64,000 nt of DNA. Source: an uncultured Candidatus Saccharibacteria bacterium (lineage in GTDB: Bacteria > Patescibacteriota > UBA1384 > CAYGGE01). This document shows, piece after piece, positions 1 through 64,000 of this stretch (positions within the stretch are counted from its first letter, which is position 1; each line of letters opens with the position of its first letter). The DNA lies in NCBI GenBank assembly GCA_964349485.1, contig CAYGGE010000001.1, positions 142,212-206,211 of the forward strand, in the 5' to 3' direction. The notes below the pieces were generated by a model. That model saw only the letters and a list, made by a program, of their open reading frames with translations, ran no database searches and was not told where the DNA came from. The translations under genes were made by a program, and so were the position numbers.

Positions 1-750
1 AATGTAATGAACATCAGTAAGATGACTGGAAGTACCCTGGGGCCAATCAAACTCTCTGTGAATGAGCTCTCGGATAGTCTCTCTTTAGCTACGTTTAGCT
101 TGTTAGAGAATAACAAGGCGATACCAACACCTAGCGGAATAAACAGATAATTCGCGTAGTAGAGCGGTTCTTTAGTAAAGCCGTGAATCCGAGGGAAGCC
201 AAAGACGTCGCTAGTATAACCAGGATCGAGGCCAGTCAACGCTGGCGGAAAACCGGCCATGTCGCCGAAGAACTGGTATAGGGCAATGAGTGACATGAAT
301 CCCCCACCGATCAGGAGGGCGACAACTACTCGGCGTAAAGCATCGCGATCTTGGAGACTATTGATTACCACTAGAAAGATTACAACCATGAGGAGTAGTG
401 AGATGTAAACAGTCACATGACGGAAAAAATTTAAGGCGTGCGAACCGGTGATTAAGAAGCTAAAAAAGAGGCCGGCTAGGGGGATGGCTAGGGGGTTGGG
501 GGCAATCTTATGTCGATTAAATACGATTGCTAGGGCTAGAAACAGAAATGTGAGGATCCCAATCAGGTGATTAATCTTCAAGCTAAACCCAGCAATGTCA
601 AGGTTGGGTAACCGCTCGAAGGGCAAGAAAAAGGCAATCAAGACTACTCCGACGATCGGATCCTTCGCTAGACGAAGGCTTATTAGCAAAGCCAAGGCAC
701 AGGCAATGATAAGGCTTAAGAATATTGTAGGGGTAAGTAATTCGGCCATG
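1..750 (-). CDS. O-antigen ligase/polymerase (Wzy_C)-like polytopic membrane protein, partial; the C-terminus lies beyond the window start
   Basis: ATG at 748-750 on the minus strand immediately follows the stop of the upstream GT1 gene. Manual translation (MAELLTPTIFLSLIIACALALL...) shows many hydrophobic helices and runs open to position 1 with no stop. The architecture is typical of the Wzy/WaaL family. Confidence 0.45.
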
Positions 751-1857
751 TTACTTTCTGACTTTCATGAAACTATCTAATGTTTCTGTCGCCGTCACGC
801 TCCAGGAAAATTGCTTGGCTTGGTCGATAGTCTCATTCTTTAGTTTCTGATAGGTAGCTTCGTCGGTGAGCAAGGTCGTCAGAGCGCTCGAGATGCTATC
901 CGTATCGTTTGGATCGATCAGTAATCCACCTTTATCCACTACTTCGGGGAGGGAGGAGAGATTGCTGGTGATAACTGGCGTACCAGAAGCAAGGGCTTCA
1001 AGTGCCGGTAATCCAAAGCCTTCGTAGAAACTCGGAAAGGCAAAGAGTCTAGCCTGCCGGTAGAGGGTCGCGATATGAGCATCAGGGATACGGCCCAAAA
1101 ACCGAACAGACTCGACTAGCTTGAGTTTCTTGACTGTCTCAAATATTTCATCATAAAACCAGCCTTTTTGACCAGCGATGACTAAGGGGTAAGTTTTCCG
1201 CAGACCTTCAGGCAGGGCGCCATAAGCGGTTATCAACCCAACGATGTTCTTTCGTGGTTCCAAAGTACCAATAAATAAGAGGTAGTTTGTAGCTTGTAAG
1301 CTGTAAGTGGTAAGGATTTCGGCATCTTCAATTGTGGCCACGGGGGTATAGCGTTCGGCGTCGTAGCCTAGGAGCGTCACATCAACTTTTTTGATTGGTA
1401 CACGAAAGATTTTGTGGAGATCGCGCTTCGTACTTTGACTAACTGTGATAACTCGGCTAGCTTTCTTGACAGCCAGACCGAGTAGCAATCGTTCTGCTAG
1501 TAGTGTTTTGAACGATGGCCTGGCATCGGCAGTTATGAACAAGGCTAAGTCATGAACCGTCATAATGGTTGGGATAAGCGACAGGATAATTGGTAAATAA
1601 CCAGTTGGGGCAAACAGTAGGTCGGCCCTTTTGTGTTTGGCGTCAAGGGTAAGCCAGAGCTGTCGCAAACCAGGGAGGCCACCAATTTTGACTTTTTCAA
1701 AATTGGCCGGCAATTCTACAGGAATTGGCTCTTTACTATAAAGATAGTATTGATTATCGTGATCAATCACCGCTAGCGCTTTGACGAGCTCAGTGATATA
1801 GCGACCTTTTCCTGCTAACACTCCTGCCATCTCACGGGCGTCAATCGCGATCTTCAT
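751..1857 (-). CDS. Glycosyltransferase family 1 (GT4, GT-B fold)
   Basis: C-terminal EGFGLPALEALASGTPVITSN motif (E-x7-E GT1 signature). ATG start checked; ATGA overlap with the upstream gene. Confidence 0.85.
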   Translation of the reverse strand: MKIAIDAREMAGVLAGKGRYITELVKALAVIDHDNQYYLYSKEPIPVELPANFEKVKIGGLPGLRQLWLTLDAKHKRADLLFAPTGYLPIILSLIPTIMTVHDLALFITADARPSFKTLLAERLLLGLAVKKASRVITVSQSTKRDLHKIFRVPIKKVDVTLLGYDAERYTPVATIEDAEILTTYSLQATNYLLFIGTLEPRKNIVGLITAYGALPEGLRKTYPLVIAGQKGWFYDEIFETVKKLKLVESVRFLGRIPDAHIATLYRQARLFAFPSFYEGFGLPALEALASGTPVITSNLSSLPEVVDKGGLLIDPNDTDSISSALTTLLTDEATYQKLKNETIDQAKQFSWSVTATETLDSFMKVRK

Positions 1858-2939
1858 AGCTTGTTCCCGGCAACTGATTCATAGATCATAATCGTTTCCT
1901 TAGCACAGCGCTGCCAAGAGAATTTTTTTGCCCGTTTAAGGCCACGTTCTCGCATCAGTTGCCGTTCTTTCGGATTGGTCATTACCAGATAGAGTGCGTC
2001 CGACCAACCGCTCAAGTCAGTTGGCGAGAGGAGGATTCCAGCATCGCCAATCACTTCAGGCATCGATGAGGTATTACTCGAAATGACTGCAGTTCCCGAG
2101 ACCATCGCCTCAAGCGGCGGTAGGCCAAAGCCCTCATAGAGCGAAGGAAAAGCGAAAACGGTTGCGGCATTGTAAAGTGCAGGCAAGTCTTCGTCTTCGA
2201 CATAACCAGTGAAGATCACATCGTCGTCGAGCTTCAAGTCAGAAACCAATTTGAACAGTCCCTCATAGTACCAGCCCTTTTTGCCCGTGATGACTAACTT
2301 TGCCTGAAAGTCTTGGCGATGCTTCGTTTTAGCATAGGCTTTAACTAAGAACTGGAGATTCTTACGAGGTTCAAGGGTTCCGACATGGAGAATAAACGGT
2401 TCCTCGCCGATGCCATATTTTTTCCGAACGGCCTTGAGCGCTACAGGATCTTCGATTACGCGGTATCGCTCGTCGGCGGCTTCGTGGATGACGGTGATCT
2501 TATCTTCAGGAATATTGAGCACTCGCATGGCATCTCGTTTAGTATGTTCCGAGACGGCAATTAAGTGATCGGCAAAACGATAGGTAAATGGCATCCACCG
2601 ACCAAAGAACTGGCGGGACCAAAAGGGGATGTTCTGGCCGAAAAAGACGGAGATCAGATCGTGAATGGTGACGACGACTTTTCCTCGATAAAAGATAGGG
2701 GTGGAAAAGCACGGCTGATGAAGGATGTCGACGCGGGCTTTTTTGGCCAAACCAGGGATGGTTACCTGGTCCCAAAGCCAGCGCTTAGGGGTCGAAAAAT
2801 CTTGATCACTTTCTGGCTGGAAGAAAGTATAGTCGTTGACTTTATCGATTTGCTCCAGATTCTGGGTGAGGTTAGAAACATAAAAGCCGAATCCTGTTTT
2901 TCGGCCAAGAGTTGTCTGTATGTCGATGCCAATGCGCAT
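1854..2939 (-). CDS. Glycosyltransferase family 1 (GT4)
   Basis: EGFGLPPLEAMVSGTAVISSN motif and GT-B architecture. ATG start verified. Confidence 0.85.
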   Translation of the reverse strand: MRIGIDIQTTLGRKTGFGFYVSNLTQNLEQIDKVNDYTFFQPESDQDFSTPKRWLWDQVTIPGLAKKARVDILHQPCFSTPIFYRGKVVVTIHDLISVFFGQNIPFWSRQFFGRWMPFTYRFADHLIAVSEHTKRDAMRVLNIPEDKITVIHEAADERYRVIEDPVALKAVRKKYGIGEEPFILHVGTLEPRKNLQFLVKAYAKTKHRQDFQAKLVITGKKGWYYEGLFKLVSDLKLDDDVIFTGYVEDEDLPALYNAATVFAFPSLYEGFGLPPLEAMVSGTAVISSNTSSMPEVIGDAGILLSPTDLSGWSDALYLVMTNPKERQLMRERGLKRAKKFSWQRCAKETIMIYESVAGNKL

Positions 2940-2947
2940 ATCGTTCC

Positions 2948-4447
2948 TTAAATGTTTGATTCTTCGGGCGTTACGCCCCGGCTGAAAAGCATTGTTAGCA
3001 TATCTTTCGTGAGTGACCCCGTCAAGAACAGGAGAGCGACATAAATAATGCCGCCGATGATCGTCGCGGTAATCACGTCGACGAATGGGCGGATGTAGAA
3101 CAGGGTCAACCCCATCAGTCCGGCGGCGATCCCGGACATGAAGAGGGTTTTAAGCCTGGGGATGAAACGGAGCTTCTGATAGACGATCATCGATGCAAAG
3201 GCGATCACGATTATCTCGGAAACGATGGTGATGACGGCAGCGGCAAGATAGGAGTAAAGGGGAATTAGTAGCAAGTTCAAGCCGACATTAACTGCGACGT
3301 TGATGGTATTACTCATAATCAATAGTCGTTGTGAACCTTGCGCGACGATCGTGCCGACAAAGAAGTTGCCTATAAAGGCGAAGCCGACTGCCACGGCTAG
3401 AATTTGCATCACCACCGGGGCAGTTATCGGTATTCCACTAATCTGGATAGTGGCTAAAGAGAGGAAGTCTGGCTCACCTTTGGTGGTGAAAGCGATAATC
3501 GGCGTAGCCAGGACAATTGCTCCGACAGTCACACCCCAACCAGCGATTGCTAGTAGATCAAATGTTTTTTGAAGGATCCGATTAGTTCGTATGGCGTCTT
3601 TATTGATAACCTGCGCCAGAGTTGGGAAGACAGCACCCATAAACATGGCTGGGAAGGCTAAGAGAATCTCAAGTATCTTGTATGGTGCACCGTATATACC
3701 GACGTCCAAACTGGGTTTCAGTGCAGACAGGATGACCGAGTCGACCTTGAAGTAGATAATTCCGAGGAGCACATTGATGCCTAGGCTCAGATTCTCCTTC
3801 ATGATCTGTCGCCACATGGAAAGATCGAAGCCGAGTCGTATCTTGGTGAATCGGCCGGCGAAGGCATAGTTTAGCAGGAAAATCACTAGACTACCGCAGA
3901 GTGCGGCCAAGACTATCGGTAGCAAACCGAAGCCAGAACGTATGACGATGTAGGTCAGAATGAGGGTCACCGTTCGACCAATGACTTCGTTGACCACAGG
4001 GTAACGCATCTGTTCGTAAGCTTGGAAGACACCGATTAAGGTATTGGAAAGACTGACCCAAACGGTCGAGACAGCCAAGAGGACGATGCCTAATCGAACC
4101 GTTGGATCGTAACGAGGGACGGCATAAGCGGTGGCGGCGCCGATCGCTAAGACGACCAGAGCGAAGATCAAGCGTAATGTGATCACGTTGGCCGTAATTT
4201 TCTCGGCGTTGGCTTTATTTTTGGCAACTTCTCGGACTAAGTACCAAAAAAAGCCAAAATCGGCTATCGCGCCGAAGAAGGTGACATAGGCAAAGATCGT
4301 GACATAGCGACCATAACCAGCTACACCGAGGTGTTCAGCCACTAGTCGGGTAACCGTAATTGCCAAGGCGGCACCGACGATTCGGCCGATGAATTGCACG
4401 ACTGTATTGTAGGCCACCCGTTTGGCCATGCCAGGATTTTGGGCCAT
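2948..4447 (-). CDS. Polysaccharide biosynthesis protein / Wzx-type oligosaccharide flippase (MOP superfamily)
   Basis: 499 aa with about 12-14 predicted TM helices and composition typical of Wzx/MurJ-like flippases. Sits inside a glycosyltransferase cluster. Confidence 0.7.
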   Translation of the reverse strand: MAQNPGMAKRVAYNTVVQFIGRIVGAALAITVTRLVAEHLGVAGYGRYVTIFAYVTFFGAIADFGFFWYLVREVAKNKANAEKITANVITLRLIFALVVLAIGAATAYAVPRYDPTVRLGIVLLAVSTVWVSLSNTLIGVFQAYEQMRYPVVNEVIGRTVTLILTYIVIRSGFGLLPIVLAALCGSLVIFLLNYAFAGRFTKIRLGFDLSMWRQIMKENLSLGINVLLGIIYFKVDSVILSALKPSLDVGIYGAPYKILEILLAFPAMFMGAVFPTLAQVINKDAIRTNRILQKTFDLLAIAGWGVTVGAIVLATPIIAFTTKGEPDFLSLATIQISGIPITAPVVMQILAVAVGFAFIGNFFVGTIVAQGSQRLLIMSNTINVAVNVGLNLLLIPLYSYLAAAVITIVSEIIVIAFASMIVYQKLRFIPRLKTLFMSGIAAGLMGLTLFYIRPFVDVITATIIGGIIYVALLFLTGSLTKDMLTMLFSRGVTPEESNI

Positions 4448-4526
4448 GACGACAATACTCCTTTACATGGGTGTGATGATGACTGAGTATAACAGGTTTA
4501 AACTGCTTAACCAAGAGCAGAAGCTA

Positions 4527-5072
4527 CTATTTGTTCAGCTCAAAGATCGTACTGCCCAGAAAGTCCCAAGCTAATCGGTTTTGATCAACTGTTCTATCGT
4601 GCTGTTTGCTTGAAAGGGTGATTACATAACTAGTCTGTTCGTGTAGGTTGCGTAGGCCATAGCAGACGCCTCTGGGAATTAGGAGTGCTTGAGTTTGGCC
4701 TGCTCCAAGGACTATTCGGTTGGTTTGGCCTTTGGTTGCCGAGGCGTCGCGGCTGTCGTGAAAGATGGCTAAAAGACGGTTTGAAGGTGGTACGAACCAA
4801 ACATCTTCACGATCCAGATTTAGCCCAAATGCGTCGATGGCCTGAGGTAGGAGTTCGGTAAAGCTAATTTGGGCAACTTGCATGGTCGGCAGCCAATCGT
4901 GCTGGCCCTCACTAAGACGAGCTACTTCGATAGCCATCGCGTTGTCAGAGAGTTGGCTGGGAAGTTTGATAAATTCAAGTCCCTCGATGGTCGATTCCAT
5001 ACGCTCATCGATCTTAGCTAGTTTGTCGCGTACCTCATTTGTGAGATCGGCTGTTGATAGCGTTGCTTTCAT
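4527..5072 (-). CDS. RmlC-like cupin (dTDP-sugar 3,5-epimerase / ketoisomerase family)
   Basis: C-terminal LLIPRGVCYGL...YVITL...AWD resembles the RmlC motif IPxGxAHGF...Y...WND. GAAGGGA RBS lies 5' of the ATG. Confidence 0.5.
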   Translation of the reverse strand: MKATLSTADLTNEVRDKLAKIDERMESTIEGLEFIKLPSQLSDNAMAIEVARLSEGQHDWLPTMQVAQISFTELLPQAIDAFGLNLDREDVWFVPPSNRLLAIFHDSRDASATKGQTNRIVLGAGQTQALLIPRGVCYGLRNLHEQTSYVITLSSKQHDRTVDQNRLAWDFLGSTIFELNK

Positions 5073-5199
5073 TGGGTCCCTTCTTTACTATCATAACAGT
5101 CTGAACCTCATGAGACAACGACATAAGTTAAAACATGTTACAATTACTTTTAGCAGTCAACAGCTACTAATTTACAGATCTAAACGATTATTTTTCTTT

Positions 5200-6381
5200 A
5201 TGTTCTTATTCCTAACCAAATTTAAGTCTATTATCCCAATTATTATCTTAGCTATTCTCGGTCTAGTCGCTGGAGGTATTTTTGGGGTTAAGAGCCGTCA
5301 ACAAACGAAGGTTATCTCCAACGTAAGCGCTGGCCCTTCAACTACTGCAGTTGTGCCAACTTCGACGCCTAGGGGACCAATCGTTCACAAGGTGTCTTCA
5401 CCCATGCCAAGAATTAATGCTCAGCCTGTAGCAAGGGTGACTTTAACACCAAGGGCGCCTGTACTTACCAGAAACGGGCCAGTTAATTGGGGGGTAACAA
5501 TTCGTCCATATCTTACCCCGGACCAGGGTTTTAATCGGGCGTTCCTGCCCAAACAGTTCGTACTCATGAAAGAGCTCGGAGTGACCAGCGTTCGAGCTGA
5601 CTATGACTTCACTCATGTCGACATGAATGATCTGATCGTGGCGCAAGCCAGACAACACAAGATGCAACTTATTTTCATCTTGCCAATGGATCAAAACCAG
5701 CTCGCGACGGACAAAAACCTGTCCAGTAATGTCTATAGGCAAGTCTATGACGTAGTAAAAAAGTATAAAGGTCAAGTCGCAGTATGGCAACTTGGTACTG
5801 AAGTCGCGACTGTGGCCATGAAAAAACCGGATATGAATGGTATCGAATTTACAGATTATCCTGAGGAGACTTATCGACCGGTCGCAACCTGGATACAAGC
5901 GGCTTCACGGGCGACGATCGATGCTGATCCGAGAGCCAAACGGCTTCTCAATGATCAATGGATTCATGCTGGATTCTTCAAGAAATTTCTCGCCGAAGGT
6001 GGTCAGTTCGATATTTTAGGTTGGAATTGGTTCTCCGATATGGGTGGCCCTGAGAGGATCGAAGAATTGCACATCAATGATGATCCGAATCGGCCTTTTC
6101 GACTGATGGATACTCTTAAGAGCTATAACAAAGAACTATGGTTTGCCGAAGTAAACCGTCGCGATGGTGATAGTGATGGCAACCCCGAGGCGCAAGCAGA
6201 TTTCATCGCTTCAATTGCACAGTACGCTAACGCCAACCAGCGGGTGAGTACATTTTTGGTCTTTCTATTGATAGGCGAAGCTGGTTACGGCATTGCCGAT
6301 GCTAATTATCAGGGTGGAACTGTATCCGGCGTCAAAAAGGCTTTTACTCGGTATCAACAGATCATTGACCAGTCCCGCTAG
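5200..6381 (+). CDS. Signal-anchored secreted protein with a possible clan GH-A (GH5/GH113-like) TIM-barrel glycoside hydrolase domain
   Basis: The track ORF 4882-6381 overlaps the convergent RmlC-like gene on the other strand and its ATG at 5072; first non-overlapping in-frame ATG is 5110; the real start is taken as the ATG at 5200 (MFLFLTKFKSIIPIIILAILGLVAGG, a signal anchor). WQLGTEV and LWFAEVN are candidate acid/base and nucleophile Glu motifs. The family is uncertain. Confidence 0.35.
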   Translation: MFLFLTKFKSIIPIIILAILGLVAGGIFGVKSRQQTKVISNVSAGPSTTAVVPTSTPRGPIVHKVSSPMPRINAQPVARVTLTPRAPVLTRNGPVNWGVTIRPYLTPDQGFNRAFLPKQFVLMKELGVTSVRADYDFTHVDMNDLIVAQARQHKMQLIFILPMDQNQLATDKNLSSNVYRQVYDVVKKYKGQVAVWQLGTEVATVAMKKPDMNGIEFTDYPEETYRPVATWIQAASRATIDADPRAKRLLNDQWIHAGFFKKFLAEGGQFDILGWNWFSDMGGPERIEELHINDDPNRPFRLMDTLKSYNKELWFAEVNRRDGDSDGNPEAQADFIASIAQYANANQRVSTFLVFLLIGEAGYGIADANYQGGTVSGVKKAFTRYQQIIDQSR

Positions 6382-6392
6382 GGTTATGCGAC

Positions 6393-6421
6393 TTGACAAT
6401 ACTAGCGTTTCCTGGTATTAT
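6393..6421 (+). promoter_or_regulatory. Sigma70-type promoter (TTGACA-17-TATTAT) driving the rnj leader
   Basis: Exact TTGACA at 6393-6398, a 17-nt spacer and TATTAT at 6416-6421. A leader of about 255 nt then runs to the rnj ATG. Confidence 0.5.
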
Positions 6422-6682
6422 AAACAAAGTAAATCGATACATTGTTCTCAAAGTTCTCAACTTGATTAATTCCTATCCCCGATAATTTTTTTTGTACTCT
6501 ATGCGAAATTCCCTTACCGTTAAACGATCTTACATGCGATGGCAATCAAAATCATGTATTGCGCTTGTAGCGATGAGTCTTTTACTATAAAAAATCGAAT
6601 AATATTCAACTCTGTTCTCGAAAAGAACAATTTGCGTTGCGCTTTGATCTAACTTTAACGCAACGTCAACGAAAGGAAACAC

Positions 6683-8887
6683 ATGGCAGACACTCCATCT
6701 GCAAACCCAATCAAAAAGCCGGCTAGTCCCCGAACTGTGCCAGAAAAAACTGCGCCAGTAGAAAAGACTAAAGCCCAAATCGCGACCGATTTTACTCGGT
6801 CAAGCTCCTCGTCAATCGGTGGACGCCGACGACCAACAGCTGATCGAACCGACCGACCGGTCAAACCAGCCATTCCTCGTGCCGGAACGGTCAAGGAAGT
6901 CAGTCGACAAGGCCGAGGCGAGCATATCCAACCGATTACCACCTCGACCTTTGAGGTACCCAAAGAAAAAATGAATGAGCGAACTGCCCATAAAGAACAG
7001 ACCAAAGCTCATCAGGAAGGTGAGACCTTAGTCTTTGAAAAAATCCAAGCTAAAAGTACTCCCGCGTCAATTCGGGCCCGTCGCGATTCGGCGTCTCGTC
7101 ACGATCGCGACGACCGGCGCGATGCGACTCCAGCCCACTTTGCAATGTCCATGAAAGATATGGAAGATACTAGCCGCAATACGCCAGCAACCATGCCCAA
7201 AACTGCCAAAGTTTTGAGTAAAGGGAAAACTGGCTCACTGCGAATCATTCCTTTAGGTGGTCTTGGTGAGATTGGCAAAAATATCATGGCCTACGAAACT
7301 GATAACGATATCATCGTCATCGATGCTGGCATGACTTTCCCTGACGAAACAATGCCAGGGATCGACCTAGTCTTACCTGACATTACCTATCTGACCGAAA
7401 ATCGTAAAAAAGTTCGCGCGTTGGTCATCACCCATGCACATGAAGATCATATCGGAGCAGTACCTTACGTTTGGCCCAAGCTCGGTTGTCCAATCTATGC
7501 TTCGGACCTGACTGCTGGTTTAATCCGGATCAAGATGGAAGAACACGGTCACAATGATGTGCCGATGCATATTCTGAAGTCTGGTGACCGAGTTCGTTTA
7601 GGTGACTTCGAAGTTGAACCGGTGCGAGTCACCCATTCAATTCCCGATGCCTTCGGTTTTGCGATTCGTACGCCGATTGGTCTAATTGCTCACTTTACAG
7701 ACTGGAAGATAGATCACACGCCAATCTCAGGCGAACCATTCGACTTTGTTCGGGTAGCTGAGCTCTCGCGAGAGGGTGTAAAACTGTTCTTGTCAGAGTC
7801 AACTAACGTGGAAACACCTGGTTATACAGTCAGTGAATCAATCCTCTCTGACACTTTCGATAATATCTTCAAAAACTCCAAGGGTCGAATTATCTTCACA
7901 ACCTTCGCTTCCATGATTAACCGGATTCAACAGGCCCTCGACGCCTCGGTGAAGCATGGCCGAAAAGTGGCTATCTCCGGACGAAGTCTTGAGAAATATA
8001 TTGAAGAGGCGATGAAACTTGGCTTCTTGAAAGTTCCCCAAGGCACCATGATCGATATTCGATCGGCAACCCGAACCCCTGACCATCAAATTGTCTACCT
8101 GACAACGGGGAGTCAGGGCGAGGAATATTCAGCCCTATCGCGTATTTCATCGGGCGAACATCGCCACATTCAAGTCAAGCGTGGTGACACGGTGGTTATC
8201 TCAGCTTCGATCATCCCTGGTAATGAATCGAGTGTCTTTGAAGTGGTGAACAACCTCTACAAGCAAGGTGCCCAAGTTATCTACGGCCGCCAAGTCGACA
8301 TCCACGTTTCTGGTCACGCCAACGAGGAAGAATTGAAGATGTTGATGGCCATGATGAAGCCGGAGTATTTCCTGCCAATTCACGGTGAGTTTCGTCACTT
8401 AGTTAAGCACGGCCGTATGGCTGAGAGACTGGGTGTCGACCCTAATAAGATCTTTATCTTAGAAAACGGTGGTGTCTTGCAGTTTGACGAAAACGGCGTT
8501 GGATCTGTCAGTCCTGAACGAGTTCAAGCTGGCCAAGTACTAGTCGACGGTCTTGGCGTCGGTGACGTTGGCAACATTGTGCTGCGTGACCGCCAAGCCA
8601 TGGCTAAAGACGGCATCTTTGTCGTCATCTTAACTGTCGATAAACAGTCTGGTGCCTTGGTCTCGAGCCCTGATATTATCTCCCGTGGCTTTGTCTACAT
8701 GCGAGCGGCTGAAGACTTGATTCATAAGTCGCGTCAAGAAATCAAACGAATGTTTGCCAAGCACAATGGCCGTTACCCCATGAACTACGACTATATCCGC
8801 CGCATGATCCGCGACGAATTGGGCGAATACCTCTTCGAATTCACCCAACGCCGACCGATGGTCATCCCGGTCGTTATTGAAGTCTAG
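6683..8887 (+). CDS. rnj: Ribonuclease J (metallo-beta-lactamase/beta-CASP) with an N-terminal low-complexity extension of about 185 aa
   Basis: LRIIPLGGLGEIGKNIMAYE...HAHEDHIGAVPYVW (HxHxDH) is followed by beta-CASP and C-terminal domains. AAAGGAAA RBS lies upstream of ATG 6683. The first ~185 residues are rich in R/D/T/P/K and lack a globular signature. Confidence 0.9.
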   Translation: MADTPSANPIKKPASPRTVPEKTAPVEKTKAQIATDFTRSSSSSIGGRRRPTADRTDRPVKPAIPRAGTVKEVSRQGRGEHIQPITTSTFEVPKEKMNERTAHKEQTKAHQEGETLVFEKIQAKSTPASIRARRDSASRHDRDDRRDATPAHFAMSMKDMEDTSRNTPATMPKTAKVLSKGKTGSLRIIPLGGLGEIGKNIMAYETDNDIIVIDAGMTFPDETMPGIDLVLPDITYLTENRKKVRALVITHAHEDHIGAVPYVWPKLGCPIYASDLTAGLIRIKMEEHGHNDVPMHILKSGDRVRLGDFEVEPVRVTHSIPDAFGFAIRTPIGLIAHFTDWKIDHTPISGEPFDFVRVAELSREGVKLFLSESTNVETPGYTVSESILSDTFDNIFKNSKGRIIFTTFASMINRIQQALDASVKHGRKVAISGRSLEKYIEEAMKLGFLKVPQGTMIDIRSATRTPDHQIVYLTTGSQGEEYSALSRISSGEHRHIQVKRGDTVVISASIIPGNESSVFEVVNNLYKQGAQVIYGRQVDIHVSGHANEEELKMLMAMMKPEYFLPIHGEFRHLVKHGRMAERLGVDPNKIFILENGGVLQFDENGVGSVSPERVQAGQVLVDGLGVGDVGNIVLRDRQAMAKDGIFVVILTVDKQSGALVSSPDIISRGFVYMRAAEDLIHKSRQEIKRMFAKHNGRYPMNYDYIRRMIRDELGEYLFEFTQRRPMVIPVVIEV

Positions 8888-8955
8888 ATTCAAAACTTGG
8901 AATATCAAAAAGCACCCACTTGTTCGGGTGCTTTTTGATGTTAGCTTTGAAGAGA

Positions 8956-10377
8956 CTATTGATGGATGAATACGGGTGTGTCATTTTCCGCCCAACTATA
9001 GACGAACTCAGAGTCACCGGCGCCGAGGCGAATGCAACCATGGCTGACCGGTGTACCAAGGTGATTAGTCCCTTCTTTAACACCATTGGGCCAGTACGGC
9101 AGACCGTGAATGCCATATCCATCGTAAACTCCTTCTGGTGTCTTGAGGCCCATCCAGTTCGGCATGAAGAGTTCAAAGGGTTTCGACCAAGCGGTGGCGA
9201 TATGGTTTTTTATCCTGAACTCACCGATTGGGGTTGGGGTACTCCATTTCCCAGTCGACACAACAAAGCTTTGCTGGTAACTTTCACCCTCAATCAAGTG
9301 CATTCGTTGAGAAGACAGATCAATCTCGACGTAGCGGCCAGGAAATCTCCCGATTTGGTACTCGGGGGTGACGGTGACGATTTTGCGACTGATCACCCGA
9401 GTTTTGAGAGTGATCGACGATTCGAAATTATTCGTCTGTAAACGCTCAAGTATTTGCTTGGTCGCGTCGGGGACATCTAACTCTCGGCCATCTCGACCTT
9501 CTTCGAGCACAACATCGCCCGGGGTTTGGATTCGTCGCATGATCGGTTTGATATCGACTTTTTTAACTATTTTGGTGACTTCTGAACGAATCTTGTCCTC
9601 ATCGAAGTTGACTACTAACACTCCGTCCTTAACTTGGTAGTAGACAAGGGAATAGATTGTCGTTGGTTCGAGGGTAATCGACACTTCTTCGGCGGTCAAA
9701 ACTAGCGGTTTAGTGAGAAGCTTCTTCAATGTCTCAATGGCTGATGTTGCCTGTTTTGGATCATTGATGGTCGGGGTTTCACTTGTATAACTGAGGGCGA
9801 TAATCGCTGTTTTCCCGGGCTGAACCTGACTTTGTATGTCTTGTCGCAATTGCGCCTTATTTAAAACTAAACCGTCCTCCGCTGGATTGACGATGACCTG
9901 GCCGTCTTGGAAATCAATCGATAAATCCTTTGGAGGCTTGATAGTATCTTTACCAATTTCATTCAGGTAACTATCAAAAACACCTTGGTTGACTTCATAG
10001 CGCAGTGGTGTTTGGCGGCCGCCATAATAGCGAAACACTGACTGGATTACTTCCTTCATTGTCGTGCCTCGTCCCACAGCCAAGGCTTCTTTGGCCATCA
10101 GTTTAGTATCGACTTGATAACCAAGCTCTTGGAGAGTCGGCTCATAACGCTTATCTTTGATTGTCAGGACGACTTTCTCTTCAAGCATGGCTTTATGAAT
10201 TGGCTGCAGGCGATCGATGACCTGGTTTTCAGTCATTCCAGCCAGAGGCTGGCTATCGACCCAAACCCCAGGATAGACCTCTCTAGCGTAGGCACGCTCA
10301 AACCACAAAAACCCCCAGATTAGTGCGTTGGCGGCCGTCAGAAAAACGACAAAAGTAAAGATCAGGCGGTGGGTCAT
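8956..10377 (-). CDS. L,D-transpeptidase (YkuD/ErfK domain) with an N-terminal TM anchor and a YoaR/PG-binding-like region
   Basis: C-terminal YGIHGLPYWPNG...GTPVSHGCIRL catalytic His/Cys motif. N-terminal TM helix MTHRLIFTFVVFLTAANALIWGF. Confidence 0.8.
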   Translation of the reverse strand: MTHRLIFTFVVFLTAANALIWGFLWFERAYAREVYPGVWVDSQPLAGMTENQVIDRLQPIHKAMLEEKVVLTIKDKRYEPTLQELGYQVDTKLMAKEALAVGRGTTMKEVIQSVFRYYGGRQTPLRYEVNQGVFDSYLNEIGKDTIKPPKDLSIDFQDGQVIVNPAEDGLVLNKAQLRQDIQSQVQPGKTAIIALSYTSETPTINDPKQATSAIETLKKLLTKPLVLTAEEVSITLEPTTIYSLVYYQVKDGVLVVNFDEDKIRSEVTKIVKKVDIKPIMRRIQTPGDVVLEEGRDGRELDVPDATKQILERLQTNNFESSITLKTRVISRKIVTVTPEYQIGRFPGRYVEIDLSSQRMHLIEGESYQQSFVVSTGKWSTPTPIGEFRIKNHIATAWSKPFELFMPNWMGLKTPEGVYDGYGIHGLPYWPNGVKEGTNHLGTPVSHGCIRLGAGDSEFVYSWAENDTPVFIHQ

Positions 10378-10454
10378 GGACCTATTATATGAGAATTATC
10401 GTGTGTCGAATAGAGGATGTAGAAGGGTATTAAAGGGAATATAGGGATGATATG

Positions 10455-10483
10455 TTGAGTAACATCATGTTTTCCGGTATAAT
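10455..10483 (+). promoter_or_regulatory. Candidate promoter for tRNA-Ile (TTGAGT-17-TATAAT)
   Basis: TTGAGT at 10455-10460, 17-nt spacer, TATAAT at 10478-10483, about 90 nt upstream of the tRNA. Confidence 0.4.
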
Positions 10484-10573
10484 TGACCTGTTCTTTTGTT
10501 GAATGTGTCTGGTAACTGACAATCGAGTACTGAGAGAAAAGGAAACTTCTCATCCTGTGGTCATCGAAGTAAA

Positions 10574-10649
10574 CGGGGCGTAGCTCAGTGGTTAGAGCAA
10601 ACGGCTTATATCCGTTCGGTCGCCGGTTCGAATCCAGCCGCCCCGACCA
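10574..10649 (+). tRNA. tRNA-Ile with the unusual anticodon UAU; 76 nt, CCA encoded
   Basis: Manual cloverleaf: acceptor CGGGGCG/CGCCCCG, D-arm GCTC-AGTGGTTA-GAGC, anticodon stem AACGG/CCGTT, loop CTTATAT (U33, anticodon TAT at 10607-10609, A37), T-arm GCCGG-TTCGAAT-CCAGC, discriminator A, CCA. Confidence 0.75.
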
Positions 10650-10652
10650 AAA

Positions 10653-10676
10653 ATGACCGATAACGGTCATTTTTTA
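10653..10676. terminator. Bidirectional rho-independent terminator between the tRNA-Ile gene and a convergent CDS
   Basis: ATGACCG-ataa-CGGTCAT hairpin followed by TTTTT on the plus strand and TTTT on the minus strand. Confidence 0.6.
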
Positions 10677-11531
10677 TTTATTAATTTGAGTCGGTAAATC
10701 GAGAACAGTAATGATTTGCTGATATTTCATCAGTGTCGCTTGGAGCTTTGTGCGTAAACCAAGAGTTGAGAATTCGGGGTTGCTTTCATCGCCGACAAGA
10801 ACGATAGCGAGTGGTTCGTGCTTTACCTGTTGAACTGCCGCATCACCCCGTGAATCGACCTCGAACAATTGGCCAAAGCCGTGACCTGTTGCAATACCGA
10901 TGGCGACTTCTAACTCTTTATTCATATATTCGGGGTGATTGCCGTAGTAGCGAACTGAACTTTGAAAGGCTTTTGGCAATCCGAGAACGGCTGGATTAAA
11001 GCGCCCGGTACCATCGACAACGATCGCCCGTGCATCATGAAGGGCGTGACTAGCATCAGGGTTATATGGTGCGTGGGTTGGCTCTAAAACCAAATCAGTA
11101 GCCTCGATTAGACGTTTGGCGACTCGTTGGCCTGCCTGTTCCGGGCTAAGGTTCAGGGCTTGATTGGCATTACAGAATGCGGCACAGGCGCCACAAGGAG
11201 CATCTGTCTCACCGTGATAAGTGACAGTCTTGATTTGGTGTCTTTTTAGTTCAGCCGCAAAATCGTCGAACTCGGTTTTGGACATCAAGATACCGCTACC
11301 GGCTACGCCAATCTTTGGATGCTCGGGATCGTTCGACAAAACTCGCTCATCGATACAGGCTACTACTGTTGGTTTTATAACGAAAGCTGTCCTTAATTTT
11401 TCTAAACCATATACCGTTTCCGGTGACTCATCGGCTAATCGCAGTAGATCTTGATAGGCTGGCTCTTGGTCGCGCCATCGCTCTATAGTCTCATGCTCTA
11501 TATTAACTTTTGTTTCATGTGTCTCTTGCAT
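10674..11531 (-). CDS. Hypothetical protein with CxDxR ... HxxxDxxCGA motifs (beta-carbonic-anhydrase-like zinc-site pattern); paralog of 11720-12529
   Basis: The track ORF was trimmed to the ATG at 11529-11531 (MQETHET...), which has a GGAGGT RBS 7 nt upstream. Motifs are VVACIDERV and YHGETDAPCGACAAF. Local GC is above the flanking DNA. Confidence 0.4.
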   Translation of the reverse strand: MQETHETKVNIEHETIERWRDQEPAYQDLLRLADESPETVYGLEKLRTAFVIKPTVVACIDERVLSNDPEHPKIGVAGSGILMSKTEFDDFAAELKRHQIKTVTYHGETDAPCGACAAFCNANQALNLSPEQAGQRVAKRLIEATDLVLEPTHAPYNPDASHALHDARAIVVDGTGRFNPAVLGLPKAFQSSVRYYGNHPEYMNKELEVAIGIATGHGFGQLFEVDSRGDAAVQQVKHEPLAIVLVGDESNPEFSTLGLRTKLQATLMKYQQIITVLDLPTQINK

Positions 11532-11639
11532 TGTGCTACCTCCACTTTGCTCTGTGTGCATGCCCGGTCCTTTTTTCACATTAACTAGATTAGAAAGTAA
11601 TTGTAGATACATTGTAAGAGTTAAGCAAGCCTTAACGGG

Positions 11640-11668
11640 TTGACAGATCGAAATGTATCGCGTAGAAT
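11640..11668 (+). promoter_or_regulatory. Consensus sigma70 promoter (TTGACA-17-TAGAAT) with a direct repeat AATGTATC x2
   Basis: TTGACA at 11640-11645, 17-nt spacer, TAGAAT at 11663-11668. AATGTATC occurs at 11651-11658 and 11665-11672. An AGAGGA RBS and ATG 11720 lie downstream. Confidence 0.6.
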
Positions 11669-11719
11669 GTATCAAGCTCAGACAGGCTGAGTGTTCTACA
11701 GAAGAACAGAGGATATGGG

Positions 11720-12529
11720 ATGAACGCGAACACACCTGATGTTTTAAGGATCATGGGGACCCAAGAGAGCCTGCCCGAAGACGAGCGTGGAAAGACCGAC
11801 AATGTACACGTTGTCGGTGGTGCTGAGCGGATCATCGACCCATCGGCACGGCCGGCGATATTCGAGCTGATCAATCTCGCCGTTCATGCACACGGGATCA
11901 CGGGGGTCGAGTTACTCGGTCCCTGGCGGTTTGCCGACCCAAGACATGTAAACCCCGAAGTGAGCCAGAAGACGAGGCATGATCATTTCAACCGTTGCCT
12001 TAGACGTTCCAGAGAGATTATTGCCGCTCGGTATCCGGGCCTCATCGTCAGCTTCAAGATGGACGAAGAGGTCTTCGCCGAGACTGATTGGTCAGTTGTC
12101 CCCGACGCTCGGCGGATCGAGATCCACTGCATGGACCCTCGCCTCGACAACCAACTTGTCGAAGCGTTTAACCGGGGGTATGTATTGCGGATTCCGGGCG
12201 GGGCGTCTAGCTTCAACCGGCCGAATTTCCGAGACTTCATGCTCTCTGAACTCGCTCGCATCCAGGAAAAGATGGCGCTAGAAAAGCGGGTAATCGAGTC
12301 GATTGTGCTCTGCGACCACTGGGACTGTGCTGCCCTAGACGGCACCGCTCGGACGAAAGAGATGGAGATCGCCAAGCATCAAGGCAATCTTCTGGATGCG
12401 GCTCAAGTGATCCGCTGCCGTTTCGATCTCTTAGGCTGGCAGATACCGGCACTGGGCGGGAGGATATACCATTTCAACGCCCCAGCACAGATATTTGACG
12501 TTTCACTTCGGGGCGAGAAGTCTGTCTAA
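11720..12529 (+). CDS. Hypothetical beta-carbonic-anhydrase-like protein (CxDxR / HxxC motifs); paralog of the divergent gene
   Basis: IEIHCMDPRLD and LCDHWDCAALDG match the beta-CA zinc-ligand motifs, and the C-terminal LGWQIPALGGRIYHF resembles the beta-CA hGWvYdi segment. This is the GC-richest segment of the window, about 57% GC. Confidence 0.4.
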   Translation: MNANTPDVLRIMGTQESLPEDERGKTDNVHVVGGAERIIDPSARPAIFELINLAVHAHGITGVELLGPWRFADPRHVNPEVSQKTRHDHFNRCLRRSREIIAARYPGLIVSFKMDEEVFAETDWSVVPDARRIEIHCMDPRLDNQLVEAFNRGYVLRIPGGASSFNRPNFRDFMLSELARIQEKMALEKRVIESIVLCDHWDCAALDGTARTKEMEIAKHQGNLLDAAQVIRCRFDLLGWQIPALGGRIYHFNAPAQIFDVSLRGEKSV

Positions 12530-12555
12530 GTCGAAACAACAAAGTAAATAGCGAA

Positions 12556-12590
12556 GAGACCACGGACAGCAGTCGTGGTCTCTTGCATTT
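12556..12590 (+). terminator. Candidate intrinsic terminator after the beta-CA-like gene
   Basis: GAGACCACG-gacagcagt-CGTGGTCTC 9-bp stem followed by a T-rich tract TTGCATTT. Confidence 0.4.
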
Positions 12591-12662
12591 CAAGGAATAA
12601 AGTATTTTCGAAAACGACCGTACAATGTGTAGTTATCCACAGGCTTGTCTCTAAACATGTCA

Positions 12663-12690
12663 TTGACAGCGTATGCGCCTGTGATAGTGT
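12663..12690 (+). promoter_or_regulatory. Candidate promoter (TTGACA-16-TAGTGT) giving a ~245-nt 5' UTR for the LTD surface-protein gene
   Basis: TTGACA at 12663-12668 and TAGTGT at 12685-12690. GGAGG RBS lies upstream of ATG 12938. Confidence 0.35.
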
Positions 12691-12937
12691 AGGTATATGC
12701 GATTCATGGTCTCGAAGCGCTAGTCCGCCGTCTGGTGGGTTAGGGCAACGTAGGGAGCATGGGTACTCTAGACATTTTACGACAGTATGGACTGTCTCGG
12801 GGTGATCATCGTTCTCGATGCGCCTTAACTGCTAAAGAGGGCTAACTGAATGCATAGAAACGGCTATGTACTTGTTTTCTGTGTACCCAAATAGTTCTTA
12901 ACCTATTTATTTACGCGGTTTATTCTGGAGGCTTAAT

Positions 12938-15073
12938 ATGCACGTATTTCGTCAATCGCTCGCCAAATTACTGACCGTTGCTGTCGTGGTTCAAACGGTA
13001 ATCGGTGCTCTATTTCTTTACGCCCCACATGCCGCAGCTTCGGCTCCGGCTAGCTATGTCGTCATCAGTGAGGTCAAAACTAATGGTGCTGGTGACGATG
13101 AGTTTGTCGAGCTTTACAATCCGACCGGATCTGCTGTGACTATGTCAGGCTGGCGTCTCACCCGTATGAATAGCACAGGCACCGAGGCTAATCTGGTTGC
13201 TACTTTGAGTGGTACGATCCCAGCCTATGGTTATTTCCTTATTACCCACCCAACAAGCTACACTGGTGCAACGGCCGCCGATACAGTCTATTCCGCTCCC
13301 TCCAATGCGCTGACTAACAATTACACAGTTCTCTTGTATAGCGATGCTGGCGTGACCCGCGTCGACAAGGTAGGTTTCGGTTCCGCTGTCGATTTTGAGG
13401 GCGCGGCCTTTACGACATCACCAGGCCTCACGGAGAGTATCGAACGCTTGCCCGGAGCGAACTTCCCTTCACAGGGTAATGGTGTCGATACGAATAACAA
13501 TAGCCGCGACTTTGCCACCAGAAATACACCAGAACCTCAAAACAGTACGATGACTGAAAACCCCATGGCACCGGCCGCCGCTATTGGACTTGTGGCGTTG
13601 GATACTCCAAATGATAACGGGGGAAGCCTGACTCTGACATGGACCAAGTCAACTGACGATGGGGCTGGAAAAAATAATGTCACCGCCTACAATATTTGGC
13701 GTTCAGCCGCCGCCGCTGGTCCATTCACCCAGATTGATTCGGTAGCTAATGGCGTTACTACCTACATCGACATGACTGCAACGACCGGTAGTGCGTTCTA
13801 TTATCAAATTGAAGCGATCGACGGTGGCTATTCAACAGCCTCAGCGGTCAGCGCGGCAGCAACGTCCGTTGATAATCTAGGTCCAGTCATCAGTAATCTT
13901 CTGCCAACCGACAATTCGGCAGTAGCAAATCATCTGCCAACGGCAAGCGCGACCATCGCCGATTCCGGAACAGGCATAAACTTAGTCACAACAGTTCTCT
14001 ATCTCGACGACGTTCAGGTCGATGACTATACCGACAGCCTACTTGCATACACTACCCCTGTCGCCCTGACACAAGGTAACCATCGTGTCCGAGTCGTCGC
14101 CTTTGACATGGCTGGCAACATGACCCAGCAGAGCGCAAGCTTCATGGTTGATAACACGGCGCCGACCGCTGCCTTAACGATCGTTAAGTCTGCTCCAATA
14201 ACCACCACTCGAATCGTAAGTATCAGGATCGATGCCAGCGACAGCGGCTCAGGTATCGCTATGATGCGGGTGGGCTTTGACGGTAATGTCGATAACAAAG
14301 CTTGGGTAACCTTCGAGTCGGAATTAACCGGTGAGTTACCTGACTTCGATGGCGATCATGTCGTGGCAATCCAATTGCGCGACAAGGCTGGCAATATGTC
14401 CACCGTAGTTAAGGCTATGACGACGCTCGACCGAAGTTTAGTCAGTGCGCCAAGCGGGATCAATATCAATATGGTGACAGCCGAAGATGGTAAAGGGATT
14501 GCCACCATGACCTGGGACGTTGTTCCTAATGCAACCTATTACGTGATCCGCTACACTGACGGTACGGTCTTGTATGGGCCGTTCATGACCGGTGATCTGG
14601 CTTTTGTGGCCGGTGGACTAGAACAAGGTAAGACTTATACCTTTGAGATTGCTTCAGTTAATCGGGCTGGTACGGTTAGTAGTTTTACTTCTGCTATTGA
14701 CCGAACTGTGGTGATCGTTCCCGCTTCGGTATCTACATCTACCGAGTCACCAGCCCGGGTTGGCCGATTGGTAAACGGACAGCTCGTCTTTGGCGGTCCT
14801 GATGAGCTTGTTGCTCTTGAAGAATCGGCAGTGGTTGGACCACAACTGCGAGCTAAAAAAGCCCCAACGCCCCAAGCGACGATTAGTCCAACCCCAGCAC
14901 CAGAGATTAAGGGTGGCGAAACCAGCAATTCGCGAGACTGGACACGAGTTATCGTTGCCCTCTCTCTGCTGATAATCGCGGCTGGAGTCGCGACTGGTGG
15001 CTGGTATCTCTATCAATGGTGGTCAAGCCGTCCTGTTGATCCGAAAGAAAAAGGTAAGGGCGGTCGCTGGTAA
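12938..15073 (+). CDS. Cell-surface protein: signal peptide, lamin-tail domain (LTD), FN3 and Ig-like domains, Pro-rich linker, C-terminal TM anchor with basic tail
   Basis: YVVISEVKTNGAGDDEFVELYNPTGSAVTMSGWRL is an LTD signature. FN3-like WTKSTDDGAGKNNVTAYNIW...YYQIEAIDGGY follows. The C-terminus is WTRVIVALSLLIIAAGVATGGWYLYQWW + SRPVDPKEKGKGGRW. Confidence 0.75.
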   Translation: MHVFRQSLAKLLTVAVVVQTVIGALFLYAPHAAASAPASYVVISEVKTNGAGDDEFVELYNPTGSAVTMSGWRLTRMNSTGTEANLVATLSGTIPAYGYFLITHPTSYTGATAADTVYSAPSNALTNNYTVLLYSDAGVTRVDKVGFGSAVDFEGAAFTTSPGLTESIERLPGANFPSQGNGVDTNNNSRDFATRNTPEPQNSTMTENPMAPAAAIGLVALDTPNDNGGSLTLTWTKSTDDGAGKNNVTAYNIWRSAAAAGPFTQIDSVANGVTTYIDMTATTGSAFYYQIEAIDGGYSTASAVSAAATSVDNLGPVISNLLPTDNSAVANHLPTASATIADSGTGINLVTTVLYLDDVQVDDYTDSLLAYTTPVALTQGNHRVRVVAFDMAGNMTQQSASFMVDNTAPTAALTIVKSAPITTTRIVSIRIDASDSGSGIAMMRVGFDGNVDNKAWVTFESELTGELPDFDGDHVVAIQLRDKAGNMSTVVKAMTTLDRSLVSAPSGININMVTAEDGKGIATMTWDVVPNATYYVIRYTDGTVLYGPFMTGDLAFVAGGLEQGKTYTFEIASVNRAGTVSSFTSAIDRTVVIVPASVSTSTESPARVGRLVNGQLVFGGPDELVALEESAVVGPQLRAKKAPTPQATISPTPAPEIKGGETSNSRDWTRVIVALSLLIIAAGVATGGWYLYQWWSSRPVDPKEKGKGGRW

Positions 15074-15092
15074 TATCTTAATACATAAAAAA

Positions 15093-15125
15093 GGTCTCAC
15101 CCTTCAAAAAGGTGAGACCTTTTTT
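15093..15125 (+). terminator. Rho-independent terminator
   Basis: GGTCTCACC-cttcaaaaa-GGTGAGACC perfect 9-bp stem followed by TTTTTT. Confidence 0.75.
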
Positions 15126-15165
15126 GATATCTGACGACGCTAGCTTTTCTTGTTATAATAGACCC

Positions 15166-15570
15166 ATGAAGATACCCAGTCGACAGGCCGTAGGACTGTT
15201 TCTCAAAAGAACCACTGAAAAGTTGGTTATCTTATTAATTATTGTCTACATCGGTTTCTCGGTTTCTCGCTCAGTGATGAAGAATTATGAGATTAACCAG
15301 CACATTGCTGATCTTGAAAAGCAGATTCTGGAGCTAAAAGATCAGGAACAGTATCTTCGTAACCTTATTGCCTATTACAAGACCGATACATTTAAAGAGC
15401 TAAAAGCCAGAGAGGATTTGGGTTTTAAAAAACCGGGCGAAACTGTCCTCTCGGTCGCAGTTGATCCGGAAGATGTCCCACTCGGTGGCACCAACCAATT
15501 TAGCCCAAAAAAAGAGCCTAAGAAAGTCATTCCGAACTATCAGAAATGGTACCAGTATTTCTTTAGTTAG
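15166..15570 (+). CDS. ftsB: Septum formation initiator FtsB/DivIC-like (single TM plus coiled coil)
   Basis: The track ORF start at 15112 lies inside the terminator hairpin, so the real start is taken as ATG 15166 (MKIPSRQ). TM helix LVILLIIVYIGFSV, coiled coil EINQHIADLEKQILELKDQEQYLRNL, and KAREDLGFKKPGETV (FtsB/DivIC signature). TATAAT at 15151-15156 sits about 9 nt upstream, so the transcript may be leaderless. Confidence 0.6.
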   Translation: MKIPSRQAVGLFLKRTTEKLVILLIIVYIGFSVSRSVMKNYEINQHIADLEKQILELKDQEQYLRNLIAYYKTDTFKELKAREDLGFKKPGETVLSVAVDPEDVPLGGTNQFSPKKEPKKVIPNYQKWYQYFFS

Positions 15571-15586
15571 CTTCTCACAGCCAATA

Positions 15587-15612
15587 ACGAACACCGGCCT
15601 CCTCTGCCGAGG
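15587..15612. terminator. GC-rich hairpin between convergent ftsB-like and plsC-like genes
   Basis: CCGGCCTCCTC-tgcc-GAGGGGGCCGG is an 11-bp stem with one G·U pair. It is not followed by a strong U-run on either strand. Confidence 0.35.
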
Positions 15613-15628
15613 GGGCCGGTCAGTGTTC

Positions 15629-16309
15629 TTAGGCTACTAACTCGTCTTTCGTGTGGGAAGTAGATGGCTCCTGGTGCGCCAGCTCACAGACAATAGCCTC
15701 AATTCGATTCGCCAGGTCTCTCGACTTTGCGAACTGATCAGGCTTGATCGGACTTCCGAACTCAAGACTGACGAACCCTGGCAACGGGAAGGCGCGACCT
15801 TTGGGCCATACCCAGTAAGTCCCCCGGATGCCAACCGGGATTACCGTTGTGCCGGTTCGTTTTGCCATGACTGCCGCTCCAGGCTTGAACGGCTTAACCT
15901 TGCCGTCAGGGCTTCTAGTCCCTTCGGGTAGTAGCACGAGCGCATCACCAGCTTTCAGATGCGCAATCATGTCGCTTTGCGCTTGACGATTGGTGGCATC
16001 AGTGCCGTCGGTTACGACTGGTACACAGCCGCAACCCTCAAGAACCTTGGCCATAAGTCGGTTTCGGCCCAGACTAGCCCGAGCAGCGAAACAGACGTGG
16101 CGGGAACGGATAAATCCGCCGAGTAACATCACATCGACGTAGGACATATGATTCGCGGCAATGATCACTGCACCCTCAGTCGGAACGTTTTCTAGTCCCC
16201 TAATTCGAATCCCTAAAGGACCGAAGCAGTAGAACCAGCAGAACAGCCTAGCGCCGAAACTCGACCACCAATAGGTGGTTGTAACTGCTGTCACAATCGT
16301 TTTTTCCAT
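15629..16309 (-). CDS. plsC: 1-acyl-sn-glycerol-3-phosphate acyltransferase family (PlsC/LPLAT; OlsA-like)
   Basis: IIAANHMSYVDVM (HX4D motif), LLPEGTRS motif, N-terminal TM. GAGGTG RBS upstream. Confidence 0.8.
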   Translation of the reverse strand: MEKTIVTAVTTTYWWSSFGARLFCWFYCFGPLGIRIRGLENVPTEGAVIIAANHMSYVDVMLLGGFIRSRHVCFAARASLGRNRLMAKVLEGCGCVPVVTDGTDATNRQAQSDMIAHLKAGDALVLLPEGTRSPDGKVKPFKPGAAVMAKRTGTTVIPVGIRGTYWVWPKGRAFPLPGFVSLEFGSPIKPDQFAKSRDLANRIEAIVCELAHQEPSTSHTKDELVA

Positions 16310-16428
16310 GCTGTCACCTCAGTCGAGCGGTCGACCAAAAATGGGCTCATTCGAACCGAGGCAAGTATACCCTACTTTATGTAAAAAGTCATCATCCCGA
16401 TCACTGTTCGGGCGATGTGACCGATTGA

Positions 16429-17454
16429 TTAGTGCGGGTTGGGACGGTCTTGGTCGCTGTCGGCTTTGGTGAGGTAGAAGTCTTGTAGCGGGACGTCGAG
16501 ATCGTAGGCGATGTTAATGACAAATTTGTTATATGACAGCGGGCTGAAGCGGATGGGGAACTGCTCAAAGTCTGTACTCTTCACATTGAAAAAACCAGAT
16601 TCAGTTAATGACTGATGATACTGCCTGTGGGAGAATAGGAAGTCAGCGGCATGGGCACCGTCGGTATGGGCAGATCTTAAAAATGATTGGAGTAAGTGGG
16701 TTTGAGTTCTTTCTGTCGCCACGAAATCGATAATTCGGGCGATGCGGAAGCCGTCAGCCTCCTCGACTCGATAAACGAGATAGCCTGCAAGCTGCTGGGC
16801 ATCGTACACTGCCAGTGTCTCGTAGCTCAAGTGGGGATGGTCCGTAAATCGTGAATTAAGATACTGTTTGCTACGTTCAATAGTGACTTTGTACCGCGAA
16901 CGAATGGTTCGCCAGAACGTGTCAAATTCTAACGAGAAATTATCGATTCTTTTAACAATCAACTGATCTTTGGTAGCTGATGCTGGCTCGCTAGTCGGTA
17001 CTTTGAACTTATACATGAGCGGATGAGGTTTGAGTATGGCGAAGAAGCGAGTCAGATCGCCTGCTTCACGCCAATGTGCACGCACATGGGAATAAAGGCG
17101 CAAGGCGGCATCGTTGTAGCTTAGGACGATGATTGGGTTAGGCGTATAGAACACTGAGCGGGCGAGTAATGGACCGATGCCAGCTAGCCGATATTCTGCG
17201 GCGACGAAGAGGTTCATCACTGCTCGTATGGTTTTGGTCTCAGCGTAAACTTTGTACAAAAAATCTTCGTAGCCGAAAAAACCAACGATCTTATTGTGGT
17301 GCTTGGCCAGCATCAGGACTCCGCTTCCAGTATATTGCCACTTCAGGAAAGCTTCATCGGCTAGAATATACTTCGGGTGAAAGGAGGTCCGAGCAAAACT
17401 GGCAAATGCCGGGTAATCAGCTGGCGTATATGGGCTAATTGTAATACCTTCCAT
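16429..17454 (-). CDS. GNAT-fold N-acyltransferase (FemAB/BioF2/OlsB-like), putative
   Basis: 341 aa in two GNAT-like halves, with composition like FemAB/OlsB-type acyl-ACP-dependent N-acyltransferases. TAATG-coupled to the upstream SDR gene. Confidence 0.4.
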   Translation of the reverse strand: MEGITISPYTPADYPAFASFARTSFHPKYILADEAFLKWQYTGSGVLMLAKHHNKIVGFFGYEDFLYKVYAETKTIRAVMNLFVAAEYRLAGIGPLLARSVFYTPNPIIVLSYNDAALRLYSHVRAHWREAGDLTRFFAILKPHPLMYKFKVPTSEPASATKDQLIVKRIDNFSLEFDTFWRTIRSRYKVTIERSKQYLNSRFTDHPHLSYETLAVYDAQQLAGYLVYRVEEADGFRIARIIDFVATERTQTHLLQSFLRSAHTDGAHAADFLFSHRQYHQSLTESGFFNVKSTDFEQFPIRFSPLSYNKFVINIAYDLDVPLQDFYLTKADSDQDRPNPH

Positions 17455-18122
17455 TAGATGACCACATTCTGGCCGGTTGCTTGGCCTTTAGCGAGATCGA
17501 TAACCGTCGTGGCGACATCTTCTGGCGTGGTAAGCCGACCTAACGGATTGAGGCGGACTTCAAGCTCAGCCATCTTTTCAGGTAGTGGAGCCGAAAACGC
17601 GTTTTGGACGTAGCGGGGCGAGACAGCGTTGACCTTGACGTTGAATCGTTCGAGCTCTTTCGATAGTGCCATGGTAAGGCCAAGCATGGCATATTTGCTT
17701 GTCACATAGTCCGCGAGATTGCTCGGCGGCGTGTCGGTTACGGCAGCGGAGAGGATATTGATAATTTGGCCATTCTGCTTGACTTTCATGCTTGGCAATA
17801 TGAGATTAGCTAGAACTACTCCGGTTTTCAGCTGGACATTGAGCTGATTGGCAAAATCGTCCCAAGTCTTGGTCTCAAAACTACCAGGTTTCAAAGGGGC
17901 ACTAATCGCATTGATTAGGATATCAACTGGACCATGGTCTGCGGTAACCTTGGCATGAAGGGTCTGAGCTTCAGTATCGTTTTGCAAGTCAGCCTGATAG
18001 TCGCCGATATCTAGGCCGTGGGCACAGACGATTGCTCCTTCTTTGGTGAAGGCCGTGCTAATTGCTGTACCGATGTTGCCGGTTCCGCCCAAGATCAAAA
18101 CTACCGCGTCTTTGAGTTTCAT
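17454..18122 (-). CDS. Short-chain dehydrogenase/reductase (FabG-like 3-oxoacyl-ACP reductase family)
   Basis: ILGGTGNIGTAI (TGxxxGxG) and YVTSKYAM (YxxxK). Confidence 0.8.
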   Translation of the reverse strand: MKLKDAVVLILGGTGNIGTAISTAFTKEGAIVCAHGLDIGDYQADLQNDTEAQTLHAKVTADHGPVDILINAISAPLKPGSFETKTWDDFANQLNVQLKTGVVLANLILPSMKVKQNGQIINILSAAVTDTPPSNLADYVTSKYAMLGLTMALSKELERFNVKVNAVSPRYVQNAFSAPLPEKMAELEVRLNPLGRLTTPEDVATTVIDLAKGQATGQNVVI

Positions 18123-18556
18123 TAGACACGCACCTTTACTTTAGCTAAACCGTCGACGATTAATTGCTGGTTATCGTCGACAACTGTAGTTTTTATGTCG
18201 ATCATGCGGGTGGCATCAGATTTGGCCATAACTTCACCTTGGATCTTGATTGATGAACCAAGCGGCAGTGGCCGGCGGAAGCGGAGATCCTGAGAAATAT
18301 AGAGACATTTTTCGCCTGGAATCAACATGCCGACTAAAGTTGAAAAGAGACTACCGAGCAACATGCCATGGACAATTCGACCGTTAAATTCTGTTGTATT
18401 GGCGAAGGCCTCGTCCATGTGCAATGGATTGCGGTCGCCAGTGAGCTCAGCGAATTGTTCGACTATCGACTCGGTAATCTCTCGTTCAAAGGAGAAAATA
18501 TCGCCGATAGTAATCGTTTCGTAAGTATGATGGTTAAGGGTAACTTGACTATTCAT
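18122..18556 (-). CDS. MaoC-like (R)-specific enoyl/hydroxyacyl dehydratase (hotdog fold)
   Basis: NPLHMDEAFANTTEFNGRIVHGMLLGS MaoC signature; 144 aa. Confidence 0.75.
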   Translation of the reverse strand: MNSQVTLNHHTYETITIGDIFSFEREITESIVEQFAELTGDRNPLHMDEAFANTTEFNGRIVHGMLLGSLFSTLVGMLIPGEKCLYISQDLRFRRPLPLGSSIKIQGEVMAKSDATRMIDIKTTVVDDNQQLIVDGLAKVKVRV

Positions 18557-18788
18557 GACCTAGCTCAACTCCATATTTCTTTAAGGCGGCGACAATATCG
18601 CCAACATTTTTAACTGCCATAATGTCGTCAACGGTAAAGCTGACGCCGAAACCTTTTTCTAATTCGGTAACTAGCAACAGTCCGTTAAACGAATCCCAGC
18701 TAGGGACATTTTGGGGACTGGTTTCGGGCGTGATCGCCGCTGGATCAATCGCTAATACGGTAGCCAGTATTTGACGGAGTTTATCCAT
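18549..18788 (-). CDS. acpP: Acyl carrier protein
   Basis: 79 aa, acidic, with the phosphopantetheine-site motif SWDSFNGLLLVTELE (DSx motif). Confidence 0.75.
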   Translation of the reverse strand: MDKLRQILATVLAIDPAAITPETSPQNVPSWDSFNGLLLVTELEKGFGVSFTVDDIMAVKNVGDIVAALKKYGVELGHE

Positions 18789-18790
18789 GC

Positions 18791-20443
18791 TTATCCTTCG
18801 ACAGTGACTTTAATGTATGGTGATTTAGTTGGCTCTTTACCTAGATCGAACTCATAGTTTTGGATCTCCCCTTCTTTATCAATAAGGGTGAAACCGGCGT
18901 CGGGAAGGGCGCTCACCGATGGTTTATTTTTAGTTGTGGGAATGAATTGCGCGGTCACTTTGTCTGCTTTCGCTTGTTTGGCCACGGCGAGAATGTGGTT
19001 GAAAAATGACTCTTCGATTCCCCGACCTAAAACACGGCAACTCATCAGGAAATTGGTTATCTCCCATACTTTACTACCTGGCTTTACCATGGCCACCCCA
19101 ACAATTCCGTAATCACCGAACACATCATGGGCTTCGAGGGTCCAGATTTTTTGGCCTTCTGCCAACAATCCTCTGACCTCTTCGACCGAATAGCGCCTTG
19201 TCATGAGATTAAACTGATTCGTCTTCTGGGTCAATTGGCTAATGCGAGCAATTGCTTCCGGCATGGCCGCTTTGATCGTAATCTCGAGTTTTAATTCTTT
19301 AATAAAGTGGTCAGTCGTTTTGAACTGCTGTTTAAATTCGGTCCGTTCCCGCTCCTTAACGTACATCTCACTCCGTTTCCGATCTTCATCGGTTAGGTGA
19401 AATTTAGTGAAGCCGGTATAATCGATAGCGTAATTTGGATGCAACACGGCGACTTCCGGTAGCGAGCTCCGCATCCGCTCGGCATTCCAATTGTCATCGT
19501 CAAACAAGACAAAGCTATCCAAGCCTAGGTTTAACTCATCGGCAAGTTCGGCAGTGTTGGCATCTTTATCTTGCCAATTGATTCGCCAAGCGGCGAAGTG
19601 GTGTTTTCGTAACAGCTGTTTCGGATGGTTTTCGATCGCTTCCATCGCATCGTCAAAATTGTTCTTACTATTAATCGTCAGGATGACACCAGTCTCGTAT
19701 AGATTTAGTATATGCTGTTGTAGTGGAATATTTGGTTTAATGCCGGTTAAGCCGTCTTCCCCAACCACACCCTCCCAAAGTGTATTGTCTAGGTCGAGGA
19801 GTAGACATTTCTTACTATTGCCCGCGGTAGCCACAGCGTAACCCAGAACTACCTCGGCCAGATCAGGAAAGGCTTGCGGGGCCAGGCGCAAATCACCGAG
19901 CTCTTTGTATTTGGTATACCAGAATTCCTTTATACCGATATTGTTAATAAAGGACACAAAATCTAAGACGTGAACTGACTCTCGGTTTTTGGTTAGGGCT
20001 TGCAGGCTGGCATTTAACTTGTCTGACTCAAAGAAATTAGCGATGACGATCTGGGCTGTTGTCCTGGCAGCTAATTGATCGATCAGTTCAATCATATGAT
20101 CCTCGCTCAGTATATCCGGTCGATCAAGTAGTAGGTAAATGATCTGGGGTATAAATTGATAGAGCTGGCTACTTGGGTTGGTGATCTCTTGGTTGAATTG
20201 GTTATAGGGCGCAGTGTAACATTCAATCGCTAAGTTATGGAAAATGCCTCGTCCTCTGACAGTCTCCGGTAAGCTAGTGATGGTGTAGCTGCTCAAAAAA
20301 GCCGCACGGAGTGTCCGGACATAGGTAGGGAGTTCGTTGATGTGCTGGTTGAGCTCAGTGCCACAAGCTAAATACTCACCGGCTGTGCTTTGCCGGTCAT
20401 TAACTAGTGCCCCAACTTTTTTCTGTAATTCATGAAATGTCAT
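18791..20443 (-). CDS. FkbH-like HAD-superfamily (subfamily IIIC) phosphatase domain protein with a C-terminal GNAT-like domain
   Basis: CLLLDLDNTLWEGVVGEDG (HAD motif I, DxDxT, in FkbH-like context). C-terminal FNLMTRRY...VLGRGIEE has GNAT-like signatures. 550 aa. Confidence 0.65.
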   Translation of the reverse strand: MTFHELQKKVGALVNDRQSTAGEYLACGTELNQHINELPTYVRTLRAAFLSSYTITSLPETVRGRGIFHNLAIECYTAPYNQFNQEITNPSSQLYQFIPQIIYLLLDRPDILSEDHMIELIDQLAARTTAQIVIANFFESDKLNASLQALTKNRESVHVLDFVSFINNIGIKEFWYTKYKELGDLRLAPQAFPDLAEVVLGYAVATAGNSKKCLLLDLDNTLWEGVVGEDGLTGIKPNIPLQQHILNLYETGVILTINSKNNFDDAMEAIENHPKQLLRKHHFAAWRINWQDKDANTAELADELNLGLDSFVLFDDDNWNAERMRSSLPEVAVLHPNYAIDYTGFTKFHLTDEDRKRSEMYVKERERTEFKQQFKTTDHFIKELKLEITIKAAMPEAIARISQLTQKTNQFNLMTRRYSVEEVRGLLAEGQKIWTLEAHDVFGDYGIVGVAMVKPGSKVWEITNFLMSCRVLGRGIEESFFNHILAVAKQAKADKVTAQFIPTTKNKPSVSALPDAGFTLIDKEGEIQNYEFDLGKEPTKSPYIKVTVEG

Positions 20444-20760
20444 GGGATGATCACTATTGCTACTGCTATCTGCTGATTGTGACTAATACTGAGCGTTGCA
20501 TTGTCGATATTGATTTGGGGAGCACCATCGGGCTTGTGACTGATATCGAAGTTGAGCATCTTATCTACTCCTACTTTGCCAGTAGCCTTCATGGCCGCTT
20601 CTTTGGCGGCGAAGTAGCCGGCTAGATGCTCGGCCACGCTACTGTCACGAAAGGCCTCTTGCCACTCGGATTTGGTAAAGACGTGTTTCCAATGCTCGTA
20701 ATCCTCTTGATTAATTGTCTGAAATTTCGTGACGGCGACCAGATCGATCCCAACCTGCAT
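20440..20760 (-). CDS. acpS: Holo-ACP synthase (4'-phosphopantetheinyl transferase, AcpS type)
   Basis: 106 aa beginning MQVGIDLVAV..., the size and motif of AcpS. ATGA-coupled. Confidence 0.7.
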   Translation of the reverse strand: MQVGIDLVAVTKFQTINQEDYEHWKHVFTKSEWQEAFRDSSVAEHLAGYFAAKEAAMKATGKVGVDKMLNFDISHKPDGAPQINIDNATLSISHNQQIAVAIVIIP

Positions 20761-21710
20761 TAGGCCCCCTTAATCGTGTTCAGATAATCACGTAGATCAT
20801 TGGTGTCATAGCGAGGGATAAGATATCGTTCATCGGTCGGTGTTATTGATCGTCGCTCGATTGTCACCGCTGCCTCAAAGCCAAGATCGGGTAGCAGATT
20901 TAGACAGATATTATTAGAACGACCATGCGGATATGACAAGACAGTCGGTCGCTTGCCGATAATTTCAGCCAGTAGTGTTGACGCCGTAGAGAGATCGTGA
21001 CGAAGGAAGTCTGCATCTTTGTGTTCAAGCGGTGAGTGTAGGTGAGTATGATTCTCGACAAAAAAACCGTCAGTGTCTAATTGTTTAATCTGATCATGAT
21101 TCATGAAAAGCTCTTTGTTAATTATCGCTTCGTCTAAATTAAGTTGATCGAATAACCGTCGTAAAAAATGATCACGGACTTCGTCGGGTAGTAGGCTCAT
21201 TGTCTCTTTGAAATTGGCTGGCAGGGTCTCGTCATTCATTCGGCGTGTGGTAATGCGGTGGTCTTTGGGGATCGTGAACTGGGTTAACTGATCTGGATAA
21301 TTTTTTGATAGAAAGTCATTGAAACGATCAATCAGTGCATCGGCTGATAAGCGTGACATGACTTCGTGTGCCTTGTGGGCGTCAGGGACGACACCGGAAA
21401 GAGTATTGGTAATAATAAAGAAAGTGGCGGTTGCACGGTACTTCTTGAGGATTGGCAAGGCGTGGATATATTGATCAAGTAAACCGTCGTCGAATGTTAT
21501 GGCACAAAGTTTCTCCGCTAGCTGATTACGGGCAGCGTCAATAGTTTCTGTTACCGAAACGAATCGGTAACTTTTGGCTATAAAAGCGATCTGTCGATCA
21601 AACTCGGCAACAGCGCATGGATGAATACCTGCCTTATCCGGACGCTTATCCTCGACGTAGTGGTAATTAATGCAGATCTGCTTAGCGGTTGGATCAAAGT
21701 TCATGGGCAT
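20760..21710 (-). CDS. Polysaccharide deacetylase (NodB homology domain, CE4)
   Basis: ITFDDGLLDQYIHALPILKKYRATATFFI (TFDDG motif) ... SYPHGRS. First gene of the operon. A TTGACA-18-TAGTAT promoter and AAAGGA RBS lie upstream on the minus strand. Confidence 0.75.
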   Translation of the reverse strand: MPMNFDPTAKQICINYHYVEDKRPDKAGIHPCAVAEFDRQIAFIAKSYRFVSVTETIDAARNQLAEKLCAITFDDGLLDQYIHALPILKKYRATATFFIITNTLSGVVPDAHKAHEVMSRLSADALIDRFNDFLSKNYPDQLTQFTIPKDHRITTRRMNDETLPANFKETMSLLPDEVRDHFLRRLFDQLNLDEAIINKELFMNHDQIKQLDTDGFFVENHTHLHSPLEHKDADFLRHDLSTASTLLAEIIGKRPTVLSYPHGRSNNICLNLLPDLGFEAAVTIERRSITPTDERYLIPRYDTNDLRDYLNTIKGA

Positions 21711-21924
21711 AGTCCTTTAGTCTTGTGTAACCACATACTACTGGAGCATGCTTGAACCTGTCAAGGATATTTTTACAAGGCATCTATAGTTTTTGAACAA
21801 AGTTTACATATCCAGCCTCCAGGTTGGAAGCGGCCGTTGTGATAGTATGCAGAGTTGTTCTGGTCAAATTTAGGATACCTTAAAAAGACATTATGCCACA
21901 AGACGCAGTACTACATTCAAAACA

Positions 21925-22299
21925 TTAATTGATCGGTTTAATCGTAAAGTCTTTTCTGGTGGTCTGGCCCTTCTTGTCGATCACAATATCTTGGGAAGAA
22001 CCGTCAACGGTCTGATACCACTTATCATCCTTTTGAAAACGGACAGGTAGCCCACCTGTGGCCATGGTCACAATTTCGTACTTGCCGTTGGCAAAGGTTT
22101 TAACGCCTACACCACCGATACTGACTAAGACATTGGCCATCGGCTTACCAGTATCGCTCAGAATCGTACCACTGACTACGGTAAAATCTTTCTGGACTGT
22201 GATGACATCGGCTTTCACATAGCGCTGGTAATAGATGTACGAAGCAGCAGCGATAAGTACCACGAAAGCTAGTGGAATGACGATTGAAGTTCGTTTCAT
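21925..22299 (-). CDS. Small signal-anchored protein with a carboxypeptidase-regulatory-like (CarbopepD_reg) beta-sandwich domain
   Basis: TM MKRTSIVIPLAFVVLIAAASYIYY followed by TILSDTGKPMANVLVSIGGVGVKTFANGKYEI. GGAGG RBS. Lies directly downstream of the 964-aa protein. Confidence 0.4.
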   Translation of the reverse strand: MKRTSIVIPLAFVVLIAAASYIYYQRYVKADVITVQKDFTVVSGTILSDTGKPMANVLVSIGGVGVKTFANGKYEIVTMATGGLPVRFQKDDKWYQTVDGSSQDIVIDKKGQTTRKDFTIKPIN

Positions 22300-22301
22300 G
22301 T

Positions 22302-25196
22302 CTACCTCCCCGCCGGTATTAAGACGGCATCGATAACAATTTTGTTACGACCGGTGATATATACTTGTTGGGTAGAGTTGGCGTAGCCTATCTTCGAGAT
22401 AGTGACAGTATAAGGCCCTGGTTTAAGGTTCTTGAAAGTTGCTTGCGTTCCACTAGCTGACGTTGTGGCCCCGTCTTCGTCGGCAGATGTATCTGCAGGT
22501 CCAGCTTCGACGGCAGTGTTTGCGGTCAACGCTTGCTGGTCGGTGGCAGCAGTCGACAGAATTCGTACAGAAGCCCCAGCAATCTCCTTGCCTAGGGCCG
22601 CTGGGTTAGTTCCCCCAGGCTCAAAGGCCCGGACTGTTGCGGTATATTTGCGACTTGCTGGATCGAATAGATCAGCGTTGCTGGCTAAATTAAGATTAAT
22701 TTCGGCATTATCACCGTAGCCACGAGTGAAAACCGTCTCGACTACATGCTTTTTATTGTAGGCGAAGTTGGTGATGCCGCTATAGGTTGCGTTTCCCCGG
22801 ACTGGCTTAAAGTAGCGGACAAGGTCCTGGGTTGTGGGAAACGCTTCACCTCGCCAAGTATTGTAAAACGAACTGTTAGCAGGGCCCGCAAACTCAATTG
22901 GTAGGTAGCCGATGCCGTTAGCTGGGAAAATAGACTGGCGGGTATTGTTGGGTGAAGCGACTGCTAGTAGCATGCCATCTTGGTTTAAGCCAGCGAAATG
23001 ATAGCGACCTTGGCTGTCTGTAATGTCCACAAACTCCTTAAAACCACTACCTTGGCTTGATCGGGAGAAATTTAAGGCACGCACCGTCACACCGGCTACA
23101 GGTTGATTATTTCGAGTGATTACACCAGTGAGTGTGTTGGCGGGAGCGGTGATCGGTACCGGGTTCACGTCGATACTGAGGTAATTGCCAGAGGAGTAGG
23201 TGTATGTACTAAGCGGTGGGGATGTGATAGTTTTGCTACCACTATGCCAGATGAAATCTCCCGTCGACTTGGCGTTTATAATTATTGGCTTGCTCGTATC
23301 ATTGAGTATAGTAGCGAAAAAAACACCGGCAGAGAATCTATCGGTCTGACTAATCGAATAGGCAACTTCATTAGGGTTGGTAGTGCCGCTACCGAAACTG
23401 ATCATCCGACCATAGCCACCACGTAGGGGTACTGGGGGAAAATCGGTGTCACTCGCATTGTAGATAATCGCTCCGGCAAGTGGTACACGACTTTGGTTAT
23501 TTGAGCCTGCATTGTAAACACGACCATAAAACTCCTGGGTCTCATAATTACGAGTTAACTCTTGCCCAGGTTGAGTAAACTTGATGTACGCAAACTGAGA
23601 TGGCAATGAGCCAGATTGTAACCAGCTTTCTTTGACACCATTATCGAACATTTCATTTTCAATAAAGTATATACGATATGATTCGTTCAAGACTGTTGGT
23701 ATATCGGGAATCGAATATTGGCCTGTCACTGAGTTCGCATAGCCAGTTGCCAGAACAAGTGAATCTTTCTTCAAGATAACGCGAGTATTTTTAGGTCCTG
23801 TGCCACTTATCTTTGATTTGGCGCCTACGTACATCGAAATCGTATCTGCCTGATTGTCGCCGGCCTTCAAACTAGCAAACGAAGTGTAGGTTGACATGTG
23901 AGTTGGTGATCGAAAAATCAGGGTATAGGGCTGACCTTCGGCTGCACCGGTAATCGCGTATGAACCAGTTGCATCGGTTGTTGCCACAAGCTCAAGGGTT
24001 GATTGATAGTGATGATTTAACTGGCGAAAAACCTGGACTCCAGGAAGTGCCGCTTTCGTCAGTCCATCAATCGTTTCACCTTTTATCACCGCGGTTTTAG
24101 GGGCCGTTGAGGGATCGATGTACCGTGTTGTAATATTTAATGAGTTCAGTTTTGTTGGATCGGGAGTGAAATCTGACAAGGCTTGGACTGGTTTGGTGCC
24201 AGGGGGACTATAGTAACCAGGTGCAGGATACCTTACAGACACCGCAGTTGGTTTATTTTTCTCATGACCGATGAAGATATCGTATTTGCCATCAGTGTTG
24301 GTTGTTAATAGATCAACAAGTCCACCTGCATCTAAACTATAGAGCCTTGATGTAACATTGAACTTTGATGTTACTGTTTGAATTGCAGCGCTCGACAGCG
24401 TTCCGCTTTCGTCGGGCAGTAAGACTTTGCCCGATACTCGGCTAATTGCTGAAGCAACTTTCAATACACCAGTGTTAGCCGCAACTGAACTAGTATCAAA
24501 ATTAGCGATTACGAAATCTTTACCAAAGCTCGATCCATCACCAGAACGCCAACGGAAGAAAGCAGTATATTCACCATCCGGCAGATCGGCGACCGAATAG
24601 GTCATTTTATTTTGATTCGGTCTGCTGGCTTGAGCCGAAAAACCAACAAGGCCGTCTGAGCTTTCAATCAGGATGTGTGGCTGCCACTGTTCCATGGCAG
24701 TTACCAATAGGCTGTCACTGTACTCAATCGTTCCTTCTAGATTAATTGGTACACCGGGGTTTAGGCCAATCTCGCCGATATCCTTTAATTGGTCTCTGAC
24801 TGCAAATCCAGTCGGCACAATACTAGCTCGATAATTTGCCCCACCAACTTTGAGATTGGTTCCTGTTGTAAAAGGTATAGAACTACCGGTCTGGAGGATA
24901 GTCACACTAAAGCTAAAATTGCCCTGCGCATCGGCGGTTACGGTCTTAGCGTTGCCATTTGTGTTAGCACCTTCTGGCTGCAAGGTCCCCAATGGACCAG
25001 TTGCTACGTAGCTATACGACTTGCCGTAGGTGACAACTGCGCCGGGGATCGGCTGTCTAGTCGCTGAATTGACCACCCGTCCCTTGAAGCTAAAAACGTT
25101 TCGGCTGGTTGTCTGTTGGGCTACAGTCGATTCAACACCGAGCGAACTTAAACTGAGTACAGTGGCCAGTATGAGCAAGGAAAATTTCTGAATCAT
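22302..25196 (-). CDS. Large secreted cell-surface protein with repeated carboxypeptidase-regulatory-like / Cna-B-like beta-sandwich domains
   Basis: Signal peptide MIQKFSLLILATVLSLSSLG. Repeats like GRVVNSATRQPIPGAVVTYGK and ITGAAEGQPYTLIF. GGAGGGG RBS and a TTGACA-17-TACGAT promoter on the minus strand upstream. Confidence 0.6.
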   Translation of the reverse strand: MIQKFSLLILATVLSLSSLGVESTVAQQTTSRNVFSFKGRVVNSATRQPIPGAVVTYGKSYSYVATGPLGTLQPEGANTNGNAKTVTADAQGNFSFSVTILQTGSSIPFTTGTNLKVGGANYRASIVPTGFAVRDQLKDIGEIGLNPGVPINLEGTIEYSDSLLVTAMEQWQPHILIESSDGLVGFSAQASRPNQNKMTYSVADLPDGEYTAFFRWRSGDGSSFGKDFVIANFDTSSVAANTGVLKVASAISRVSGKVLLPDESGTLSSAAIQTVTSKFNVTSRLYSLDAGGLVDLLTTNTDGKYDIFIGHEKNKPTAVSVRYPAPGYYSPPGTKPVQALSDFTPDPTKLNSLNITTRYIDPSTAPKTAVIKGETIDGLTKAALPGVQVFRQLNHHYQSTLELVATTDATGSYAITGAAEGQPYTLIFRSPTHMSTYTSFASLKAGDNQADTISMYVGAKSKISGTGPKNTRVILKKDSLVLATGYANSVTGQYSIPDIPTVLNESYRIYFIENEMFDNGVKESWLQSGSLPSQFAYIKFTQPGQELTRNYETQEFYGRVYNAGSNNQSRVPLAGAIIYNASDTDFPPVPLRGGYGRMISFGSGTTNPNEVAYSISQTDRFSAGVFFATILNDTSKPIIINAKSTGDFIWHSGSKTITSPPLSTYTYSSGNYLSIDVNPVPITAPANTLTGVITRNNQPVAGVTVRALNFSRSSQGSGFKEFVDITDSQGRYHFAGLNQDGMLLAVASPNNTRQSIFPANGIGYLPIEFAGPANSSFYNTWRGEAFPTTQDLVRYFKPVRGNATYSGITNFAYNKKHVVETVFTRGYGDNAEINLNLASNADLFDPASRKYTATVRAFEPGGTNPAALGKEIAGASVRILSTAATDQQALTANTAVEAGPADTSADEDGATTSASGTQATFKNLKPGPYTVTISKIGYANSTQQVYITGRNKIVIDAVLIPAGR

Positions 25197-25573
25197 GTCC
25201 CCTCCGCTACAATGAATTGTATCTTGATCGTATCTCTTGTTTACCAGGCTGTCAAACGCCGACGATCTCTACTTGGGAATTTATTCGCTTATAATGGCCA
25301 GGCGACAAATTGATTGTATACCTTTGCCAACTCCCTCTCAATTACTTTGTCAGAATAAAAAAATCCCTCTGTAGAGGGCATCTTATTTGGCGCACGATAA
25401 GGAAACTTGTTTACACCCACTACTTGAGGAGATACGTCGCTGGAGAAACTTGCTTTCAACAGAGTATGAAAAGTATAAGTACACAGGTTTAACCTAGTCC
25501 CAAGAGTAACTAACACACGTATCGCCTGCTCTCTAGCGTAGTCATGTATCCTCAAGAGGAGTATAGTTGGTTT

Positions 25574-26134
25574 ATGCAAAAAGAAGGACCTATGGTCGAC
25601 CAAAATACTGAGTTAGAAGCTCAGACGGAACGTATCGTTGTGCCAACGCGCGAACAATACCCCGAAATAGTTGACGTTATTAACTCTGAAGCCGACCTCT
25701 ATCAGGTTGTTTTTACGGCCGATGAGCTCGAATCTTTAGAGGTTGGTGATTTTAGTGTGGAGGAGCTCATTGCAGGAGAAGCAACACGTAACTATCTCAT
25801 CCTAGAAATAGACGGCACTGTGACAGGCTTTAGTTCCTGGTATCAGAAGAACGATAAAGTTGCTTGGTTGAGTATGCTCCATGTTTCGTCGGATCACCAA
25901 GGAAAGGGTGTTGGCACAAAACTTCTCTTGGCCGTTGAAGGCTGCGTAAAGCAACTGGGCCTTTCAGCGCTAGCATTAGAAGCTCAGCGAAAAGCAGAGT
26001 GGGCTGTCGGCTTCTACCTAAAACGCGGCTATAGCATTCTTAATTGGGAGGATCTCAATACTGAGCCTTATATAGGAACTCTTAATAAACTACCAGTTGA
26101 AGCTACGCATGTATTTGGAAAAGTTCTCGAATAA
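25574..26134 (+). CDS. GNAT family N-acetyltransferase
   Basis: LHVSSDHQGKGVGTKLLLAVE (GNAT motif A). The start is ambiguous: ATGs at 25544, 25574 and 25592, with AGAGGAG upstream of 25574. Confidence 0.65.
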   Translation: MQKEGPMVDQNTELEAQTERIVVPTREQYPEIVDVINSEADLYQVVFTADELESLEVGDFSVEELIAGEATRNYLILEIDGTVTGFSSWYQKNDKVAWLSMLHVSSDHQGKGVGTKLLLAVEGCVKQLGLSALALEAQRKAEWAVGFYLKRGYSILNWEDLNTEPYIGTLNKLPVEATHVFGKVLE

Positions 26135-26189
26135 CTAAAAAGTCCGAACTTCGTCTAGGGTAGGCGTCATTCGAACCTGCTAAATTCAT

Positions 26190-26265
26190 TGGCGCGCTTG
26201 GAGGGAGTTGAACCCCCGACCTACTGCTCCGCAAGCAGTCGCTCTATCCACTGAGCTACAAGCGC
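26190..26265 (-). tRNA. tRNA-Arg, anticodon GCG by manual fold; 76 nt, CCA encoded
   Basis: The reverse complement folds as acceptor GCGCTTG/CAAGCGC, D-arm GCTC-AGTGGATA-GAGC (A20), anticodon stem ACTGC/GCAGT, loop TTGCGGA, T-arm GGGGG-TTCAACT-CCCTC, discriminator G, CCA. Confidence 0.7.
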
Positions 26266-26326
26266 ATATATAGAAAATCAAAATCCAACGTGCAATGACA
26301 AAAGTCTGGTGTCCGCCTCGGAGTAT

Positions 26327-26920
26327 CTAGATGCGCAGGAGGCGGTTGAGTTTGTCGGCAATGTCTTCTTCGACGTCGTGAGTTTCGGGGAGGAAGTGTT
26401 CAAGAAAGTCGCGGACTTTGTTGATATCCTGTTGAATTAACGGGATAACGACTGGTGCGCTGAAGCGCTCGGTCTTCTGCAAGTAGAGCCGTTTAACCTC
26501 AGTCTTCTCGAGGATCCAGAAGGTTTTCAGAGCGGAGAAAGGGATCAATTGACCTTTAAACTTGATACCCGTCGCGGTAAAAGTCACTGACGAGACGGCT
26601 GGCTCTTGGTGGGCCAGTCGGTACATGACGATCGCACCCAAGATGACAATTATAGCGACAATGTACTGGCTAGTCAAGAGAAAGATGGTCGTTAAAGCCA
26701 GGGTGACCGCCGCCATAATCGGAAACCACCACGAGTTTTTCTTATAATGCAGAAACTCTGGCGCTTTCCAGGAAAGAATTGTGTGTTCAGACGATTTTTC
26801 AGTCACTTTACCCCGCTTATATGTATTTACCGTAACGTAGTCATTCCAACCTGTCAATGTTGGGCTTCCCAATTTTTTAGAAAGCGTTTTTAATGGTATA
26901 CTCAAATCATGATTAAGCAA
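26327..26920 (-). CDS. Hypothetical two-TM membrane protein (possible bacterial PH-like domain); start uncertain
   Basis: The track ORF begins at a TTG that overlaps the divergent thioredoxin ATG by 12 nt, so the true start may be internal. No family motif was recognised. Confidence 0.3.
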   Translation of the reverse strand: MLNHDLSIPLKTLSKKLGSPTLTGWNDYVTVNTYKRGKVTEKSSEHTILSWKAPEFLHYKKNSWWFPIMAAVTLALTTIFLLTSQYIVAIIVILGAIVMYRLAHQEPAVSSVTFTATGIKFKGQLIPFSALKTFWILEKTEVKRLYLQKTERFSAPVVIPLIQQDINKVRDFLEHFLPETHDVEEDIADKLNRLLRI

Positions 26921-27409
26921 GATCTTGTTAAAAATGGTAAATACATTTTAGGTATTGCTCTTCTTTTGATTGTCTTCGGTTATGTTATGGCGAATAATGG
27001 TGAAAAACCAAGCGAAAGTAACAATACTTCGCCATTACCTACATATACAACAGCTGTCTTGTCTGGTGAAAACGGGACAGAAGCGACAGTGTCAACCAAA
27101 CCCGGTACTTATGTCGCTTACGATGAGGCTTCATTCTTAAAAACCGCCGGCTCGAAAATCTTATTCTTTCATGCGCCATGGTGTCCTCAATGTCGCGCAC
27201 TAGAGGCCAGCATAAACTCTGGGACGATCCCGACAGGAGTCACTATCAGTAAAGTTGACTACGACAGTCACCAAGCGTTACGCAAAAAATATGGTGTCAC
27301 GATTCAGACGACACTGGTACTGTTAGATGACGAAGGGAAGCTAATAAAAAGGTATGTCGCCTACGATGAGCCAACACTTGCCTCAGTAGTAAAAAATCTC
27401 TTACCATGA
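26909..27409 (+). CDS. Membrane-anchored thioredoxin-fold thiol:disulfide oxidoreductase (ResA/TlpA-like)
   Basis: N-terminal TM plus FFHAPWCPQCRAL (WCxxC active site). Confidence 0.75.
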   Translation: MIKQDLVKNGKYILGIALLLIVFGYVMANNGEKPSESNNTSPLPTYTTAVLSGENGTEATVSTKPGTYVAYDEASFLKTAGSKILFFHAPWCPQCRALEASINSGTIPTGVTISKVDYDSHQALRKKYGVTIQTTLVLLDDEGKLIKRYVAYDEPTLASVVKNLLP

Positions 27410-28146
27410 TTCTAATCATTGCCTCACTGTTTGCCGGTATCCTGACTGTCGCCGCACCTTGCATCTTACCTCTCTTGCCTGTAGTGATCGGAGGATCATT
27501 AAGTTCCACTGCTGGTGTCTCAAAACGCGCTGCCTTCACTATCGCTGCCAGTTTGGCTATTTCAATTATCTTTTTTACTCTAATATTGAAGACGACCACT
27601 GTCTTACTCGGGATTTCAACTACCGTCTGGCAGTCAATCTCTGGTCTAATAATAATCCTATTTGGATTACAGTTGCTCTTTCCAAGTCTCTGGGAACAGG
27701 TGAGCGCAAGTTTCAAATTACAGGGGATTTCGGGAAGCTGGTTAAGCCGATCTAGTATATCTAAAGGCTGGTGGCGTGACGTCCTGCTTGGAGCAGCGCT
27801 CGGACCCGTTTTTAATAGTTGTAGCCCGACTTACGCCCTGCTTGTGGCCGCTATTTTGCCAGTTTCGTTTGGCCAAGGTCTTGCCGCTCTTTCAGCCTAT
27901 GCTCTTGGACTTTCCGGAACCTTACTGGCGATCAGTCTATTAGGACAACGGGTACTTCTTCCGCTAAAACTGGCTAGCAATCCGGAGGGTTGGTTTCGCA
28001 GAGGATTAGGGATAGTGCTGATATTGACTGGTCTAATGATTATTTTCGGCCTCGACAAGCAATTACAAGCCTATATCCTTAACCAAGGCTGGTACGATTC
28101 AATCGGCGGTATTGAAAAAGTATTTCTTAATCGGCTTAAAAGTTGA
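27406..28146 (+). CDS. ccdA: Cytochrome c-type biogenesis protein CcdA / DsbD-family transmembrane electron transporter
   Basis: LTVAAPCILPLLPV (first conserved Cys) and FNSCSPTYALL (second Cys), with six TM segments. ATGA-coupled to the thioredoxin gene. Confidence 0.75.
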   Translation: MILIIASLFAGILTVAAPCILPLLPVVIGGSLSSTAGVSKRAAFTIAASLAISIIFFTLILKTTTVLLGISTTVWQSISGLIIILFGLQLLFPSLWEQVSASFKLQGISGSWLSRSSISKGWWRDVLLGAALGPVFNSCSPTYALLVAAILPVSFGQGLAALSAYALGLSGTLLAISLLGQRVLLPLKLASNPEGWFRRGLGIVLILTGLMIIFGLDKQLQAYILNQGWYDSIGGIEKVFLNRLKS

Positions 28147-28210
28147 AGCCATTTGTGAAATTTTACATTCACCAATAAACTTCCACCGATCTGCGGAACG
28201 GTAAAAATTT

Positions 28211-28298
<88 letters not shown>

Positions 28299-28397
28299 AA
28301 TCTGAGGCTATCATACCTGAAAAGGTTTTATTTTTCCAGAGCTTTAGCTTGAATTACTGGTCATTTTTACCTATACTATGAAAGCGAAGGAGCAGTG

Positions 28398-28712
28398 ATG
28401 AAGAGCGGTCAAACAAAGCTTAGCTGGGTTGGATTGGTTGGACTGCTCGTCGTGCTGTTCGTAATTGCACTCATTGGTCTACAGTCTAAAAAAGGCCCTC
28501 TCTTGCCAACCTCCACCTATGCACCGGCCATCCCTGAATCGAATCAGGTCTCAAAAGACTTTATCGATCGAGCATCGGCCAAGGCTGAGGCAGGGGATTT
28601 CCGAGGGGCGGTTACGATCCTCGACCAAGCCATCGCCGATTCACCGGACGACCAAAACTTGAAATTAACCAAAGAATATTACGAAAACGAAGCAGTGCGT
28701 CATGGGCAGTAG
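28398..28712 (+). CDS. Small TM-anchored protein with a TPR-like helix pair, hypothetical
   Basis: ATG 28398 with a GGAG RBS (the track ORF begins at GTG 28395). TM LSWVGLVGLLVVLFVIALIGL. Confidence 0.4.
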   Translation: MKSGQTKLSWVGLVGLLVVLFVIALIGLQSKKGPLLPTSTYAPAIPESNQVSKDFIDRASAKAEAGDFRGAVTILDQAIADSPDDQNLKLTKEYYENEAVRHGQ

Positions 28713-29973
28713 GTTTCTTTGTAGGACTATCAGTATACTTTTGCTGGCGCTTTTTCTAGCCCCGGCCGGGGCTTTGGCCATCAATAAAAACGCGATTATT
28801 AGCCAAGAAGAGACCGCCTACAATAACGTTAAAGCTTCAGATATCCAGGCTTACCTCAATGCGACTGGCTCACAGCTGGCTAGCTATGCCATCCCCGAGT
28901 CGTTTGAAGTGTACTATCCAATTGGCAAGGGGCAGTGGGATAAGGTTGAGGTGCGTCAGGAGTGGCAGTCTAACCTAGAACTTGAAAAATATTATGGCAA
29001 GTCGGTAGCTGAATTGCTTGCCGATTGGGCAGGAACTGATCGTGCTAATCGAAAGCCATCGAGCCCAGGGAAGATGAATCCTTTGATCGCTCTAGCAACC
29101 ATGGATAAAGAGAGTGCTAGTGTCACTGGCTCATATAAAAATATCATTGTGACGGAAAAGCCGATCACTATGAGTTGGCTGATGGGTTACGGCTTCAACG
29201 GCAAGATGGATAGCTGTATAAAGAACGGGGACTGTGATATCAATGCTGATGGCGAATTTAACGATGCCGACAAGGAATACATGCGTCAACGCGCCATATG
29301 GTACGGTGGCCCAGGGATGCAGATCGTTGAAGGTACGGCCGCGCTGAAGCGATGGTCGACCAATCCAGAAGCGAGCAGTACTTGTGAGGGCGGTGGTTGG
29401 GAGCGACTGATCGTTAGCGGTGAGTGTTTGCATCTAGAAAACAGCATTACTCATGCCCTTTATAGGTATACACCCAACTTTTCCGGTAATGAGCTGTTTC
29501 TCAGACTCTATGATAAAATTAAGGGAGCTTTTCCTTTTCCAGCTGTTGCCGAGCCCAATGAAAGCGACAATGACACTGCCGAGTATACACTCGATACGTA
29601 CAATACCAATTTTACGATCACCGGCTATAAGGCACCGAACAACAAGGCCGTTTTCTCTGGCAATGTCTTGGCCGATACTGGAACTACCAACTGGGAGCTG
29701 ACCTTCCAGCCGCGAGTCGGCAAGCACATGTATAGCGTTGACTACCAGCGATCAGATGGCTCGGTCATCAACCATAAATATTTTTACGTCAACAAACGAA
29801 AAGTGGGCGATATCAACAATAGCGGCGGAGTCGATATCCAAGATCTCTCCATCCTGGCTACTTACTGGGGACATACCGATCCACCTGACCCCATGACTAA
29901 CCTTAATCCGAGTGTAGATAATGAGGTCAATATCCTAGATCTCTCGAACTTAGCCGCAAACTTTGAAAAATAA
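28702..29973 (+). CDS. Secreted protein with a C-terminal type-I dockerin domain
   Basis: Signal peptide MGSRFLCRTISILLLALFLAPAGALA. Two dockerin Ca-binding repeats, GDINNSGGVDIQDLSILATYW and VDNEVNILDLSNLAANF. Confidence 0.65.
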   Translation: MGSRFLCRTISILLLALFLAPAGALAINKNAIISQEETAYNNVKASDIQAYLNATGSQLASYAIPESFEVYYPIGKGQWDKVEVRQEWQSNLELEKYYGKSVAELLADWAGTDRANRKPSSPGKMNPLIALATMDKESASVTGSYKNIIVTEKPITMSWLMGYGFNGKMDSCIKNGDCDINADGEFNDADKEYMRQRAIWYGGPGMQIVEGTAALKRWSTNPEASSTCEGGGWERLIVSGECLHLENSITHALYRYTPNFSGNELFLRLYDKIKGAFPFPAVAEPNESDNDTAEYTLDTYNTNFTITGYKAPNNKAVFSGNVLADTGTTNWELTFQPRVGKHMYSVDYQRSDGSVINHKYFYVNKRKVGDINNSGGVDIQDLSILATYWGHTDPPDPMTNLNPSVDNEVNILDLSNLAANFEK

Positions 29974-29996
29974 TCAAGAAAGTAAGGGGTGGGAAC

Positions 29997-31253
29997 GTGA
30001 AATATATTGTAAAACTCTCTCTGGCGTTGGTGATCGCCATGGCGCCGGTTGCAGTAGCTACAGTCGCAGCAGCAGGCATTGGAAGTAGTAACGGTGGCTC
30101 TCGTGTGGTTGGTGAGAAGTTTACCATCACTGTTTCCGCCAGTGGGGCGACTTTTGACAGTCTGCAAGGCACCATTTCGGTTTCTGGCCCCGTCGAAATC
30201 GTCAGTTTTTCTCCCGGGAGCGCCACTTGGCTGCCGGGAAAGTCACCGGCCGATGGTCAACAGTTTGTGGGTATCATTGCCCCTACAACCAGTGCGGTAG
30301 TGGCGAGGATCACTTTAAGAGGGACCAAGGAAGGTTCTGGTTCAGTTAATGTAAGTGGAGTTAAACTTGCCAGTAAGGGCGATATCGTCGGTACTGACGC
30401 CAATGGGTCGGGCTTTAAAATTGGTCGGGCTCCTGTACTGCCAGGCGGTGTTAATGTCAGCTCGGTGACACATCCCAAGCAAGACGAAGCCTATGAAAAC
30501 CGAAGTATCAATCTTTCTTGGGAAAAGGCTGCTGGGGTAAGTGAATTTTCCTACATTCTCGATCAGGCGGCGGACACGACACCAGCCACTTCAAAATCTG
30601 ATGGAGCCGGAACGACGGTAACTTTCGACGGCAAAGATATTGGGACATACTATTTCCATATTCGGGCTAAAAATGGTGACGGCTGGGGTGGCACAACCCA
30701 CTTTAAGATTACAATTAAGGAGCCTGATCCTAAGATTGAATCGACCCTTGCCAAACCTGTCGTCAAAGACATCCGTAAAATGAAGACCTTTTCTACCGAT
30801 CTCGTAGAGGGTACGGCAACCGGAATCGAGCTTTCCGGAACTGGGCAACCTGGTTACAGCATGAACGTAAAATTTAGCCCAACACTCGGCGAGACTGGTG
30901 AACTGGTCACCGTGACAGCCGACGAGAGTGGAGCTTGGGTGCTTTCGCTTGAAAAACCAGTTAAAGCCGGTTTTTACAGTGTGACTGTGCAAGGCCAACA
31001 GGAAAAAGTCCTGACTCCAATGTCAAAACTTAAGTACTTTGAAATCAGTTTAGCCAAGGCTGGCAATGTCGAGTTCATCGACGAAGGCGATGCAGTACCG
31101 ACTCCCGGGCCCAGTCCGACCTCATCGGCCAGCAAGGGCTCAGCGACCGCACTTCGACCACTTCTCTTAGCGCTAGCCGTAGCCATCGTCGGTACAGGTG
31201 CTGTCGCGGGTATCGTTCAGACTCGTCGACGTCGAAAAGCCCGGATGACCTGA
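29997..31253 (+). CDS. Surface-anchored protein with a putative N-terminal cohesin-like domain, an FN3/Ig-like region and a C-terminal TM with RRRRKARM tail
   Basis: GTG start with a strong AAGGGGTGG RBS. Signal peptide. VVGEKFTITVSASGATFDSLQGTISVSGPVEIVSF...ARITLRGTKEGSGSVNVSGVKL is a cohesin-like beta-sandwich. The C-terminus is LLLALAVAIVGTGAVAGIVQTRRRRKARMT. Confidence 0.5.
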   Translation: MKYIVKLSLALVIAMAPVAVATVAAAGIGSSNGGSRVVGEKFTITVSASGATFDSLQGTISVSGPVEIVSFSPGSATWLPGKSPADGQQFVGIIAPTTSAVVARITLRGTKEGSGSVNVSGVKLASKGDIVGTDANGSGFKIGRAPVLPGGVNVSSVTHPKQDEAYENRSINLSWEKAAGVSEFSYILDQAADTTPATSKSDGAGTTVTFDGKDIGTYYFHIRAKNGDGWGGTTHFKITIKEPDPKIESTLAKPVVKDIRKMKTFSTDLVEGTATGIELSGTGQPGYSMNVKFSPTLGETGELVTVTADESGAWVLSLEKPVKAGFYSVTVQGQQEKVLTPMSKLKYFEISLAKAGNVEFIDEGDAVPTPGPSPTSSASKGSATALRPLLLALAVAIVGTGAVAGIVQTRRRRKARMT

Positions 31254-31371
31254 CGTCACAGGCCCTCAGGTAAGCTATCAGGTTGTTTACTCATTTTAGA
31301 ATATACGGTACTATGGGTTACGAAGTGCTCTCGAAGCCTTCTTCTTTTTCGCAGGTAACAATTGGAGCATT

Positions 31372-32328
31372 ATGCGCATACTCATCGCCGGTGGGGCTGG
31401 TTTCTTAGGTTCTCATCTTGCCGACCGTTACGCCGAAAACTACGACGTGGTAATTGTCGATAATTTGTCGACCAGTCGGAGTGATACTATTGACCATCTG
31501 ACGAGCAATCCGAAAGTTACGTTTGTGAAAGCAGATATTACGAAACCATTGCCTGCATCGGTAACCGATCTCCACTACGATGTCATTGCGAACTTGGCGT
31601 CACCTGCCAGTCCACCAGCTTATCAACGGTTAGCGATACCGACGCTTCACGTCGGCTCAATCGGGGTGGAACAGCTCCTCGAATTGGCTAGGAAAAATAG
31701 CGCCCGTTTTTTTCATGCCTCAACCAGTGAAGTCTATGGTGATCCCTTAGTTCATCCGCAAAAAGAGAATTATAATGGTAATACTAACTGTTACGGCCCG
31801 CGGGCCATGTACGACGAGAGCAAACGCTACGGCGAGGCGCTGATTTACGTCTATCGGCAACAATATCAGATGAACACGGGTATCATCCGTATCTTCAATA
31901 CCTATGGTCCACGCATGGACCCTAAGGATGGTCGCGTGGTCTCTAATTTTATCGTTCAGGCCCTTGAAGGCAAATCACTCACCGTGTATGGCGATGGTCA
32001 GCAGACACGGAGTTTTTGCTATGTTAGCGACCTGATCGACGGCATGGTGCGGTTTATCGATTCAAACGAAGAAGGGCCGATGAATCTTGGCAATCCAACC
32101 GAGTTTACGATCAGTGAGTTAGCTGAAAAAGTGAGAACCTTAGTCGGTACCAAACTACCGATCGTCCGTCAGCCGATGCCGGTCGATGATCCTTTACAAC
32201 GTAAACCGGATATTAGCTTAGCTAAAGAGCGTTTAGATTGGGAACCACAGATTCCGCTTGAGGAAGGGCTGGCGAAAACGATAGATTATTTCCGTCATCA
32301 GTTGACACTGACGAAAGGTGAACAATGA
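31372..32328 (+). CDS. uxs: UDP-glucuronate decarboxylase (UDP-xylose synthase, UXS family SDR)
   Basis: MRILIAGGAGFLGSHL (Rossmann), NTNCYGPRAMYDESKRYGE (UXS-type YxxxK region). GGAG RBS. Confidence 0.8.
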   Translation: MRILIAGGAGFLGSHLADRYAENYDVVIVDNLSTSRSDTIDHLTSNPKVTFVKADITKPLPASVTDLHYDVIANLASPASPPAYQRLAIPTLHVGSIGVEQLLELARKNSARFFHASTSEVYGDPLVHPQKENYNGNTNCYGPRAMYDESKRYGEALIYVYRQQYQMNTGIIRIFNTYGPRMDPKDGRVVSNFIVQALEGKSLTVYGDGQQTRSFCYVSDLIDGMVRFIDSNEEGPMNLGNPTEFTISELAEKVRTLVGTKLPIVRQPMPVDDPLQRKPDISLAKERLDWEPQIPLEEGLAKTIDYFRHQLTLTKGEQ

Positions 32329-33629
32329 AAATTACCATGATTGGTGGAGTTGGATATGTCGGTCTAGTGAGTGGGGCTTGTTTGGCCGACCTTGGTAACG
32401 ATGTGATCTGCACCGGCCGCGACCAACAGAAGATTGATGGCCTGAAACTCGGCAAGAGCCCGATCTATGAACCAGGCTTGGAAGATGTCCTTGAGCGCAA
32501 TATTAAGGCCGGTCGACTTAAATTTACGACCAACAATACAGAAGCTATCCAAGCATCGGATATCATTTTCTTGACCGTCGGTACGCCGTCAGCCGCCGAT
32601 GGCTCGGCTGATCTGTCGCAGATCGACACCGCTGCTATGGAAATAGCGGAGGCTTTAAAGGCAGAGCAAACCCAGCGTTACCGAGTTATTGTCAACAAGA
32701 GTACCGTACCGATCGGCACTGGTGAGCGTGTTCGCAAGATTATCGCCGACATCTACGACGGCCCTTTTGACGTGACATCGAACCCAGAATTTTTACGTGA
32801 AGGTTCAGCCGTCCAGGATTTTTCTGTACCTGACCGAGTAGTGATTGGGGTAGAAAGTGAACAAGCCAAACAGATCCTCAATGAGCTTTACATTCCACAA
32901 AACGCACCAATTCTTTTCACCAACTTAAAGACCGCTGAGATGATTAAGTATGCCGCTAACTCTTATCTGGCGACTTCAATTTCGTTCATGAACGGGTTGG
33001 CCCAACTTTGTGAAGTAGTTGGAGCCGACGTAACCAAAGTGGCGCAAGGGATGCGTTACGATCAACGAATCGGTCAGAAAGCTTTTCTCGATGCTGGTAT
33101 AGGTTACGGTGGGGCTTGTTTTCCGAAGGACGTCAAAGCCTTAAAGCATATCAGCGAAGAGCATGGTGCGCCCCTAGCATTACTTGAAGTGGTTGAGGCA
33201 GTTAATAAGCGCCAGAAGATCGCTCTGGTGCCAAAAATTGAGACAGCGCTCAATGGGCTTTCGGGTAAAACAATCGCTGTCTGGGGTCTAGCCTTCAAGC
33301 CTAATACCGACGACATGCGTGAGGCGCCAAGTGTCGCGTTGATCAATGCCTTGCAAACTAAAGGGGCAAAAATCAATGCCTATGACCCAGTGGCGATGGA
33401 TAACGCCCGTCAGTATCTCCCTGACATCAACTATTCGACTAGTCCACTCGAGGCCACTAGTGGGGCTGATGCGCTGGTTATCGTCACTGATTGGTCAGAA
33501 TTCAAGGCAATTGAACTAACCTCGATCAAGCAATCACTAAGTCGACCGCTGGTCTTTGATGGACGCAATATGTACGATCCAGCGACCGTCAAAGAGGCGG
33601 GTTTTGATTACATCTCGATTGGTCGATAG
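32325..33629 (+). CDS. ugd: UDP-glucose 6-dehydrogenase
   Basis: MKITMIGGVGYVGLVSGACLADLG...GGACFPKDV (catalytic Cys). 434 aa. Confidence 0.85.
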   Translation: MKITMIGGVGYVGLVSGACLADLGNDVICTGRDQQKIDGLKLGKSPIYEPGLEDVLERNIKAGRLKFTTNNTEAIQASDIIFLTVGTPSAADGSADLSQIDTAAMEIAEALKAEQTQRYRVIVNKSTVPIGTGERVRKIIADIYDGPFDVTSNPEFLREGSAVQDFSVPDRVVIGVESEQAKQILNELYIPQNAPILFTNLKTAEMIKYAANSYLATSISFMNGLAQLCEVVGADVTKVAQGMRYDQRIGQKAFLDAGIGYGGACFPKDVKALKHISEEHGAPLALLEVVEAVNKRQKIALVPKIETALNGLSGKTIAVWGLAFKPNTDDMREAPSVALINALQTKGAKINAYDPVAMDNARQYLPDINYSTSPLEATSGADALVIVTDWSEFKAIELTSIKQSLSRPLVFDGRNMYDPATVKEAGFDYISIGR

Positions 33630-33654
33630 AACGATAGCACTCACAACAAGAAAT

Positions 33655-33686
33655 CTGTTGAGCTTCGTCTCCAGCTTGCTATAATA
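33655..33686 (+). promoter_or_regulatory. Candidate promoter (TTGAGC-16-TATAAT), about 7 nt upstream of ATG 33694
   Basis: TATAAT at 33681-33686. The gap to the start codon suggests a leaderless mRNA. Confidence 0.4.
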
Positions 33687-33693
33687 AGACTAT

Positions 33694-35100
33694 ATGAAAA
33701 TGCTACAGCAAAAAGGAGTCCTGTTTTGGTTTGTTCAAATCATTTTTTTTAGTGTCTTAGCTTATCTGGCGTTCCACTATCGGCGCTTAACCGACTTCCC
33801 AATCGGTGACGACCCGGCGGCCCACATCCAAACGATTAAAGATTTTTCCTATACTGGCCTATTGCAGACCAGTTATCCACTGCCATTACTCGTCTTTAAA
33901 TTTTTTCATGACCTGACACGCTTACCTCACTACGAGGTTTTTGTCTCACTAATCTCAACTTTCCTGCTGGCTGCTGCTTGCATGCTCTATGCTTTTATCT
34001 GGCGAGTCACTGGTGATTGGCGAACCGGTGCAGTTGCCGCAGTGCTGTTTGTGGTCGCTCGGTGGGTTAACGATGGCTTACGAATGGGCTTGCTAGCTGA
34101 AGTTTTTGGCTGGTCGGTGCTTTTTGCCGCTCTGTTTGCTTTTAGCATGAAGCATAAGTGGCTGACTATCGCCACGAGTGGCTTGCTACTCATCTCTCAT
34201 CCTTTTGGCTTCACGATCTTTGCCCTGATAGTCTTAATGTCCGGTTTGGTCAGTCTTTATAGGGGGAGCGAGGATGAACGTCAATTCGTCATCCAACTAT
34301 TTAAGATCTATGGTGTGCTGTTCCTCCTCGGGATCGTGGTTCGGCCGGGACTATTTGTCGGGGTTTTGAATTTTGCGCCCGGTGACCCAACAGACTGGGG
34401 CAACCGGACCCTTTGGCAGATTATTGCCGGAGATGATATGAGGCGTGCTCTGGTGCCGTTCCTGGCATTGGTTGGACTGTTCGTCGCGCTCAAAGATTGG
34501 GAGAAACCATATATTAGAGCCTCATTTTTCTTACTGGTGATCGGTCTATTCTTGTCCTTAAATCATATCCTTGGTATTGGCTTTATCTCTTTTCGGTTTT
34601 ATGTCTATCTTGAGATGGGCATCGCTATCTTTGCCGCCTTAGCGTTAGTCGAATCAGTTCGACTGCTCCGACTGCCTGTGCTGGTTAGCGGTGCAATCCT
34701 TTTGGTATTGACTGCCATGTTGGTCTTGCCAAACTATAAGGTCAATCAGGAGATCGGACATTGGCAGGCGACCAATCCCGATGCCAAAGCGGTCATGTTG
34801 CCGACCGATCGTGCGGCCCTTGACTGGATAAAAGCCAGCACTAAAGAGAACGATGTGATTATTGTTCCAGCGCGCTACATGCTTTGGGTTATCGCTTATG
34901 CTGATCGACGCCATGTGATCACCAGGCCCGAAGTTTACGATAACGATGACTATACCCGTCACTTAGCCGAGCGGACTGAGTCACCGATCCAAGGTGATTA
35001 CATCTATTATGGCCAAGGGCAGAGTGAGCCATACCAGCTAGCTGAACACCATCGTTTGGTATATACCAAAGGCGGGGTTCGTATCTGGAGGAAAGAATGA
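33694..35100 (+). CDS. Polytopic integral membrane protein, hypothetical (possible polymerase or GT-C-like)
   Basis: 468 aa with 12 or more hydrophobic helices and no soluble catalytic motif recognised. Sits inside the glycan locus. Confidence 0.4.
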   Translation: MKMLQQKGVLFWFVQIIFFSVLAYLAFHYRRLTDFPIGDDPAAHIQTIKDFSYTGLLQTSYPLPLLVFKFFHDLTRLPHYEVFVSLISTFLLAAACMLYAFIWRVTGDWRTGAVAAVLFVVARWVNDGLRMGLLAEVFGWSVLFAALFAFSMKHKWLTIATSGLLLISHPFGFTIFALIVLMSGLVSLYRGSEDERQFVIQLFKIYGVLFLLGIVVRPGLFVGVLNFAPGDPTDWGNRTLWQIIAGDDMRRALVPFLALVGLFVALKDWEKPYIRASFFLLVIGLFLSLNHILGIGFISFRFYVYLEMGIAIFAALALVESVRLLRLPVLVSGAILLVLTAMLVLPNYKVNQEIGHWQATNPDAKAVMLPTDRAALDWIKASTKENDVIIVPARYMLWVIAYADRRHVITRPEVYDNDDYTRHLAERTESPIQGDYIYYGQGQSEPYQLAEHHRLVYTKGGVRIWRKE

Positions 35101-35462
35101 TTGAGATTAGGAAAAGTTTGATTGCTACGCTCTTTATTGCTAGCACCTTAATGATCTATGTCATGCCAGAATTGCTGCAATTATCAGTTATTCTTGCGTA
35201 CATATCGGTTGGTATTACTTTGGTTCTTGAACCAAAAAGTGCTTATCGAGCAGCCCTATTGGTTATCGGAGCGTTATATGTCTGTATTGTGTTTGTTGGT
35301 CAGATCAGTCCATATCCCTGGCTTATTGATCAGCGAGTGGCCTTTCCTGTCGCCGTTGCACTGACACTAGCTCTACTTTTTGGGACAATTGGACTCATTC
35401 TCTTTCTACCGTATCTTGTTCAGCGACTAGTCGCCAAGTTTAGGTCCGTGCGGAGAAAGTAG
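35097..35462 (+). CDS. Small 3-4 TM membrane protein, hypothetical
   Basis: 121 aa, hydrophobic, with a C-terminal KFRSVRRK tail. ATGA-coupled. Confidence 0.35.
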   Translation: MIEIRKSLIATLFIASTLMIYVMPELLQLSVILAYISVGITLVLEPKSAYRAALLVIGALYVCIVFVGQISPYPWLIDQRVAFPVAVALTLALLFGTIGLILFLPYLVQRLVAKFRSVRRK

Positions 35463-35572
35463 TCGACCATATCGCTGGTATACATCATTGTTTTTGACCT
35501 GTAAGATCGGTATACTGCTGATTAGCGATAACTAACGAATAATCGTGTTTAATCAGTATCAGAGGATGATCG

Positions 35573-36691
35573 TTGAAGATATTAATGATAGTCCCGTATT
35601 TTGCGGAGTCTGATCGCTGGATGATCTCCGGTCAGAAGACCGCCCATGCCCTTTCGAAAGAGCACCAAGTGACCGTCCTCACTACGGGGAGAGAGCCTGG
35701 CGTACGGCAGTTGGGCCCGAACCTCACCGTTCATCGATTGAAGGATATTTTTCTTCCTGATCCAATCAATTATTCACTTATTCCGGGACTATTTAAGGCC
35801 GTTCGGTCGATTGTCAAGTCGCAGAAACCCAATATCTGTCTGATAAATAAGCACATGTTTCAAACAGCTTGGACGGTTTGGACCGTGAAGCGCCTGGGTG
35901 TGCCGGTTTTGGTCCAGACTGACACATTCCCTGGAATTAGTTGGTTCCCCAGACGCAAGTTTGTCCGTCTAGTCATGTGGCTATACGCCCGCCTGATCGG
36001 TGTGCCAATACTACGGGCGGCCGATAAAGTGATCCTTCTCCATGAAGGTCTGGTAGCGACGGCTAAACAACTTGGTCTGAATTACCAAGTAATTCATAAC
36101 GGTATTGATCTCGATCATCTGGCTACGTTAAAGGCTCCACGCGATCTAGTTAAGCCGAAAGATGAGGTTTGGGTCGGCTATGTTGGCCGGCTTGAGTCGA
36201 TCAAAGGTTGGTACGATTTGGCGGCTGTTGCCAAAGAGCTTGCTGACCAGTATCCTAAAGTAAGGTGGTTATTCGTTGGTCAAAATAAAGTGGCGTCAAC
36301 TCGAATAAATGCCGAATTTAATCATCCAAATTTGATATTCTTAGGTCAGCGGACCGATGCGCTTGGTATCTATCAACTTCTCGATGTCTTTGTTTTACCC
36401 TCTTATTCTGAGGGCTTACCTAACGCCTTGATGGAAGCGATGGCCAGTGGCCGATGTTGCCTGTCGTCAGCTGTTGGTGGAGTAAAGTATCTGTTAAAAG
36501 ATGAGCAGTCCGGTTTGTTGTTCCAGCCGGGTAATCGTCAGCAATTGACTAAACAACTGAAGCGAGTTCTGTCTGACACTCAGTTACGCGCTAAGCTTGG
36601 CAGTCAGGCCAGAAAAACGATCGAACAGGACTATAATCTTAGTAAGACTACCGATCAACTTAATCAACTATTGGCGGAATATGTCTCTTAG
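35573..36691 (+). CDS. Glycosyltransferase family 1 (GT4)
   Basis: SEGLPNALMEAMASGRCCLSSAVGG motif. Probable TTG start with an AGAGGA RBS 6 nt upstream; the alternative ATG is at 35585. Confidence 0.8.
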   Translation: MKILMIVPYFAESDRWMISGQKTAHALSKEHQVTVLTTGREPGVRQLGPNLTVHRLKDIFLPDPINYSLIPGLFKAVRSIVKSQKPNICLINKHMFQTAWTVWTVKRLGVPVLVQTDTFPGISWFPRRKFVRLVMWLYARLIGVPILRAADKVILLHEGLVATAKQLGLNYQVIHNGIDLDHLATLKAPRDLVKPKDEVWVGYVGRLESIKGWYDLAAVAKELADQYPKVRWLFVGQNKVASTRINAEFNHPNLIFLGQRTDALGIYQLLDVFVLPSYSEGLPNALMEAMASGRCCLSSAVGGVKYLLKDEQSGLLFQPGNRQQLTKQLKRVLSDTQLRAKLGSQARKTIEQDYNLSKTTDQLNQLLAEYVS

Positions 36692-38873
36692 CATCGCAAC
36701 TATTACAAAGAGCTATAGACAACTCACTCTGCGATACCAGTGGTTAGCTTATTATCTTCTCTTCAGTCTACTGGCCGCAGGTCTCTTCGTTCTCAGCTTG
36801 AGGCTGGCTACCAATGGTTTTCCGTACCTTCTTCACTTGGTAGGCCTGGTAGTATTTTTTATTCCTGGGCTGACCATTACACTTGCGGTTGAGCAGTTAG
36901 TTGGTGCCCCGCAGTCCTTATTTCGACTATTTCTCTGGGGCTTTATTTGCTCTCTGACCTTCAATCCGACAGCCATTTTTATCCTCGGGCAACAGTTGGA
37001 TCGCCCGGCCATGACAAACGTGCTTTTTCTGTTTTCGATCTGGTGGCTCGCTGTTTTAGGCATCCTCACAATATTCTATATGATCAAAGCGAGTCCAACC
37101 GGTCTCACTTTTCCACGTTTCCCGACCTATTCTCGAAGCGTCTTATGGGTAATGCTGGTCAGTTTGGGTGTGTTAGCGATTCACTTTATCCTATATCCTT
37201 ATATTCCTGAGGTAGATGGTTATGCCAACATCTTATCGGTTGAACGACTTAATGATTTTCCCAAGGAACTGAACTCTGAACCAAGATTTCTCTACCTATT
37301 GCTTACCCAGATCCTCTCCGTACTTTCGGCGATTTCACCATACTGGCTGTATAAATTGGTTCTCCCGCTATTCAATCTAGTTCCCCTACTCGTCTTACTT
37401 CGGATAAGCCAACCAATTAAAATAGCTTGGCTACGTTGGCTATTAGTCCTATCCTTGTTTTCGGCTCCTGTTGTAGTAGAGGAGATGGTGATTACTCGTC
37501 CGCAGTCAATCTTCTTTCTGACTCTTCTACCAATTTGCTATCTTTTAGGAAAATACTCACTCGAGCGTCGTCCGGCAAGTAATATTTTCTGGCTGGTCAC
37601 TCTAGCCGCGGTGGTTGTCTTAGGTAGTGGTATCCACGGCATGTTCATCCTAGTCGCCAGCCTTATTCCATGTGCCATATTGGTCTATTACTGGCAAAGC
37701 ATTAAACGATCTCCACTCGATGCAGTCATCGTTGGCCTAGCGGTACTCATCGCTATCTATCCTTGGTTAGCTAAGCTTGATTTTCTTGGCTTTATCATGG
37801 GGACCGGTCAATTAGTCATCAATATCATCCGGGAATCACATTTTGAGTTTTGGTTTATCGACAACTATACAAATGTCGATGGTAATTCGATCGGTTGGCC
37901 TGGCTGGTCAAGTTTATACTACTACGGCTATAATACCGGACTGTTTTTACCTGTCGGTATAGGTGTAGCGCTTTGGCTAGCAGTTAGAGTGCGGAATATT
38001 TCGCCTAGACCTTGGGTTCTTTCTTGGCCAATCATTGGTGCCTTGCTAATCTTTTTTGCTGTAGCTGAGATATTCCCCCGTTTTGGATTTGCCTATTTAC
38101 CTGATCGTGCTTGGCTATTCATTAGTGCTTTGACGCCGATAGTTTTAATGTTCGTCTACCAGTTTATAGGCAGTGAACAGTTGACACGTCAGGTTCGTAT
38201 CCTACTGATCGGCAGTCTGGTGCTGTCGATCGTGGGTGGGTGGTTGACTACCTACTTAAAACAGGGTTGGGTTAACCGCAATGAATATAAGACACTGCCG
38301 TTTATCCAAAAGGAATTGCCTGAAAATTCGTTGATTCTTACTCAGTCAGGTAACAGAGTCTTGATTAAGTATTTTGCTCGGCGCTACTTCCTGGCTCCAC
38401 CAGGAGAAGTATTCTACGACACGGATATATCAAGTCTTGACACCTTTGTTCGTGATACGTTGTCGGAAGATCCGACACAGAAAATTGAGCAATCACCGGC
38501 CGATATCGAATCCAAGCGTCGGGATAGTCGACAGTCGATCAACGAGCTCCTCTCTAGTTTTTATGTCACTACGGATGCAAACTCAAGCCTTGAAGTGATT
38601 AAGCAATTAGAGGATCGACTTAAAGAATATAGCAAACTAGTAATCAAGGTTGATCAAAACGACGCTAACCAATCAGTAAAGATTGAGAAGGAGCGAGATT
38701 ATAAGACCCCAATCTATCTGCTTTACTCATTTAATCGCTTTAATGGGCTATATGGTATGCGCGATTGGTGGTTAAAGTCGAACTTTCAGGGTGCTAACCT
38801 CGATAAGTTTACCGAGAATTACCCCCTTATCTATGATCAAGATGGGGTGATGATCTGGGAGATTCGAAAGTAA
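36681..38873 (+). CDS. Large GT-C-fold-like membrane protein (YfhO/ArnT/PMT-like architecture), putative polyprenyl-P-sugar-dependent extracytoplasmic glycosyltransferase
   Basis: Start taken at ATG 36681 (MSLSIATIT), overlapping the preceding stop. About 13 or more TM helices plus a roughly 250-aa C-terminal soluble domain. No WWDYG oligosaccharyltransferase motif. Confidence 0.4.
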   Translation: MSLSIATITKSYRQLTLRYQWLAYYLLFSLLAAGLFVLSLRLATNGFPYLLHLVGLVVFFIPGLTITLAVEQLVGAPQSLFRLFLWGFICSLTFNPTAIFILGQQLDRPAMTNVLFLFSIWWLAVLGILTIFYMIKASPTGLTFPRFPTYSRSVLWVMLVSLGVLAIHFILYPYIPEVDGYANILSVERLNDFPKELNSEPRFLYLLLTQILSVLSAISPYWLYKLVLPLFNLVPLLVLLRISQPIKIAWLRWLLVLSLFSAPVVVEEMVITRPQSIFFLTLLPICYLLGKYSLERRPASNIFWLVTLAAVVVLGSGIHGMFILVASLIPCAILVYYWQSIKRSPLDAVIVGLAVLIAIYPWLAKLDFLGFIMGTGQLVINIIRESHFEFWFIDNYTNVDGNSIGWPGWSSLYYYGYNTGLFLPVGIGVALWLAVRVRNISPRPWVLSWPIIGALLIFFAVAEIFPRFGFAYLPDRAWLFISALTPIVLMFVYQFIGSEQLTRQVRILLIGSLVLSIVGGWLTTYLKQGWVNRNEYKTLPFIQKELPENSLILTQSGNRVLIKYFARRYFLAPPGEVFYDTDISSLDTFVRDTLSEDPTQKIEQSPADIESKRRDSRQSINELLSSFYVTTDANSSLEVIKQLEDRLKEYSKLVIKVDQNDANQSVKIEKERDYKTPIYLLYSFNRFNGLYGMRDWWLKSNFQGANLDKFTENYPLIYDQDGVMIWEIRK

Positions 38874-40762
38874 TGTGTGGGATTGCTGGTAAAGTCTATT
38901 TTAATGAACAAACTGTCGCAGAGTCTGATCTCGATGCGATGGGTGAGGCAATAAAACATCGTGGTCCAGATGATTCTGGGACTTATCTCTCCGCCAATAA
39001 ATCCGTCGGACTGGCTTTCCGTCGATTAGCCATTATCGATCTCTCGGCCAAAGGTCATCAACCGATGAGCTATAAAGATCGTTACTGGATTGTCTTTAAT
39101 GGGGAGATCTATAACTTTGAAACCGAACGCGAGGCGCTCATTAAACTCGGTCACCGGTTTAATTCCAAGACTGATACTGAAGTTATTTTGGCCCTCTACG
39201 ATCAATATAAGGAACGCTGTCTAGATCACTTACGAGGAATGTTCGCCTTTACCATCTACGACGAACAAGAACAGAAGCTCTTTTGTGCTCGGGATAGGGT
39301 TGGTAAGAAGCCGTTCAAGTTTTATTATAATGACCAAGTTTTTATGTTCGCCTCTGAATTGAAAGCCATTTTGACTCAACCTGACTACAAGAAGGAGATC
39401 GATTACACGGCGATTCATCATTATTTGACCTATCAATATGTCCCGGCCCCGCGAACTGGCTTCTTGGGAATTGAGAAGTTATTACCCGGTCATTATCTGA
39501 CTATTGATGTAAAGACAGGTACAGTCACTAAGAAACAGTATTGGCGGCTTGATTATCGAACCAAGCTTGAACTTGACGAAGCAACATGGCAGCGACGGAT
39601 TATGGAGAAGCTCGAAGAATCGGTCAGGTTGCGGATGATAGCCGATGTACCACTTGGTGCCTTCTTGTCCGGAGGGATAGATTCTAGTGCTGTGGTGGCA
39701 CTCATGAGTAGGCACAGTTCAACGCCGGTTAAGACCTTTTCAATCGGTTTCAATGAACGAAAGTATAGTGAGCTAAAATATGCCAAGCAAATTGCTGATC
39801 AGTTCAAAACTGATCATACCGAATTCATTGTCGAACCGAGCGCCGTTGAGGTCTTACCATTACTTGTTCAGCATTATGAAGAACCGTACGCTGACTCGAG
39901 TGCTCTGCCCAGTTATTATTTGAGCAAGCTGACCAGGGAACATGTCACCGTGGCGTTGAACGGTGACGGAGGGGATGAAAATTTTGCTGGCTATTCGCGT
40001 TACAGTGTCCAAAAATTTGCTCTGGCGTATGATCGGTTTCGCCTAGTTCACCGCTTAATTGGTAAACCGGCCGCCGCCGCCTTTTACGCCTTAGTACGCA
40101 ACACTTTCGCCGAACGTGCTAATCGTTTCGCAACGACCATGGCCAAGGATTATCCGGCTCGTTATGTAAACTACATCTGTTATTTTACGAATCAAGAGAA
40201 GGCCCGGCTTTATACTGACCAATTTGCAGCCAAAACCCACGACATCAATAGTGAGGATGTGGTGGCTCTGCAATTTGCCAGAGCGAAAACCCCGGACAAA
40301 CTTGATCAAACGCTTTACGCTGACTTTGCTAGTTATCTACCCGATGATTTGCTGGTTAAGATGGATATTGCCACTATGGCTGTCTCGCTTGAAGCTCGTT
40401 CACCGTTTCTGGATTACGAGTTACTCGAGCTGACCGCTAAATTGCCCGTTGATTTAAAGCTTAAGGGTCGGGATGATAAAAAGTATATACTCAAAGAAGC
40501 CCTTCGGGGAGTTATTCCTGATGATGTAATGTTCCGGCCGAAAATGGGTTTTGGCGTGCCGATTGAACAGTGGTTTAGAGGCGACCTTGATGCTTATATT
40601 CGATCGATCCTTCTCTCGAAACGTTTAACTGATCGTGGTCTATTTAAGCCTGAGGTGATTGAGCAGATTCTCAACCAACATCAACAGACTAAAGTTAACT
40701 ACGCCAGACAAATATGGGCGCTCTTAACCCTTGAACTGTGGTTTAGAGAATACTTTGATTAG
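38873..40762 (+). CDS. asnB: Asparagine synthetase B-type glutamine amidotransferase (WbpS-like, likely uronic-acid amidation in this context)
   Basis: MCGIAGKV (N-terminal Cys nucleophile) and SGGIDSS (PP-loop). 629 aa. Confidence 0.85.
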   Translation: MCGIAGKVYFNEQTVAESDLDAMGEAIKHRGPDDSGTYLSANKSVGLAFRRLAIIDLSAKGHQPMSYKDRYWIVFNGEIYNFETEREALIKLGHRFNSKTDTEVILALYDQYKERCLDHLRGMFAFTIYDEQEQKLFCARDRVGKKPFKFYYNDQVFMFASELKAILTQPDYKKEIDYTAIHHYLTYQYVPAPRTGFLGIEKLLPGHYLTIDVKTGTVTKKQYWRLDYRTKLELDEATWQRRIMEKLEESVRLRMIADVPLGAFLSGGIDSSAVVALMSRHSSTPVKTFSIGFNERKYSELKYAKQIADQFKTDHTEFIVEPSAVEVLPLLVQHYEEPYADSSALPSYYLSKLTREHVTVALNGDGGDENFAGYSRYSVQKFALAYDRFRLVHRLIGKPAAAAFYALVRNTFAERANRFATTMAKDYPARYVNYICYFTNQEKARLYTDQFAAKTHDINSEDVVALQFARAKTPDKLDQTLYADFASYLPDDLLVKMDIATMAVSLEARSPFLDYELLELTAKLPVDLKLKGRDDKKYILKEALRGVIPDDVMFRPKMGFGVPIEQWFRGDLDAYIRSILLSKRLTDRGLFKPEVIEQILNQHQQTKVNYARQIWALLTLELWFREYFD

Positions 40763-40765
40763 CCT

Positions 40766-41881
40766 ATGAACCCTAAAAGACGGATCGTCCACCTCATTAT
40801 CTCGTTAAATAGTGGTGGTTGTGAGAATATGCTGCTTCGAACCTTGCCGCATCTTACCACCGACTTTGTGATAACCGTGGTTACTCTTAAAGAGCCAGGT
40901 CAGCTGGCACAGTCTATGATCGGGCAGGGCATTGAAGTGGTCAATGTCAATTGGCAAGGCTTTTTTGATTTTGCTGGGCTTCGTAGGTTAAAATTGATTA
41001 TTCAAGAGCTGAAGCCAACCCTCATTATCACCTATCTCTTCCACGCTGACATGATTGGCCGACTTTACTTGCAATCACGACTGGCGGTGCCGATCATGCC
41101 ATTTTTGCGAACTACCCACAATTATCCTCGCTATTGGCCTGCTTTGGTTTTAGAGTGGCTGACCAAGGGAACCGTACGGCACTATCTGGCCTGCTCGGAG
41201 GCGGTGAAGCAATATTACCACCAGGTGATTGGCGTGCCAGAACGAAAGATTACGGTTATCCATAATGGAATTGACGCTGACCGATTTGAGACAGCTAATG
41301 GTCAAGTGGTGCTACAGGAGCTTCAGCTACCAAGCAAGCGCTTGGTCTTTACCTGCGTCGCTAACCTGGCTCGTAATAAGGGACACCGCTATCTTTTTGA
41401 GGCTTTTGAGTCGACATTTGCTGGGCATCCCGAAGCGATTCTGCTAGTTGTGGGTGCAGGTCGTCAGGAGTCTAATCTAAAAGCTCAAGTGAGCAAGTAT
41501 CAGTCACGTGATAATATATACTTTTTGGGTAGGCGTGATGATATACCGAAACTGCTGGCGATAACTGACATTTTTGTCTTACCTACTCTATTTGAGGGTA
41601 TGTCGAATGCCCTCTTAGAGGCACTGGCGGCTAAACTCGCAGTGATTACAACTGACATTCCTCAAAATAAGACTGTGATTACCGATGGTCAAACCGGATT
41701 ACTTGTACCAGTTCGAGATGCCAAAAAATTGGCGTCAGCGATGCTCGCTTTAGCTAACGATCCAAATCGGCGTAAAGATTTTAGTCAAAACGCCTCGAAG
41801 CTTGTCAGAACTGATTTTGATCTAGATACTATTGTTAAACAATGGAAAGAGGTACTTAATCGTTATGCCAAGAAGTCATGA
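40766..41881 (+). CDS. Glycosyltransferase family 1 (GT4)
   Basis: FEGMSNALLEALAAKLAVITTDI motif. Confidence 0.8.
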   Translation: MNPKRRIVHLIISLNSGGCENMLLRTLPHLTTDFVITVVTLKEPGQLAQSMIGQGIEVVNVNWQGFFDFAGLRRLKLIIQELKPTLIITYLFHADMIGRLYLQSRLAVPIMPFLRTTHNYPRYWPALVLEWLTKGTVRHYLACSEAVKQYYHQVIGVPERKITVIHNGIDADRFETANGQVVLQELQLPSKRLVFTCVANLARNKGHRYLFEAFESTFAGHPEAILLVVGAGRQESNLKAQVSKYQSRDNIYFLGRRDDIPKLLAITDIFVLPTLFEGMSNALLEALAAKLAVITTDIPQNKTVITDGQTGLLVPVRDAKKLASAMLALANDPNRRKDFSQNASKLVRTDFDLDTIVKQWKEVLNRYAKKS

Positions 41882-42713
41882 ATTATATGAGTCAGTCTAC
41901 CACCAACCTAACCGCTTCAGTTTTGGTAGAAACTGGCAGGATTATTTAAATTCACTTACTCCATCGCGAATCAAAGCCGCCGAAGCCTCACTTGTTGATT
42001 GGCTAGGTAGCGGACTAAAGGGGAAGACTTTTGTCGATATCGGCTGTGGGAGTGGACTGTTTTCGCTTGCCGCCTATCGCCTTGGGGCAAAGTCTGTGGT
42101 GAGTGTCGATGTTGATCAGTTCTCGCTCGATTGTGCCCGTGAACTTCGCCAACGTGAAGGAGCGCCAGCTCATTGGGAAGTGAGCGCCGGCTCAGCGCTC
42201 GACCCGAAATTTCTTAAGACCCTTGGTAAATTTGATATAGTTTACTCATGGGGTGTGCTACATCACACTGGAGACATGGACCAAGCCTTAACCAACGTCT
42301 CAAAACTAGTTGGCAAGGATGGTCAGTTATTTATCGCCCTATATAACGATAACCACCGAGTGCTTGAGGGCACATCAGCTTTCTGGCTACGGGCTAAGCA
42401 GTTCTACAATAGTGGAAGTAATTGGCGTAAAAGGGCCATCGAGGCAGTATATACTGTTTACTATATTATTGGCCTCGTCTTTAATGGTATCAACCCTGTT
42501 AACTACATCAAAAACTACGATAGTTTACGAGGAATGAGTTTCTTCATCGATATTCGAGACTGGCTCGGTGGTTTGCCCTATGAATATGCAACTACCCAAT
42601 CGATCATCGATTTTTTCGCCGCCCGGGGCTTTGACAGCCAGAAAGTTGTGAAGGCCAGAAGTATTGGCTGTAATGAATTTCTATTTAGAAGACATAGAGA
42701 TCATCATGAATAA
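41865..42713 (+). CDS. Class I SAM-dependent methyltransferase
   Basis: FVDIGCGSGLFSLAA (motif I). Start taken at ATG 41865 (MPRSHELY). Confidence 0.7.
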   Translation: MPRSHELYESVYHQPNRFSFGRNWQDYLNSLTPSRIKAAEASLVDWLGSGLKGKTFVDIGCGSGLFSLAAYRLGAKSVVSVDVDQFSLDCARELRQREGAPAHWEVSAGSALDPKFLKTLGKFDIVYSWGVLHHTGDMDQALTNVSKLVGKDGQLFIALYNDNHRVLEGTSAFWLRAKQFYNSGSNWRKRAIEAVYTVYYIIGLVFNGINPVNYIKNYDSLRGMSFFIDIRDWLGGLPYEYATTQSIIDFFAARGFDSQKVVKARSIGCNEFLFRRHRDHHE

Positions 42714-43503
42714 GCCTACAGTCAGTATCTTACTCTCAGTTTACAATGGGAGAGAAACGCTTGCTCGGTGTCTGCACTCAATCGAGCAGCAGACTTATCG
42801 ATCCTGGCAAATTATTGCTATCGATGACGCATCAGACGATGGTAGTCACTCGATTCTTAAAGAGTGGCAATTACGTCTGGGCCAAGATCGACTAGTAATT
42901 GTCACTAATCAGACCAATTTAGGACTAACCAAGTCATTGAACAATGGTCTCAAGGTTATCGATACACCGCTTACGGCCCGAATAGATGCAGATGACTGGT
43001 GGGACTCGGAAAAACTAACCAAACAAGTTGAATTCCTACGGTTACACATCGATTGCGGCGTCGTTGGATGTCAATATATAAACATCTATGGATCGAAGGA
43101 ACTTAGAAGTAAACTGCCGGTTGATGACCGAGCGATTAGAGCCCGTATCTTCATGGGTAATCCATTTGCTCATAGCTGTGTGCTATTTCGGACCGATCTA
43201 GTCAAGAAACTTGGTGGTTACGATGAGACGATCCGTTATGGCCAGGATTATGATTTATGGCTAAGGGCCTATGGTGTGACCCAGTTCCACAATTTACCAG
43301 AGTATCTCTGCTTTCGGTCAGTCGAAAGCGGGATATCGGTTGATAATCAGAGTCGACAGATGCGTCAAGGCATGAAGACCCAATTGAAATACCTCAAGCG
43401 GTACCATCGACCGTTGCATCAATACCTCTCCTTGATCAGTCTGTGGATTATTAGCTTGGCTCCTCGTTGGGTATCGAAACTACGTCGGCAATTATCGAGG
43501 TAA
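42706..43503 (+). CDS. Glycosyltransferase family 2
   Basis: MNKPTVSILLSVYNGRETL, IDDASDDGS and DADDWWD (DxD). Start at ATG 42706. Confidence 0.8.
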   Translation: MNKPTVSILLSVYNGRETLARCLHSIEQQTYRSWQIIAIDDASDDGSHSILKEWQLRLGQDRLVIVTNQTNLGLTKSLNNGLKVIDTPLTARIDADDWWDSEKLTKQVEFLRLHIDCGVVGCQYINIYGSKELRSKLPVDDRAIRARIFMGNPFAHSCVLFRTDLVKKLGGYDETIRYGQDYDLWLRAYGVTQFHNLPEYLCFRSVESGISVDNQSRQMRQGMKTQLKYLKRYHRPLHQYLSLISLWIISLAPRWVSKLRRQLSR

Positions 43504-43508
43504 AAATA

Positions 43509-45047
43509 ATGTCATTGCTATCGATTAAACTACCGCAATTATTCCGGCCTTACAGCCTCTTCTTTTTGGCAGTTTGTGTCCGGCTACTCTACCTCAACTA
43601 CTTTGGGGCCCCAGAAGGAGTTGACTCAGGTTTTTATCAGGAGAATGCAACAATCCTTATTAACGCTGGATATAATCCGTTAGCATTATTGGCCTATAAA
43701 GTCCCACCTTACTATTGGCTATATTCAATGGTGATAGCTCTCCTAGCTAATAATCTGTACGCAGTCATTGGTTTACAGATTTTTTTAGCGGGTCTATCAA
43801 GCGTCCTAGTATATAGTATAGCCAAATCTGTTTTCAGTGAAAATGCAGGTATCTTGAGTGGTCTGTTTTACGTCTTCCTCTTCGAACTGTTCCAATGGGA
43901 TACGTATATTCTTACTGACTCGTTATTCGTATTCATCTTAGTACTTGCGACCTATGTGGTGGTGAGGCGTGAAGATTGGAAACGGTTGAATTGGCTTATC
44001 TTGCTTAGTTTGCTTTTACTCGCGATTATTATGCTTCGCCCGACAGCGTTCCCTTTTCTGGCCGCCCTGGCGCTGTTTTGGCTCTCCCAGGTTACACCAA
44101 GTAAACGGCGCATCATTGTCTCTTTTCTCCTCATCGTTCTCGGGATGGTTGGCCTTGGTGCATATGCTATGGGCTTGTTCAGCCAAGGTGAAGGACTGAA
44201 TATCGCTCACTATTTACGCTATTATATTGATAATTTTCGCCAAGGAATCGTGATTCGAGATCGATTGGCCTATAGTCTACCGGTCCAGTGGGATCCGGGA
44301 TTGACTGTATCGAACTTAGTCCTAGCCATCTCCATTTTCATCCACCGTATAGCAGCATTCTGGTTCATTACGGTCAAGGAATTCTCACTTTGGCATAAGG
44401 TATTTAATCTATTTACCCTGACCCCCCTCTTTTTATTCGCTTTAGTCGGCTATTTTCGTAAGAAGCGAGAGGTGATCAGGCCAGCCTACATTACCTTATT
44501 CAGATACTTGATCGGAGTCTTTGTTCTTTTCCAGGCGATGACCGAAGTCGATTATGATTTTCGCTATCGGGTGCCAGTGCTACCATTTGTCATACTGTTT
44601 GCAGGTTATGGCCTGACGATTATCAAGCCGACGAAACTATTCCCCAGAGCTAGACTATTCGAGCTAGTTCGTTACATAAGTGTTGGTTCACTTCTTGCAT
44701 TGACCGATTTTGTGCTATTTGGTGTGCTAAACTATTTGCATGTCAATATATACTTAGCCGCTCTATTGGATTTTGTGGTAGGGATGATCATTGGCTACCT
44801 CTTGCATAGTCGCTTTACGTTTAGATATGACACCACTGGCAAGCAGATACAAAAATTTTCCCAGCTCATTGTCGTGGGTCTCGGTGGACTTATTATCACT
44901 TGGCTGATACTCTATTGGGTAGCTGATGGAATGGGCATACATCCTGCGTTAGCCAAGTTTATTGCCATGTGTCTGTCCTTCATCTGGGCCTATTCCATGA
45001 ATCGTTGGTGGGTATTTCGCCGGTCATCAGACAGCCCAATTGTTTGA
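43509..45047 (+). CDS. Fusion membrane protein: N-terminal ArnT/PMT-like (GT-C-type) polytopic domain plus C-terminal GtrA-like domain
   Basis: Start at ATG 43509 (MSLLSIKLPQ). C-terminal RYISVGSLLALTDFVLFGVLNYL...CLSFIWAYSMNRWWVF is characteristic of GtrA-family small flippase-like proteins. Confidence 0.55.
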   Translation: MSLLSIKLPQLFRPYSLFFLAVCVRLLYLNYFGAPEGVDSGFYQENATILINAGYNPLALLAYKVPPYYWLYSMVIALLANNLYAVIGLQIFLAGLSSVLVYSIAKSVFSENAGILSGLFYVFLFELFQWDTYILTDSLFVFILVLATYVVVRREDWKRLNWLILLSLLLLAIIMLRPTAFPFLAALALFWLSQVTPSKRRIIVSFLLIVLGMVGLGAYAMGLFSQGEGLNIAHYLRYYIDNFRQGIVIRDRLAYSLPVQWDPGLTVSNLVLAISIFIHRIAAFWFITVKEFSLWHKVFNLFTLTPLFLFALVGYFRKKREVIRPAYITLFRYLIGVFVLFQAMTEVDYDFRYRVPVLPFVILFAGYGLTIIKPTKLFPRARLFELVRYISVGSLLALTDFVLFGVLNYLHVNIYLAALLDFVVGMIIGYLLHSRFTFRYDTTGKQIQKFSQLIVVGLGGLIITWLILYWVADGMGIHPALAKFIAMCLSFIWAYSMNRWWVFRRSSDSPIV

Positions 45048-45055
45048 AAGGAACA

Positions 45056-46045
45056 ATGAAAGTAATCATACCTTTTACTATCCATGGTGTCGGTGGGACG
45101 TCAACTTTTGCTACAAAGTTTTCGGATGCACTGCGACACGTCAATATCAAGGTTACCAACCGGTTTGCTTTCGATGCTGACTGTCTCTTTATCATAGTTG
45201 ACTGTGCTTTGTGGTTGGCGTTTTTGGCGAAGATTTCAGGTATCAGAGTTGTTCAACGTCTCGATGGCGTCTATCATCCAGCGACTCCGTACGGAGCCTG
45301 GTATTGGTTATACAATATCAAGATGAAGATAATTCATAACTACCTGGCCGATTTTGTGGTTTATCAAAGTGAATTTAGTGCGCAATCCTGCCGTAAGTTT
45401 CTTGGTGTTCCTCACAAGCAGTCGACGCTTATCTATAACGGTGTGGCGATTCCCTCACCTGTTGCCTCAAAGCGACGAACGGACACGATTAAGCCAATCC
45501 GGTTAGTGACTTTTGCAAAATTTCGTCGTCAGGACCAGATAGAGCCGATTATTCGGGCCGTGGCGTTACTCGATCCAAGGGAATATACTTTAGACATATA
45601 CGGTAGCTATACTCAGTCACTCGAACAGCTTTTTACCACATTACCGTCTCATATAAGTGCTAAAGGCGAGCTGCCTAACCGGAAGCTGTTAGCTAGGCTT
45701 CACGATTACGATATGTTCCTGTTTGCCGATCAGTCGGCCTGCCCCAACGCGGTGATCGAGGCCTTGGCGGCCGGCTTGCCGGTCGTCGGCTATGATCGGG
45801 GGAGTATTAGTGAGTTAGTTAGCAATGGCCGAAGTGGCGAGATCGTTCGTCTCAAGCATCACGATCCGTTTGTTACATCATATCCATACACCGAGGATGA
45901 CTATCAGTTGATGAGTCAAGCGATAGAGAAAGTGAGAAAAAAACTTGAAACGTATCGCCGTGAGGCCAGACAGAGCGCAGTTGAGCACTTTGACATTGAG
46001 CCCATGATGAATCAATATCTCAAGGTTATCAGCGACCATGCATAA
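45056..46045 (+). CDS. Glycosyltransferase family 1-like (GT-B)
   Basis: Start at ATG 45056 (MKVIIPFTIHG). C-terminal CPNAVIEALAAGLPVVGYDRGSISELV. Confidence 0.65.
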   Translation: MKVIIPFTIHGVGGTSTFATKFSDALRHVNIKVTNRFAFDADCLFIIVDCALWLAFLAKISGIRVVQRLDGVYHPATPYGAWYWLYNIKMKIIHNYLADFVVYQSEFSAQSCRKFLGVPHKQSTLIYNGVAIPSPVASKRRTDTIKPIRLVTFAKFRRQDQIEPIIRAVALLDPREYTLDIYGSYTQSLEQLFTTLPSHISAKGELPNRKLLARLHDYDMFLFADQSACPNAVIEALAAGLPVVGYDRGSISELVSNGRSGEIVRLKHHDPFVTSYPYTEDDYQLMSQAIEKVRKKLETYRREARQSAVEHFDIEPMMNQYLKVISDHA

Positions 46046-47129
46046 ACCAAGAATCCTGATTGTTTCGTATCTCGCCCATCCTTTGTTCGCCGAATCCTCA
46101 GGTGTGGTTCATGGTGGGTCTGAACTGGCAATGTACAATTTAGCCAAATATACTAATAAAGACGAGTTCGAGGTACATTGTTTGGTTGGTGACTTCAGCC
46201 AGCCCGCTAATCAACTTATCGATCAGATCCATGTACATAAAGGACCGAAGGTCGAAAGAGTCGGGATCTTGAAGGGCATGCTAAATGTCCTGAATCTTTT
46301 TCGTAAAGTTAAACAGATTAATCCCGATGTTATGGTTTCCTCTTCAGCTGGTTGGTTAACTATTGAGCTTATTTTGATCAAGATACTTCTTGGGAAAAGG
46401 TATATTTTCCGCAGTTCTCACCGACGCAATATCGATGGTAGTCTGGACTCAAAGGGCTATGGCTGGCTCTATCGGCGACTCATGAACCGAATCGATTGCT
46501 TCGTGATCCAAAATGCTGAGGACGAGTTGGTTCTTCGGACAACCTACAGTTACGTTGGCAAGGTCGTCTGCATTAAGAATCTTCAGGATATACCACCAAA
46601 AATCGATGACAGTTACCGACAACGTGAGTATATACTTTGGGTCGGCCGATCAGAGGCCATAAAACAGCCCGAGCTCTTTCTCGAATTAGCCAGAAAACTA
46701 CCCAAACATCAATTCAAAATGCTAATGCCCAAGACGAATGAAGCAATATACGCGAAGATAACCGAAGAAGCGAAGCTTATCCCTAATCTGACGATCCTGG
46801 ATTGGATCGACCACGAGGCGATTGCGCAACTTTACCAATCTGCTCGATTTTTGGTTAGCACCTCTGCTGGTGAGGGGTTGCCAAACGTTGTCCTTGAAGC
46901 AATGAAGTATGGTTGTCCTATTCTCTCTTATCAACTGGATTATGATGGTATGATAGAAAACAGCTGTGGTTTAGTCGCAGGCGGTGACATGATAAAACTC
47001 GTCGAATTTATTGACTCTTGTCAGGAACAGACTTGGCAGAAGTTGTCCGATGCCTGCTTTGACTACGCAACCGCTAATTTTTCTGCACCAAAAAATATTA
47101 AAGCCTATGAAGCAATCCTTAGGGGTTAA
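46038..47129 (+). CDS. Glycosyltransferase family 1 (GT4)
   Basis: GEGLPNVVLEAMKYGCPILS motif. Confidence 0.8.
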   Translation: MHKPRILIVSYLAHPLFAESSGVVHGGSELAMYNLAKYTNKDEFEVHCLVGDFSQPANQLIDQIHVHKGPKVERVGILKGMLNVLNLFRKVKQINPDVMVSSSAGWLTIELILIKILLGKRYIFRSSHRRNIDGSLDSKGYGWLYRRLMNRIDCFVIQNAEDELVLRTTYSYVGKVVCIKNLQDIPPKIDDSYRQREYILWVGRSEAIKQPELFLELARKLPKHQFKMLMPKTNEAIYAKITEEAKLIPNLTILDWIDHEAIAQLYQSARFLVSTSAGEGLPNVVLEAMKYGCPILSYQLDYDGMIENSCGLVAGGDMIKLVEFIDSCQEQTWQKLSDACFDYATANFSAPKNIKAYEAILRG

Positions 47130-47130
47130 C

Positions 47131-48096
47131 ATGCCAACAGATTTACCAGTGAAGTGGAAAGTTTTGAGCACGATGGATATCAGCCACTGTCCACAGGCTT
47201 TCGATCTACTCAAAGAACAGACCGACTTCACCTATATGACTGCCGATCAAGAAAAACTCAAGGAGGTTATTAACGATTACGATATCTATATCTCTACTCT
47301 CGGTGTTCGGGTGACCAAAGAGATGCTTGATCGCCAAGGTCGTCTCAAGGTAATCGCTACTCCTTCAACGGGGACTGACCACATCGATTGCGCCGCTGCT
47401 GAGGCAAATGGGATTACAGTCCTATCCTTAAAAAAAGAGACCAAATTCCTTGATCGGATCACCGCCACAGCTGAGTTGACCTGGGGACTATTACTATCGG
47501 TTGTCCGTAATATCCCTACTGCCTTCGAAGCAGCTAAACAGGGCAGGTGGGCCCGTGATGAATTTCGAGGTCGTCAATTGTCTGGCAAGACCTTAGGGAT
47601 TCTCGGTTATGGTCGTTTAGGTCGGATCGTCGCAGACTATGGGCAGGCATTTCGGATGAAAGTCTTGGTCAACGATGTCAAATCGATCAACTCTAGTCCT
47701 GGCATAGAGGTCGTTGATCTTGATACCTTACTTAAGGAATCAGATGTCCTCTCAATTCATATCCATCTCACTGATGAAAATAAACAATTCATTAATGCTA
47801 CCGCTTTCCAAAAAATGAAAAAAAGTGCTGTACTAATCAACACCAGTCGCGGTGGTATTGTTGATGAGCAGGCACTTATTGAAGCTCTCAGCTCAGGTCA
47901 ATTGGCCGGAGCGGGCGTTGACGTTATCGATGGTGAATGGGACACTGATCTAGCTAATCACCCAATGATCCGTTACGCGAAGGATCACAACAATTTAATT
48001 ATCACCCCGCATATCGGCGGTGTTGCTCATGAGGCGCAGAGCATGGTCTTTGAATTTCTAGCTGAAAAGATTATGGAACATATTACAAAGAGCTAA
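47131..48096 (+). CDS. D-isomer-specific 2-hydroxyacid dehydrogenase family (NAD-binding)
   Basis: Start ATG 47131 with an AGGGG RBS. GILGYGRLGRIVA (GxGxxG), INTSRGG and HIGG motifs. Confidence 0.8.
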   Translation: MPTDLPVKWKVLSTMDISHCPQAFDLLKEQTDFTYMTADQEKLKEVINDYDIYISTLGVRVTKEMLDRQGRLKVIATPSTGTDHIDCAAAEANGITVLSLKKETKFLDRITATAELTWGLLLSVVRNIPTAFEAAKQGRWARDEFRGRQLSGKTLGILGYGRLGRIVADYGQAFRMKVLVNDVKSINSSPGIEVVDLDTLLKESDVLSIHIHLTDENKQFINATAFQKMKKSAVLINTSRGGIVDEQALIEALSSGQLAGAGVDVIDGEWDTDLANHPMIRYAKDHNNLIITPHIGGVAHEAQSMVFEFLAEKIMEHITKS

Positions 48097-48812
48097 AGGT
48101 AGAGCCCTTTTTCGCGGAACTTACGTAGCATATACTCAGCTGTCACCCAGTCGAATTCGGTGTCGATATCGACGTATCGCTCTTGGGGGACGATGTGGCC
48201 CACAATATGGTTGCCGAATAGTTTGTTCTCTTTCATAAACAGGTCGCGTTTCATGACATAAACATGTCCACTGCGTCGATAGGCTGGAGGGAGGTCTTGT
48301 CGTCTACGGCCTTCAGGTTCATCCATGAAGTAGGGCAGGACATTTTGCCCATCTAGTCGCTTAGCTTTCATGGGGTGTTTACCACTTTCGATTTCAACGA
48401 TGGATACTGCACTATCAGCATCCGTTTTTTCGATCAAGGCGATCGTCTCATCGATATCTTCAACCAAGCGAAATGGTGAAGTTGGCTGGAGGATGACTAT
48501 ATAGTCGTAAGTGTAGCCCCTAGCATTCTCCATATGAGTGATAGCGTGCTGGACTACTGGCAGATGTGGGGTATTATCTTGGGCGAGTTCGGCAGGACGA
48601 ATGAAAGGAATCTCGACACCAAGCTTTCCGGCAATCTCGGCAATCTCCTGATCGTCGGTCGAAACAATCAGATCGGTGATCGCCTTACTCCGTTTCGCTA
48701 TATCGATGGTGTAGGCGATAAGTGGCTTGCCCCCAAAATCTTTAACATTTTTTCGAGGCACCCCTTTTGAACCACCTCGGGCCGTAATGATCGCTAAAAC
48801 TCTCTTATCCAT
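48093..48812 (-). CDS. neuA: CMP-nonulosonic acid (N-acylneuraminate) cytidylyltransferase
   Basis: LAIITARGGSKGVPRKNV cytidylyltransferase signature. 239 aa. GGTGG RBS. Confidence 0.8.
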   Translation of the reverse strand: MDKRVLAIITARGGSKGVPRKNVKDFGGKPLIAYTIDIAKRSKAITDLIVSTDDQEIAEIAGKLGVEIPFIRPAELAQDNTPHLPVVQHAITHMENARGYTYDYIVILQPTSPFRLVEDIDETIALIEKTDADSAVSIVEIESGKHPMKAKRLDGQNVLPYFMDEPEGRRRQDLPPAYRRSGHVYVMKRDLFMKENKLFGNHIVGHIVPQERYVDIDTEFDWVTAEYMLRKFREKGLYL

Positions 48813-48844
48813 AATCCACCTTTGTAATCTATACTAACTTGAGT

Positions 48845-50023
48845 TTACTCAACAAATCTTTTCTGAGTGTAAAGCTCAGTCGTGGCGACGGTTTCGGCGA
48901 TCGCTTGGCTGGTACCGTCCTCTGCGTAGAGCGCGGAAGAGGGATATCGACCAACTTCAAGCTGTTTTGCAATTGCGGCCGTTATCTCATCACTCTCATT
49001 GCCAGACGACAAGACGTTGTCAGCGACCAGTCGATTGCTCTGGCGTTTGCCTACATTGACTACAGGTATACCAAGAAACGAGCATTCTTTAATCCCGGCT
49101 GATGAGTTGCCGATCAGACATCTCGTATTAACAAGTAGAGAGAGAAAATCTTTGGGTGGCAGATAACGTAAGAAACGGATGCGACTATCGGCTACTTTGT
49201 TCTTAAAGACACGTAGCTCGTGAGATATATACTCTGCCCCTGCGTCGAAGTTGGGCCAGAACCAAATTGTTTGAAGCCCTGTCCTGTGGATCGCTTCTAG
49301 CAGTTTCTTGGTATTTTCGGCGATTGAGCCAAGATCTGTACTGACTGGATGATACATGACCATCAGGTAAGGCTCATTTGGCTGAAAGCTCACCCCACTA
49401 CCAAATTGATCGACAGCAATGGTTCTTATGTCGTGCCCTTTATGCTGCATGGCCCTCACGACCTCAATATCGGGACTACCAAAGTTGTAGACGTGCTCCG
49501 GCCGTTCCCCCATCTTCAGAATACGTTGTTTAGCCGGTTCGTTAGTGGCGAAGTGTACGTGGGCCAGCTTAGTGATGGCGTGTCGGACTGATTCGTCGAG
49601 AGTTCCGCTGATATCACCACCTTCAATATGAGCAACGGTAATATTCATGTAAACCGCAGCGATAGTGGCAGCTAAAACCTCGAATCGATCGCCGCGAACG
49701 ATCACGATATCGGGGTTCATGGCGTGAAAGATCGATGAAAATTCGACGATACCTAATCCAACAGTTTTTGATTTGACGATATAATTGTCACCATCGAGGT
49801 TGAAATAGGCTTCGTGAATGTTCGCATAACCTTCGTCCTCGAGAATGCTCTTTATATTAAAGTTATGAGAGGCATAACGTTCAAGGAGCACAACTCCCCC
49901 GAGTATGATGTGGAGCTCCACGTCATCGCGCTTCCGTAGCTCTTCAAGAATCAAGAAGTTGCGACTGTAGTGGATGTAGCTGGTGATGATAAAACAGACT
50001 TTTCGCTTCGGGGTGTCGTTCAT
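48845..50023 (-). CDS. neuC: UDP-N-acetylglucosamine 2-epimerase (hydrolysing), NeuC family
   Basis: DIVIVRGDRFEVLAATIAAVYMNITVAHIEGGDISGTLDESVRHAITKLAHVHF aligns with E. coli NeuC GDRYE...HIHGGE...HSITK. Confidence 0.8.
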   Translation of the reverse strand: MNDTPKRKVCFIITSYIHYSRNFLILEELRKRDDVELHIILGGVVLLERYASHNFNIKSILEDEGYANIHEAYFNLDGDNYIVKSKTVGLGIVEFSSIFHAMNPDIVIVRGDRFEVLAATIAAVYMNITVAHIEGGDISGTLDESVRHAITKLAHVHFATNEPAKQRILKMGERPEHVYNFGSPDIEVVRAMQHKGHDIRTIAVDQFGSGVSFQPNEPYLMVMYHPVSTDLGSIAENTKKLLEAIHRTGLQTIWFWPNFDAGAEYISHELRVFKNKVADSRIRFLRYLPPKDFLSLLVNTRCLIGNSSAGIKECSFLGIPVVNVGKRQSNRLVADNVLSSGNESDEITAAIAKQLEVGRYPSSALYAEDGTSQAIAETVATTELYTQKRFVE

Positions 50024-51108
50024 GGTTGCTCCAATACTTCTGCTGTAATCGGCTCATATTTGCTGAGATGTTTAGTCACTTTCCGGCCAAGAACTGATTC
50101 GTAGTCCTCAGAAGGTAGTCCACCTGCGTACGCTTGCGGTCGCATGGCGTAGATCAATTCAGGCGAAAGGGTAGTCCCAGGAGCAACGTCGGCGCCTGCC
50201 ATGAGCGACTTGCGAAATAGCGGTCGAAACTTGGCTTCTTCCTCCTGAAGGAGCTTCGTCTCTTCACCGTAGTCGGCCAAATTAACCGGCTTTTTATGTC
50301 GTAGACTATCAACCATTGCCTTAAACTCATCTGGCATTAGCGATACTTTGTGATCAGAACCCCAGAGTTCACGACTCCAAGAGAAATGTTTTTCGATGAC
50401 AACTGCACCCATTGCCGCGGCGGCTAAGGTTGCATCGGCTTCGAGCGAGTGATCTGAAAAACCGATCGGGATTTCGTATCGCTTCTGGAAAAATTCAATT
50501 GTCTTTAAGTTAAAATCTTTTGGATCAGTCACCGGGTATTGGGAGACGCAGTGCAAAAGAACCAGTTTGTCAGTTCTTTTTTTGAGAAAAGCTACTGCCT
50601 TATCAACTTCTTCCAGTGTACTCATCCCTGAAGAAACAATAATCGGCTTACCGGTTTGGGTCAGATAGTCGAGTAACACAAAATCGAGTAGATCACCTGA
50701 TCCAACTTTCCAGATTGGTGGATCGATTGCCTCAAGCTTTTGGGCGGCTCCACGGCTCATTGGGGTAGAAAAGAAGATAATATCGAGCTCGTCGCTATAG
50801 GTCTTTAAGGCCTGCCAGAATTCAGGTGGCGTAGCTTCGGTATTACGTTTGACCCAGCTGTAACGATCGCTACCAGAGAAATGCGGAGCGGTCACGTCAA
50901 TATTGAGTTGCTCATCGCGGTAATCATGGGTCTGTAGTTTCACCGCATCAGCACCAGCAGCCTTGGCGGCCTTAATGAGAGATTTTGCGTTTTCAATATA
51001 TACTTCGACAGACTGGTCTTCTTTTGTTTGGATAAAATTTTTCCCGATTTCAGCAATCGTGAAAATATCCTTCTTAATATATTCCATGAGATCAGGCTTA
51101 GGCATCAT
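50020..51108 (-). CDS. neuB: N-acylneuraminate (nonulosonate) synthase, NeuB family (PEP-dependent TIM barrel plus SAF domain)
   Basis: IAEIG, FSTP, KVGSGD, IVSSGM, LLHCVSQYP, GFSDHS and IEKHFS motifs in NeuB order, with a C-terminal SAF-like region. Confidence 0.75.
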   Translation of the reverse strand: MMPKPDLMEYIKKDIFTIAEIGKNFIQTKEDQSVEVYIENAKSLIKAAKAAGADAVKLQTHDYRDEQLNIDVTAPHFSGSDRYSWVKRNTEATPPEFWQALKTYSDELDIIFFSTPMSRGAAQKLEAIDPPIWKVGSGDLLDFVLLDYLTQTGKPIIVSSGMSTLEEVDKAVAFLKKRTDKLVLLHCVSQYPVTDPKDFNLKTIEFFQKRYEIPIGFSDHSLEADATLAAAAMGAVVIEKHFSWSRELWGSDHKVSLMPDEFKAMVDSLRHKKPVNLADYGEETKLLQEEEAKFRPLFRKSLMAGADVAPGTTLSPELIYAMRPQAYAGGLPSEDYESVLGRKVTKHLSKYEPITAEVLEQP

Positions 51109-52480
51109 TCCTTTCAGTGGTCTTGATTGACAGATAGTCTATTATAAAACGAGCGGCTCTCATCCCGGACTGACCGTCGGTCTGCCAACACTGTTGTCGG
51201 ACAATTCTTGCTCGTTCTTTCGCTTCAAGTCTGGGATCATTATAGTACGCATTTATAGAGTTGAGCAAGTCAAGTTCGTCGCGTACGACTCGGATCCCAC
51301 CAGTTTTTACCAGCTTGCCGTAGTGCTCGCTCTCAAAGTACATATTACTATTTGGCTGGATAGTGTCGTACTTGGCAAACTTGATGTTAATAATTGGTTT
51401 ATCGAAGACTGCCGCATCGATCGATATTGAAGAGGGCGGGCAGATTAAAATCGAGGTATAGTAGAGCGTATCGAAGAGGTTCTGTATATCTTTAGCGTTC
51501 ATATCCCAATCGATACCTCTTTCTTTGGTGAAACGAATACCTGGGCGTTGAATGATTATTCGCTCCGGGTGCTCTAGCCCTTCTAGATCAACGTCATCGT
51601 TGGGAGGAAAACGGACCAGGATCTGAAAATCATCGGATATTTGTTGCTTCAATTGAAATTCCACCAAAATATTTAAATATGTTGCGTCAAGTTTGCAGTA
51701 GGTTGCACCCATTGGACAGAAGAGAATGATCTTCTTGTCGGGGTCTAAACCAATTGATTGGAAAAACAGCTCTTTTCTGGTGGGTCGGCCACGGAAGAAG
51801 ATGTCGTAGTGAGGGATGCCAATAATCGTGACATCTTTCGCCTTGATATCCAAGTACTTTACCGCCTCGTCTCGAACTAACTCATTATGGACTAGTAGTT
51901 TGTCAGGCAATACCCAAGCCATACCACGAGAAGTGATCTTGTCCCAAGAGTTGATTAGACCAATAGTTTTAATGCCGCGACGCTTGGCCTCTCTTAGCAG
52001 TGTCGCTTCTGCCTCACCAAAAATATGGGCGCTAAGAATCAATGTGGGCTTGTACTTGGCTAGTAGCTCGCTATAGGCCCGACTTTTAATAAACGGCGAA
52101 CGAAAACTCCGGGCCAAAGCTCGACCGATTCGATTAGCGAATAATCGACTGAATAAGAGCTCGGTGAAGTATTTACCATAATTCTTGTCCACGGTTAAGG
52201 CATTGTTTCGCTTAAGGTTGAGTGTATGGGTTAGGACTAAGTTTTTCTTAAGAAATGAGTATAAAGTATCTAGGGCTGAATGGCTTGGTTCATTAATTAT
52301 TTCAAAGACTACATTGGTTGCTGTAAATTCTTTTTCGAAGTAGGTTTTTTTCTGCTCATTGGGTACTAACAGCACGATCAAGAGTTGCTGTTCGGACTGA
52401 AGGGTGGTAAAAAAGTCGTTACGTAACAAATTTTTTGCCTCGGAACCCTGTAAGATTGGGATAAATATCGTTTGCTTCAC
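51098..52480 (-). CDS. TagB/TagF- or KpsS-like GT-B glycosyl/glycerophospho-transferase family protein (paralog 1); a nonulosonate transferase is the speculative role
   Basis: 460 aa. GIPHYD motif resembling the GYPRND motif of the CDP-glycerol glycerophosphotransferase family. Probable GTG start with a GGGGGT RBS. Paralogous to 53838-55232. Confidence 0.4.
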   Translation of the reverse strand: MKQTIFIPILQGSEAKNLLRNDFFTTLQSEQQLLIVLLVPNEQKKTYFEKEFTATNVVFEIINEPSHSALDTLYSFLKKNLVLTHTLNLKRNNALTVDKNYGKYFTELLFSRLFANRIGRALARSFRSPFIKSRAYSELLAKYKPTLILSAHIFGEAEATLLREAKRRGIKTIGLINSWDKITSRGMAWVLPDKLLVHNELVRDEAVKYLDIKAKDVTIIGIPHYDIFFRGRPTRKELFFQSIGLDPDKKIILFCPMGATYCKLDATYLNILVEFQLKQQISDDFQILVRFPPNDDVDLEGLEHPERIIIQRPGIRFTKERGIDWDMNAKDIQNLFDTLYYTSILICPPSSISIDAAVFDKPIINIKFAKYDTIQPNSNMYFESEHYGKLVKTGGIRVVRDELDLLNSINAYYNDPRLEAKERARIVRQQCWQTDGQSGMRAARFIIDYLSIKTTERNDA

Positions 52481-52482
52481 TT

Positions 52483-53847
52483 TTAACCCCCAAACTTACT
52501 ACGTAAAGTGACTAGTGTGCGATTAAAGAGTAACTTGTCATACTCATCAAAGATTAGCAGGCTCTTGAAGCTAAGTCGAAAATTTGGTTTTTCTTTCAGC
52601 AGGAAATAGTAGGCGGCGAGGGTCATGAGCAACTGAGTTAGAAAAAACTCAAGTGCGATGCCGTAGAGCTGAAGCGTTGGGGTGAGGATTAAGTTAAAGA
52701 AGATAATCGAACCGGCGCCAATTACTGGAATAAAAAACAACTCTTTTTGCCGTCGAACTGAATAGAGTATTTGACCAATTATCGATTGGACGCCAAAGAA
52801 GAGCATCGAAGCCAACACGATGAAAAAGTACGGTAAGGATGGACTGTATTTTGGTAAGATCCAATTAACGAGGATCGGCACGACTGTTGCACCAAATAAA
52901 AAGATGCCAAAGAATGCGTAAGTAACGTAACGACCGCCTCGGATGTAAAGATCTTTGAGTTTTTCCTCATTGTCGAGCTGTCGAGGTAAGAAAATTTTTA
53001 TCGAGTTAAAGGAGATCAAACCCTTCAAGGCTCCGAGGAAATTCAGCGCAACGCTGAAGATAGCGACACCTTCGACTCCGACAAAGTATTTTACTACCCA
53101 GGGCCGGACGTTTTGTGTGAAGTTCAACAAGTAGTAGCGAGCGACTGCCCAAGGACCATATTTCTTGATCAGACGTGCAAGTAGTGATTCCGTCGCTTGT
53201 AGTGTAGCCTTGTCGGTCGATTTACCCATCAAATCTGGAAGTATCTTTGGTAGCAAGAAGGGTATGATAAGGAGATGTGTGGCGACACTTAAGATGAGCA
53301 TTGTCTGAACGTTGAGCGTCGTATATTTAAAGACCACCACGATAAGCACCAGCTTGATAACCTCGTAAAAGAAATCGTAGCTTGCTGAGAGCAAGAAATT
53401 TGTTCGGTATTCAAGGGCAAGGGTGACTAACGCCTTAGTATTTTCTATTATAAACAGGAAGGCAATCACTCTTATCCAACTACCGGCGTCGGGACCGTAA
53501 TAGAGACCTATTCGGTCGGCTAGACCATAAACCGCTAGAGTTAAGACGAGACCGACAATGATTTTGAATATGGAGTATTCTCTCAAGATACTTCGAGCTC
53601 GTTCGGGCTGTTTCTGACCATTGTAGATATTCATTTCATTCAATACTAAGGTGTCGAGAAAATTTATCGAGAAACCAGAAACAATCGATTGAAACGATAG
53701 AACGAGATTATACAGACCAAAATCTCTTAGACTTAAGAATTTTAACAACACGAAACCGTTGACTAAAGTGAGCGGTTTTGTGGCGGCAATAAACAAACTG
53801 TTAATTCCTTCGCCACGGATAATCTTTTTATAGAATTCTATTTCCAT
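52483..53847 (-). CDS. Wzx-type oligosaccharide flippase / polysaccharide biosynthesis protein
   Basis: 454 aa, 12 or more TM helices, MOP-superfamily-like composition. Confidence 0.7.
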   Translation of the reverse strand: MEIEFYKKIIRGEGINSLFIAATKPLTLVNGFVLLKFLSLRDFGLYNLVLSFQSIVSGFSINFLDTLVLNEMNIYNGQKQPERARSILREYSIFKIIVGLVLTLAVYGLADRIGLYYGPDAGSWIRVIAFLFIIENTKALVTLALEYRTNFLLSASYDFFYEVIKLVLIVVVFKYTTLNVQTMLILSVATHLLIIPFLLPKILPDLMGKSTDKATLQATESLLARLIKKYGPWAVARYYLLNFTQNVRPWVVKYFVGVEGVAIFSVALNFLGALKGLISFNSIKIFLPRQLDNEEKLKDLYIRGGRYVTYAFFGIFLFGATVVPILVNWILPKYSPSLPYFFIVLASMLFFGVQSIIGQILYSVRRQKELFFIPVIGAGSIIFFNLILTPTLQLYGIALEFFLTQLLMTLAAYYFLLKEKPNFRLSFKSLLIFDEYDKLLFNRTLVTLRSKFGG

Positions 53848-55232
53848 GTTTGGTCTTCCAACGCTTTAGATAGAAGTGTGACGAGACGTTTCGAAGCGTT
53901 ACCATCGAGTTTGTAACATTGTTCGTTAATGAGACGTTCCCGCTCCTTTTTACGGATGTCAGGATTGTCGATAATTTCTTTAATCGCGTCTACCAACTCT
54001 TGCTGGTTCTTTGCCAGAGCGACAGCTCCACTTTTCATAATGTTGAGATAATGCTCTCTGCCGTAATAACGACTAATCGAGTCGGGCTCTGGAACCGTCG
54101 CATAGCCGTCAAAGGCCAAGCAGATTGCGGGTCGACCGACCACGGCTGCATCGATCGACATAGTCGAAGCGACATTGATCGTGACGATAGAATGATAGAG
54201 TGAATTGTACCAGTGTTTAACATCGTCGTCCTCAAAGACCCAATCACGTGTTCCTTCTGTAAGGTAAGTAAATGGCTGCTCAACGGTAACATGTTTTAGT
54301 GCCTCAACGCCCGTGAAGCTACTATGAAACTTAGGATGACTGCGAACCTGAATATGGATATCCGCTGGTAGTGAACCATCGGTGATCGCTTTATCCAAGA
54401 TGAACAAATAGTCTCGATCATTGGGGCTTAAAAGATCACCCGAGGCAGAGAATAGCACGACCTTTTTTTTCGGATCGATGCCAAGTTTCGCGTAGAAAAC
54501 GTCACGCGGCTCAATTAACTCGGCTTTGTGGGCATTTAAGTAGTCAAATTGTGGGATACCAGTCACCATTACTCGATCGGCAGGCATATCGTCAAGCTCG
54601 ATCGCTTCTTGTTTCATGAGCTCATTGTGGGTAACCAGCAAATCAGGCAAGATCGCCATAAAGGTTTTGGTCGTCAAGTTGTCCCAACTTTTGAGCATCT
54701 GGACACAAGGGATACCGAGTTGGCTCGCTTGTTGGACAAGCTTATAGTCACTTGGTGTAATCGAGGGGACAAAGATGAGATCTGGCTTAAGTTCATGGAT
54801 CAGGGTATTGCCGTATGTGGCACGATCGAACGTTCGGTAAAGATATCGGATGAAGTTACGCCAGGCCTTGAACTGACCCAGGTGCCATAAAATTCGGAAA
54901 CCGAGATAGATCGGCAAGGAGATCTTGTTATGACCATAGATTCCATTAAGACTGTAATACTCAATATCGGCGATCGTCTGAGTATGGATATTGTGTTTGA
55001 GTATTAGGTTAAATAGAGCATCGATCCGGCTTATCTTGTATGGCAGATAGTGAACACTGACCATATCGGAGGCGTGGTTCTTCTGAAGATAGGAAAAGTA
55101 GGGTTTATTGGAACAGACGATATGAACCCTGACTCCAGTGGCCAGGAGTAGAGAAAAAAAGTCGGTCTTCAGCAAATTGCGTTCAACCATGCCGTCAGAG
55201 ATGGAAAGTAAGATAGACTTAGGCATGCTCAT
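53838..55232 (-). CDS. TagB/TagF- or KpsS-like GT-B transferase family protein (paralog 2)
   Basis: 464 aa with the same architecture as paralog 1 and a TGIPQFD motif. ATGA-coupled. Confidence 0.4.
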   Translation of the reverse strand: MSMPKSILLSISDGMVERNLLKTDFFSLLLATGVRVHIVCSNKPYFSYLQKNHASDMVSVHYLPYKISRIDALFNLILKHNIHTQTIADIEYYSLNGIYGHNKISLPIYLGFRILWHLGQFKAWRNFIRYLYRTFDRATYGNTLIHELKPDLIFVPSITPSDYKLVQQASQLGIPCVQMLKSWDNLTTKTFMAILPDLLVTHNELMKQEAIELDDMPADRVMVTGIPQFDYLNAHKAELIEPRDVFYAKLGIDPKKKVVLFSASGDLLSPNDRDYLFILDKAITDGSLPADIHIQVRSHPKFHSSFTGVEALKHVTVEQPFTYLTEGTRDWVFEDDDVKHWYNSLYHSIVTINVASTMSIDAAVVGRPAICLAFDGYATVPEPDSISRYYGREHYLNIMKSGAVALAKNQQELVDAIKEIIDNPDIRKKERERLINEQCYKLDGNASKRLVTLLSKALEDQTWK

Positions 55233-56452
55233 ACCTTAATCGCTTTCGATTGACCAATTGCCTCAAGAAAGACTGACTCATACTGTTTTCCAAGTAGCTC
55301 GGCGTCAAATTTCTGTTTGTAGATTTGTAGCGATTGACTAGAGAATTTATTGACCAGCGACGGACGATCGAGAAACTGTTTGATTGACCGATAGACAAAG
55401 TCCTCAACCGGTTTAAACTTACCTTGTTCCTGAAATTTGAAAAAACTATGATAAAAATCTTTTTGATGATGATACTGACCATGGAGTTTGTAAGTTTTCG
55501 GATCGTAATCTTTCATCGGGTGATCGGGAAAGATGAAGCCGTTCGAATCATGGGTAACCATCTCACTAGTGGCAAATTGGTCGGTGGTAATTATTGGCAG
55601 ACCATAGGCCAGGGCTTCTATCAGAACTAGTCCAAACCCTTCACGATAGGTTGGTAGAACGAAGACGTCGTGCTTCTGGTATAGCGAGGCTATCGCCACT
55701 TCGTCAAGATCGGCATTGAGTAGGGTTAGCCCTGGCAGGGCCTTGAGATAGGCTCGATGGTGGTCGTAGAGCATGTCAAGATCGGTAACGATCGTTAAAC
55801 TGAGGTTTGTGTATTGCTTGCGGAGTCGTTCATATGCGTGAGCAACCTCGACTCCTCCCTTAATGTAGTAAGTTCCTAGAAAGAGGAGACGCAGATGGCC
55901 ATCAAACTTCTTTTGGACAATTTGTTTTGGTTTAGCGATTGGGATGGGGTAGATCACGCTACTTTTTGCCATCATGACTTCACGAACTGGCTTAGGATAA
56001 TCAACGGTCGCGTAGAAACTCTTTTTTGCCGCCTCGCTCATGAAGATCAGTTGCTTGCAGTTTTTTCGGGTAGTCAAGAGACCAACGAGCCAACGGGCCA
56101 AGGGCCGTTTGGCGACTAAAGCGTCATAATTGTAGAGGGCTAGACCGGTTTCAATGTAAGTGCAGTAAGGCTTGGTGCTGACTAAAAGGCAAGCATAGGT
56201 AAAATAAAGGTCGCCAGCTTGGTCAAAACGAATCCGGATATTGGGTATACCGACTAGACGTCGGAGCCTCGAAAGTCCACTATCCTTTTTGCGAGTTATT
56301 TCTTTGGCAAAAACTGACACATCGGGATTGCGCAGTTTCGGTTTGGCTGGTGTAACGGTTGATTGAAAGTTTATCTGATCAAGGTATTGGCCAAGGTTGA
56401 AAATGAAACGACGGAGGTATCGTTGAAACAGGATCACTGTAAATGGTTTCAT
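55229..56452 (-). CDS. Glycosyltransferase family 1 (GT4)
   Basis: REGFGLVLIEALAYGLPIITTD motif. Confidence 0.8.
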   Translation of the reverse strand: MKPFTVILFQRYLRRFIFNLGQYLDQINFQSTVTPAKPKLRNPDVSVFAKEITRKKDSGLSRLRRLVGIPNIRIRFDQAGDLYFTYACLLVSTKPYCTYIETGLALYNYDALVAKRPLARWLVGLLTTRKNCKQLIFMSEAAKKSFYATVDYPKPVREVMMAKSSVIYPIPIAKPKQIVQKKFDGHLRLLFLGTYYIKGGVEVAHAYERLRKQYTNLSLTIVTDLDMLYDHHRAYLKALPGLTLLNADLDEVAIASLYQKHDVFVLPTYREGFGLVLIEALAYGLPIITTDQFATSEMVTHDSNGFIFPDHPMKDYDPKTYKLHGQYHHQKDFYHSFFKFQEQGKFKPVEDFVYRSIKQFLDRPSLVNKFSSQSLQIYKQKFDAELLGKQYESVFLEAIGQSKAIKV

Positions 56453-56483
56453 GAGTATCGTTCCTTCACAATAATGGGATCAC

Positions 56484-57770
56484 CTAGAGGGTCGTATAGA
56501 TGACAGTAGGATCAGTTCGCAGAGATGAGAAATGACTTTTTACATCGAATACGACTGGCCTTTTAGGCATGAGGGCAAGAACGTCACGTAGGGAGATCGG
56601 GTGAGCCTTGTGGACAGATGCAATGATCACCGCATCGAATTTGCCTTCGAGTGAAGCAATTGAGTCGATGTCAAAACCTCGACGTATTTCTTGTTTAGTG
56701 AGCATCGGATCATAACCTTTGACCGTCACACCAAGTGCTCGCAGTCGATCGATCGTGACGGCAATTCGTGAGTTACGAGTGTCTTTAACATCTTCTTTAA
56801 AGGTCAAACCAATCACCAAGACTTTACTCGATTGAATATTTTTTCTGGCGCCAATCAGACCCTTAATCGTTTCGTCGGCCACAAATTCTGGCATGGAGTC
56901 GTTGACTCGGCGACCGGCTGCAATTACTTCGGGGTGATAACCTAATTCCTGGGCCTTATAAACCAAGTAATAAGGATCTACTCCAATGCAGTGGCCGCCG
57001 ACTAATCCGGGCGAAAACTTTAAGAAATTCCATTTTGTTCCTGCCGCGGCCAATACGTCCTGGGTATTGATCCCCATACGGTGAAATATGAGAGAAAGTT
57101 CGTTAATAAGTGCAATATTCAAGTCGCGTTGAGTATTTTCAATCACTTTGGCCGCTTCGGCGGTCTTGATATTGGGGGCGATATGGACACCAGCTTCACA
57201 GACCGCAAGATAGGTGTCGGCAACAATTTTGGTCGTTTTCTGATCTTCGCCGGAAACAACCTTAACAATTCGCTCAAGAGTGTGCTCCTTGTCACCTGGA
57301 TTTATTCGCTCTGGCGAATAACCCAATTTGAAATCGTGGCCCTGTTTCAACCCAGAAACTTTTTCAAGTATGGGGCCGCAAAATTCTTCGGTGACACCTG
57401 GATATACAGTTGACTCATAGACGACGACCGAACCTTTTTGCATCTGTCGACCAATGATCTGACTGGCACTATCGAGTAACCAAAGATCAGGTTGATTAGC
57501 TTTATTGATTGGTGTTGGAACAGCGACAATGAAGAAATCGGCGGCCTTGAGATCATCTTCATTGTCCGTGTAGATCAGTTTGCTTGACTGAATCTCTTCA
57601 GCTGTCAGTTCACCACTACTATCGATGCCCGATTTAAGATCGCGCACCCGTTGTTTATTGATATCAAAGCCAATCGTTTTAATAGCTGTCCGGCCAAAAG
57701 CTAGCGCAAGAGGTAGTCCGACGTAGCCAAGGCCCACAACTGCAACAGTTCGATCTGAATGTTTAGACAT
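56484..57770 (-). CDS. UDP-N-acetyl-D-hexosamine (ManNAc/GlcNAc) 6-dehydrogenase family (WecC/WbpA/Cap5O-like nucleotide-sugar dehydrogenase)
   Basis: Start at ATG 57770 (MSKHSDRTVAVVGLGYVGLPLA), with an ATGTCTAA overlap of the upstream stop. The N-terminal 80 aa of the track ORF is spurious. GxGYVG Rossmann fold and UDPG_MGDP_dh architecture. Confidence 0.8.
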   Translation of the reverse strand: MSKHSDRTVAVVGLGYVGLPLALAFGRTAIKTIGFDINKQRVRDLKSGIDSSGELTAEEIQSSKLIYTDNEDDLKAADFFIVAVPTPINKANQPDLWLLDSASQIIGRQMQKGSVVVYESTVYPGVTEEFCGPILEKVSGLKQGHDFKLGYSPERINPGDKEHTLERIVKVVSGEDQKTTKIVADTYLAVCEAGVHIAPNIKTAEAAKVIENTQRDLNIALINELSLIFHRMGINTQDVLAAAGTKWNFLKFSPGLVGGHCIGVDPYYLVYKAQELGYHPEVIAAGRRVNDSMPEFVADETIKGLIGARKNIQSSKVLVIGLTFKEDVKDTRNSRIAVTIDRLRALGVTVKGYDPMLTKQEIRRGFDIDSIASLEGKFDAVIIASVHKAHPISLRDVLALMPKRPVVFDVKSHFSSLRTDPTVIYTTL

Positions 57771-58725
57771 TATAATACTCCTTGTACCATTCCCAGAATT
57801 TCGGGATGCCGGTACTAATCGTATATTTTGGTTGGTAATCAAGTAAACGTGTAGCCTTACTGACATCTGCTGATGTTGCTTCAACTTCACCTGGAGGCAT
57901 GGGGAGCAACTCTTTCTTCGCTTGCTTGCCAGTGACTTTTTCAATGGTTTCAACGAATTGCCCGAGGGTGACCGTATTGCTGGCGCCGAGGTTGATAATT
58001 TCGTAATCAAACGGTCGATCGAGACTAGCGATTACCCCATCAACAATATCGTCAATGAACGTGAAATCGCGTTTCATATTGCCAAAGTTATTGAGTTTGA
58101 TTGGTGTACCGGCTAGGATTTGACCGGTCAATATAAACAGAGCCATATCCGGTCGACCCCAAGGTCCATAGACTGTAAAGAAGCGCAAGCCGGTCGATTT
58201 CAGGCCGTAAAGGTTATTGTAGTAATAGGCCTGAAGCTCATTGGCCCGTTTTGATAAAGCGTAGGGGGCCATCGGTTGATCGACTCGATCCTCTTCGGAA
58301 AAAGGCAGTTTCTTGTTTGCGCCGTAAACAGATGATGATGAGGCATAGACGACATGAGGGATATGGTATTTGACGGCCATATCAAATATGTGGCGGGTGC
58401 CTACAATGTTGACTGATTCGTACATTTCCGGACGGGCGATCGAGGTTTTAACTCCGGCCCAGGCGCCTAGGTGGCAGATGTGATCAAAGGATCGTTCGCT
58501 AAAGAGCTTATCTAGCGCCTCTTTGTCTCGCATGTCGAGCTCGATCACTGGAATATTGTGGGGTTCGAGTAGATTTTTGACTCGGTCACGCTTTAACTGA
58601 CTAGGATAAAGTCCATCATTGAAGTCGTCAATTACCACGACCGAATCACCTCGTTTGGCCAAACGCAGGGCCGTCTGTGAGCCAATAAAACCGGCTCCGC
58701 CTGTAACAAGATAATTTTTACTCAT
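57763..58725 (-). CDS. NAD-dependent nucleotide-sugar epimerase (UDP-glucuronate / UDP-GlcNAcA 4-epimerase-like SDR)
   Basis: MSKNYLVTGGAGFIGS, YASSSSVYG and PYALSKRANE (YxxxK). GGAAA RBS. Confidence 0.8.
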   Translation of the reverse strand: MSKNYLVTGGAGFIGSQTALRLAKRGDSVVVIDDFNDGLYPSQLKRDRVKNLLEPHNIPVIELDMRDKEALDKLFSERSFDHICHLGAWAGVKTSIARPEMYESVNIVGTRHIFDMAVKYHIPHVVYASSSSVYGANKKLPFSEEDRVDQPMAPYALSKRANELQAYYYNNLYGLKSTGLRFFTVYGPWGRPDMALFILTGQILAGTPIKLNNFGNMKRDFTFIDDIVDGVIASLDRPFDYEIINLGASNTVTLGQFVETIEKVTGKQAKKELLPMPPGEVEATSADVSKATRLLDYQPKYTISTGIPKFWEWYKEYYNV

Positions 58726-59075
58726 TTAGTTTCCTTAGAGCTTACTTTTGTATCAGTCAGTGCCTGGGCGCGAATTAGTTCAGTTAATAACCGTTCCAAC
58801 CTAGCCGCTTTGATGTAGGTTCGATAGACAATGTAGAGTAAGAAGATAAAGGCGAAACTGGTCATGGAACCGATCGTCAGACTATTATCTTTAGTGTATT
58901 GGCTAAACCATTCAATCAAAACCGGATAGGCAACTAAGATGGTAGAACCGACCCAAACCAAGGTCCAGAAGATGAAGACTATGAATGGCTCATATTTCCG
59001 ACGGTAGTCTAAATAACTTTTCGCTACGGCAATAAGACCTAGGAGCACCGCCGCAATTTTGAAGATAATAATCAT
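58722..59075 (-). CDS. DUF2304-like small membrane protein (common partner of polyprenyl-phosphate GT2 enzymes)
   Basis: 117 aa with 3-4 TM helices. ATGA-coupled to the upstream GT2. Confidence 0.5.
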   Translation of the reverse strand: MIIIFKIAAVLLGLIAVAKSYLDYRRKYEPFIVFIFWTLVWVGSTILVAYPVLIEWFSQYTKDNSLTIGSMTSFAFIFLLYIVYRTYIKAARLERLLTELIRAQALTDTKVSSKETK

Positions 59076-59755
59076 CGGATATTCCTTGTGAGTAAACCTA
59101 GAAAGATGTTAATGGCATTGAGTGGATGCTGACCCTTACGTTTGGAATAGGAGCTGTAGATCGTGGTGATTGGCACCTCCAGGTAACGAAGACGATGTCG
59201 TTTAACCTCGCCGACTACTTCCGAGCAAAACTCATAGCCATTAGACGAAAGTTCGATCGTTGCCAAGGCCTGTTTGGAGAAGGCCTTAAAGCCACTCTGC
59301 GAGTCAGTGACCCAGATGTGAAAAAACAGATAGGTGACTAGGTTAAGTAGAAAGTTACCAACTTTTTTGTAGGCCGGCATCGCCTTACTTTTCTCAATTA
59401 GCCGAGAGCCGAGGACGAAGTCAACTTCATGGCGGACGATTGGCTTTATGACGTCAGCGATATCGGCTGGATCGTGCTGACCGTCGGCATCAAGCGTCAC
59501 GACTATATCGGCGTTAAGCCGTTTGGCTGCTTCAATACCTGTAAGTGTGGCTCCACCTGCTCCTAGGTTAAGGTTGTGACGAAAGGTACGGGCACCGACT
59601 TTCTCGGCGATCTTTCTGGTCTCGTCGGCCGAATGATCATCTACAACAATAGTTGTTATCTTATCAATCCCGGGTAAAGACTTGGGAATTGATTTAATAA
59701 CGTGCTTTATCGACTGCGCCTCATTGTGAGCAGGAATAACAATTACTAGTTGCAT
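59072..59755 (-). CDS. GT2 polyprenyl-phosphate glycosyltransferase (DPM1/GtrB/ArnC-like)
   Basis: MQLVIVIPAHNEAQSI, VVDDHSADET and TLDADGQHDP (DxD). 227 aa. First gene of a roughly 12-gene minus-strand operon. Confidence 0.8.
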   Translation of the reverse strand: MQLVIVIPAHNEAQSIKHVIKSIPKSLPGIDKITTIVVDDHSADETRKIAEKVGARTFRHNLNLGAGGATLTGIEAAKRLNADIVVTLDADGQHDPADIADVIKPIVRHEVDFVLGSRLIEKSKAMPAYKKVGNFLLNLVTYLFFHIWVTDSQSGFKAFSKQALATIELSSNGYEFCSEVVGEVKRHRLRYLEVPITTIYSSYSKRKGQHPLNAINIFLGLLTRNIR

Positions 59756-59850
59756 AGATCTCTTTAGGCCATCATATCAGTTCTAATAGGTTTGTAAATA
59801 TGAAATTGTCGTCCTTGCCACCTTGGTATCGGCCCACTTTTGTCGGTATG

Positions 59851-59887
59851 TTAAATATTTCTATACAGAAAGTTTAGAAATATTTAA
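59851..59887. promoter_or_regulatory. Perfect 13-bp inverted repeat TTAAATATTTCTA-N11-TAGAAATATTTAA in a divergent intergenic region (candidate operator)
   Basis: Left arm 59851-59863 and right arm 59875-59887 are exact reverse complements. Confidence 0.4.
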
Positions 59888-59982
59888 TCTCGAATGGTTT
59901 ATCATGTTTGTGGGTGCTGATGTATGTTAGTTCGAGCGATGGTTAATTGGTCGACCTCGAGTGGCTATGGTATAGTATTTCC

Positions 59983-60756
59983 ATGGCTCCAGAGTTTAAG
60001 AAAAAAGCAATTAAACCTACCAAAACGGTCGGTCAGCGTATTAAAGAGGCTCGGCTACTACGAAAATTGACCCTCGAGTCAATTGAAGAGCAGACCAATG
60101 TGAGGCTCAAGTATCTACGGGCGATTGAGCGTGACCAGCACCATATTTTGCCGACCGAGGTATATACGCTTGGTTTCGTACGCTGTTTTGGTGAGGCAGT
60201 TGGCCTCAATCCAAAAAAACTAGTTGATCAATACCGCCTCGAGCAGGAGGCGGTCAAGACAGCGAAGGGCGATGTGGTCACTTCGCTCTCTCCAACTGGC
60301 AGCTTGAAGCAAGCTACAGTACTTATCACTCCGAGGATTCTGTTTTTTTTCGGGTCAGGTCTAGTGGTTTTGGCGCTTATCAGCTACATCGCTAGTGGCG
60401 TTCGCTCTTTTCTCGCCCCGCCTTTACTAGTTATCAAGCAACCGGCCTCGGAGAGCCGAACCATGAGCAGTCAGATTGAGGTGGTTGGCCAAAGCGACCC
60501 AGCAGTTAGTCTGACTGTCAACGGTGAGTTGATTAGTGTCGAGCCCACTGGTTATTTTAAGCAACAGGTCGCAGTGATTCCTGGTCTTAATACCCTTGAG
60601 TTTGCAGCGATTAATCGAGTTGGTAAAGAAACCAAACGGACGATCAAAGTCCTTTCGGAATATGTGGTGAACTCTCCTACGCCTGCTCCAGCACCATCTA
60701 CATCGTCTGCCACTACCCCCTCGCCTTTGCCTACGGCGAGTCCCAAAACAAACTAA
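59983..60756 (+). CDS. rodZ: RodZ-like cytoskeletal protein (XRE-type HTH, TM, Pro/Ser/Thr-rich C-terminus)
   Basis: Start at ATG 59983. [59 protein letters not shown], and a [19 protein letters not shown] tail. Confidence 0.6.
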
Positions 60757-60770
60757 TAATAGGAGTAACC

Positions 60771-61832
60771 ATGTCTACAAGTGGAAAACAGCAAGCTCTA
60801 GAAATGGCCCTTGGTCAGATCGAAAAGCAGTTCGGCAAAGGGTCAATAATGCGGATGGGTGAATCGACGATCTTGGCTATCGAGACTATCCCAACTGGTT
60901 CACTAGCCCTTGACATCGCTCTTGGTGCTGGTGGGGTGCCCCGGGGTCGAATCGTGGAGATATATGGTCCAGAGTCGTCGGGGAAAACGACCCTAGCAAT
61001 TCATATTATGCGCGAAGCCCAGAAGAAAGGTGGCATGGCGGCGATTGTAGATGCTGAACATGCCTTTGACCCAGAATATGCCAAACGGATAGGGGTCAAT
61101 ATCGATGAATTATTGATTTCTCAGCCAGATACTGGCGAGCAAGCGCTCGAGATTGTCGAAACATTAGTGCGTAGTAACGCTCTCGACGTGATTGTTATCG
61201 ACTCAGTGGCCGCCCTAGTGCCTCGTGCCGAGATCGAAGGTGAGATGGGCGATGCTATGGTGGGTGTTCAGGCCCGATTAATGAGTCAGGCCTTACGTAA
61301 ATTGACGGGGGCGATCAGTAAAAGTCGAACCGTGGTGGTCTTCATCAACCAAATCCGCATGAAGATTGGGGTGATGTTTGGCAACCCAGAAACGACCTCT
61401 GGTGGTAACGCTTTGAAATTCTACGCTTCGGTGCGCATGGATATTCGACGTAAAGAACAGATTAAAGTTGGTGAAGAAACGGTCGGAATTCATGTCGCAG
61501 TCAAAGTGGTAAAAAACAAAATCGCCCCACCATTCAAGGTCGGTGAATTTGATCTCATGTATGACGGTGGTATCTCATACGAAGGTGATCTGATCGAACT
61601 TGGCGTAAAATACGAGATTATTACCAAAAGTGGTTCTTGGTATCAATACGGTGAGGAAAAACTCGGCCAAGGCAAAGAAGGTGCTCGAGCCTATCTTAAA
61701 GATCACCAGAAAGTAGCGACTGAAATCGCTGAGGCAATCTATGCGGCTGTTGCGCCGAAAAAAGAGGAACTGGTGGTCACTATGCCTGAAACCGCCGAGC
61801 TTCCGACTCCCTCTGCCATTGATGTTCCCTAG
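60771..61832 (+). CDS. recA: Recombinase A
   Basis: [13 protein letters not shown] Walker A and full-length conservation. AGGAG RBS. Confidence 0.95.
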
Positions 61833-61834
61833 CC

Positions 61835-62287
61835 ATGAATCCGTTACACATTGCTTTGCGTTATCTTGAACGTCGTGCCAGAACGGAGAAAGAGCTTCGC
61901 CAGAAACTGGCTGATAGGTACGTTGTGCCTCAAGAAGTAGAAGCGGTATTAGGCAAACTAAAAGATCTTGGTTACATTAATGATCAAAAATTTGCGCTAG
62001 ACTTCCAACGGTCGCACGATGACTACAAGCCCGTCGGCAAACAGCGGTTGAAGATGGATCTGACCATGAAAGGTGTACCCAAAGAGATTATTGCGACCAT
62101 TACGACCGATAAAGAAAAAGAATATACTCTCGCCTTACGGGCGGCTCAGACTAGATTGCGACAGTACGCTAATCTTGATTCCCAGATCTTCTATCGTCGC
62201 ATGTCCGGTTTCCTCGCCAGACGTGGCTTTGACTATGGAACAATTAAGCGAGTAATCGAAGACGTGAGAACTAAGCCGCAGCCTTAA
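61835..62287 (+). CDS. recX: Regulatory protein RecX
   Basis: 150 aa helical-repeat protein immediately downstream of recA with RecX-like composition ([19 protein letters not shown]). Confidence 0.8.
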
Positions 62288-63413
62288 ATAGGTCGACGAG
62301 GTTTAGTCTCTCCCATGGGAGATCGAGATCGGATCGACCGAAGTGACCGTAAGTTGCCGTTTGGCGGTAAATTGGTCGACGCAAGTTAAAACGTTCGATA
62401 ATCCCGAGTGGTGTAAGGTCGACATTTTTCTGAATGATCGATGCGATTAAACTGTCGTCGATTGTCCCTGTACCTTCTGTATTAACGTTAACCGACACTG
62501 GATCAGCCACGCCAATCGCGTAGGCCAGTTGGACTAGACACTTATCGGCTAGACCGGCGGCAACGATATTTTTCGCTAAATGTCTTGCGGCATAGGCGGC
62601 GGAACGGTCGACTTTTGACGGATCTTTACCAGAGAAGGCACCGCCACCGTGTGGGGCACGGCCACCATAAGTATCGACGATGATTTTTCGACCGGTCAAG
62701 CCTGCATCACCATGCGGTCCACCGATCTCGAATTTGCCAGTGGGATTGACGTGGTAGATGACTTTGTCTGTAAGCATCTCGGCTGGAATAACCTTACTGA
62801 CGACATGCTCGACTACATCGTGCTTAATTTGATCTTGGCTCACTCCTGGATCATGTTGGGTTGAAACGACAACTGTGTGCACTCGGACGGCTTTCTTGCC
62901 GTCGTACTCAATTGTCACCTGACATTTGGCGTCCGGTCGTAGATAAGGCATAAGTTCGCTCTGGTTTTTGCGAATATCGGCTAATCGTCTAACGATCCGA
63001 TGTGAGAACATCAAAGGCATTGGCATATATTCTGGCGTTTCACTGGTGGCATAGCCGAACATCATTCCTTGATCGCCGGCCCCGCCAGTATTGACGCCTT
63101 GGGCGATATCTGGGGATTGTTGATGAATGGCTGAAAGGACCGAACAAGAATCGGCATCAAAGCGGTATTCGGCCTTGGTATAGCCGATCTCGCGGATGAC
63201 TTCTCGGGCGACTTCTTGGAGCTCAACATAACCCTTAGTGGTAACTTCGCCACCGATAATGACTAATCCAGTAGTCACAAAGGTTTCACAGCCTACGCGC
63301 GACAAAGGATCCTGGGCAAGAAAAGCGTCTAAGATGGCGTCGGAAATCTGGTCAGCCACCTTATCCGGGTGACCTTCCGAGACTGATTCGGAGGTAAAAA
63401 GTTGGTTTTCCAT
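62271..63413 (-). CDS. metK: S-adenosylmethionine synthetase
   Basis: [34 protein letters not shown] and GHPDKV motifs, full length. AAAGGA RBS. Confidence 0.95.
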
Positions 63414-63431
63414 ATTGATCCTTTCAGATTT

Positions 63432-63580
63432 AAAAAAACTCTCCTAAGGGAGAGTTTTTTTGTCTACGCTAGGTAGACCACATCTCCCATGCCTTCCAGC
63501 ACTGGATCGGTTTGAGCACCCGGCCAAACCGGGTTGCTGGGTAGTCAATGAGCCGAAACTCTCCTACCGCTCTTGATGTA
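63432..63580 (-). promoter_or_regulatory. SAM-I (S-box) riboswitch with intrinsic terminator in the metK leader
   Basis: Minus-strand RNA CAUCAAGAGCGGUAGGAGAGUUUCGGCUCAUUGACUACCCAGCAACCCGGUUUGGCCGGGUGCUCAAACCGAUCCAGUGCUGGAAGGCAUGGGAGAUG matches the SAM-I consensus blocks (AUCAAGAG-GG-GGAG, UGA, CC-GCAACC, GGUGCU-AA, GAGAU). The terminator AAAAAAACUCUCC-cuua-GGAGAGUUUUUUU at 63432-63461 sits just upstream of the RBS. Confidence 0.75.
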
Positions 63581-63689
63581 TGTATTATTTGCAGTCTAGC
63601 AGATTTCAATGAAAGATCAAGATCGATCGGTTGCTTCAATCTACCATCATATGGTATGCTCCTGGCAGTAATATGAGGAAGAGGCCGAC

Positions 63690-64000
63690 ATGTCCACTGT
63701 TTTTACTGGATCTATCGCTTACGATTATTTGATGACCTATCCCGGTCATTTTGTTGATTCGTTTCAAGGTGAAAAGCTCGAGGCTTTAAGTGTCAGTTTT
63801 CTAGCTGATAGCCTGGTTAGGCAACGTGGAGGAGTCGCTGCAAATGTTGCCTATACCCATGCCTTACTTGGTGGGAAGGGGGCGATTGTGGCCGCCGCTG
63901 GTGGCCTGGACTTTGCTCCCTACAAGCAGTGGCTTGATAGCCAAGATATCGATACCAATTCAATCCAGATCGTACCCGATACTTTCACGGCTTCTTTTTT
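63690..64000 (+). CDS. PfkB-family carbohydrate/nucleoside kinase (ribokinase-like), N-terminal part; runs off the window end
   Basis: ATG 63690 with a GAGGAAGAGG RBS. GGVAANVA matches the PfkB GG-x-x-N motif. No stop codon before position 64000. Confidence 0.5.
   Translation, partial: MSTVFTGSIAYDYLMTYPGHFVDSFQGEKLEALSVSFLADSLVRQRGGVAANVAYTHALLGGKGAIVAAAGGLDFAPYKQWLDSQDIDTNSIQIVPDTFTASF

Follow-up and report, generated by a model that had tools for sequence, protein, structure and literature searches.

The open reading frame at positions 6683-8887 of the window (the whole 64-kb stretch of DNA that was analysed) is the RNase J gene, rnj, of what appears to be a Candidatus Berkelbacteria (Patescibacteria/CPR) bacterium, and its 734-aa product carries, ahead of the catalytic core, an N-terminal extension of 185 residues that is predicted to be intrinsically disordered. 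We think it probable, taking the evidence together, that rnj is expressed from a conserved promoter through a leader left behind by the absence of udg, and that the disordered, clade-specific tail is translated and acts as a tether or scaffold. CPR bacteria have kept a ribonuclease set of rnj, rnc and pnp, and RNase J is among only three ribonucleases that 90% or more of CPR genomes retain (PMC12641178). All features described below lie on the forward strand, except for the hairpin downstream of rnj, which is assigned to neither strand.

The RNase J core and its surroundings

RNase J models matched residues 187-734 only. The core comprises residues 186-734: the sequence LRIIPLGG begins at residue 186 (nt 7238), and the region from 7238 to 8887 encodes the metallo-beta-lactamase, beta-CASP and C-terminal domains, as delimited with Pfam and TIGR00649, together with the stop codon. 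The TIGR00649 match spans residues 187-731 and, at 602 bits, clears the cutoff of 400. The Pfam matches came in the order PF00753 (Lactamase_B), PF22505 (RNase_J_b_CASP), PF07521 (RMMBL) and PF17770 (RNase_J_C), and the succession of a metallo-beta-lactamase domain with an inserted beta-CASP domain, RMMBL and the RNase J C-terminal domain is that expected for RNase J. The J1-specific model NF047419 scored 657, below its cutoff of 820, and the protein was therefore not placed in the J1 subtype. Relatives in the PDB were 3zq4 (E = 2e-157), 6k6s and 8cgl, and the core gave a confident AF2 model. In an alignment of 26 sequences, D214, H251, H253, D255, H256, H318, D340, H545 and H567 were invariant, as was the HxHxDH motif (H251-A-H253-E-D255-H256); from knowledge of the family, we take the invariant Asp and His residues to be RNase J motifs 1-4 and A-C.

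Downstream of rnj, a strong hairpin at 8901-8942 (-25.5 kcal/mol) with A- and T-run flanks (AAAAAGCACCC...GGGTGCTTTTT) separates rnj from ykuD, which is convergent with it, and is likely a bidirectional terminator; it was not listed by the consensus scan. The neighbours of rnj are envelope and polysaccharide genes, and no RNA-decay partner gene was found near it.

A disordered extension with four conserved motifs

The extension (residues 1-185; 6683-7237) contains no Pfam domain. In the AF2 model of the full-length protein, pLDDT was 31-52 over residues 1-183; when the extension was modelled alone, pTM was 0.16 and pLDDT was 50-84, with local helices and a hairpin only at the conserved islands described below. 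The Uversky hydropathy of the extension, 0.376, falls below the boundary of 0.440, its FCR is 0.32 and its net charge is +14, with all orthologues between +12 and +21. We conclude that the extension is net basic and, in agreement with an earlier, sequence-only reading of this DNA, predicted to be intrinsically disordered. That reading had also described the segment as low-complexity and highly charged; the charged runs on which it drew (RRRP, DRTDRP and RHDRDDRRD) are present, but the low complexity is not uniform, and four conserved motifs stand out from it.

The extension was found in 21 further homologues, which are 74-84% identical to the window protein and 719-828 aa long. Island 1 (residues 26-45; 6758-6817) has the family consensus EKSRxxIAxDFxRSxSSS and a short helix predicted by AF2 at residues 30-39; it is kept in 20 of 22 homologues and missing from P0021 and P0022. 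We considered this helix as a possible membrane anchor and rejected the idea, the segment being, by eye, weakly amphipathic and devoid of a hydrophobic stretch. Island 2 (residues 59-93; 6857-6961; consensus KPAxPRATTAKDLxxxxRGEQPQPIxTxxFxxP) is retained even by P0022, the most divergent member, and P65, R66, A67, T69, G79, Q83, I85, T87 and P93 are invariant. Island 3 (residues 107-120; 7001-7042; consensus TRAxQEGDTLVFEK), in which L116 and F118 are invariant, is a predicted beta-hairpin with AF2 strands at residues 106-112 and 115-121, and this block reached a pLDDT of up to 84 with the extension modelled alone. Island 4 (residues 149-185; 7127-7237; consensus PHFAMSMKDMEDTxxNTPAT...KVLxKGKTGK) runs into the core; it has a short predicted helix at residues 157-161, and H152, F153, A154, S156, M157, M160 and A169 are invariant. 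In comparisons with eight orthologues, pN was 0.19-0.29 in the islands, 0.43-0.58 in the linkers and 0.04-0.09 in the core, with pS at 0.66-0.82, i.e. saturated. These values indicate that purifying selection acts on four short conserved motifs in the extension and that the low-complexity linkers between them, which differ in length, evolve fast.

We propose that the tail would serve as a flexible tether. Its basic, R/D-patterned linkers may bind RNA or drive self-association, and the four motifs may fold upon binding and so dock partners; candidates are further decay enzymes, a helicase, the ribosome and the tetramer of RNase J itself. Docking of this kind would give RNase J the role of a hub, as the disordered C-terminal half does for RNase E. 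It is conceivable, although we think it unlikely, that the tail acts in cis instead, one or more islands contacting the enzyme's own catalytic or C-terminal domains or an adjacent protomer, and so adjusting activity, access of substrate or the balance between dimer and tetramer with no recruitment of other proteins. Such an arrangement would suit the direct join between island 4 and the first strand of the core, the greater age of islands 2 and 4 compared with the other two, and the coincidence of local helix and hairpin propensity with the islands; moreover, H. pylori RNase J that lacks its N-extension is far less active in vitro while its helicase binding is unchanged (PMC3592473). However, the tail was modelled with lower confidence in the full-length monomer than alone, and therefore no docked pose is predicted; AF2 placed none of the islands on the core, in a monomer model built on a shallow 26-sequence alignment, which could well miss a docked island. 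For the tether that we favour, the four motifs provide concrete, mutable handles for a partner search.

A conserved promoter and a leader that probably once held udg

A sigma-70-type promoter at 6393-6421 (TTGACA-17-TATTAT with an extended TG) matches the consensus at 11 of 12 positions. Across an alignment of 11 related loci the pattern TTGACA(a)-17-TAnnnT does not vary, and L012 and L014 have it too. Given this phylogenetic footprint in 13 of 13 related loci, which is beyond chance, we conclude that the promoter, first suggested by the sequence-only reading, appears to be real, and it would drive rnj. The predicted 5′ leader (6428-6682; 34% G+C) is ~255 nt long with a transcription start placed from the promoter only, and 261 nt separate the -10 hexamer from the ATG.

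Of 14 related loci, 8 lack the long leader and have udg in its place. In these loci (L004, L006, L007, L008, L010, L011, L012 and L013, the outgroup included), udg lies between the promoter and rnj, and only 0-148 nt separate the two genes. Because udg separates promoter and rnj in eight loci including the outgroup, the ancestral arrangement appears to have been promoter-udg-rnj and the leader in the window a derived, udg-less remnant, in which case the 261-nt stretch would be what is left where sister lineages carry udg. A tblastn search of the udg-less leaders found no udg remnants (best E = 0.28), and there is no udg within the 64-kb window.

Several short elements can be recognised in the leader. 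Box A (CATTGTTCTCA followed by a second GTTCTCA; 6440-6459) lies ~19-38 nt past the -10 hexamer. A yTWrGnTCTCw box is equally placed in 11 of 11 aligned loci and occurs also in L012 and L014; Box A was not found after other promoter-like sites in the window. Box B (TTTTGTACTCT-ATG; 6490-6503) is the SD-less udg start context of the udg-bearing loci, and with a putative 29-codon uORF (6501-6590) it spans 6490-6590. All five udg-less loci tested have a uORF of 29-36 codons, with no conserved peptide, and the chance of each uORF length is 0.10-0.21. GTWCTC-type boxes are conserved and recur in the udg/rnj leader. We rejected the idea that the boxes reflect a start context, TCTC ahead of the ATG, shared by genes at large, since only 1 of 32 genes in the window has it, and enrichment of GATCT before the rnj S-D sequence was not significant after correction for 452 tests. 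Closer to the gene, a small hairpin (TGTTCT-CGAAA-AGAACA; 6613-6629) folds at -3.7 kcal/mol and has an equivalent (TGTTC...GAACA) in L003. It is followed by a hairpin at 6634-6665, with arms GCGTTGCG (6634-6641) and CGCAACG (6659-6665), whose presence just before the ribosome binding site had been noted from the sequence and holds, with positions 6632-6669 folding at -11.0 kcal/mol. L003, L005 and L006 also have a hairpin in this position, with stems of different sequence, and the fold z-score of the interval from -75 to +15 was -0.95. The S-D sequence AAAGGAAA (6672-6679), which precedes the ATG at 6683, is unpaired in the MFE fold of the leader.

The sequence-only reading had called the ~255-nt leader structured, and this description did not survive: the MFE of the whole leader, -43.5 kcal/mol, is no lower than that of shuffled sequences (-43.6 +/- 4.6; z = 0.02), Rfam gave no match in the leader, and RNAalifold found no consensus structure (0 pairs) among six udg-less leaders. 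That the 5′ UTR is a structured RNA for autoregulation of RNase J, comparable to the E. coli rne leader, is improbable. The length of the leader after a conserved promoter, the two local hairpins and the conserved GTWCTC-type boxes all fit such a device, and in H. pylori rnj has been suggested to be under 5′-UTR feedback (PMC5874925); set against them, in addition to the fold statistics, are the eight loci in which udg takes the place of a long leader and the unpaired S-D sequence. We prefer to regard the leader as a udg-less remnant in which a conserved box still follows the promoter, the former start context of udg now opens a short uORF, and two local hairpins precede an exposed S-D sequence; any of these elements may have a regulatory role. 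The rnj locus suggests that a long 5′ leader can come from loss of an upstream cistron and not from selection for a riboregulator, and the udg-less leader is a caution against calling 'structured leaders' from sequence alone.

Coding constraint and the start of translation

The reading frame of the extension is open for 170-280 codons in 22 of 22 close homologues despite many indels, so that the interrupting stop codons that might have been expected of an untranslated region are absent from the orthologues. For the extension as a whole (residues 1-185), pN/pS was 0.42-0.54, with pS saturated. We conclude from coding conservation in 21 other proteins that the extension is more than a chance open frame.

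A conserved frame might nevertheless encode a tolerated, near-neutral expansion of low complexity, mostly without specific function, of a kind common at the N-termini of Patescibacteria RNase J. The linkers behave much as this would predict, with a pN/pS of 0.65-0.82 that is approximate because the linker alignment is uncertain; tail length ranges from 170 to 280 aa, and the tails of related lineages are unrelated to it and differ widely in length. However, we consider such an origin improbable for the tail as a whole, given that the four islands retain invariant residues at distances where synonymous sites saturate and that net positive charge is kept in every orthologue.

Translation appears to begin at the ATG at 6683, as had been proposed from its ribosome binding site ~185 codons ahead of the core. 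Consistent with this, an S-D-like AAGG/AGGA/GGAG motif precedes the upstream start by 9-16 nt in 9 of 9 orthologues, M1 is nearly invariant among homologues, and no properly spaced S-D sequence precedes the internal Met codons in any of the nine orthologues. Although three ATG codons (M155, M157 and M160) fall within the conserved HFAMSMKDMED, about where a typical RNase J begins, it is extremely improbable that the extension was annotated in error and that the 150 codons before these ATGs are untranslated leader, given these start signals, the open frame, and a pN/pS of 0.46-0.61 over residues 1-148, upstream of the internal Met codons (islands 0.25-0.37), with synonymous sites saturated.

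Distribution of the extension

In a local hmmsearch of the 120 best RNase J hits, the extension profile matched P0001-P0022 only. It had 0 matches among 1.84 billion cluster representatives, a search in which the family's own members are hidden behind the tail-less sequences that represent their 50% clusters; it matched no PDB chain at E <= 10, full-length H. pylori 8cgl (705 aa) included, and nothing elsewhere in the 64-kb window. A word-indexed search for homologues, started from the alignment of the extension, also returned no match, probably because low-complexity words swamped its list of 8000 candidates; the hmmsearch demonstrates that the profile itself performs as it should. Scans of genome and metagenome contigs added only 3 extra loci. 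We conclude that the extension-bearing clade is rare and that the extension, as far as these searches indicate, is confined to one Berkelbacteria subclade, which agrees with the earlier suggestion that it is lineage-specific. The accompanying statement that such an extension is not typical of RNase J holds for the model enzymes only: the H. pylori enzyme has a 132-aa N-extension, and ~45 of the other ~98 nearest database relatives begin with basic tails of 40-165 aa that are unrelated to the extension.

Comparison with known systems

Other Patescibacteria-type RNase J proteins, which are among the closest database relatives (core identity 47-62%), have tails that resemble that of the window protein in position and in their R/K/P/Q/N/S-rich low complexity. 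These tails differ in length (40-165 aa) and in having motifs of their own (IDISDAGxV, RPPKKKMQQ), with no match to the clade profile.

In H. pylori, full activity of RNase J in vitro depends on an N-extension that is predicted to be disordered (PMC3592473, PMC10700544), and the architecture of the window protein therefore has a precedent. In both H. pylori RNase J (7PCR, 8CGL) and the window protein, a beta-CASP core is preceded by a lineage-specific, predicted disordered extension of >100 aa (185 non-globular residues in the window protein) that is unresolved or unfoldable, and in both organisms RNase J is the principal decay nuclease, RNase E being absent. The window tail is longer (185 aa; 170-280 aa across the clade) and combines four conserved motifs with hypervariable linkers. 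The two extensions have no detectable similarity, which points to independent origins. A hub role has also been proposed for the H. pylori extension, and 5′-UTR feedback for its gene (PMC5874925); however, this extension is dispensable for helicase binding (PMC3592473), so that a scaffold role is not assured by analogy. It is a speculative idea, and one we would not expect to hold, that in the genome-reduced CPR bacteria, with their set of three ribonucleases (RNase J, RNase III and PNPase), RNase J convergently evolved a disordered scaffold, whose four motifs in this Berkelbacteria clade dock an RNase J-based degradosome or ribosome-associated complex, with the repeated GTWCTC boxes as cis-sites for feedback by the enzyme, or by a partner, on its own operon.

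The E. coli rne 5′ UTR and the leader described here are both long leaders before the gene for a main decay RNase. In the rne leader, conserved stem-loops mediate feedback, whereas in the window leader no conserved secondary structure was detected and most sister lineages lack the leader altogether.

Our proposal has a parallel in the scaffold that forms the C-terminal part of RNase E, as in the degradosomes of E. coli and Caulobacter and in BR-bodies. Like the window tail, this scaffold is a long, disordered, charged appendage of a main mRNA-decay nuclease, with short conserved microdomains between fast-evolving linkers, a pattern seen here in the lower pN of the islands, and with Arg-rich or charge-patterned segments. 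The two differ in that RNase E has a catalytic domain of the S1/5′-sensor family and a C-terminal appendage, whereas the window protein is a metallo-beta-lactamase RNase J with an N-terminal appendage, has no C-terminal half attached to an RNase E/G domain, and shows no clear amphipathic membrane anchor. If the tail is indeed a tether, the window protein would be a second, independent RNase J, after that of Helicobacter, with an appendage like the hub of RNase E.

Translation of the N-terminal extension

The RNase J gene (rnj) occupies 6683-8887 (+; 734 codons) and is preceded by a Shine-Dalgarno (S-D) sequence, AAAGGAAA, at 6672-6679 (+); the ORF, promoter, ribosome binding site and hairpin arms described in an earlier, sequence-only reading are all present. 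Pfam and NCBIfam models place the core at residues 187-734, with a TIGR00649 match of 602 bits (cutoff 400) and the Pfam domains Lactamase_B, RNase_J_b_CASP, RMMBL and RNase_J_C. The closest solved structures, RNase J1/J from Bacillus, Staphylococcus, Streptomyces, Thermus and Helicobacter, align to residues 178-734 only, and a Pfam search gave no family match for residues 1-185, the extension.

A database search returned one identical protein and 21 clusters with 74-84% identity (719-828 aa), and every homologue found has an N-terminal extension of 170-280 residues. The homologue P0022 and the locus L001 are assigned to Candidatus Berkelbacteria, and the bin of locus L002 is labelled Saccharibacteria. 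We considered whether translation begins at an internal Met, since such residues occur in a conserved HFAMSMKDMED motif. Nei-Gojobori distances were calculated for the DNA of eight orthologues, each against the window. Synonymous sites are saturated in extension and core alike (pS 0.66-0.83), and pN is 0.04-0.09 in the core, 0.19-0.29 in four conserved islands of the extension and 0.43-0.58 in the linkers between them. For residues 1-148, which lie upstream of every internal Met, pN/pS is 0.46-0.61. The sequence-only reading had raised the prospect of stop codons within the extension of orthologues; there are many indels, yet the frame is open in all homologues. Moreover, an S-D-like motif lies 9-16 nt upstream of 9/9 annotated starts, but none is properly spaced ahead of the internal Mets of the conserved motif in the nine orthologues. 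Given this coding constraint, the open frame and the S-D placement, we conclude that an internal start is very unlikely and that the upstream ATG is the start codon.

The extension is predicted to be disordered and is lineage-specific

Alignment of the homologues defined the four islands: residues 26-45 (EKSRxxIAxDFxRSxSSS), 59-93 (KPAxPRATTAKDLxxxxRGEQPQPIxTxxFxxP), 107-120 (TRAxQEGDTLVFEK) and 149-185 (PHFAMSMKDMEDTxxNTPAT...KGKTGK). P0022, the most divergent member, still has the second and fourth. Between the islands are low-complexity linkers of variable length, including an R/D-patterned segment (RRDSASRHDRDDRRD in the window, YRDNR...RD in relatives). Order-promoting residues make up 12% of the extension versus 33% of the core, the fraction of charged residues is 0.32, the net charge is +14 (+12 to +21 across all orthologues) and hydropathy falls below the Uversky boundary, a composition typical of disorder. 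Consistent with this, AlphaFold2 modelled the core of the full protein confidently and gave pLDDT values of 31-52 for residues 1-183. The extension modelled alone (pTM 0.16) formed only local elements at the islands, namely helices at 30-39, 70-75 and 157-161 and a β-hairpin at 106-121, the predicted signature of a disordered region with short linear motifs. The proposal that the extension is disordered is thus borne out by prediction. Its most likely role, to which we give about an even chance, would be as a flexible appendage that binds RNA and partners.

Screening the 120 best RNase J hits with an extension profile picked out exactly the window protein and its close homologues (P0001-P0022), as expected of the lineage-specific feature that had been proposed. 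No match came from 1.84 billion cluster representatives, from elsewhere in the window or from PDB sequences, among them the full-length H. pylori enzyme (8cgl). About 45 other nearest relatives, Patescibacteria or Berkelbacteria where named, have unrelated basic N-terminal tails of 40-165 aa that are rich in R/K/P/Q/N/S and carry their own motifs; among P0023-P0104 these are specific to sub-lineages (e.g. IDISDAGxVLxPK, RPPKKKMQQxAETPGI and PPSNERTF). In P0048 the tail is at the C-terminus rather than the N-terminus. Disordered tails at the N-terminus of RNase J therefore seem to recur among these lineages, and that of the window clade is among the longest and most motif-rich versions. We found no description of RNase J tails in Patescibacteria in the literature searched.

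The rnj promoter is conserved and appears to be that of an ancestral operon

At 6393-6421 (+), the sequence TTGACA-17-TATTAT, which has an extended TG, resembles a consensus promoter. Eleven aligned loci share the pattern TTGACA(a)-17-TAnnnT without variation, and L014 and the outgroup, L012, have it too, a phylogenetic footprint indicating that the promoter proposed from the sequence is real. In eight loci (L004, L006, L007, L008, L010, L011, L013 and L012), a gene for a family-4 uracil-DNA glycosylase (udg) separates the promoter from rnj, with rnj 0-148 nt after udg; in L012 udg overlaps the rnj start. The gene is absent from the window, L003 (which encodes the same RNase J protein as L001), L005, L009, L002 and L014, where the -10 hexamer and the rnj ATG are 204-267 nt apart. 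The window promoter is orthologous to the udg-rnj operon promoter of sister lineages and the outgroup. Because udg is in this position in eight loci including the outgroup, the gene order indicates that the operon is ancestral and the long leader of the window derived, udg having been lost in the window lineage. No udg remnant was detectable in the leader, and no udg gene elsewhere in the 64 kb. Loci without udg are scattered in a neighbour-joining tree whose internal branches are short, so the tree fits a single loss as well as repeated loss.

In 6/7 loci (of L004, L006, L007, L008, L010, L011 and L012), the udg start codon lacks an S-D and follows a U/CU-rich tract; in contrast, rnj always has a strong S-D. 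The L008 udg gene call (GTG) is probably ~35 nt too short.

The leader carries conserved boxes rather than a conserved structure

The sequence-only reading had proposed a structured, autoregulatory leader. This was not supported: the 273-nt leader folds at -43.5 kcal/mol versus -43.6 ± 4.6 for shuffled sequences (z = 0.02), an Rfam search gave nothing at E ≤ 1, and RNAalifold found no consensus pairs in six udg-less leaders. The hairpin proposed just before the ribosome binding site does exist, at 6632-6669 (+; -11 kcal/mol; arms GCGTTGCG at 6634-6641 and CGCAACG at 6659-6665), and leaves the S-D free. A local fold also gave a small hairpin, TGTTCT/AGAACA, at 6613-6629 (+). L003, L005 and L006 have a hairpin of different stem sequence at the matching position, and in L004, L007 and L008 the S-D lies inside a hairpin. 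The local z-scores are modest (-0.9 to -3.2). A hairpin of this kind might serve as a roadblock to 5′-exonucleases or as a processing site.

Every locus has Box A (yTWrGnTCTCw; 6440-6450 in the window, with a repeat at 6453-6459, +) at a distance of 22-30 nt downstream of the -10 hexamer. Box B (TTTTgTaCTCT-ATG; 6490-6503, +) is the S-D-less udg start in udg-bearing loci, and in the window this retained context opens a 29-codon uORF, also without an S-D (6501-6590, +). All udg-less relatives have a uORF of 29-36 codons at the equivalent place (chance of each length, 0.10-0.21; product of per-locus probabilities, 8e-5); the encoded peptides are unrelated, with no conservation. More generally, G/A-T-T/A-C-T-C boxes recur at three places: downstream of the promoter, ahead of the udg/uORF ATG and close to the rnj ribosome binding site (6440-6459, 6490-6503 and 6613-6619 in the window). 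Copies of GTTCT also lie no more than 70 nt from the rnj ATG. The boxes occupy equivalent sites in 13 related loci and are kept although synonymous sites are saturated. Together, the motifs suggest a shared cis-element. We rejected a general start-codon context, found in 1/32 window genes.

Genomic neighbourhood

Between rnj and the L,D-transpeptidase gene ykuD, which converge, is a very stable hairpin flanked by A- and T-runs (8901-8942; -25.5 kcal/mol). It was missed by a consensus terminator scan and probably terminates transcription in both directions. Most related loci preserve rnj-ykuD synteny; downstream of ykuD, L009 has a tandem array of TTAACAA heptamers (7190-7562 of that contig). 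Upstream of rnj is a 499-codon ORF (4882-6381, +) with no Pfam match, whose C-terminus also occurs in the product of the gene preceding rnj in L003. Its first ~60 codons overlap an opposite-strand ORF (4527-5072, -), and its true start is probably further downstream, ahead of a hydrophobic segment. The window has three tRNA genes: Ile-TAT (10574-10649), Arg-GCG (26190-26265) and Ser-TGA (28213-28298). A genomic TAT anticodon for tRNA-Ile is uncommon in bacteria.

Comparison with known systems

Overall, the analysis confirmed a real, clade-specific tail, predicted to be disordered, and a real promoter. CPR genomes retain rnj, rnc and pnp (PMC12641178). Of the known systems, the nearest is RNase J of H. 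pylori, whose 132-aa N-extension is genus-specific, predicted to be disordered and unresolved in cryo-EM; it is important for activity in vitro but dispensable for RhpA binding, and a feedback role has been proposed for the rnj 5′ UTR (PMC3592473, PMC10700544, PMC5874925). Since the two proteins share the architecture of N-extension plus core but their extensions have no sequence homology, we infer that these arose by convergence. The island-and-linker organisation also resembles that of the C-terminal scaffold of RNase E, although the catalytic family and the terminus bearing the appendage differ.

Follow-up and report, generated by a model that had tools for sequence, protein, structure and literature searches.

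In the genome of an uncultured Candidatus Saccharibacteria bacterium, two divergently transcribed genes, here called P1 and P2, lie beside a tRNA-Ile gene and encode proteins with cysteine and histidine motifs that recall the beta-class carbonic anhydrases (beta-CAs). This raises the question of whether both proteins belong to the beta-CAs, whether they are copies of each other and whether they came to this place together. An earlier, sequence-only reading had described them as a duplicated and diverged beta-CA-like pair on a GC-rich islet at the tRNA gene. The locus was analysed within the window, which is the whole stretch of DNA of 64,000 nucleotides. The explanation that we favour, with a probability of about 0.6, is that P1 and P2 encode two beta-CA-fold zinc proteins related at the level of the superfamily, where P2 is a pseudo-dimer and P1 is a CsoSCA-like native gene with a partner slot at its side. 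The tRNA gene and the two divergent open reading frames were found as described before and, with two hairpins, make up the locus:

10574-10649, plus strand: tRNA-Ile gene, anticodon UAU (TAT), found by ARAGORN and with 65.8 bits by the Rfam tRNA model
10649-10674, no strand assigned: hairpin with an 11-bp stem, a 4-nt loop, a T tail and A/T runs on both flanks, from the terminator scan
10674-11561 (295 aa) or 10674-11531 (285 aa), minus strand: P1 gene, from the open reading frame list
11720-12529, plus strand: P2 gene, 269 aa, from the open reading frame list
12556-12582, plus strand: hairpin with a 9-bp stem (gagaccacg ... cgtggtctc), read from the sequence

P1 and P2 diverge from an intergenic region of 158 bp, and P1 and the tRNA-Ile gene are convergent. 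The hairpin at 10649-10674, placed from the sequence between the 3' end of the tRNA and the stop codon of P1, is likely to be a bidirectional terminator. The hairpin that begins 27 nt past the stop codon of P2 is a possible terminator, which was not called in the terminator scan because its T run is weak. In the intergenic regions, the Rfam scan had no match. The neighbours are genes for YkuD, RNase J, LTD, DivIC and glycosyltransferases, and no carboxysome, Rubisco or hydrogenase gene was found when the genes near P1 and P2 were checked. For P1, two start codons were considered. The ATG at 11561 leads to the 295-aa form (MHT..., conserved with the relative P0004), which is also the form in the NCBI record (P0024), and the ATG at 11531 leads to the 285-aa form and has a GGAGG 8 nt upstream. 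The residue numbers of P1 count from the ATG at 11531.

The family assignment of the two proteins was first approached by direct searches of Pfam, NCBIfam, PADLOC and the PDB sequences, and nothing was found over threshold. In the beta-CAs, the zinc ligands are a cysteine at the end of beta1, a histidine at the end of beta3 and a second cysteine (HxxC or H-x(n)-C), accompanied by an Asp-Arg dyad (CxDxR) that is typical of the active enzymes. The corresponding motifs are C59-I-D-E-R-V, A77-G78 and H106-x6-C113-G-A in P1 and C137-M-D-P-R-L, G160 and H200-W-D-C203-A-A in P2. In both family alignments, the invariant columns coincide exactly with these motifs, which are therefore more than a chance likeness, and the Cys/His motifs noted in the sequence-only reading hold. 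The members of the P2 family do not conserve the GW-x-[IY] block that had been compared with beta-CAs in P2.

The P2 protein was divided into two halves by the profile and structure comparisons:

11720-12103, plus strand: N-terminal half of P2, aa 1-128, degenerate Pro_CA_2-like domain, from hhalign
12104-12529, plus strand: C-terminal half of P2, aa 129-269, Pro_CA_2 / beta-CA domain, from Pfam, HMMER, hhalign and Foldseek

The C-terminal half retains C137 (codon at 12128-12130), D139, R141, G160, H200, D202 and C203, and five of these residues (C137, D139, R141, H200 and C203) are invariant in 10 sequences. In the N-terminal half, the Cys, Asp, Arg, His and Cys are all lost. When this half was compared by hhalign, it matched the C-terminal half of P2 itself with a probability of 95.7% (E 9e-9) and independent bona fide Pro_CA_2 proteins at 97.7% (E 2e-12), and its secondary-structure order is that of the C-terminal half. 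The C-terminal half was aligned end to end with bona fide Pro_CA_2 proteins at 99.4% (E 3e-21). In the model of P2, Cys137, Gly160 and His200 are found at strand ends, as are C59, A77-G78 and H106 in P1. An N-terminal half without ligands joined to an intact C-terminal half points to a fused pseudo-dimer with a single predicted zinc site.

With the Pfam models, P2 scored 15.2 bits (E 0.025) for Pro_CA_2 (PF20393), which is under the gathering score of 30 bits, and 12.6 bits for Pro_CA (PF00484), where the gathering score is 25.7 and P1 gave no match. The P2 relative P0015 scored 18.7 bits for PF20393, and an exhaustive HMMER search from P2 reached the proteins P0019-P0022, which score 46-58 bits on this model. 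The P2 family profile matched solved beta-CAs in the PDB at E 3e-4 to 2e-3, and the top 12 Foldseek matches of P2 in the PDB were all beta-CAs with a probability of 0.72-1.00. These matches and the hhalign result together make the place of P2 in the beta-CA superfamily secure. Among 1.84 billion representatives, 4 non-redundant relatives with the two-domain form were found, so that this form is extremely rare, and a metagenome scan for further P2 loci found none.

Pro_CA_2 is an uncharacterised family of 'putative carbonic anhydrases' in bacteria and archaea, which are single-domain proteins of ~125-160 aa. The C-terminal half of P2 shares with them C-M-D-[FP]-R-L, [PA]-G-[GA]-A, H-x-D-C-[AG] and a conserved E...H helix, whereas the extra N-terminal domain copy and the score below the cutoff set P2 apart. 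Beta-CAs are obligate dimers. For an internal duplication with one active and one degenerate half, CsoSCA has been the textbook case. Like the CsoSCA references (PDB 2FGY, 8THM and 9G4T; Pfam PF20686/PF08936), P2 is predicted to have an internally duplicated beta-CA fold and, as a pseudo-dimer, a single zinc site. However, the degenerate half is N-terminal in P2 and C-terminal in CsoSCA, and P2 is built of Pro_CA_2 domains. By sequence and by fold, the catalytic half was matched best by the small Cab-type beta-CAs, for which M. thermautotrophicus Cab (1G5C), M. tuberculosis Rv1284 (1YLK) and A. fumigatus CafC/CafD (6JQC/6JQD) were the references. They share with P2 the ligands of CxDxR and HxxC and the minimal beta-CA core that bears them. 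Their chains, unlike that of P2, have a single domain and assemble into homodimers or tetramers with at least 2 zinc sites, and their identity to P2 is 12-21%.

In the favoured explanation, the single P2 chain would form the two-fold 'dimer' that is needed by beta-CAs, with one Cys2His zinc site, and this solution would be that of CsoSCA with the opposite domain order. A hydroxide bound to the zinc would be oriented by the Asp-Arg dyad and attack CO2 or a similar small heterocumulene. In the reaction, CO2 and bicarbonate would be interconverted.

In P1, the residues C59, D61, R63, H106 and C113 make up the putative zinc and catalytic set. All five are invariant in the 12-member family alignment (12-14 sequences overall), and a few outliers (L011, L012, L017 and the paralog in L019) have another residue for the Arg of CxDxR. 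A second invariant block reads H165-x-A-R ... D173-G-x-G-R-F-N-P ... H217-G-F-G (H165-D-A-R and D-G-T-G-R-F-N-P in P1 itself). The conservation of P1 peaks in this C-terminal block, for which no beta-CA counterpart was established. In the family alignment, an additional C-x-x-C-x-x-x-C cluster is seen around the zinc cysteine in the nearest relatives of P1. The family of P1 is small, has no Pfam model and is confined to the Patescibacteria, including Saccharibacteria, and a metagenome scan for P1 returned 3 short loci only.

These features bear on the function. P1 and P2 could have the beta-CA fold and not be carbonic anhydrases, but act on another small substrate (COS, CS2 or cyanate-like) or as a Cys2His redox or metal sensor, and in that case the real functional site would be the C-terminal block of P1. 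Most of the characterised superfamily members are carbonic anhydrases, and COS and CS2 hydrolases also belong to it; both were among the matches of the P2 profile (3vqj, 3ten). A precedent is the degenerate half of CsoSCA, which has become an allosteric site for RuBP (PMC11086599). The strongest conservation of P1, which is outside the CA motifs, the extra cysteines of its closest relatives and the large distance of both families from every assayed carbonic anhydrase fit such a function as well. On the other side, the full Cys/Asp/Arg/His/Cys set with the Asp-Arg dyad is invariant in both families, the characterised members are in the majority carbonic anhydrases and the neighbouring genes gave no pointer to sulfur or cyanate metabolism. 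We consider a function other than that of a carbonic anhydrase unlikely. In the literature, no activity data were found for Pro_CA_2, the P1 family or the P2 family, nor anything relevant on PF20393, on CsoSCA in Patescibacteria or on carbonic anhydrases in Saccharibacteria; the term Pro_CA_2 matched only unrelated ProcA2 papers.

The fold of P1 was then analysed with an AF2 model (pLDDT 87.7). In the model, a strand is followed directly by C59, the next one by A77-G78 and the third one by H106, and C113 is located where a helix begins. In the Foldseek search, ranks 1 and 2 were CsoSCA (8thm at the top) with a probability of 0.89 and 0.82, and all others were at 0.20 or below. The match to CsoSCA had a TMq of 0.39 and an rmsd of 12.9 A, and canonical beta-CAs were absent from the top 50 matches of P1. 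For P1 and P2 alike, the Foldseek E values were ~3e-3 to 8e-3 and the TM-scores 0.3-0.47. The best match of the P1 profile to the PDB was a carbonic anhydrase through the same motifs (E 0.037), and this marginal match was lost when the profile covered the catalytic half only. With bona fide Pro_CA_2 proteins, hhalign gave P 0.06-0.09 and the test of Pro_CA_2 homology failed. With a CsoSCA-like protein of 340 aa, the P1 profile reached an empirical p of ~0.01 in comparison to shuffled controls, and the aligned segments were inconsistent. P1 and its relatives had no Pfam match at E up to 10, which includes the CsoSCA models, and no mutual similarity was detected by hhalign between the two halves of P1, where competing weak alignments exist.

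It could thus be argued that P1 does not have the beta-CA fold, that its motif likeness is coincidental and that only P2 is CA-like, which would make the adjacency of the two genes functionally meaningless. The missing Pfam match, the catalytic-half profile without a carbonic anhydrase, the poor superposition on CsoSCA and the missing canonical beta-CAs all speak for this. Against it, CsoSCA was the sole Foldseek match above 0.2, and the five invariant residues have the positions known from the beta-CAs, at the ends of strands and at the beginning of a helix. In addition, three independent weak alignments (P1 with P2, with the PDB carbonic anhydrase and with Pro_CA_2) pair the same residues, and P2-family genes elsewhere adjoin CsoSCA_cat genes. 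We give a coincidental likeness of P1 rather low odds. The beta-CA-like character proposed at the outset is therefore well founded for P2 and plausible for P1, where the match to CsoSCA and the invariant residues speak for it and the link at the sequence level is fragile.

In the modelled structure, CsoSCA appears as the nearest and sole credible match of P1. The two have in common a His-x(n)-Cys spacing that is longer than HxxC. P1 differs from CsoSCA by its length of 285-295 aa, compared to ~460-520 aa, and by the missing Pfam CsoSCA match, and the P1/P2 locus differs from the cso operon in that it is without the context of carboxysome, Rubisco and shell genes. Orphan, non-cso homologs of CsoSCA that are shorter and located outside of carboxysome operons have been described (Pulsford et al. 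2024, PMC11086599).

The relationship between P1 and P2 was tested by direct comparison. BLASTP gave an E value of 0.33 and hhalign probabilities of 0.35% and 6.7%, and hhalign aligned exactly the shared motifs (P 0.005). The term paralogous could not be upheld: P1 and P2 probably represent different, very remote branches of the superfamily, with no detectable trace of a duplicated and diverged pair.

The base composition and the gene order were analysed for the proposed islet. P2 has 55.9% GC and a GC3 of 64.8%, which is in the top 0.1% of gene-sized windows (mean 46.8%, sd 2.5), whereas P1 is average with 47.2% GC and a GC3 of 41.6%, and the span 10650-12560 with 50.1% GC is in the top 6-9% only. 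The islet is thus confined to P2. In L003 (relative 52% identical), the order YkuD / tRNA-Ile / P1 ortholog / LTD is kept, where the same tRNA-Ile separates the YkuD gene from the P1 ortholog, and a different gene is found in the slot of P2. In L014, P2 is present with conserved flanks. The P2 homologs are ~8 GC points above their own loci in 4 of 4 genomes, including the syntenic L014, which looks like a family trait and not like a recent transfer. No integrase was found among the called neighbouring genes, and the 25 nt of the tRNA 3' end had no second copy in the 64 kb, even with 3 mismatches. A 12-nt direct repeat, GTCTCTTGCATT (11521-11532 and 12578-12589), was considered as an insertion scar and rejected, since its first copy is part of the coding sequence of P1, L014 does not have the repeat and chance alone would give ~0.2 such exact repeats in the region. 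P1 is native and syntenic, and only P2 is compositionally foreign. That a diverged paralog pair arrived on a GC-rich island integrated at the tRNA-Ile gene, as the adjacency of two beta-CA-like genes next to a tRNA, the outlying GC and GC3 of P2 and its absence from the L003 slot might suggest, is very improbable and for P1 largely refuted by the undetectable paralogy, the average GC and kept position of P1, the missing integrase and tRNA repeat, the location of P1 between P2 and the tRNA and the GC-rich P2 homologs in all four genomes.

Signals for the expression of the two genes were found in the intergenic region:

11600-11628, minus strand: candidate P1 promoter TTGCTT-17-TACAAT, read by eye and under the threshold of the scan
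11606-11613 (minus), 11652-11659 (plus) and 11666-11673 (plus): three AATGTATC boxes, from the motif count and the inverted repeat I5
11640-11668, plus strand: P2 promoter TTGACA-17-TAGAAT, from the promoter scan with 11/12 positions matched
11711-11715, plus strand: ribosome-binding site GAGGA of P2, from the sequence

The P2 promoter agrees with the earlier proposal. TTGCTT-17-TACAAT is a candidate for the promoter of P1, and the end of its spacer is occupied by a AATGTATC box. The motif occurs 5 times in the 64 kb (2.25 expected), and 3 of the 5 copies are within 68 bp between P1 and P2. The -10 element of each divergent promoter is abutted or overlapped by one box, and the boxes might be a shared operator. 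The local repeat proposed as an operator is real and was extended by a third, inverted copy, but it is not conserved: the boxes are absent from the relatives L014 and L003, and the operator idea is therefore an observation within this genome only.

Returning to the favoured explanation, P2 would be in a partner slot beside P1, and this was followed in the relatives. In L015, a P2-family member (P0017) follows a gene of 340 aa that passes the Pfam model CsoSCA_cat (PF20686) with 23 vs 21.5 bits and is unrelated to P1. On the contig of P0015, a neighbour of 352 aa has a weak CsoSCA_cat match. In L003 and L019, each P1 ortholog is adjoined by a divergent P1-family paralog. L011 has two overlapping open reading frames after the P1 homolog, the first with C-x-D and H-x-x-C-G-A-A and the second of degenerate appearance. 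No CA-like neighbour was found at the P2-family locus L013, and several P1 homologs are solo. These results show, as a new observation, that P1- or CsoSCA-like genes recurrently adjoin a second beta-CA-like gene. The different beta-CA-like genes in the partner slot of the relatives suggest that the products of such loci work together, and the products of P1 and P2 may pair, for instance by forming a hetero-oligomer or by being co-regulated.

Carried further, the comparison leads to a tentative idea, which we put forward as a possibility well short of even odds. Patescibacteria and some other bacteria might have an unrecognised module of two genes, where a miniature CsoSCA-like protein (of the P1 or PF20686 type) is combined with a second, very divergent protein of the beta-CA fold. 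This second protein would be a fused pseudo-dimer of the P2 type, in which the N-terminal half is dead, or else a paralog of P1 that sometimes has a Tat signal. The two would form or act as a heteromeric zinc enzyme with a substrate or regulation unlike that of ordinary carbonic anhydrases, and the ligand-less halves would be allosteric or partner-binding sites as in CsoSCA.

If P1 and P2 are plain carbonic anhydrases, the analysis corrects the annotation of two families of 'hypothetical proteins' and does little else. For the superfamily, P2 would show that a solution of the CsoSCA type arose independently in the Pro_CA_2 branch, with the domain order reversed. P1, if the favoured explanation is true, extends the CsoSCA-like proteins to the tiny, non-autotrophic and host-dependent Patescibacteria that are without a carboxysome. 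With the CA-like genes recurrently side by side, a heteromer or a function divided between two proteins becomes a concrete hypothesis that can be tested. To our knowledge, none of the Pro_CA_2 proteins and 'non-cso' CsoSCA homologs has been assayed, and this locus may be a way in to the function of both.

Two long open reading frames that point apart were found by the ORF scan next to a tRNA-Ile gene, P1 on the minus strand and P2 on the plus strand. The features of the locus are listed here:

10574-10649, plus strand: tRNA-Ile gene with anticodon TAT (ARAGORN, Rfam)
10649-10674: hairpin with A/T runs on both sides, 3' of the tRNA-Ile gene and also ending the convergent P1
10674-11531, minus strand: P1 in its 285 aa form (ORF), with GGAGG 8 nt 5' of the ATG
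ATG at 11561, minus strand: start of the 295 aa form of P1 (MHT...), ten codons upstream of the ATG at 11531
Minus strand: candidate P1 promoter TTGCTT-17-TACAAT, a weaker, by-eye reading below the scan threshold, with an inverted AATGTATC at the spacer end
11640-11668, plus strand: P2 promoter TTGACA-17-TAGAAT (promoter scan, 11 of 12 positions matched)
11720-12529, plus strand: P2, 269 aa (ORF), with GAGGA 5 nt upstream and the spacer TATG
12598-12700: non-coding element upstream of an LTD-domain gene (contig L014, 1095-1179; contig L003, about 6700-6800, minus strand)

The true P1 start is probably the ATG at 11561, because the ortholog P0004 also starts with MHT and the 295-residue P0024 is the NCBI record; P1 residues are numbered from the ATG at 11531. 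A 98-aa ORF at 10374-10670 (minus strand), annotated by the gene callers (8655-8951 on contig L001), overlaps the plus-strand tRNA-Ile gene and is almost certainly spurious. The tRNA-Ile has a UAU anticodon and occurs at the same syntenic position in L003 (8943-9018); in most bacteria, AUA is read by a lysidine-modified CAU tRNA. Elsewhere in the window, a SAM-I/IV riboswitch match (63446-63584, minus strand) scored 41.7 bits, just above the Rfam gathering score of 41.1.

P2 reached no threshold in Pfam or NCBIfam, with 15.2 bits for Pro_CA_2 (PF20393, cutoff 30) and 12.6 for Pro_CA (PF00484, cutoff 25.7). The gene is rare: a word-indexed search of 5.8 billion proteins returned one relative (67% identical), and with exhaustive HMMER searching 1.84 billion representatives yielded 10 proteins at E <= 0.001, four of which are two-domain relatives (P0002, P0015, P0016 and P0017). 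The distant matches P0019-P0022, of 137-160 aa, score 46-58 bits for Pro_CA_2 and are bona fide members; some also match Pro_CA. When the C-terminal halves alone of five two-domain proteins were compared with an independent Pro_CA_2 set, hhalign gave 99.4% (E 3e-21), and the joint alignment of P2 and Pro_CA_2 had the invariant columns C137, D139, R141, G160, H200, D202, C203 and G208. The P2 family profile matched solved beta-carbonic anhydrases (beta-CAs) at E 3e-4 to 2e-3 (CafC/CafD 6jqc/6jqd, 3las, Rv1284 1ylk and 5ztp), with Cab, COS hydrolase and CS2 hydrolase lower in the list. With the AF2 model of P2 (pLDDT 89.9), ranks 1-12 of the Foldseek search of the PDB were all beta-CAs (probability up to 1.00, E about 3e-3, TM 0.3-0.47). 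We put the probability of P2 being a zinc protein of the beta-CA superfamily at about 0.9.

The N-terminal half of P2 (aa 25-114) is homologous to its own C-terminal half (probability 95.7%, E 9e-9) and matches the independent Pro_CA_2 set (97.7%, E 2e-12); the order of secondary structures is identical between the halves of the AF2 model. The ligand positions are occupied by I-H-C-M-D-P-R-L and L-C-D-H-W-D-C-A-A in the C-terminal half and by L-R-I-M-G-T-Q-E-S and L-L-G-P-W-R-F-A-D in the N-terminal half, showing that all five catalytic residues were lost from the latter. From the duplication and the ligand-less N-terminal half it follows that P2 is a pseudo-dimer fused into one chain, for which a single Cys2His site is predicted. 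In P0018, a Pro_CA_2 protein of 245 aa with two matched stretches, the intact half (C-I-D-F-R / H-W-D-C) is N-terminal and the ligand-less half C-terminal, and therefore one-sided degeneration after duplication seems to have occurred more than once in the Pro_CA_2 family.

P1 had no match at all in Pfam or NCBIfam. It too is rare, with about a dozen relatives (26-52% identity), of which those that carry an organism label are Candidatus Saccharibacteria, 'Patescibacteria group' or unclassified MAGs. C59, D61, E62, R63, A77, G78, H106, C113, G114 and A115 are invariant across 12 family members, and most relatives have Y-H-E-G-C-G-A, a literal HxxCG. In the AF2 model (pLDDT 87.7), C59 comes after strand 56-58, A77-G78 after strand 73-75 and H106 after strand 102-105, and C113 stands at the start of helix 114-122. 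This modelled placement is the beta-CA register, and Cys137, Gly160 and His200 have a like strand-end placement in the P2 model. Foldseek ranks 1 and 2 were two chains of Cyanobium CsoSCA, the alpha-carboxysome beta-CA (8thm; probability 0.89 and 0.82, E 8e-3; TM-score 0.39), all other matches had a probability <= 0.20, and no canonical beta-CAs were among the top 50. The best PDB match of the full-length P1 profile was carbonic anhydrase 6y04 (E 0.037), aligned via CxDxR, AG and HxxCG; with the catalytic-half profile this match was gone. In hhalign the P1 and P2 families were aligned at the same residues (P 0.005, probability only 6.7%), and P1 against Pro_CA_2 gave P 0.06-0.09. Conservation in P1 is highest in a C-terminal block, H165-[DN]-A-R ... 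D-G-[TS]-G-R-F-N-P ... E206 ... H217-G-F-G, for which no statistically significant beta-CA counterpart was obtained. No internal repeat was found in P1.

The sequence-only reading had called both products beta-CA-like from their motifs, which was a good call: it is solid for P2, and P1, on weaker evidence, is probably beta-CA-like and nearest to CsoSCA. P1 was therefore classed as working or folding like a beta-CA of the CsoSCA type and was not counted in the CsoSCA family (PF20686/PF08936). It is likely, with less certainty than for P2, to be a zinc-binding protein of the beta-CA superfamily. The same reading took the two for duplicated paralogs, which the comparison of P1 with P2 does not support (BLASTP E 0.33; profile-profile probabilities 0.35% and 6.7%). 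They are not recent paralogs and belong at best to distant branches of the same superfamily.

From the putative zinc cysteine onward (P1 residues 113-120, about 11172-11195, minus strand), the closest P1 relatives have in common an additional cysteine cluster, C-G-A-C-x-x-[FY]-C. The cluster is not found in more distant members and might act as a redox switch or bind a second metal. Tat-type signals were seen in two P1-family members, at the N-terminus of P0006 (R-R-E-L-L-L-T-G-A-I-S-G-A-A-L-L) and in the gene at 130-996 of contig L019 (S-R-R-G-L-M-S-V-G-A-I-A-A-G-G-L), which suggests that some members are exported folded and metal-loaded. P1 and P2 of the window have no signal sequence.

An acquired, GC-rich islet at the tRNA-Ile gene had also been proposed. 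Integration of an island there was rejected: L003, a JGI metagenome contig (P0004, 52% identical to P1), has the order YkuD, tRNA-Ile(TAT), P1 ortholog, a second gene, LTD and DivIC, mirroring the window; no integrase was found among the neighbour genes; the tRNA-Ile 3' end has no repeat anywhere in the window; and native P1 stands between P2 and tRNA-Ile. The GC enrichment holds for P2 alone. P2 (55.9% GC, GC3 64.8%) has the highest GC of all gene-sized windows in the 64 kb, whose mean is 46.8% (sd 2.5); a fraction of 0.001 equals or exceeds P2. P1 (47.2% GC, GC3 41.6%) is near the 60th percentile, with 42% of windows equalling or exceeding it, and the whole proposed islet, at 50.1%, is in the top 6-9%. 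P2-family genes elsewhere show the same: L014 222-1016 has 55.8% GC against 44.0 for the locus, L013 7069-7851 60.3% against 52.1 and L015 1586-2302 50.5% against 42.6. Since all P2-family genes lie about 8 points above their own locus in GC, and in GC3 (four genomes, backgrounds 43-52% GC), the bias argues for a family-intrinsic property and not for recent transfer. The same bias is seen in L003 for the P1 paralog and in L011 for the second ORF.

P2 could be a later arrival at the locus; the evidence is mixed. L014, whose P2 homolog is 67% identical, has the conserved non-coding DNA of the window 3' of P2, and its first 25 nt resemble the P1-proximal promoter region, so that the arrangement is older than the split of the window and L014 genomes. 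The non-coding element, kept 5' of the LTD-domain gene in three genomes, reads A-C-G-A-C-C-G-T-A-C-A-A-T-G-T-G-T-A-G-T-T-A-T-C-C-A-C-A; about 20 nt after it comes TTGACA, and next TAGTGT. Window and L014 share about 80% identity in this element (88 nt), compared with 69% in the P2 coding DNA beside it. The element had no Rfam match and probably represents the LTD promoter together with a regulator site 5' of it.

Pairing of CA-like genes recurred with different partners. In L003 and L019 the slot beside the P1 ortholog is taken by a divergent P1-family paralog (6986-7888 and 130-996, respectively) and not by P2. In L011, a MAG labelled Gammaproteobacteria whose locus looks Patescibacteria-like, three overlapping same-strand ORFs lie 3' of the ATP synthase genes (6025-8202): a P1 homolog with the Arg replaced (C-I-D-E-G), a 256-aa ORF with C-S-D-G-D and V-H-A-P-C-G-A-A, and a 226-aa ORF that looks like a degenerate, ligand-less relative. 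The P2-family P0017 (L015) lies 103 nt 3' of a 340-aa gene that scores 23 bits for Pfam CsoSCA_cat, above the cutoff of 21.5, and can be aligned with CsoSCA of H. neapolitanus. On the P0015 contig a convergent 352-aa neighbour has a weak CsoSCA_cat match, with Ddl and LTD genes nearby. L013 is the sole P2-family locus without a CA-like partner, and several more distant P1 homologs stand alone. Given the few loci, this is a pattern and not a statistic; yet CsoSCA-like genes are so rare that chance does not readily account for three of the four P2 contexts that are informative.

The TTGACA-17-TAGAAT promoter with two copies of AATGTATC was found as previously read, together with a third, inverted copy. 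Of the five copies in 64 kb (2.25 expected), three lie inside a 68-bp stretch of the P1-P2 intergenic region, at 11606-11613 (minus), 11652 (plus) and 11666 (plus). If the candidate P1 promoter is accepted, each divergent promoter would have a box against its -10, and the boxes may co-regulate P1 and P2. An exact 12-nt direct repeat, GTCTCTTGCATT, at 11521-11532 and 12578-12589 brackets the intergenic region and P2. Its first copy is inside the P1 coding region, it is not present in L014, and it is probably due to chance (about 0.2 expected in the region).

Pulsford et al. 2024 (PMC11086599) described orphan CsoSCA homologs, the 'non-cso' cluster, which sit outside carboxysome operons, are shorter than the carboxysomal enzymes and have one zinc site per pseudo-dimer; they also showed that the allosteric RuBP site of CsoSCA is formed by the degenerate half. 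The literature that was searched held nothing on Pro_CA_2, as no papers turned up for the accession PF20393 and the name Pro_CA_2 matched unrelated ProcA2 papers only. CsoSCA-like proteins of Patescibacteria were likewise absent from it, and no relevant paper dealt with a carbonic anhydrase from Saccharibacteria.

In the proposed mechanism P1 and P2 would both bind zinc, a zinc-bound hydroxide with the Asp-Arg dyad would hydrate CO2 or a related heterocumulene, and the two would be functionally coupled. The odds that either is a true carbonic anhydrase are about even, and joint action of the two is rather unlikely. In conclusion, the P1 family is an unannotated, CsoSCA-like family specific to Patescibacteria, and the neighbouring P2 is a predicted pseudo-dimeric beta-CA of the uncharacterised Pro_CA_2 branch, which evolved independently and has its halves in the reverse order of CsoSCA.

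Follow-up and report, generated by a model that had tools for sequence, protein, structure and literature searches.

Seven genes on the minus strand of the window, the 64-kb stretch of an uncultured Patescibacteria genome analysed here, are read by us, with a probability of about 0.6, as a self-contained 'N-acyl swap' cassette that would tailor a nonulosonic sugar, or else the 2-acetamido-hexose from which it is made: an acetyl group would give way to a three-carbon hydroxyacyl group (lactyl or glyceryl) made on a dedicated carrier protein. All of the enzymes belong to known families, and the swap follows a logic that resembles that of NodB/NodA/NodF. If this reading is true, it would give rare sugar decorations of previously obscure origin a genetic basis that can be tested. 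The seven genes and a PlsC gene make up eight intact, co-directional open reading frames at 15629-21710, in this order:

20760..21710, minus strand: CE4 (NodB-fold) N-deacetylase, first gene of the operon, 316 aa; PF01522 Polysacc_deac_1
20440..20760, minus strand: AcpS-type 4'-phosphopantetheinyl transferase, 106 aa; PF01648 ACPS 51.9 bits, TIGR00556 60.9 bits (cut-off 45.35)
18791..20443, minus strand: FkbH-family loader, 550 aa; FkbH_N, HAD-IIIC phosphatase and C-terminal Cys-bearing transferase domains
18549..18788, minus strand: acyl carrier protein (ACP), 79 aa; PF00550 PP-binding 38.9 bits
18122..18556, minus strand: MaoC (hydratase-2 type) dehydratase, 144 aa; PF01575 MaoC_dehydratas 70.7 bits
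17454..18122, minus strand: FabG-like short-chain dehydrogenase/reductase (SDR), 222 aa; adh_short_C2 96.4 bits
16429..17454, minus strand: tandem-GNAT acyltransferase of an unnamed family, 'GNAT2', 341 aa; weak GNAT matches in both halves
15629..16309, minus strand: PlsC-family acyltransferase, 226 aa; PF01553 86.9 bits, H54-x4-D59 and PEGTR motifs

The junctions between the first seven genes are, in order, a 1-nt overlap, a 4-nt overlap, a 2-nt gap, an 8-nt overlap and two 1-nt overlaps, and a gap of 119 nt separates the GNAT and PlsC genes. Family matches were obtained for each of the eight products, above the Pfam/NCBIfam cut-offs for seven and marginally for the tandem GNAT, and the motif and conservation check found catalytic motifs in every one. 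The gene inventory of the first-pass annotation is borne out by Pfam and NCBIfam and, as it states for the set, no ketosynthase is present. One further feature lies upstream of the CE4 gene, in a 214-nt gap:

21735..21764, minus strand: candidate promoter, TTGACA-18-TAGTAT, 10/12 matches

This is the top-scoring promoter-like site of the region, where the count of such sites is at chance level.

For comparison we used 79 related loci anchored on the GNAT. The seven genes from CE4 to GNAT are collinear in the nearest related genomes (L010 and L012; 42-72% identity), and a [MaoC, SDR]-FkbH-ACP-GNAT-CE4 core recurs in Patescibacteria, Acidobacteriota, Verrucomicrobiota, Planctomycetota, Chloroflexota, Proteobacteria, Bacillales and Nanoarchaeota. 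This conservation, in the same order in the relatives and as a core across many phyla, bears out the synteny raised in the first-pass annotation and shows that the arrangement is not due to chance. The CE4 gene is co-directional with the GNAT within 6 kb in 66 of the 79 loci and lies immediately downstream of it in 49; the other partners are ACP (53 loci), FkbH (45), SDR (42), MaoC (40) and AcpS (10, chiefly Patescibacteria and Nanoarchaeota).

AcpS, predicted to be dedicated to the ACP of the operon, would make the holo-ACP; Patescibacteria commonly lack fatty-acid synthesis, so such an enzyme is plausibly needed. The phosphopantetheinylatable serine expected of the ACP is present in the motif W31-D32-S33, which is kept in 39 cassette ACPs; elsewhere the ACP is fused to FkbH and/or the GNAT. 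The loader matches TIGR01686 with 277.8 bits (cut-off 146.65) over profile positions 3-321 of 323, as well as FkbH_N, and has a PDB relative in entry 3slr. Its HAD motifs and conserved Cys469 are retained, as befits the FkbH-like protein first proposed; D217/D219/T221, S259, K293, D315-D316, KTNQFN (407-412), S468-C469-R470 and E477 are kept in at least 138 of 148 FkbH homologues. Glyceryl-ACP formation of the FkbH/OzmB/Tmn16 type is documented (PMC7489565). Glyceryl loading is established for the family, and we infer it here: 1,3-bisphosphoglycerate would be dephosphorylated on the HAD domain and the glyceryl group passed to Cys469 and then to Ser33 of the ACP, giving glyceryl-S-ACP.

The MaoC protein has a complete hydratase-2 motif, FAELTGDRNPLHMDEAFA, at residues 35-52, with D41 and H46 conserved, and the SDR has both GGTGNIG (12-18) and Y139-x3-K143. 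MaoC is predicted to take off the 3-hydroxyl of glyceryl-ACP to give enol-pyruvoyl/pyruvoyl-ACP, and the SDR would then serve as a ketoreductase, reducing the 2-oxo group to yield lactyl-ACP; FabG-like SDRs usually act on 3-oxo groups and not on 2-oxo groups. The MaoC and SDR genes are fused in ∼20 loci of the Acidobacteriota type, which points to dehydratase and reductase acting together, in consecutive steps. The putative route to lactyl-ACP is modelled on trans-AT polyketide synthases whose loading modules contain FkbH; one such module is listed with D-lactate-ACP as its product (PMC7901079). About 10 of the FkbH loci have MaoC without the SDR and ∼7 have neither, so the acyl product is not uniform and the lactyl assignment depends on the model. 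Loci without MaoC and SDR would give glyceroyl; some of them have embedded O-methyltransferases (L079, L029 and L015), and C. jejuni flagellin carries 2,3-di-O-methylglyceroyl pseudaminic acid. The modular variation of the cassette matches known glycan chemistry.

The 341-aa acyltransferase had been taken as OlsB/FemAB-like, which does not hold: in searches of Pfam and NCBIfam it matched neither OlsB/Acetyltransf_5 nor FemAB, nor any other model of NCBIfam, and its modelled structure is like those of Eis-type tandem GNATs and N-myristoyltransferase (7-15% sequence identity), not those of OlsB or FemX. The donor of these structural neighbours is acyl-CoA, whereas the cassette GNAT is predicted to be an acyl-ACP-dependent N-acyltransferase. 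Gene fusions of FkbH, ACP and GNAT (P0211, L016 and L024), of ACP and GNAT (P0197, P0203, P0206, L020 and L025) and of an AMP-binding domain and GNAT (P0225) argue that the acyl group is taken from a carrier protein. The family has an invariant C-terminal motif, K-x-D-x-D-Q-D-R-P-N; the last ten residues of the structure model are of low confidence, and a catalytic role of this tail is putative. We found no description of the cassette or of the GNAT2 family in the literature searched.

The CE4 protein matches PF01522 with 78 bits in two stretches, and a ∼100-aa insertion separates its catalytic motifs; TFDD (72-75), H221-x3-H225, R300 and D302 are kept among 59 cassette-linked CE4s. No hydrophobic leader is apparent by eye at its N-terminus, from which we predict a cytoplasmic enzyme. 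It would strip an N-acetyl group derived from UDP-GlcNAc, which we take to be that at N5 of the nine-carbon sugar, and the tandem GNAT would transfer the ACP-bound C3 acyl group to the freed amine. The substrate of the deacetylase could be UDP-GlcNAc, ManNAc, the nine-carbon sugar, its CMP form or the finished glycan, and we propose no fixed order for deacetylation, acylation and the building and activation of the sugar.

Unbiased clustering of neighbours in the 79 loci gave NeuC (39 loci), CMP-synthetase (35-36), NeuB (35) and 4,6-dehydratase (26), together with DegT aminotransferase, PtmE-like nucleotidyltransferase and Wzm/Wzt. Most often the cassette is embedded in an operon for nonulosonic acids (NeuB, NeuC, CMP-synthetase). 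Of 26 loci that have both FkbH and GNAT and are flanked on each side by 6 kb or more, 24 carry one or more nonulosonic-acid genes and 17 carry two or more. In the closest relatives, L010 and L012, the cassette lies between a candidate transferase and NeuC. The corresponding genes of the window are

47011..48096, plus strand: D-2-hydroxyacid / phosphoglycerate-dehydrogenase-like enzyme; PF02826 184.8 bits, PGDH-like 223 bits (below cut-off)
48093..48812, minus strand: CMP-nonulosonate synthetase (cytidylyltransferase); PF02348 83.5 bits, PseF-like 192 bits (cut-off 205.7)
48845..50023, minus strand: NeuC-type hydrolysing UDP-GlcNAc 2-epimerase; TIGR03568 NeuC_NnaA 324 bits (cut-off 235.9)
50020..51108, minus strand: NeuB-family nonulosonic acid synthase; PF03102 226 bits, under both the NeuB and PseI equivalog cut-offs
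51098..52480, minus strand: Glyphos_transf / BFO_1060-like glycosyltransferase; PF04464 49 bits, NF046086 46.9 bits (cut-off 200)

All five are homologous to genes that flank the cassette elsewhere. Homologues of the dehydrogenase occur in 15-16 cassette loci (46% identity to that of L012) and those of the glycosyltransferase (cluster c8), which has a paralogue at 53838-55232, in 18-22. In the window, NeuC, NeuB and the CMP-synthetase are ∼26 kb from the cassette, across tRNA genes and unrelated genes, and in relatives they are contiguous with it; the link to nonulosonic-acid genes thus rests on the homologous loci. NeuC, NeuB and the CMP-synthetase would build and activate the sugar, and the BFO_1060-like enzymes, candidate nonulosonate transferases, would set it on a surface glycoconjugate; BFO_1060 itself is among the predicted T. 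forsythia transferases of nonulosonic-acid derivatives (PMC5420450). The most likely acceptor is an acid of the nonulosonic (sialic-acid-like) kind, or the hexosamine from which it is made. The first-pass suggestion of an unusual N-acyl group on a deacetylated sugar of the adjacent glycans is supported and sharpened: C3 re-acylation fits, with CE4 beside the GNAT in most loci, and the acceptor appears to be nonulosonic rather than a generic adjacent glycan.

Nod-factor synthesis combines the NodB deacetylase, the NodA N-acyltransferase and the NodF acyl carrier protein, with a C16-C20 acyl group from the NodE ketosynthase. As there, a cytoplasmic CE4 enzyme would de-N-acetylate a GlcNAc-derived sugar and a dedicated carrier would deliver an acyl group to the freed amine; however, the cassette transferase is a tandem GNAT and not of the NodA family, its CE4 is no orthologue of NodB (TIGR04243 26 bits, NCBIfam cut-off 240), the acyl group would be a C3 unit from glycolysis loaded by FkbH, and the acceptor would belong to a nine-carbon sugar pathway instead of being a chito-oligosaccharide. 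In lipid A synthesis the LpxC deacetylase is followed by LpxD, an acyl-ACP-dependent N-acyltransferase, and there too an ACP-borne hydroxyacyl group takes the place of the N-acetyl group on a sugar derived from UDP-GlcNAc; the cassette differs in having CE4 in place of LpxC, a GNAT fold, a C3 and not a C12-C16 acyl group, and another pathway. FkbH/OzmB/Tmn16 systems and the FkbH modules of trans-AT polyketide synthases, such as that of bryostatin BryA (DH-KR-FkbH-ACP), likewise combine an FkbH enzyme and cognate ACP with a dehydratase and a reductase. In the cassette all of these are discrete small proteins, a MaoC/hydratase-2 hotdog and a FabG-like SDR stand in for the DH and KR domains, and the product would go to an N-acyltransferase for glycan tailoring rather than to ketosynthase extension.

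The expected products match Pse5Am7Gra of Tannerella forsythia (PMC5378307) and the N-lactyl pseudaminic acid of 'P. marincola'; N-lactyl groups are known on pseudaminic acid, Rha4N and Fuc3N (PMC9912281). The glyceroyl of T. forsythia is on N7, a position that would need no deacetylase, which counts against the proposed swap. An FkbH-domain gene, cj1302, lies in the flagellar glycosylation locus of C. jejuni, and the literature searched gave no gene-to-structure link for N-glyceroyl or N-lactyl nonulosonic acids.

A nonulosonic acceptor with a group other than lactyl is a real possibility, if an unlikely one: glyceroyl, with MaoC and SDR otherwise employed, pyruvoyl, or an oxidised group such as 2-hydroxy-3-oxopropanoyl formed by the SDR as a 3-hydroxyacyl dehydrogenase. 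In multifunctional enzyme type 2, too, hydratase-2 is paired with an SDR, which there oxidises 3-hydroxyacyl thioesters; cassettes with MaoC only or without DH/KR functions occur; as a decoration of nonulosonic acids, N-glyceroyl is better documented; and the known follow-up to glyceryl-ACP, the product of FkbH, is 3-hydroxyl oxidation in an FkbK-type step (PMC7489565). Against this, dehydration and then oxidation at one carbon makes no chemical sense, whereas dehydration and then reduction of the 2-oxo group does, and that order agrees with the MaoC-SDR fusions, with the D-lactate-ACP listed for polyketide synthases and with the natural occurrence of N-lactyl pseudaminic acid. Slightly less likely is the same deacetylation and re-acylation on another amino sugar, for example one of GlcNAc/ManNAc type in a surface glycan (polymeric or lipid-linked), in a teichoic-acid-like polymer or in a peptidoglycan precursor. 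The best-known CE4 substrates are GlcNAc-type polymers, and the best NCBIfam and PDB similarities of the CE4 protein are to PgaB/IcaB/PdaA types. The cassette of the window adjoins large secreted CarboxypepD_reg proteins and not NeuB/NeuC; of 44 GNAT loci flanked on each side by 6 kb or more, eight have no nonulosonic-acid gene within 8 kb; FkbH-ACP-MaoC-SDR occurs with other transferases and no nonulosonic-acid genes (an LbH acyltransferase in L005, a left-handed β-helix enzyme as LpxD is; MBOAT and a DUF1574 protein in L007); and N-lactyl and N-glyceroyl are also known on Rha4N, Fuc3N and Qui4N (PMC9912281). The 24 of 26 FkbH+GNAT loci and the position of the cassette in L010 and L012 speak for the nonulosonic acceptor instead, and a CE4 with no leader apparent by eye makes an exported polymer a less likely substrate.

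FkbH, ACP, dehydratase and ketoreductase are also hallmarks of glycerate-utilising polyketide and non-ribosomal peptide pathways, and the genes might be a small-molecule cluster (polyketide/tetronate-like or a glycerate-containing natural product) merely near glycan genes. We consider this very improbable: neither the window nor the 79 related loci contain a ketosynthase, FabH-like tetronate synthase, condensation domain or thioesterase, and the recurrent neighbours in those loci are glycan genes. The ornithine/glycine-lipid-like pathway of the first-pass annotation, in which an OlsB-like GNAT would N-acylate an amino acid from hydroxyacyl-ACP and an OlsA-like PlsC add the second acyl chain, is hardly credible and is largely refuted by synteny. 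A PlsC gene does lie on the same strand just downstream of the GNAT, and its product weakly resembles lyso-ornithine-lipid O-acyltransferase models (46 and 38.7 bits, cut-offs of 300), but none of the 79 related loci has a PlsC homologue, the GNAT is Eis/N-myristoyltransferase-like, neither a ketosynthase nor a long-chain acyl source is present, and the conserved partners, CE4 and the nonulosonic-acid genes, play no part in aminolipid synthesis. PlsC is probably a neighbour, a lysophospholipid acyltransferase outside the conserved system, and the gap before its gene holds a weak promoter-like element and a hairpin element.

The eight open reading frames of the first-pass annotation were all found, on the minus strand, at exactly its coordinates, and Pfam and NCBIfam bear out the family call for each. 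Catalytic motifs are complete in all eight proteins.

20760–21710, minus: CE4 deacetylase
20440–20760, minus: AcpS
18791–20443, minus: FkbH-like protein, 550 aa
18549–18788, minus: ACP
18122–18556, minus: MaoC
17454–18122, minus: SDR
16429–17454, minus: GNAT protein, 341 aa
15629–16309, minus: PlsC

The first seven genes (the cassette) are joined by overlaps of 1–8 nt or a 2 nt gap. PlsC comes 119 nt later; the gap before it contains a hairpin and a weak site resembling a promoter. A promoter and terminator scan of the region gave a number of sites at chance level, so the operon boundaries follow from spacing only. As had been claimed, no ketosynthase was found in the operon. The FkbH-like protein and the GNAT have their homologues overwhelmingly in Patescibacteria metagenome-assembled genomes. 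Large predicted surface proteins lie on both sides of the cassette (21925–25196, minus, and 12938–15073, plus), with CarboxypepD_reg/SdrD_B repeats (964 and 124 aa) and a Lamin-tail, Big_13 and fn3 protein (711 aa); these could be its glycoprotein targets.

A one-genome-per-species scan returned 442 relatives of the GNAT. We studied 79 loci (designated L0xx; each at most about 17 kb long), in which the cassette genes were detected with HMMs of the window proteins.

Genes that run in the same direction as the GNAT gene and lie no more than 6 kb from it (n = 79 loci)
CE4: 66/79, directly downstream of the GNAT in 49
ACP: 53/79
FkbH: 45/79
SDR: 42/79
MaoC: 40/79
AcpS: 10/79
PlsC: 0/79 (by HMM and likewise by BLASTP, within about 8 kb)

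The loci come from Patescibacteria, Acidobacteriota, Verrucomicrobiota, Planctomycetota, Chloroflexota, Alpha- and Gammaproteobacteria, Desulfovibrio, Bacillales and Gemmatimonadota, and from two Nanoarchaeota genomes. The order is typically [MaoC+SDR fusion]-FkbH-ACP-GNAT-CE4 in Acidobacteriota, FkbH-ACP-GNAT-MaoC-CE4 in Verrucomicrobiota and, as in the window, CE4-AcpS-FkbH-ACP-MaoC-SDR-GNAT in Patescibacteria. The synteny anticipated by the first-pass annotation is thus present: all seven genes recur, at 42–72% identity, in L010 and L012, the loci nearest to that of the window. The Nanoarchaeota (DPANN-type archaea) carry the same cassette in L017 (5123–9020) and L018; in L017, CE4-AcpS-FkbH-ACP-MaoC-GNAT adjoins a CMP-synthetase, NeuB and NeuC. 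This gene content suggests that the cassette may have passed between ultra-small bacteria and archaea.

As the genes from CE4 to GNAT co-occur in the loci and PlsC occurs in none, the conserved unit is CE4 through GNAT. PlsC had been counted as part of the acyl-carrier pathway; it is instead a neighbour specific to the window and, with its H-x4-D and PEGTR motifs intact, is most simply a lysophospholipid acyltransferase. Of the two readings proposed earlier, an ornithine- or glycine-lipid-like pathway needs a conserved pairing of an OlsB-type N-acyltransferase with an OlsA-type O-acyltransferase of the PlsC family. Synteny does not extend to PlsC, the GNAT matches neither the OlsB (PF13444) nor the FemAB family models, and we reject this reading. 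The other, re-acylation of a deacetylated amino sugar, is the one developed here.

The FkbH-like protein matches TIGR01686 end to end (positions 3–321 of 323; 277.8 bits against a cut-off of 146.65), as well as TIGR01681 for HAD-IIIC (53.8 versus 35.75) and PF21211 for FkbH_N (35.2 versus 27). Absence of the catalytic Cys or of the phosphatase residues would have spoken against its assignment; the HAD motifs and the Cys469 of the C-terminal domain, which we take to be equivalent to the catalytic Cys of OzmB, are both present. D217-L-D219-N-T221, S259, K293, D315-D316 and S468-C469-R470 are each kept in at least 143 of 148 homologues. The ACP (PF00550, 38.9 bits) has the expected phosphopantetheinylatable serine, S33, in a D-S-F context, and W31-D32-S33-F is kept in 39 ACPs. 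None of the observations that the first-pass annotation had named as fatal to its proposal was made. AcpS is a group-I phosphopantetheinyl transferase (PF01648, 51.9 bits; TIGR00556, 60.9 versus 45.35). MaoC (PF01575, 70.7 bits) contains at residues 35–52 the complete hydratase-2 motif, FAELTGDRNPLHMDEAFA, which follows [YF]-x(1,2)-[LVIG]-[STGC]-G-D-x-N-P-[LIV]-H-x5-[AS], and its catalytic Asp and His (D41 and H46) are conserved. The SDR (adh_short_C2, 96.4 bits) has the motifs of a classical SDR ketoreductase, with GGTGNIG at 12–18, N-I-L-S at 122–125 and Y139-x3-K143; its scores stay under every FabG equivalog cut-off, and it is not FabG itself. By sequence criteria, the genes for acyl formation make up a true FkbH-family system.

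The CE4 protein (PF01522, 78 bits) is a NodB-fold de-N-acetylase in which T72-F-D74-D75 and H221-T-H-L-H225 are conserved across 59 cassette CE4s. It scores under the cut-off of each of the NCBIfam equivalogs PgaB, IcaB, PdaA and NodB, and with only 26 bits against the NodB cut-off of 240 it is not a NodB orthologue. Its N-terminus, judged by eye, has no hydrophobic leader, which suggests that the acyl swap would take place in the cytoplasm.

The GNAT matches no NCBIfam model, each half has only marginal Pfam GNAT matches, and a direct PDB sequence search gave only a marginal single-GNAT match (6ao7, E = 0.01). It nevertheless has the make-up of a tandem GNAT (Eis/MshD/NMT-like fold), with two GNAT lobes in one chain, one of them bearing a pantetheine-binding R/Q-x-x-G-x-G/A motif. 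Among 1.84 billion cluster representatives, a profile search found 10,534 relatives at E ≤ 1e-3, nearly all full-length, and the family is thus large and without a name. A C-terminal D-x-D-Q-D-R-P-N-P is invariant in a 23-sequence alignment, and the D-R-P motif lies 1–3 residues from the protein end in 84 of the 107 members that bear it. Residues 330–341 of the window GNAT hold the K-x-D-x-D-Q-D-R-P-N motif, in a part of the AF2 model that is of low confidence. The C-terminus of N-myristoyltransferase is catalytic, and by analogy the GNAT motif may be an NMT-like catalytic tail. Among individual relatives of the GNAT, P0197, P0203 and P0206 are fused to an ACP, P0211 (1068 aa) to FkbH and ACP, and P0225 to an adenylation domain. 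These fusions are strong indirect evidence that the acyl donor would be a carrier-protein thioester.

The neighbouring genes point to a probable substrate. Every remaining gene of these loci was assigned to a cluster without prior labels, and the cluster representatives were then annotated. The recurring clusters were a NeuC-type UDP-GlcNAc 2-epimerase (39 loci), a CMP-sugar synthetase (CTP_transf_3; 35), NeuB (35), a PseB/PglF-type 4,6-dehydratase (26), Wzt (26), a Glyphos_transf/BFO_1060-like glycosyltransferase (22), an adenylating enzyme (18), a D-2-hydroxyacid dehydrogenase (16), an asparagine-synthase-like amidotransferase (16) and Wzm (15); further clusters were a DegT aminotransferase, a CBS-nucleotidyltransferase (PtmE-like) and methyltransferases. 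The gene maps place the cassette within nonulosonic-acid operons. L062, for example, runs aminotransferase, dehydratase, NeuB, MaoC+SDR, FkbH, ACP, GNAT, CE4, NeuC, CMP-synthetase, 2-hydroxyacid dehydrogenase, amidotransferase, Wzt, and in L010 and L012 a candidate transferase lies on one side of the cassette and NeuC on the other. There are 26 loci that hold both FkbH and GNAT and have 6 kb or more of sequence on either side; one or more of NeuB, NeuC and CMP-synthetase occur in 24 of them, and two or more in 17.

In the window the same partner genes lie ∼26 kb from the cassette.

38873–40762, plus: amidotransferase, asparagine-synthase-like glutamine type
47011–48096, plus: 2-hydroxyacid dehydrogenase
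48093–48812: CMP-synthetase (CTP_transf_3, 83.5 bits)
48845–50023: NeuC (NeuC_NnaA, 324 bits against an equivalog cut-off of 235.9)
50020–51108: NeuB (NeuB Pfam, 226 bits)
51098–52480 and 53838–55232, minus: BFO_1060-like transferases

These genes share 32–61% identity with cassette-flanking genes elsewhere; in the window the link is by homology to other loci and not by adjacency. They comprise a NeuC/NeuB/CMP-synthetase pathway; the NeuB and the cytidylyltransferase score under all NCBIfam equivalog cut-offs. A DegT aminotransferase was not among the genes found in the window, which leaves both a neuraminic-like and a legionaminic/pseudaminic-like sugar in play. Three tandem genes of about 455–465 aa each lie next to NeuB (51098–55232, minus); two are Glyphos_transf/BFO_1060-like candidate nonulosonate transferases and the middle one (52483–53847) has no Pfam match. 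The amidotransferase sits inside a glycosyltransferase cluster, has homologues in 15–16 cassette loci, usually just before Wzt, and may amidate a sugar carboxylate. The 2-hydroxyacid dehydrogenase is phosphoglycerate-dehydrogenase-like; its clusters occur in L010, L012, L020, L030, L052, L053, L057, L062, L069 and L074, and it recurs in 15–16 cassette or nonulosonic-acid loci with FkbH-type and adenylation-type loaders alike.

A chemical route can be proposed for the cassette. The FkbH-like protein is predicted to charge the ACP with a glyceryl unit taken from 1,3-bisphosphoglycerate. Glyceryl-ACP is a 3-hydroxyacyl thioester and thus a plausible hydratase-2 substrate; dehydration would give the enol of pyruvoyl-ACP, and the SDR would reduce the 2-oxo group to yield lactyl-ACP. 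SDR-type ketoreductase domains of the cereulide and valinomycin synthetases reduce 2-ketoacyl carrier-protein thioesters, and the BryA module has the architecture DH-KR-FkbH-ACP. The MaoC-SDR fusions argue that dehydratase and reductase act together. A published rule table has FkbH loading modules of polyketide synthases convert 1,3-bisphosphoglycerate and ACP to D-lactate-ACP, a conversion that is assumed (PMC7901079), and the vioprolide FkbH domain is reported to activate D-3-phosphoglycerate (PMC10099666). The tight CE4-GNAT pairing points to exchange of a pre-existing N-acetyl group. In nonulosonic-acid pathways, the only acetyl that is inherited rather than installed is that at C2 of UDP-GlcNAc, which becomes N5; we therefore predict a 5-N-lactyl sugar, inferring both the lactyl identity and the N5 position. 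Patescibacteria usually lack fatty-acid synthesis, which the dedicated AcpS fits.

A bolder reading, to which we give a probability of roughly 0.4, is that the cassette is the missing genetic basis of N-lactyl and N-glyceroyl sialic-acid-like sugars: FkbH would capture a glycolytic intermediate on the ACP, the unit would be edited to lactyl, and tandem GNATs that depend on acyl-ACP, forming a very large and hitherto unrecognized family with a catalytic C-terminal tail like that of NMT, would swap it for the N-acetyl of a nonulosonic acid. The system would be modular (FkbH or an adenylating loader, with or without dehydratase/reductase and O-methyltransferases) and spread over at least eight bacterial phyla and Nanoarchaeota.

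Variants of the cassette allow further predictions. MaoC and SDR are both missing in about seven FkbH loci, for which N-glyceroyl is predicted. Methyltransferases lie inside the cassette in three loci without MaoC/SDR, and the order in L079 is FkbH-GNAT-MT-MT(TylF-like)-CE4; they echo the di-O-methylglyceroyl pseudaminic acid of C. jejuni. The flagellar glycosylation locus of C. jejuni includes the FkbH-domain gene cj1302 (PMC7099621). Cultured carriers with FkbH but neither dehydratase nor reductase are Psychrobacillus sp. NPDC096623 (L078) and Tepidicaulis sp. LMO-SS28 (L079); glyceroyl is predicted for both, O-methylated in L079. About ten FkbH loci have MaoC without SDR and would yield pyruvoyl, or reduction would happen elsewhere; the 2-hydroxyacid dehydrogenase was considered as a stand-in for the SDR there, and its co-occurrence shows no clean substitution. 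GNAT-CE4 pairs with an adenylating enzyme and ACP in place of FkbH are found in L018, L019, L044, L045, L051, L060, L066, L072 and L075, with or without an SDR or a B12-radical-SAM enzyme and including cultured Bacillales, which implies other N-acyl groups attached by the same swap logic. Among cultured bacteria, Paenibacillus luteus (L045), Cohnella panacarvi (L058) and Lysinibacillus zambalensis (L066) have this adenylation-type variant. In L005/L006 (8001–11856), a 175-aa hexapeptide-repeat (LbH) acyltransferase comes after FkbH-ACP-MaoC-SDR in place of the tandem GNAT, and no nonulosonic-acid genes were found within 8 kb. In L007–L009 (5532–11512), an MBOAT, presumably DltB/AlgI-like, and a DUF1574 protein precede FkbH-ACP-MaoC-SDR-AcpS; analogy with D-alanylation suggests that here the C3 acyl may be exported for extracytoplasmic O-acylation. 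FkbH-ACP-MaoC-SDR, compared across these loci, looks like a portable C3 acyl-ACP generator for glycan decoration.

All of the enzyme superfamilies of the cassette and its swap logic are already known. NodB/NodA/NodF of Nod-factor synthesis likewise deacetylate and then N-acylate from acyl-ACP, but the cassette deacetylase is not a NodB orthologue and the transferase is a GNAT rather than NodA, so neither models nor folds place the cassette in that system. LpxC/LpxD also combine deacetylation with N-acylation from acyl-ACP, but again neither models nor folds agree. The acyl-forming half is similar in function to the D-lactate loading module of trans-AT polyketide synthases, but its components are separate proteins that belong to other families.

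Amide-linked lactyl is known on pseudaminic acid, Rha4N and Fuc3N, and a glyceric acid amide on Qui4N (PMC9912281). N-lactyl pseudaminic acid is known from 'P. marincola', and Pse5Am7Gra from Tannerella forsythia ATCC 43037. Tannerella forsythia makes N-glyceroyl pseudaminic acid, the genetic basis of which was called 'a major challenge' (PMC5378307); no later solution for N-glyceroyl or N-lactyl installation was found in open-access full text. A literature search on FkbH and glycans gave only cj1302, Aeromonas genes and structural reports of N-glyceroyl/N-lactyl; ACP-type and deacetylase genes have been noted, uncharacterized, in Aeromonas pseudaminic acid islands. No described FkbH-glycan pathway was found in open-access full text, a scope in which a paper in a subscription journal could be missed. 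Nor did that literature describe the combination of an FkbH-derived C3 unit, discrete dehydratase/reductase, new and putatively acyl-ACP-dependent tandem-GNAT family and paired CE4, or its placement in nonulosonic-acid loci of many phyla.

If the bolder reading is true, this Patescibacteria cell would carry a new sialic acid analogue (5-N-lactyl) on its surface. Nonulosonic acids are the outermost sugars of many bacterial and archaeal surfaces, and their N-acyl groups determine how the immune system, phages and lectins recognize them. The cassette offers a concrete pathway, expressible and testable, for a stated open question, a sequence signature for predicting such decorations (the D-x-D-Q-D-R-P C-terminal motif beside CE4 and ACP) and a possible enzyme source for making N-acyl-modified sialic acids. 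It also defines a large uncharacterized GNAT family, putatively acyl-ACP-dependent, and would bring FkbH chemistry, so far from polyketide and non-ribosomal peptide pathways, into glycan tailoring. Its presence in Patescibacteria and Nanoarchaeota indicates that these ultra-small organisms devote resources to an elaborate surface chemistry of the sialic-acid-like kind.

Two RNA features of the window were also noted. A tRNA-Ile whose anticodon is encoded in the genome as TAT lies at 10574–10649, plus (ARAGORN; Rfam tRNA, 65.8 bits); in most bacteria AUA is read by a modified CAU anticodon. A SAM-I/IV riboswitch aptamer at 63446–63584, minus, scores barely above the gathering score (41.7 against 41.1 bits) and is directly upstream of the S-adenosylmethionine synthetase gene (62271–63413).
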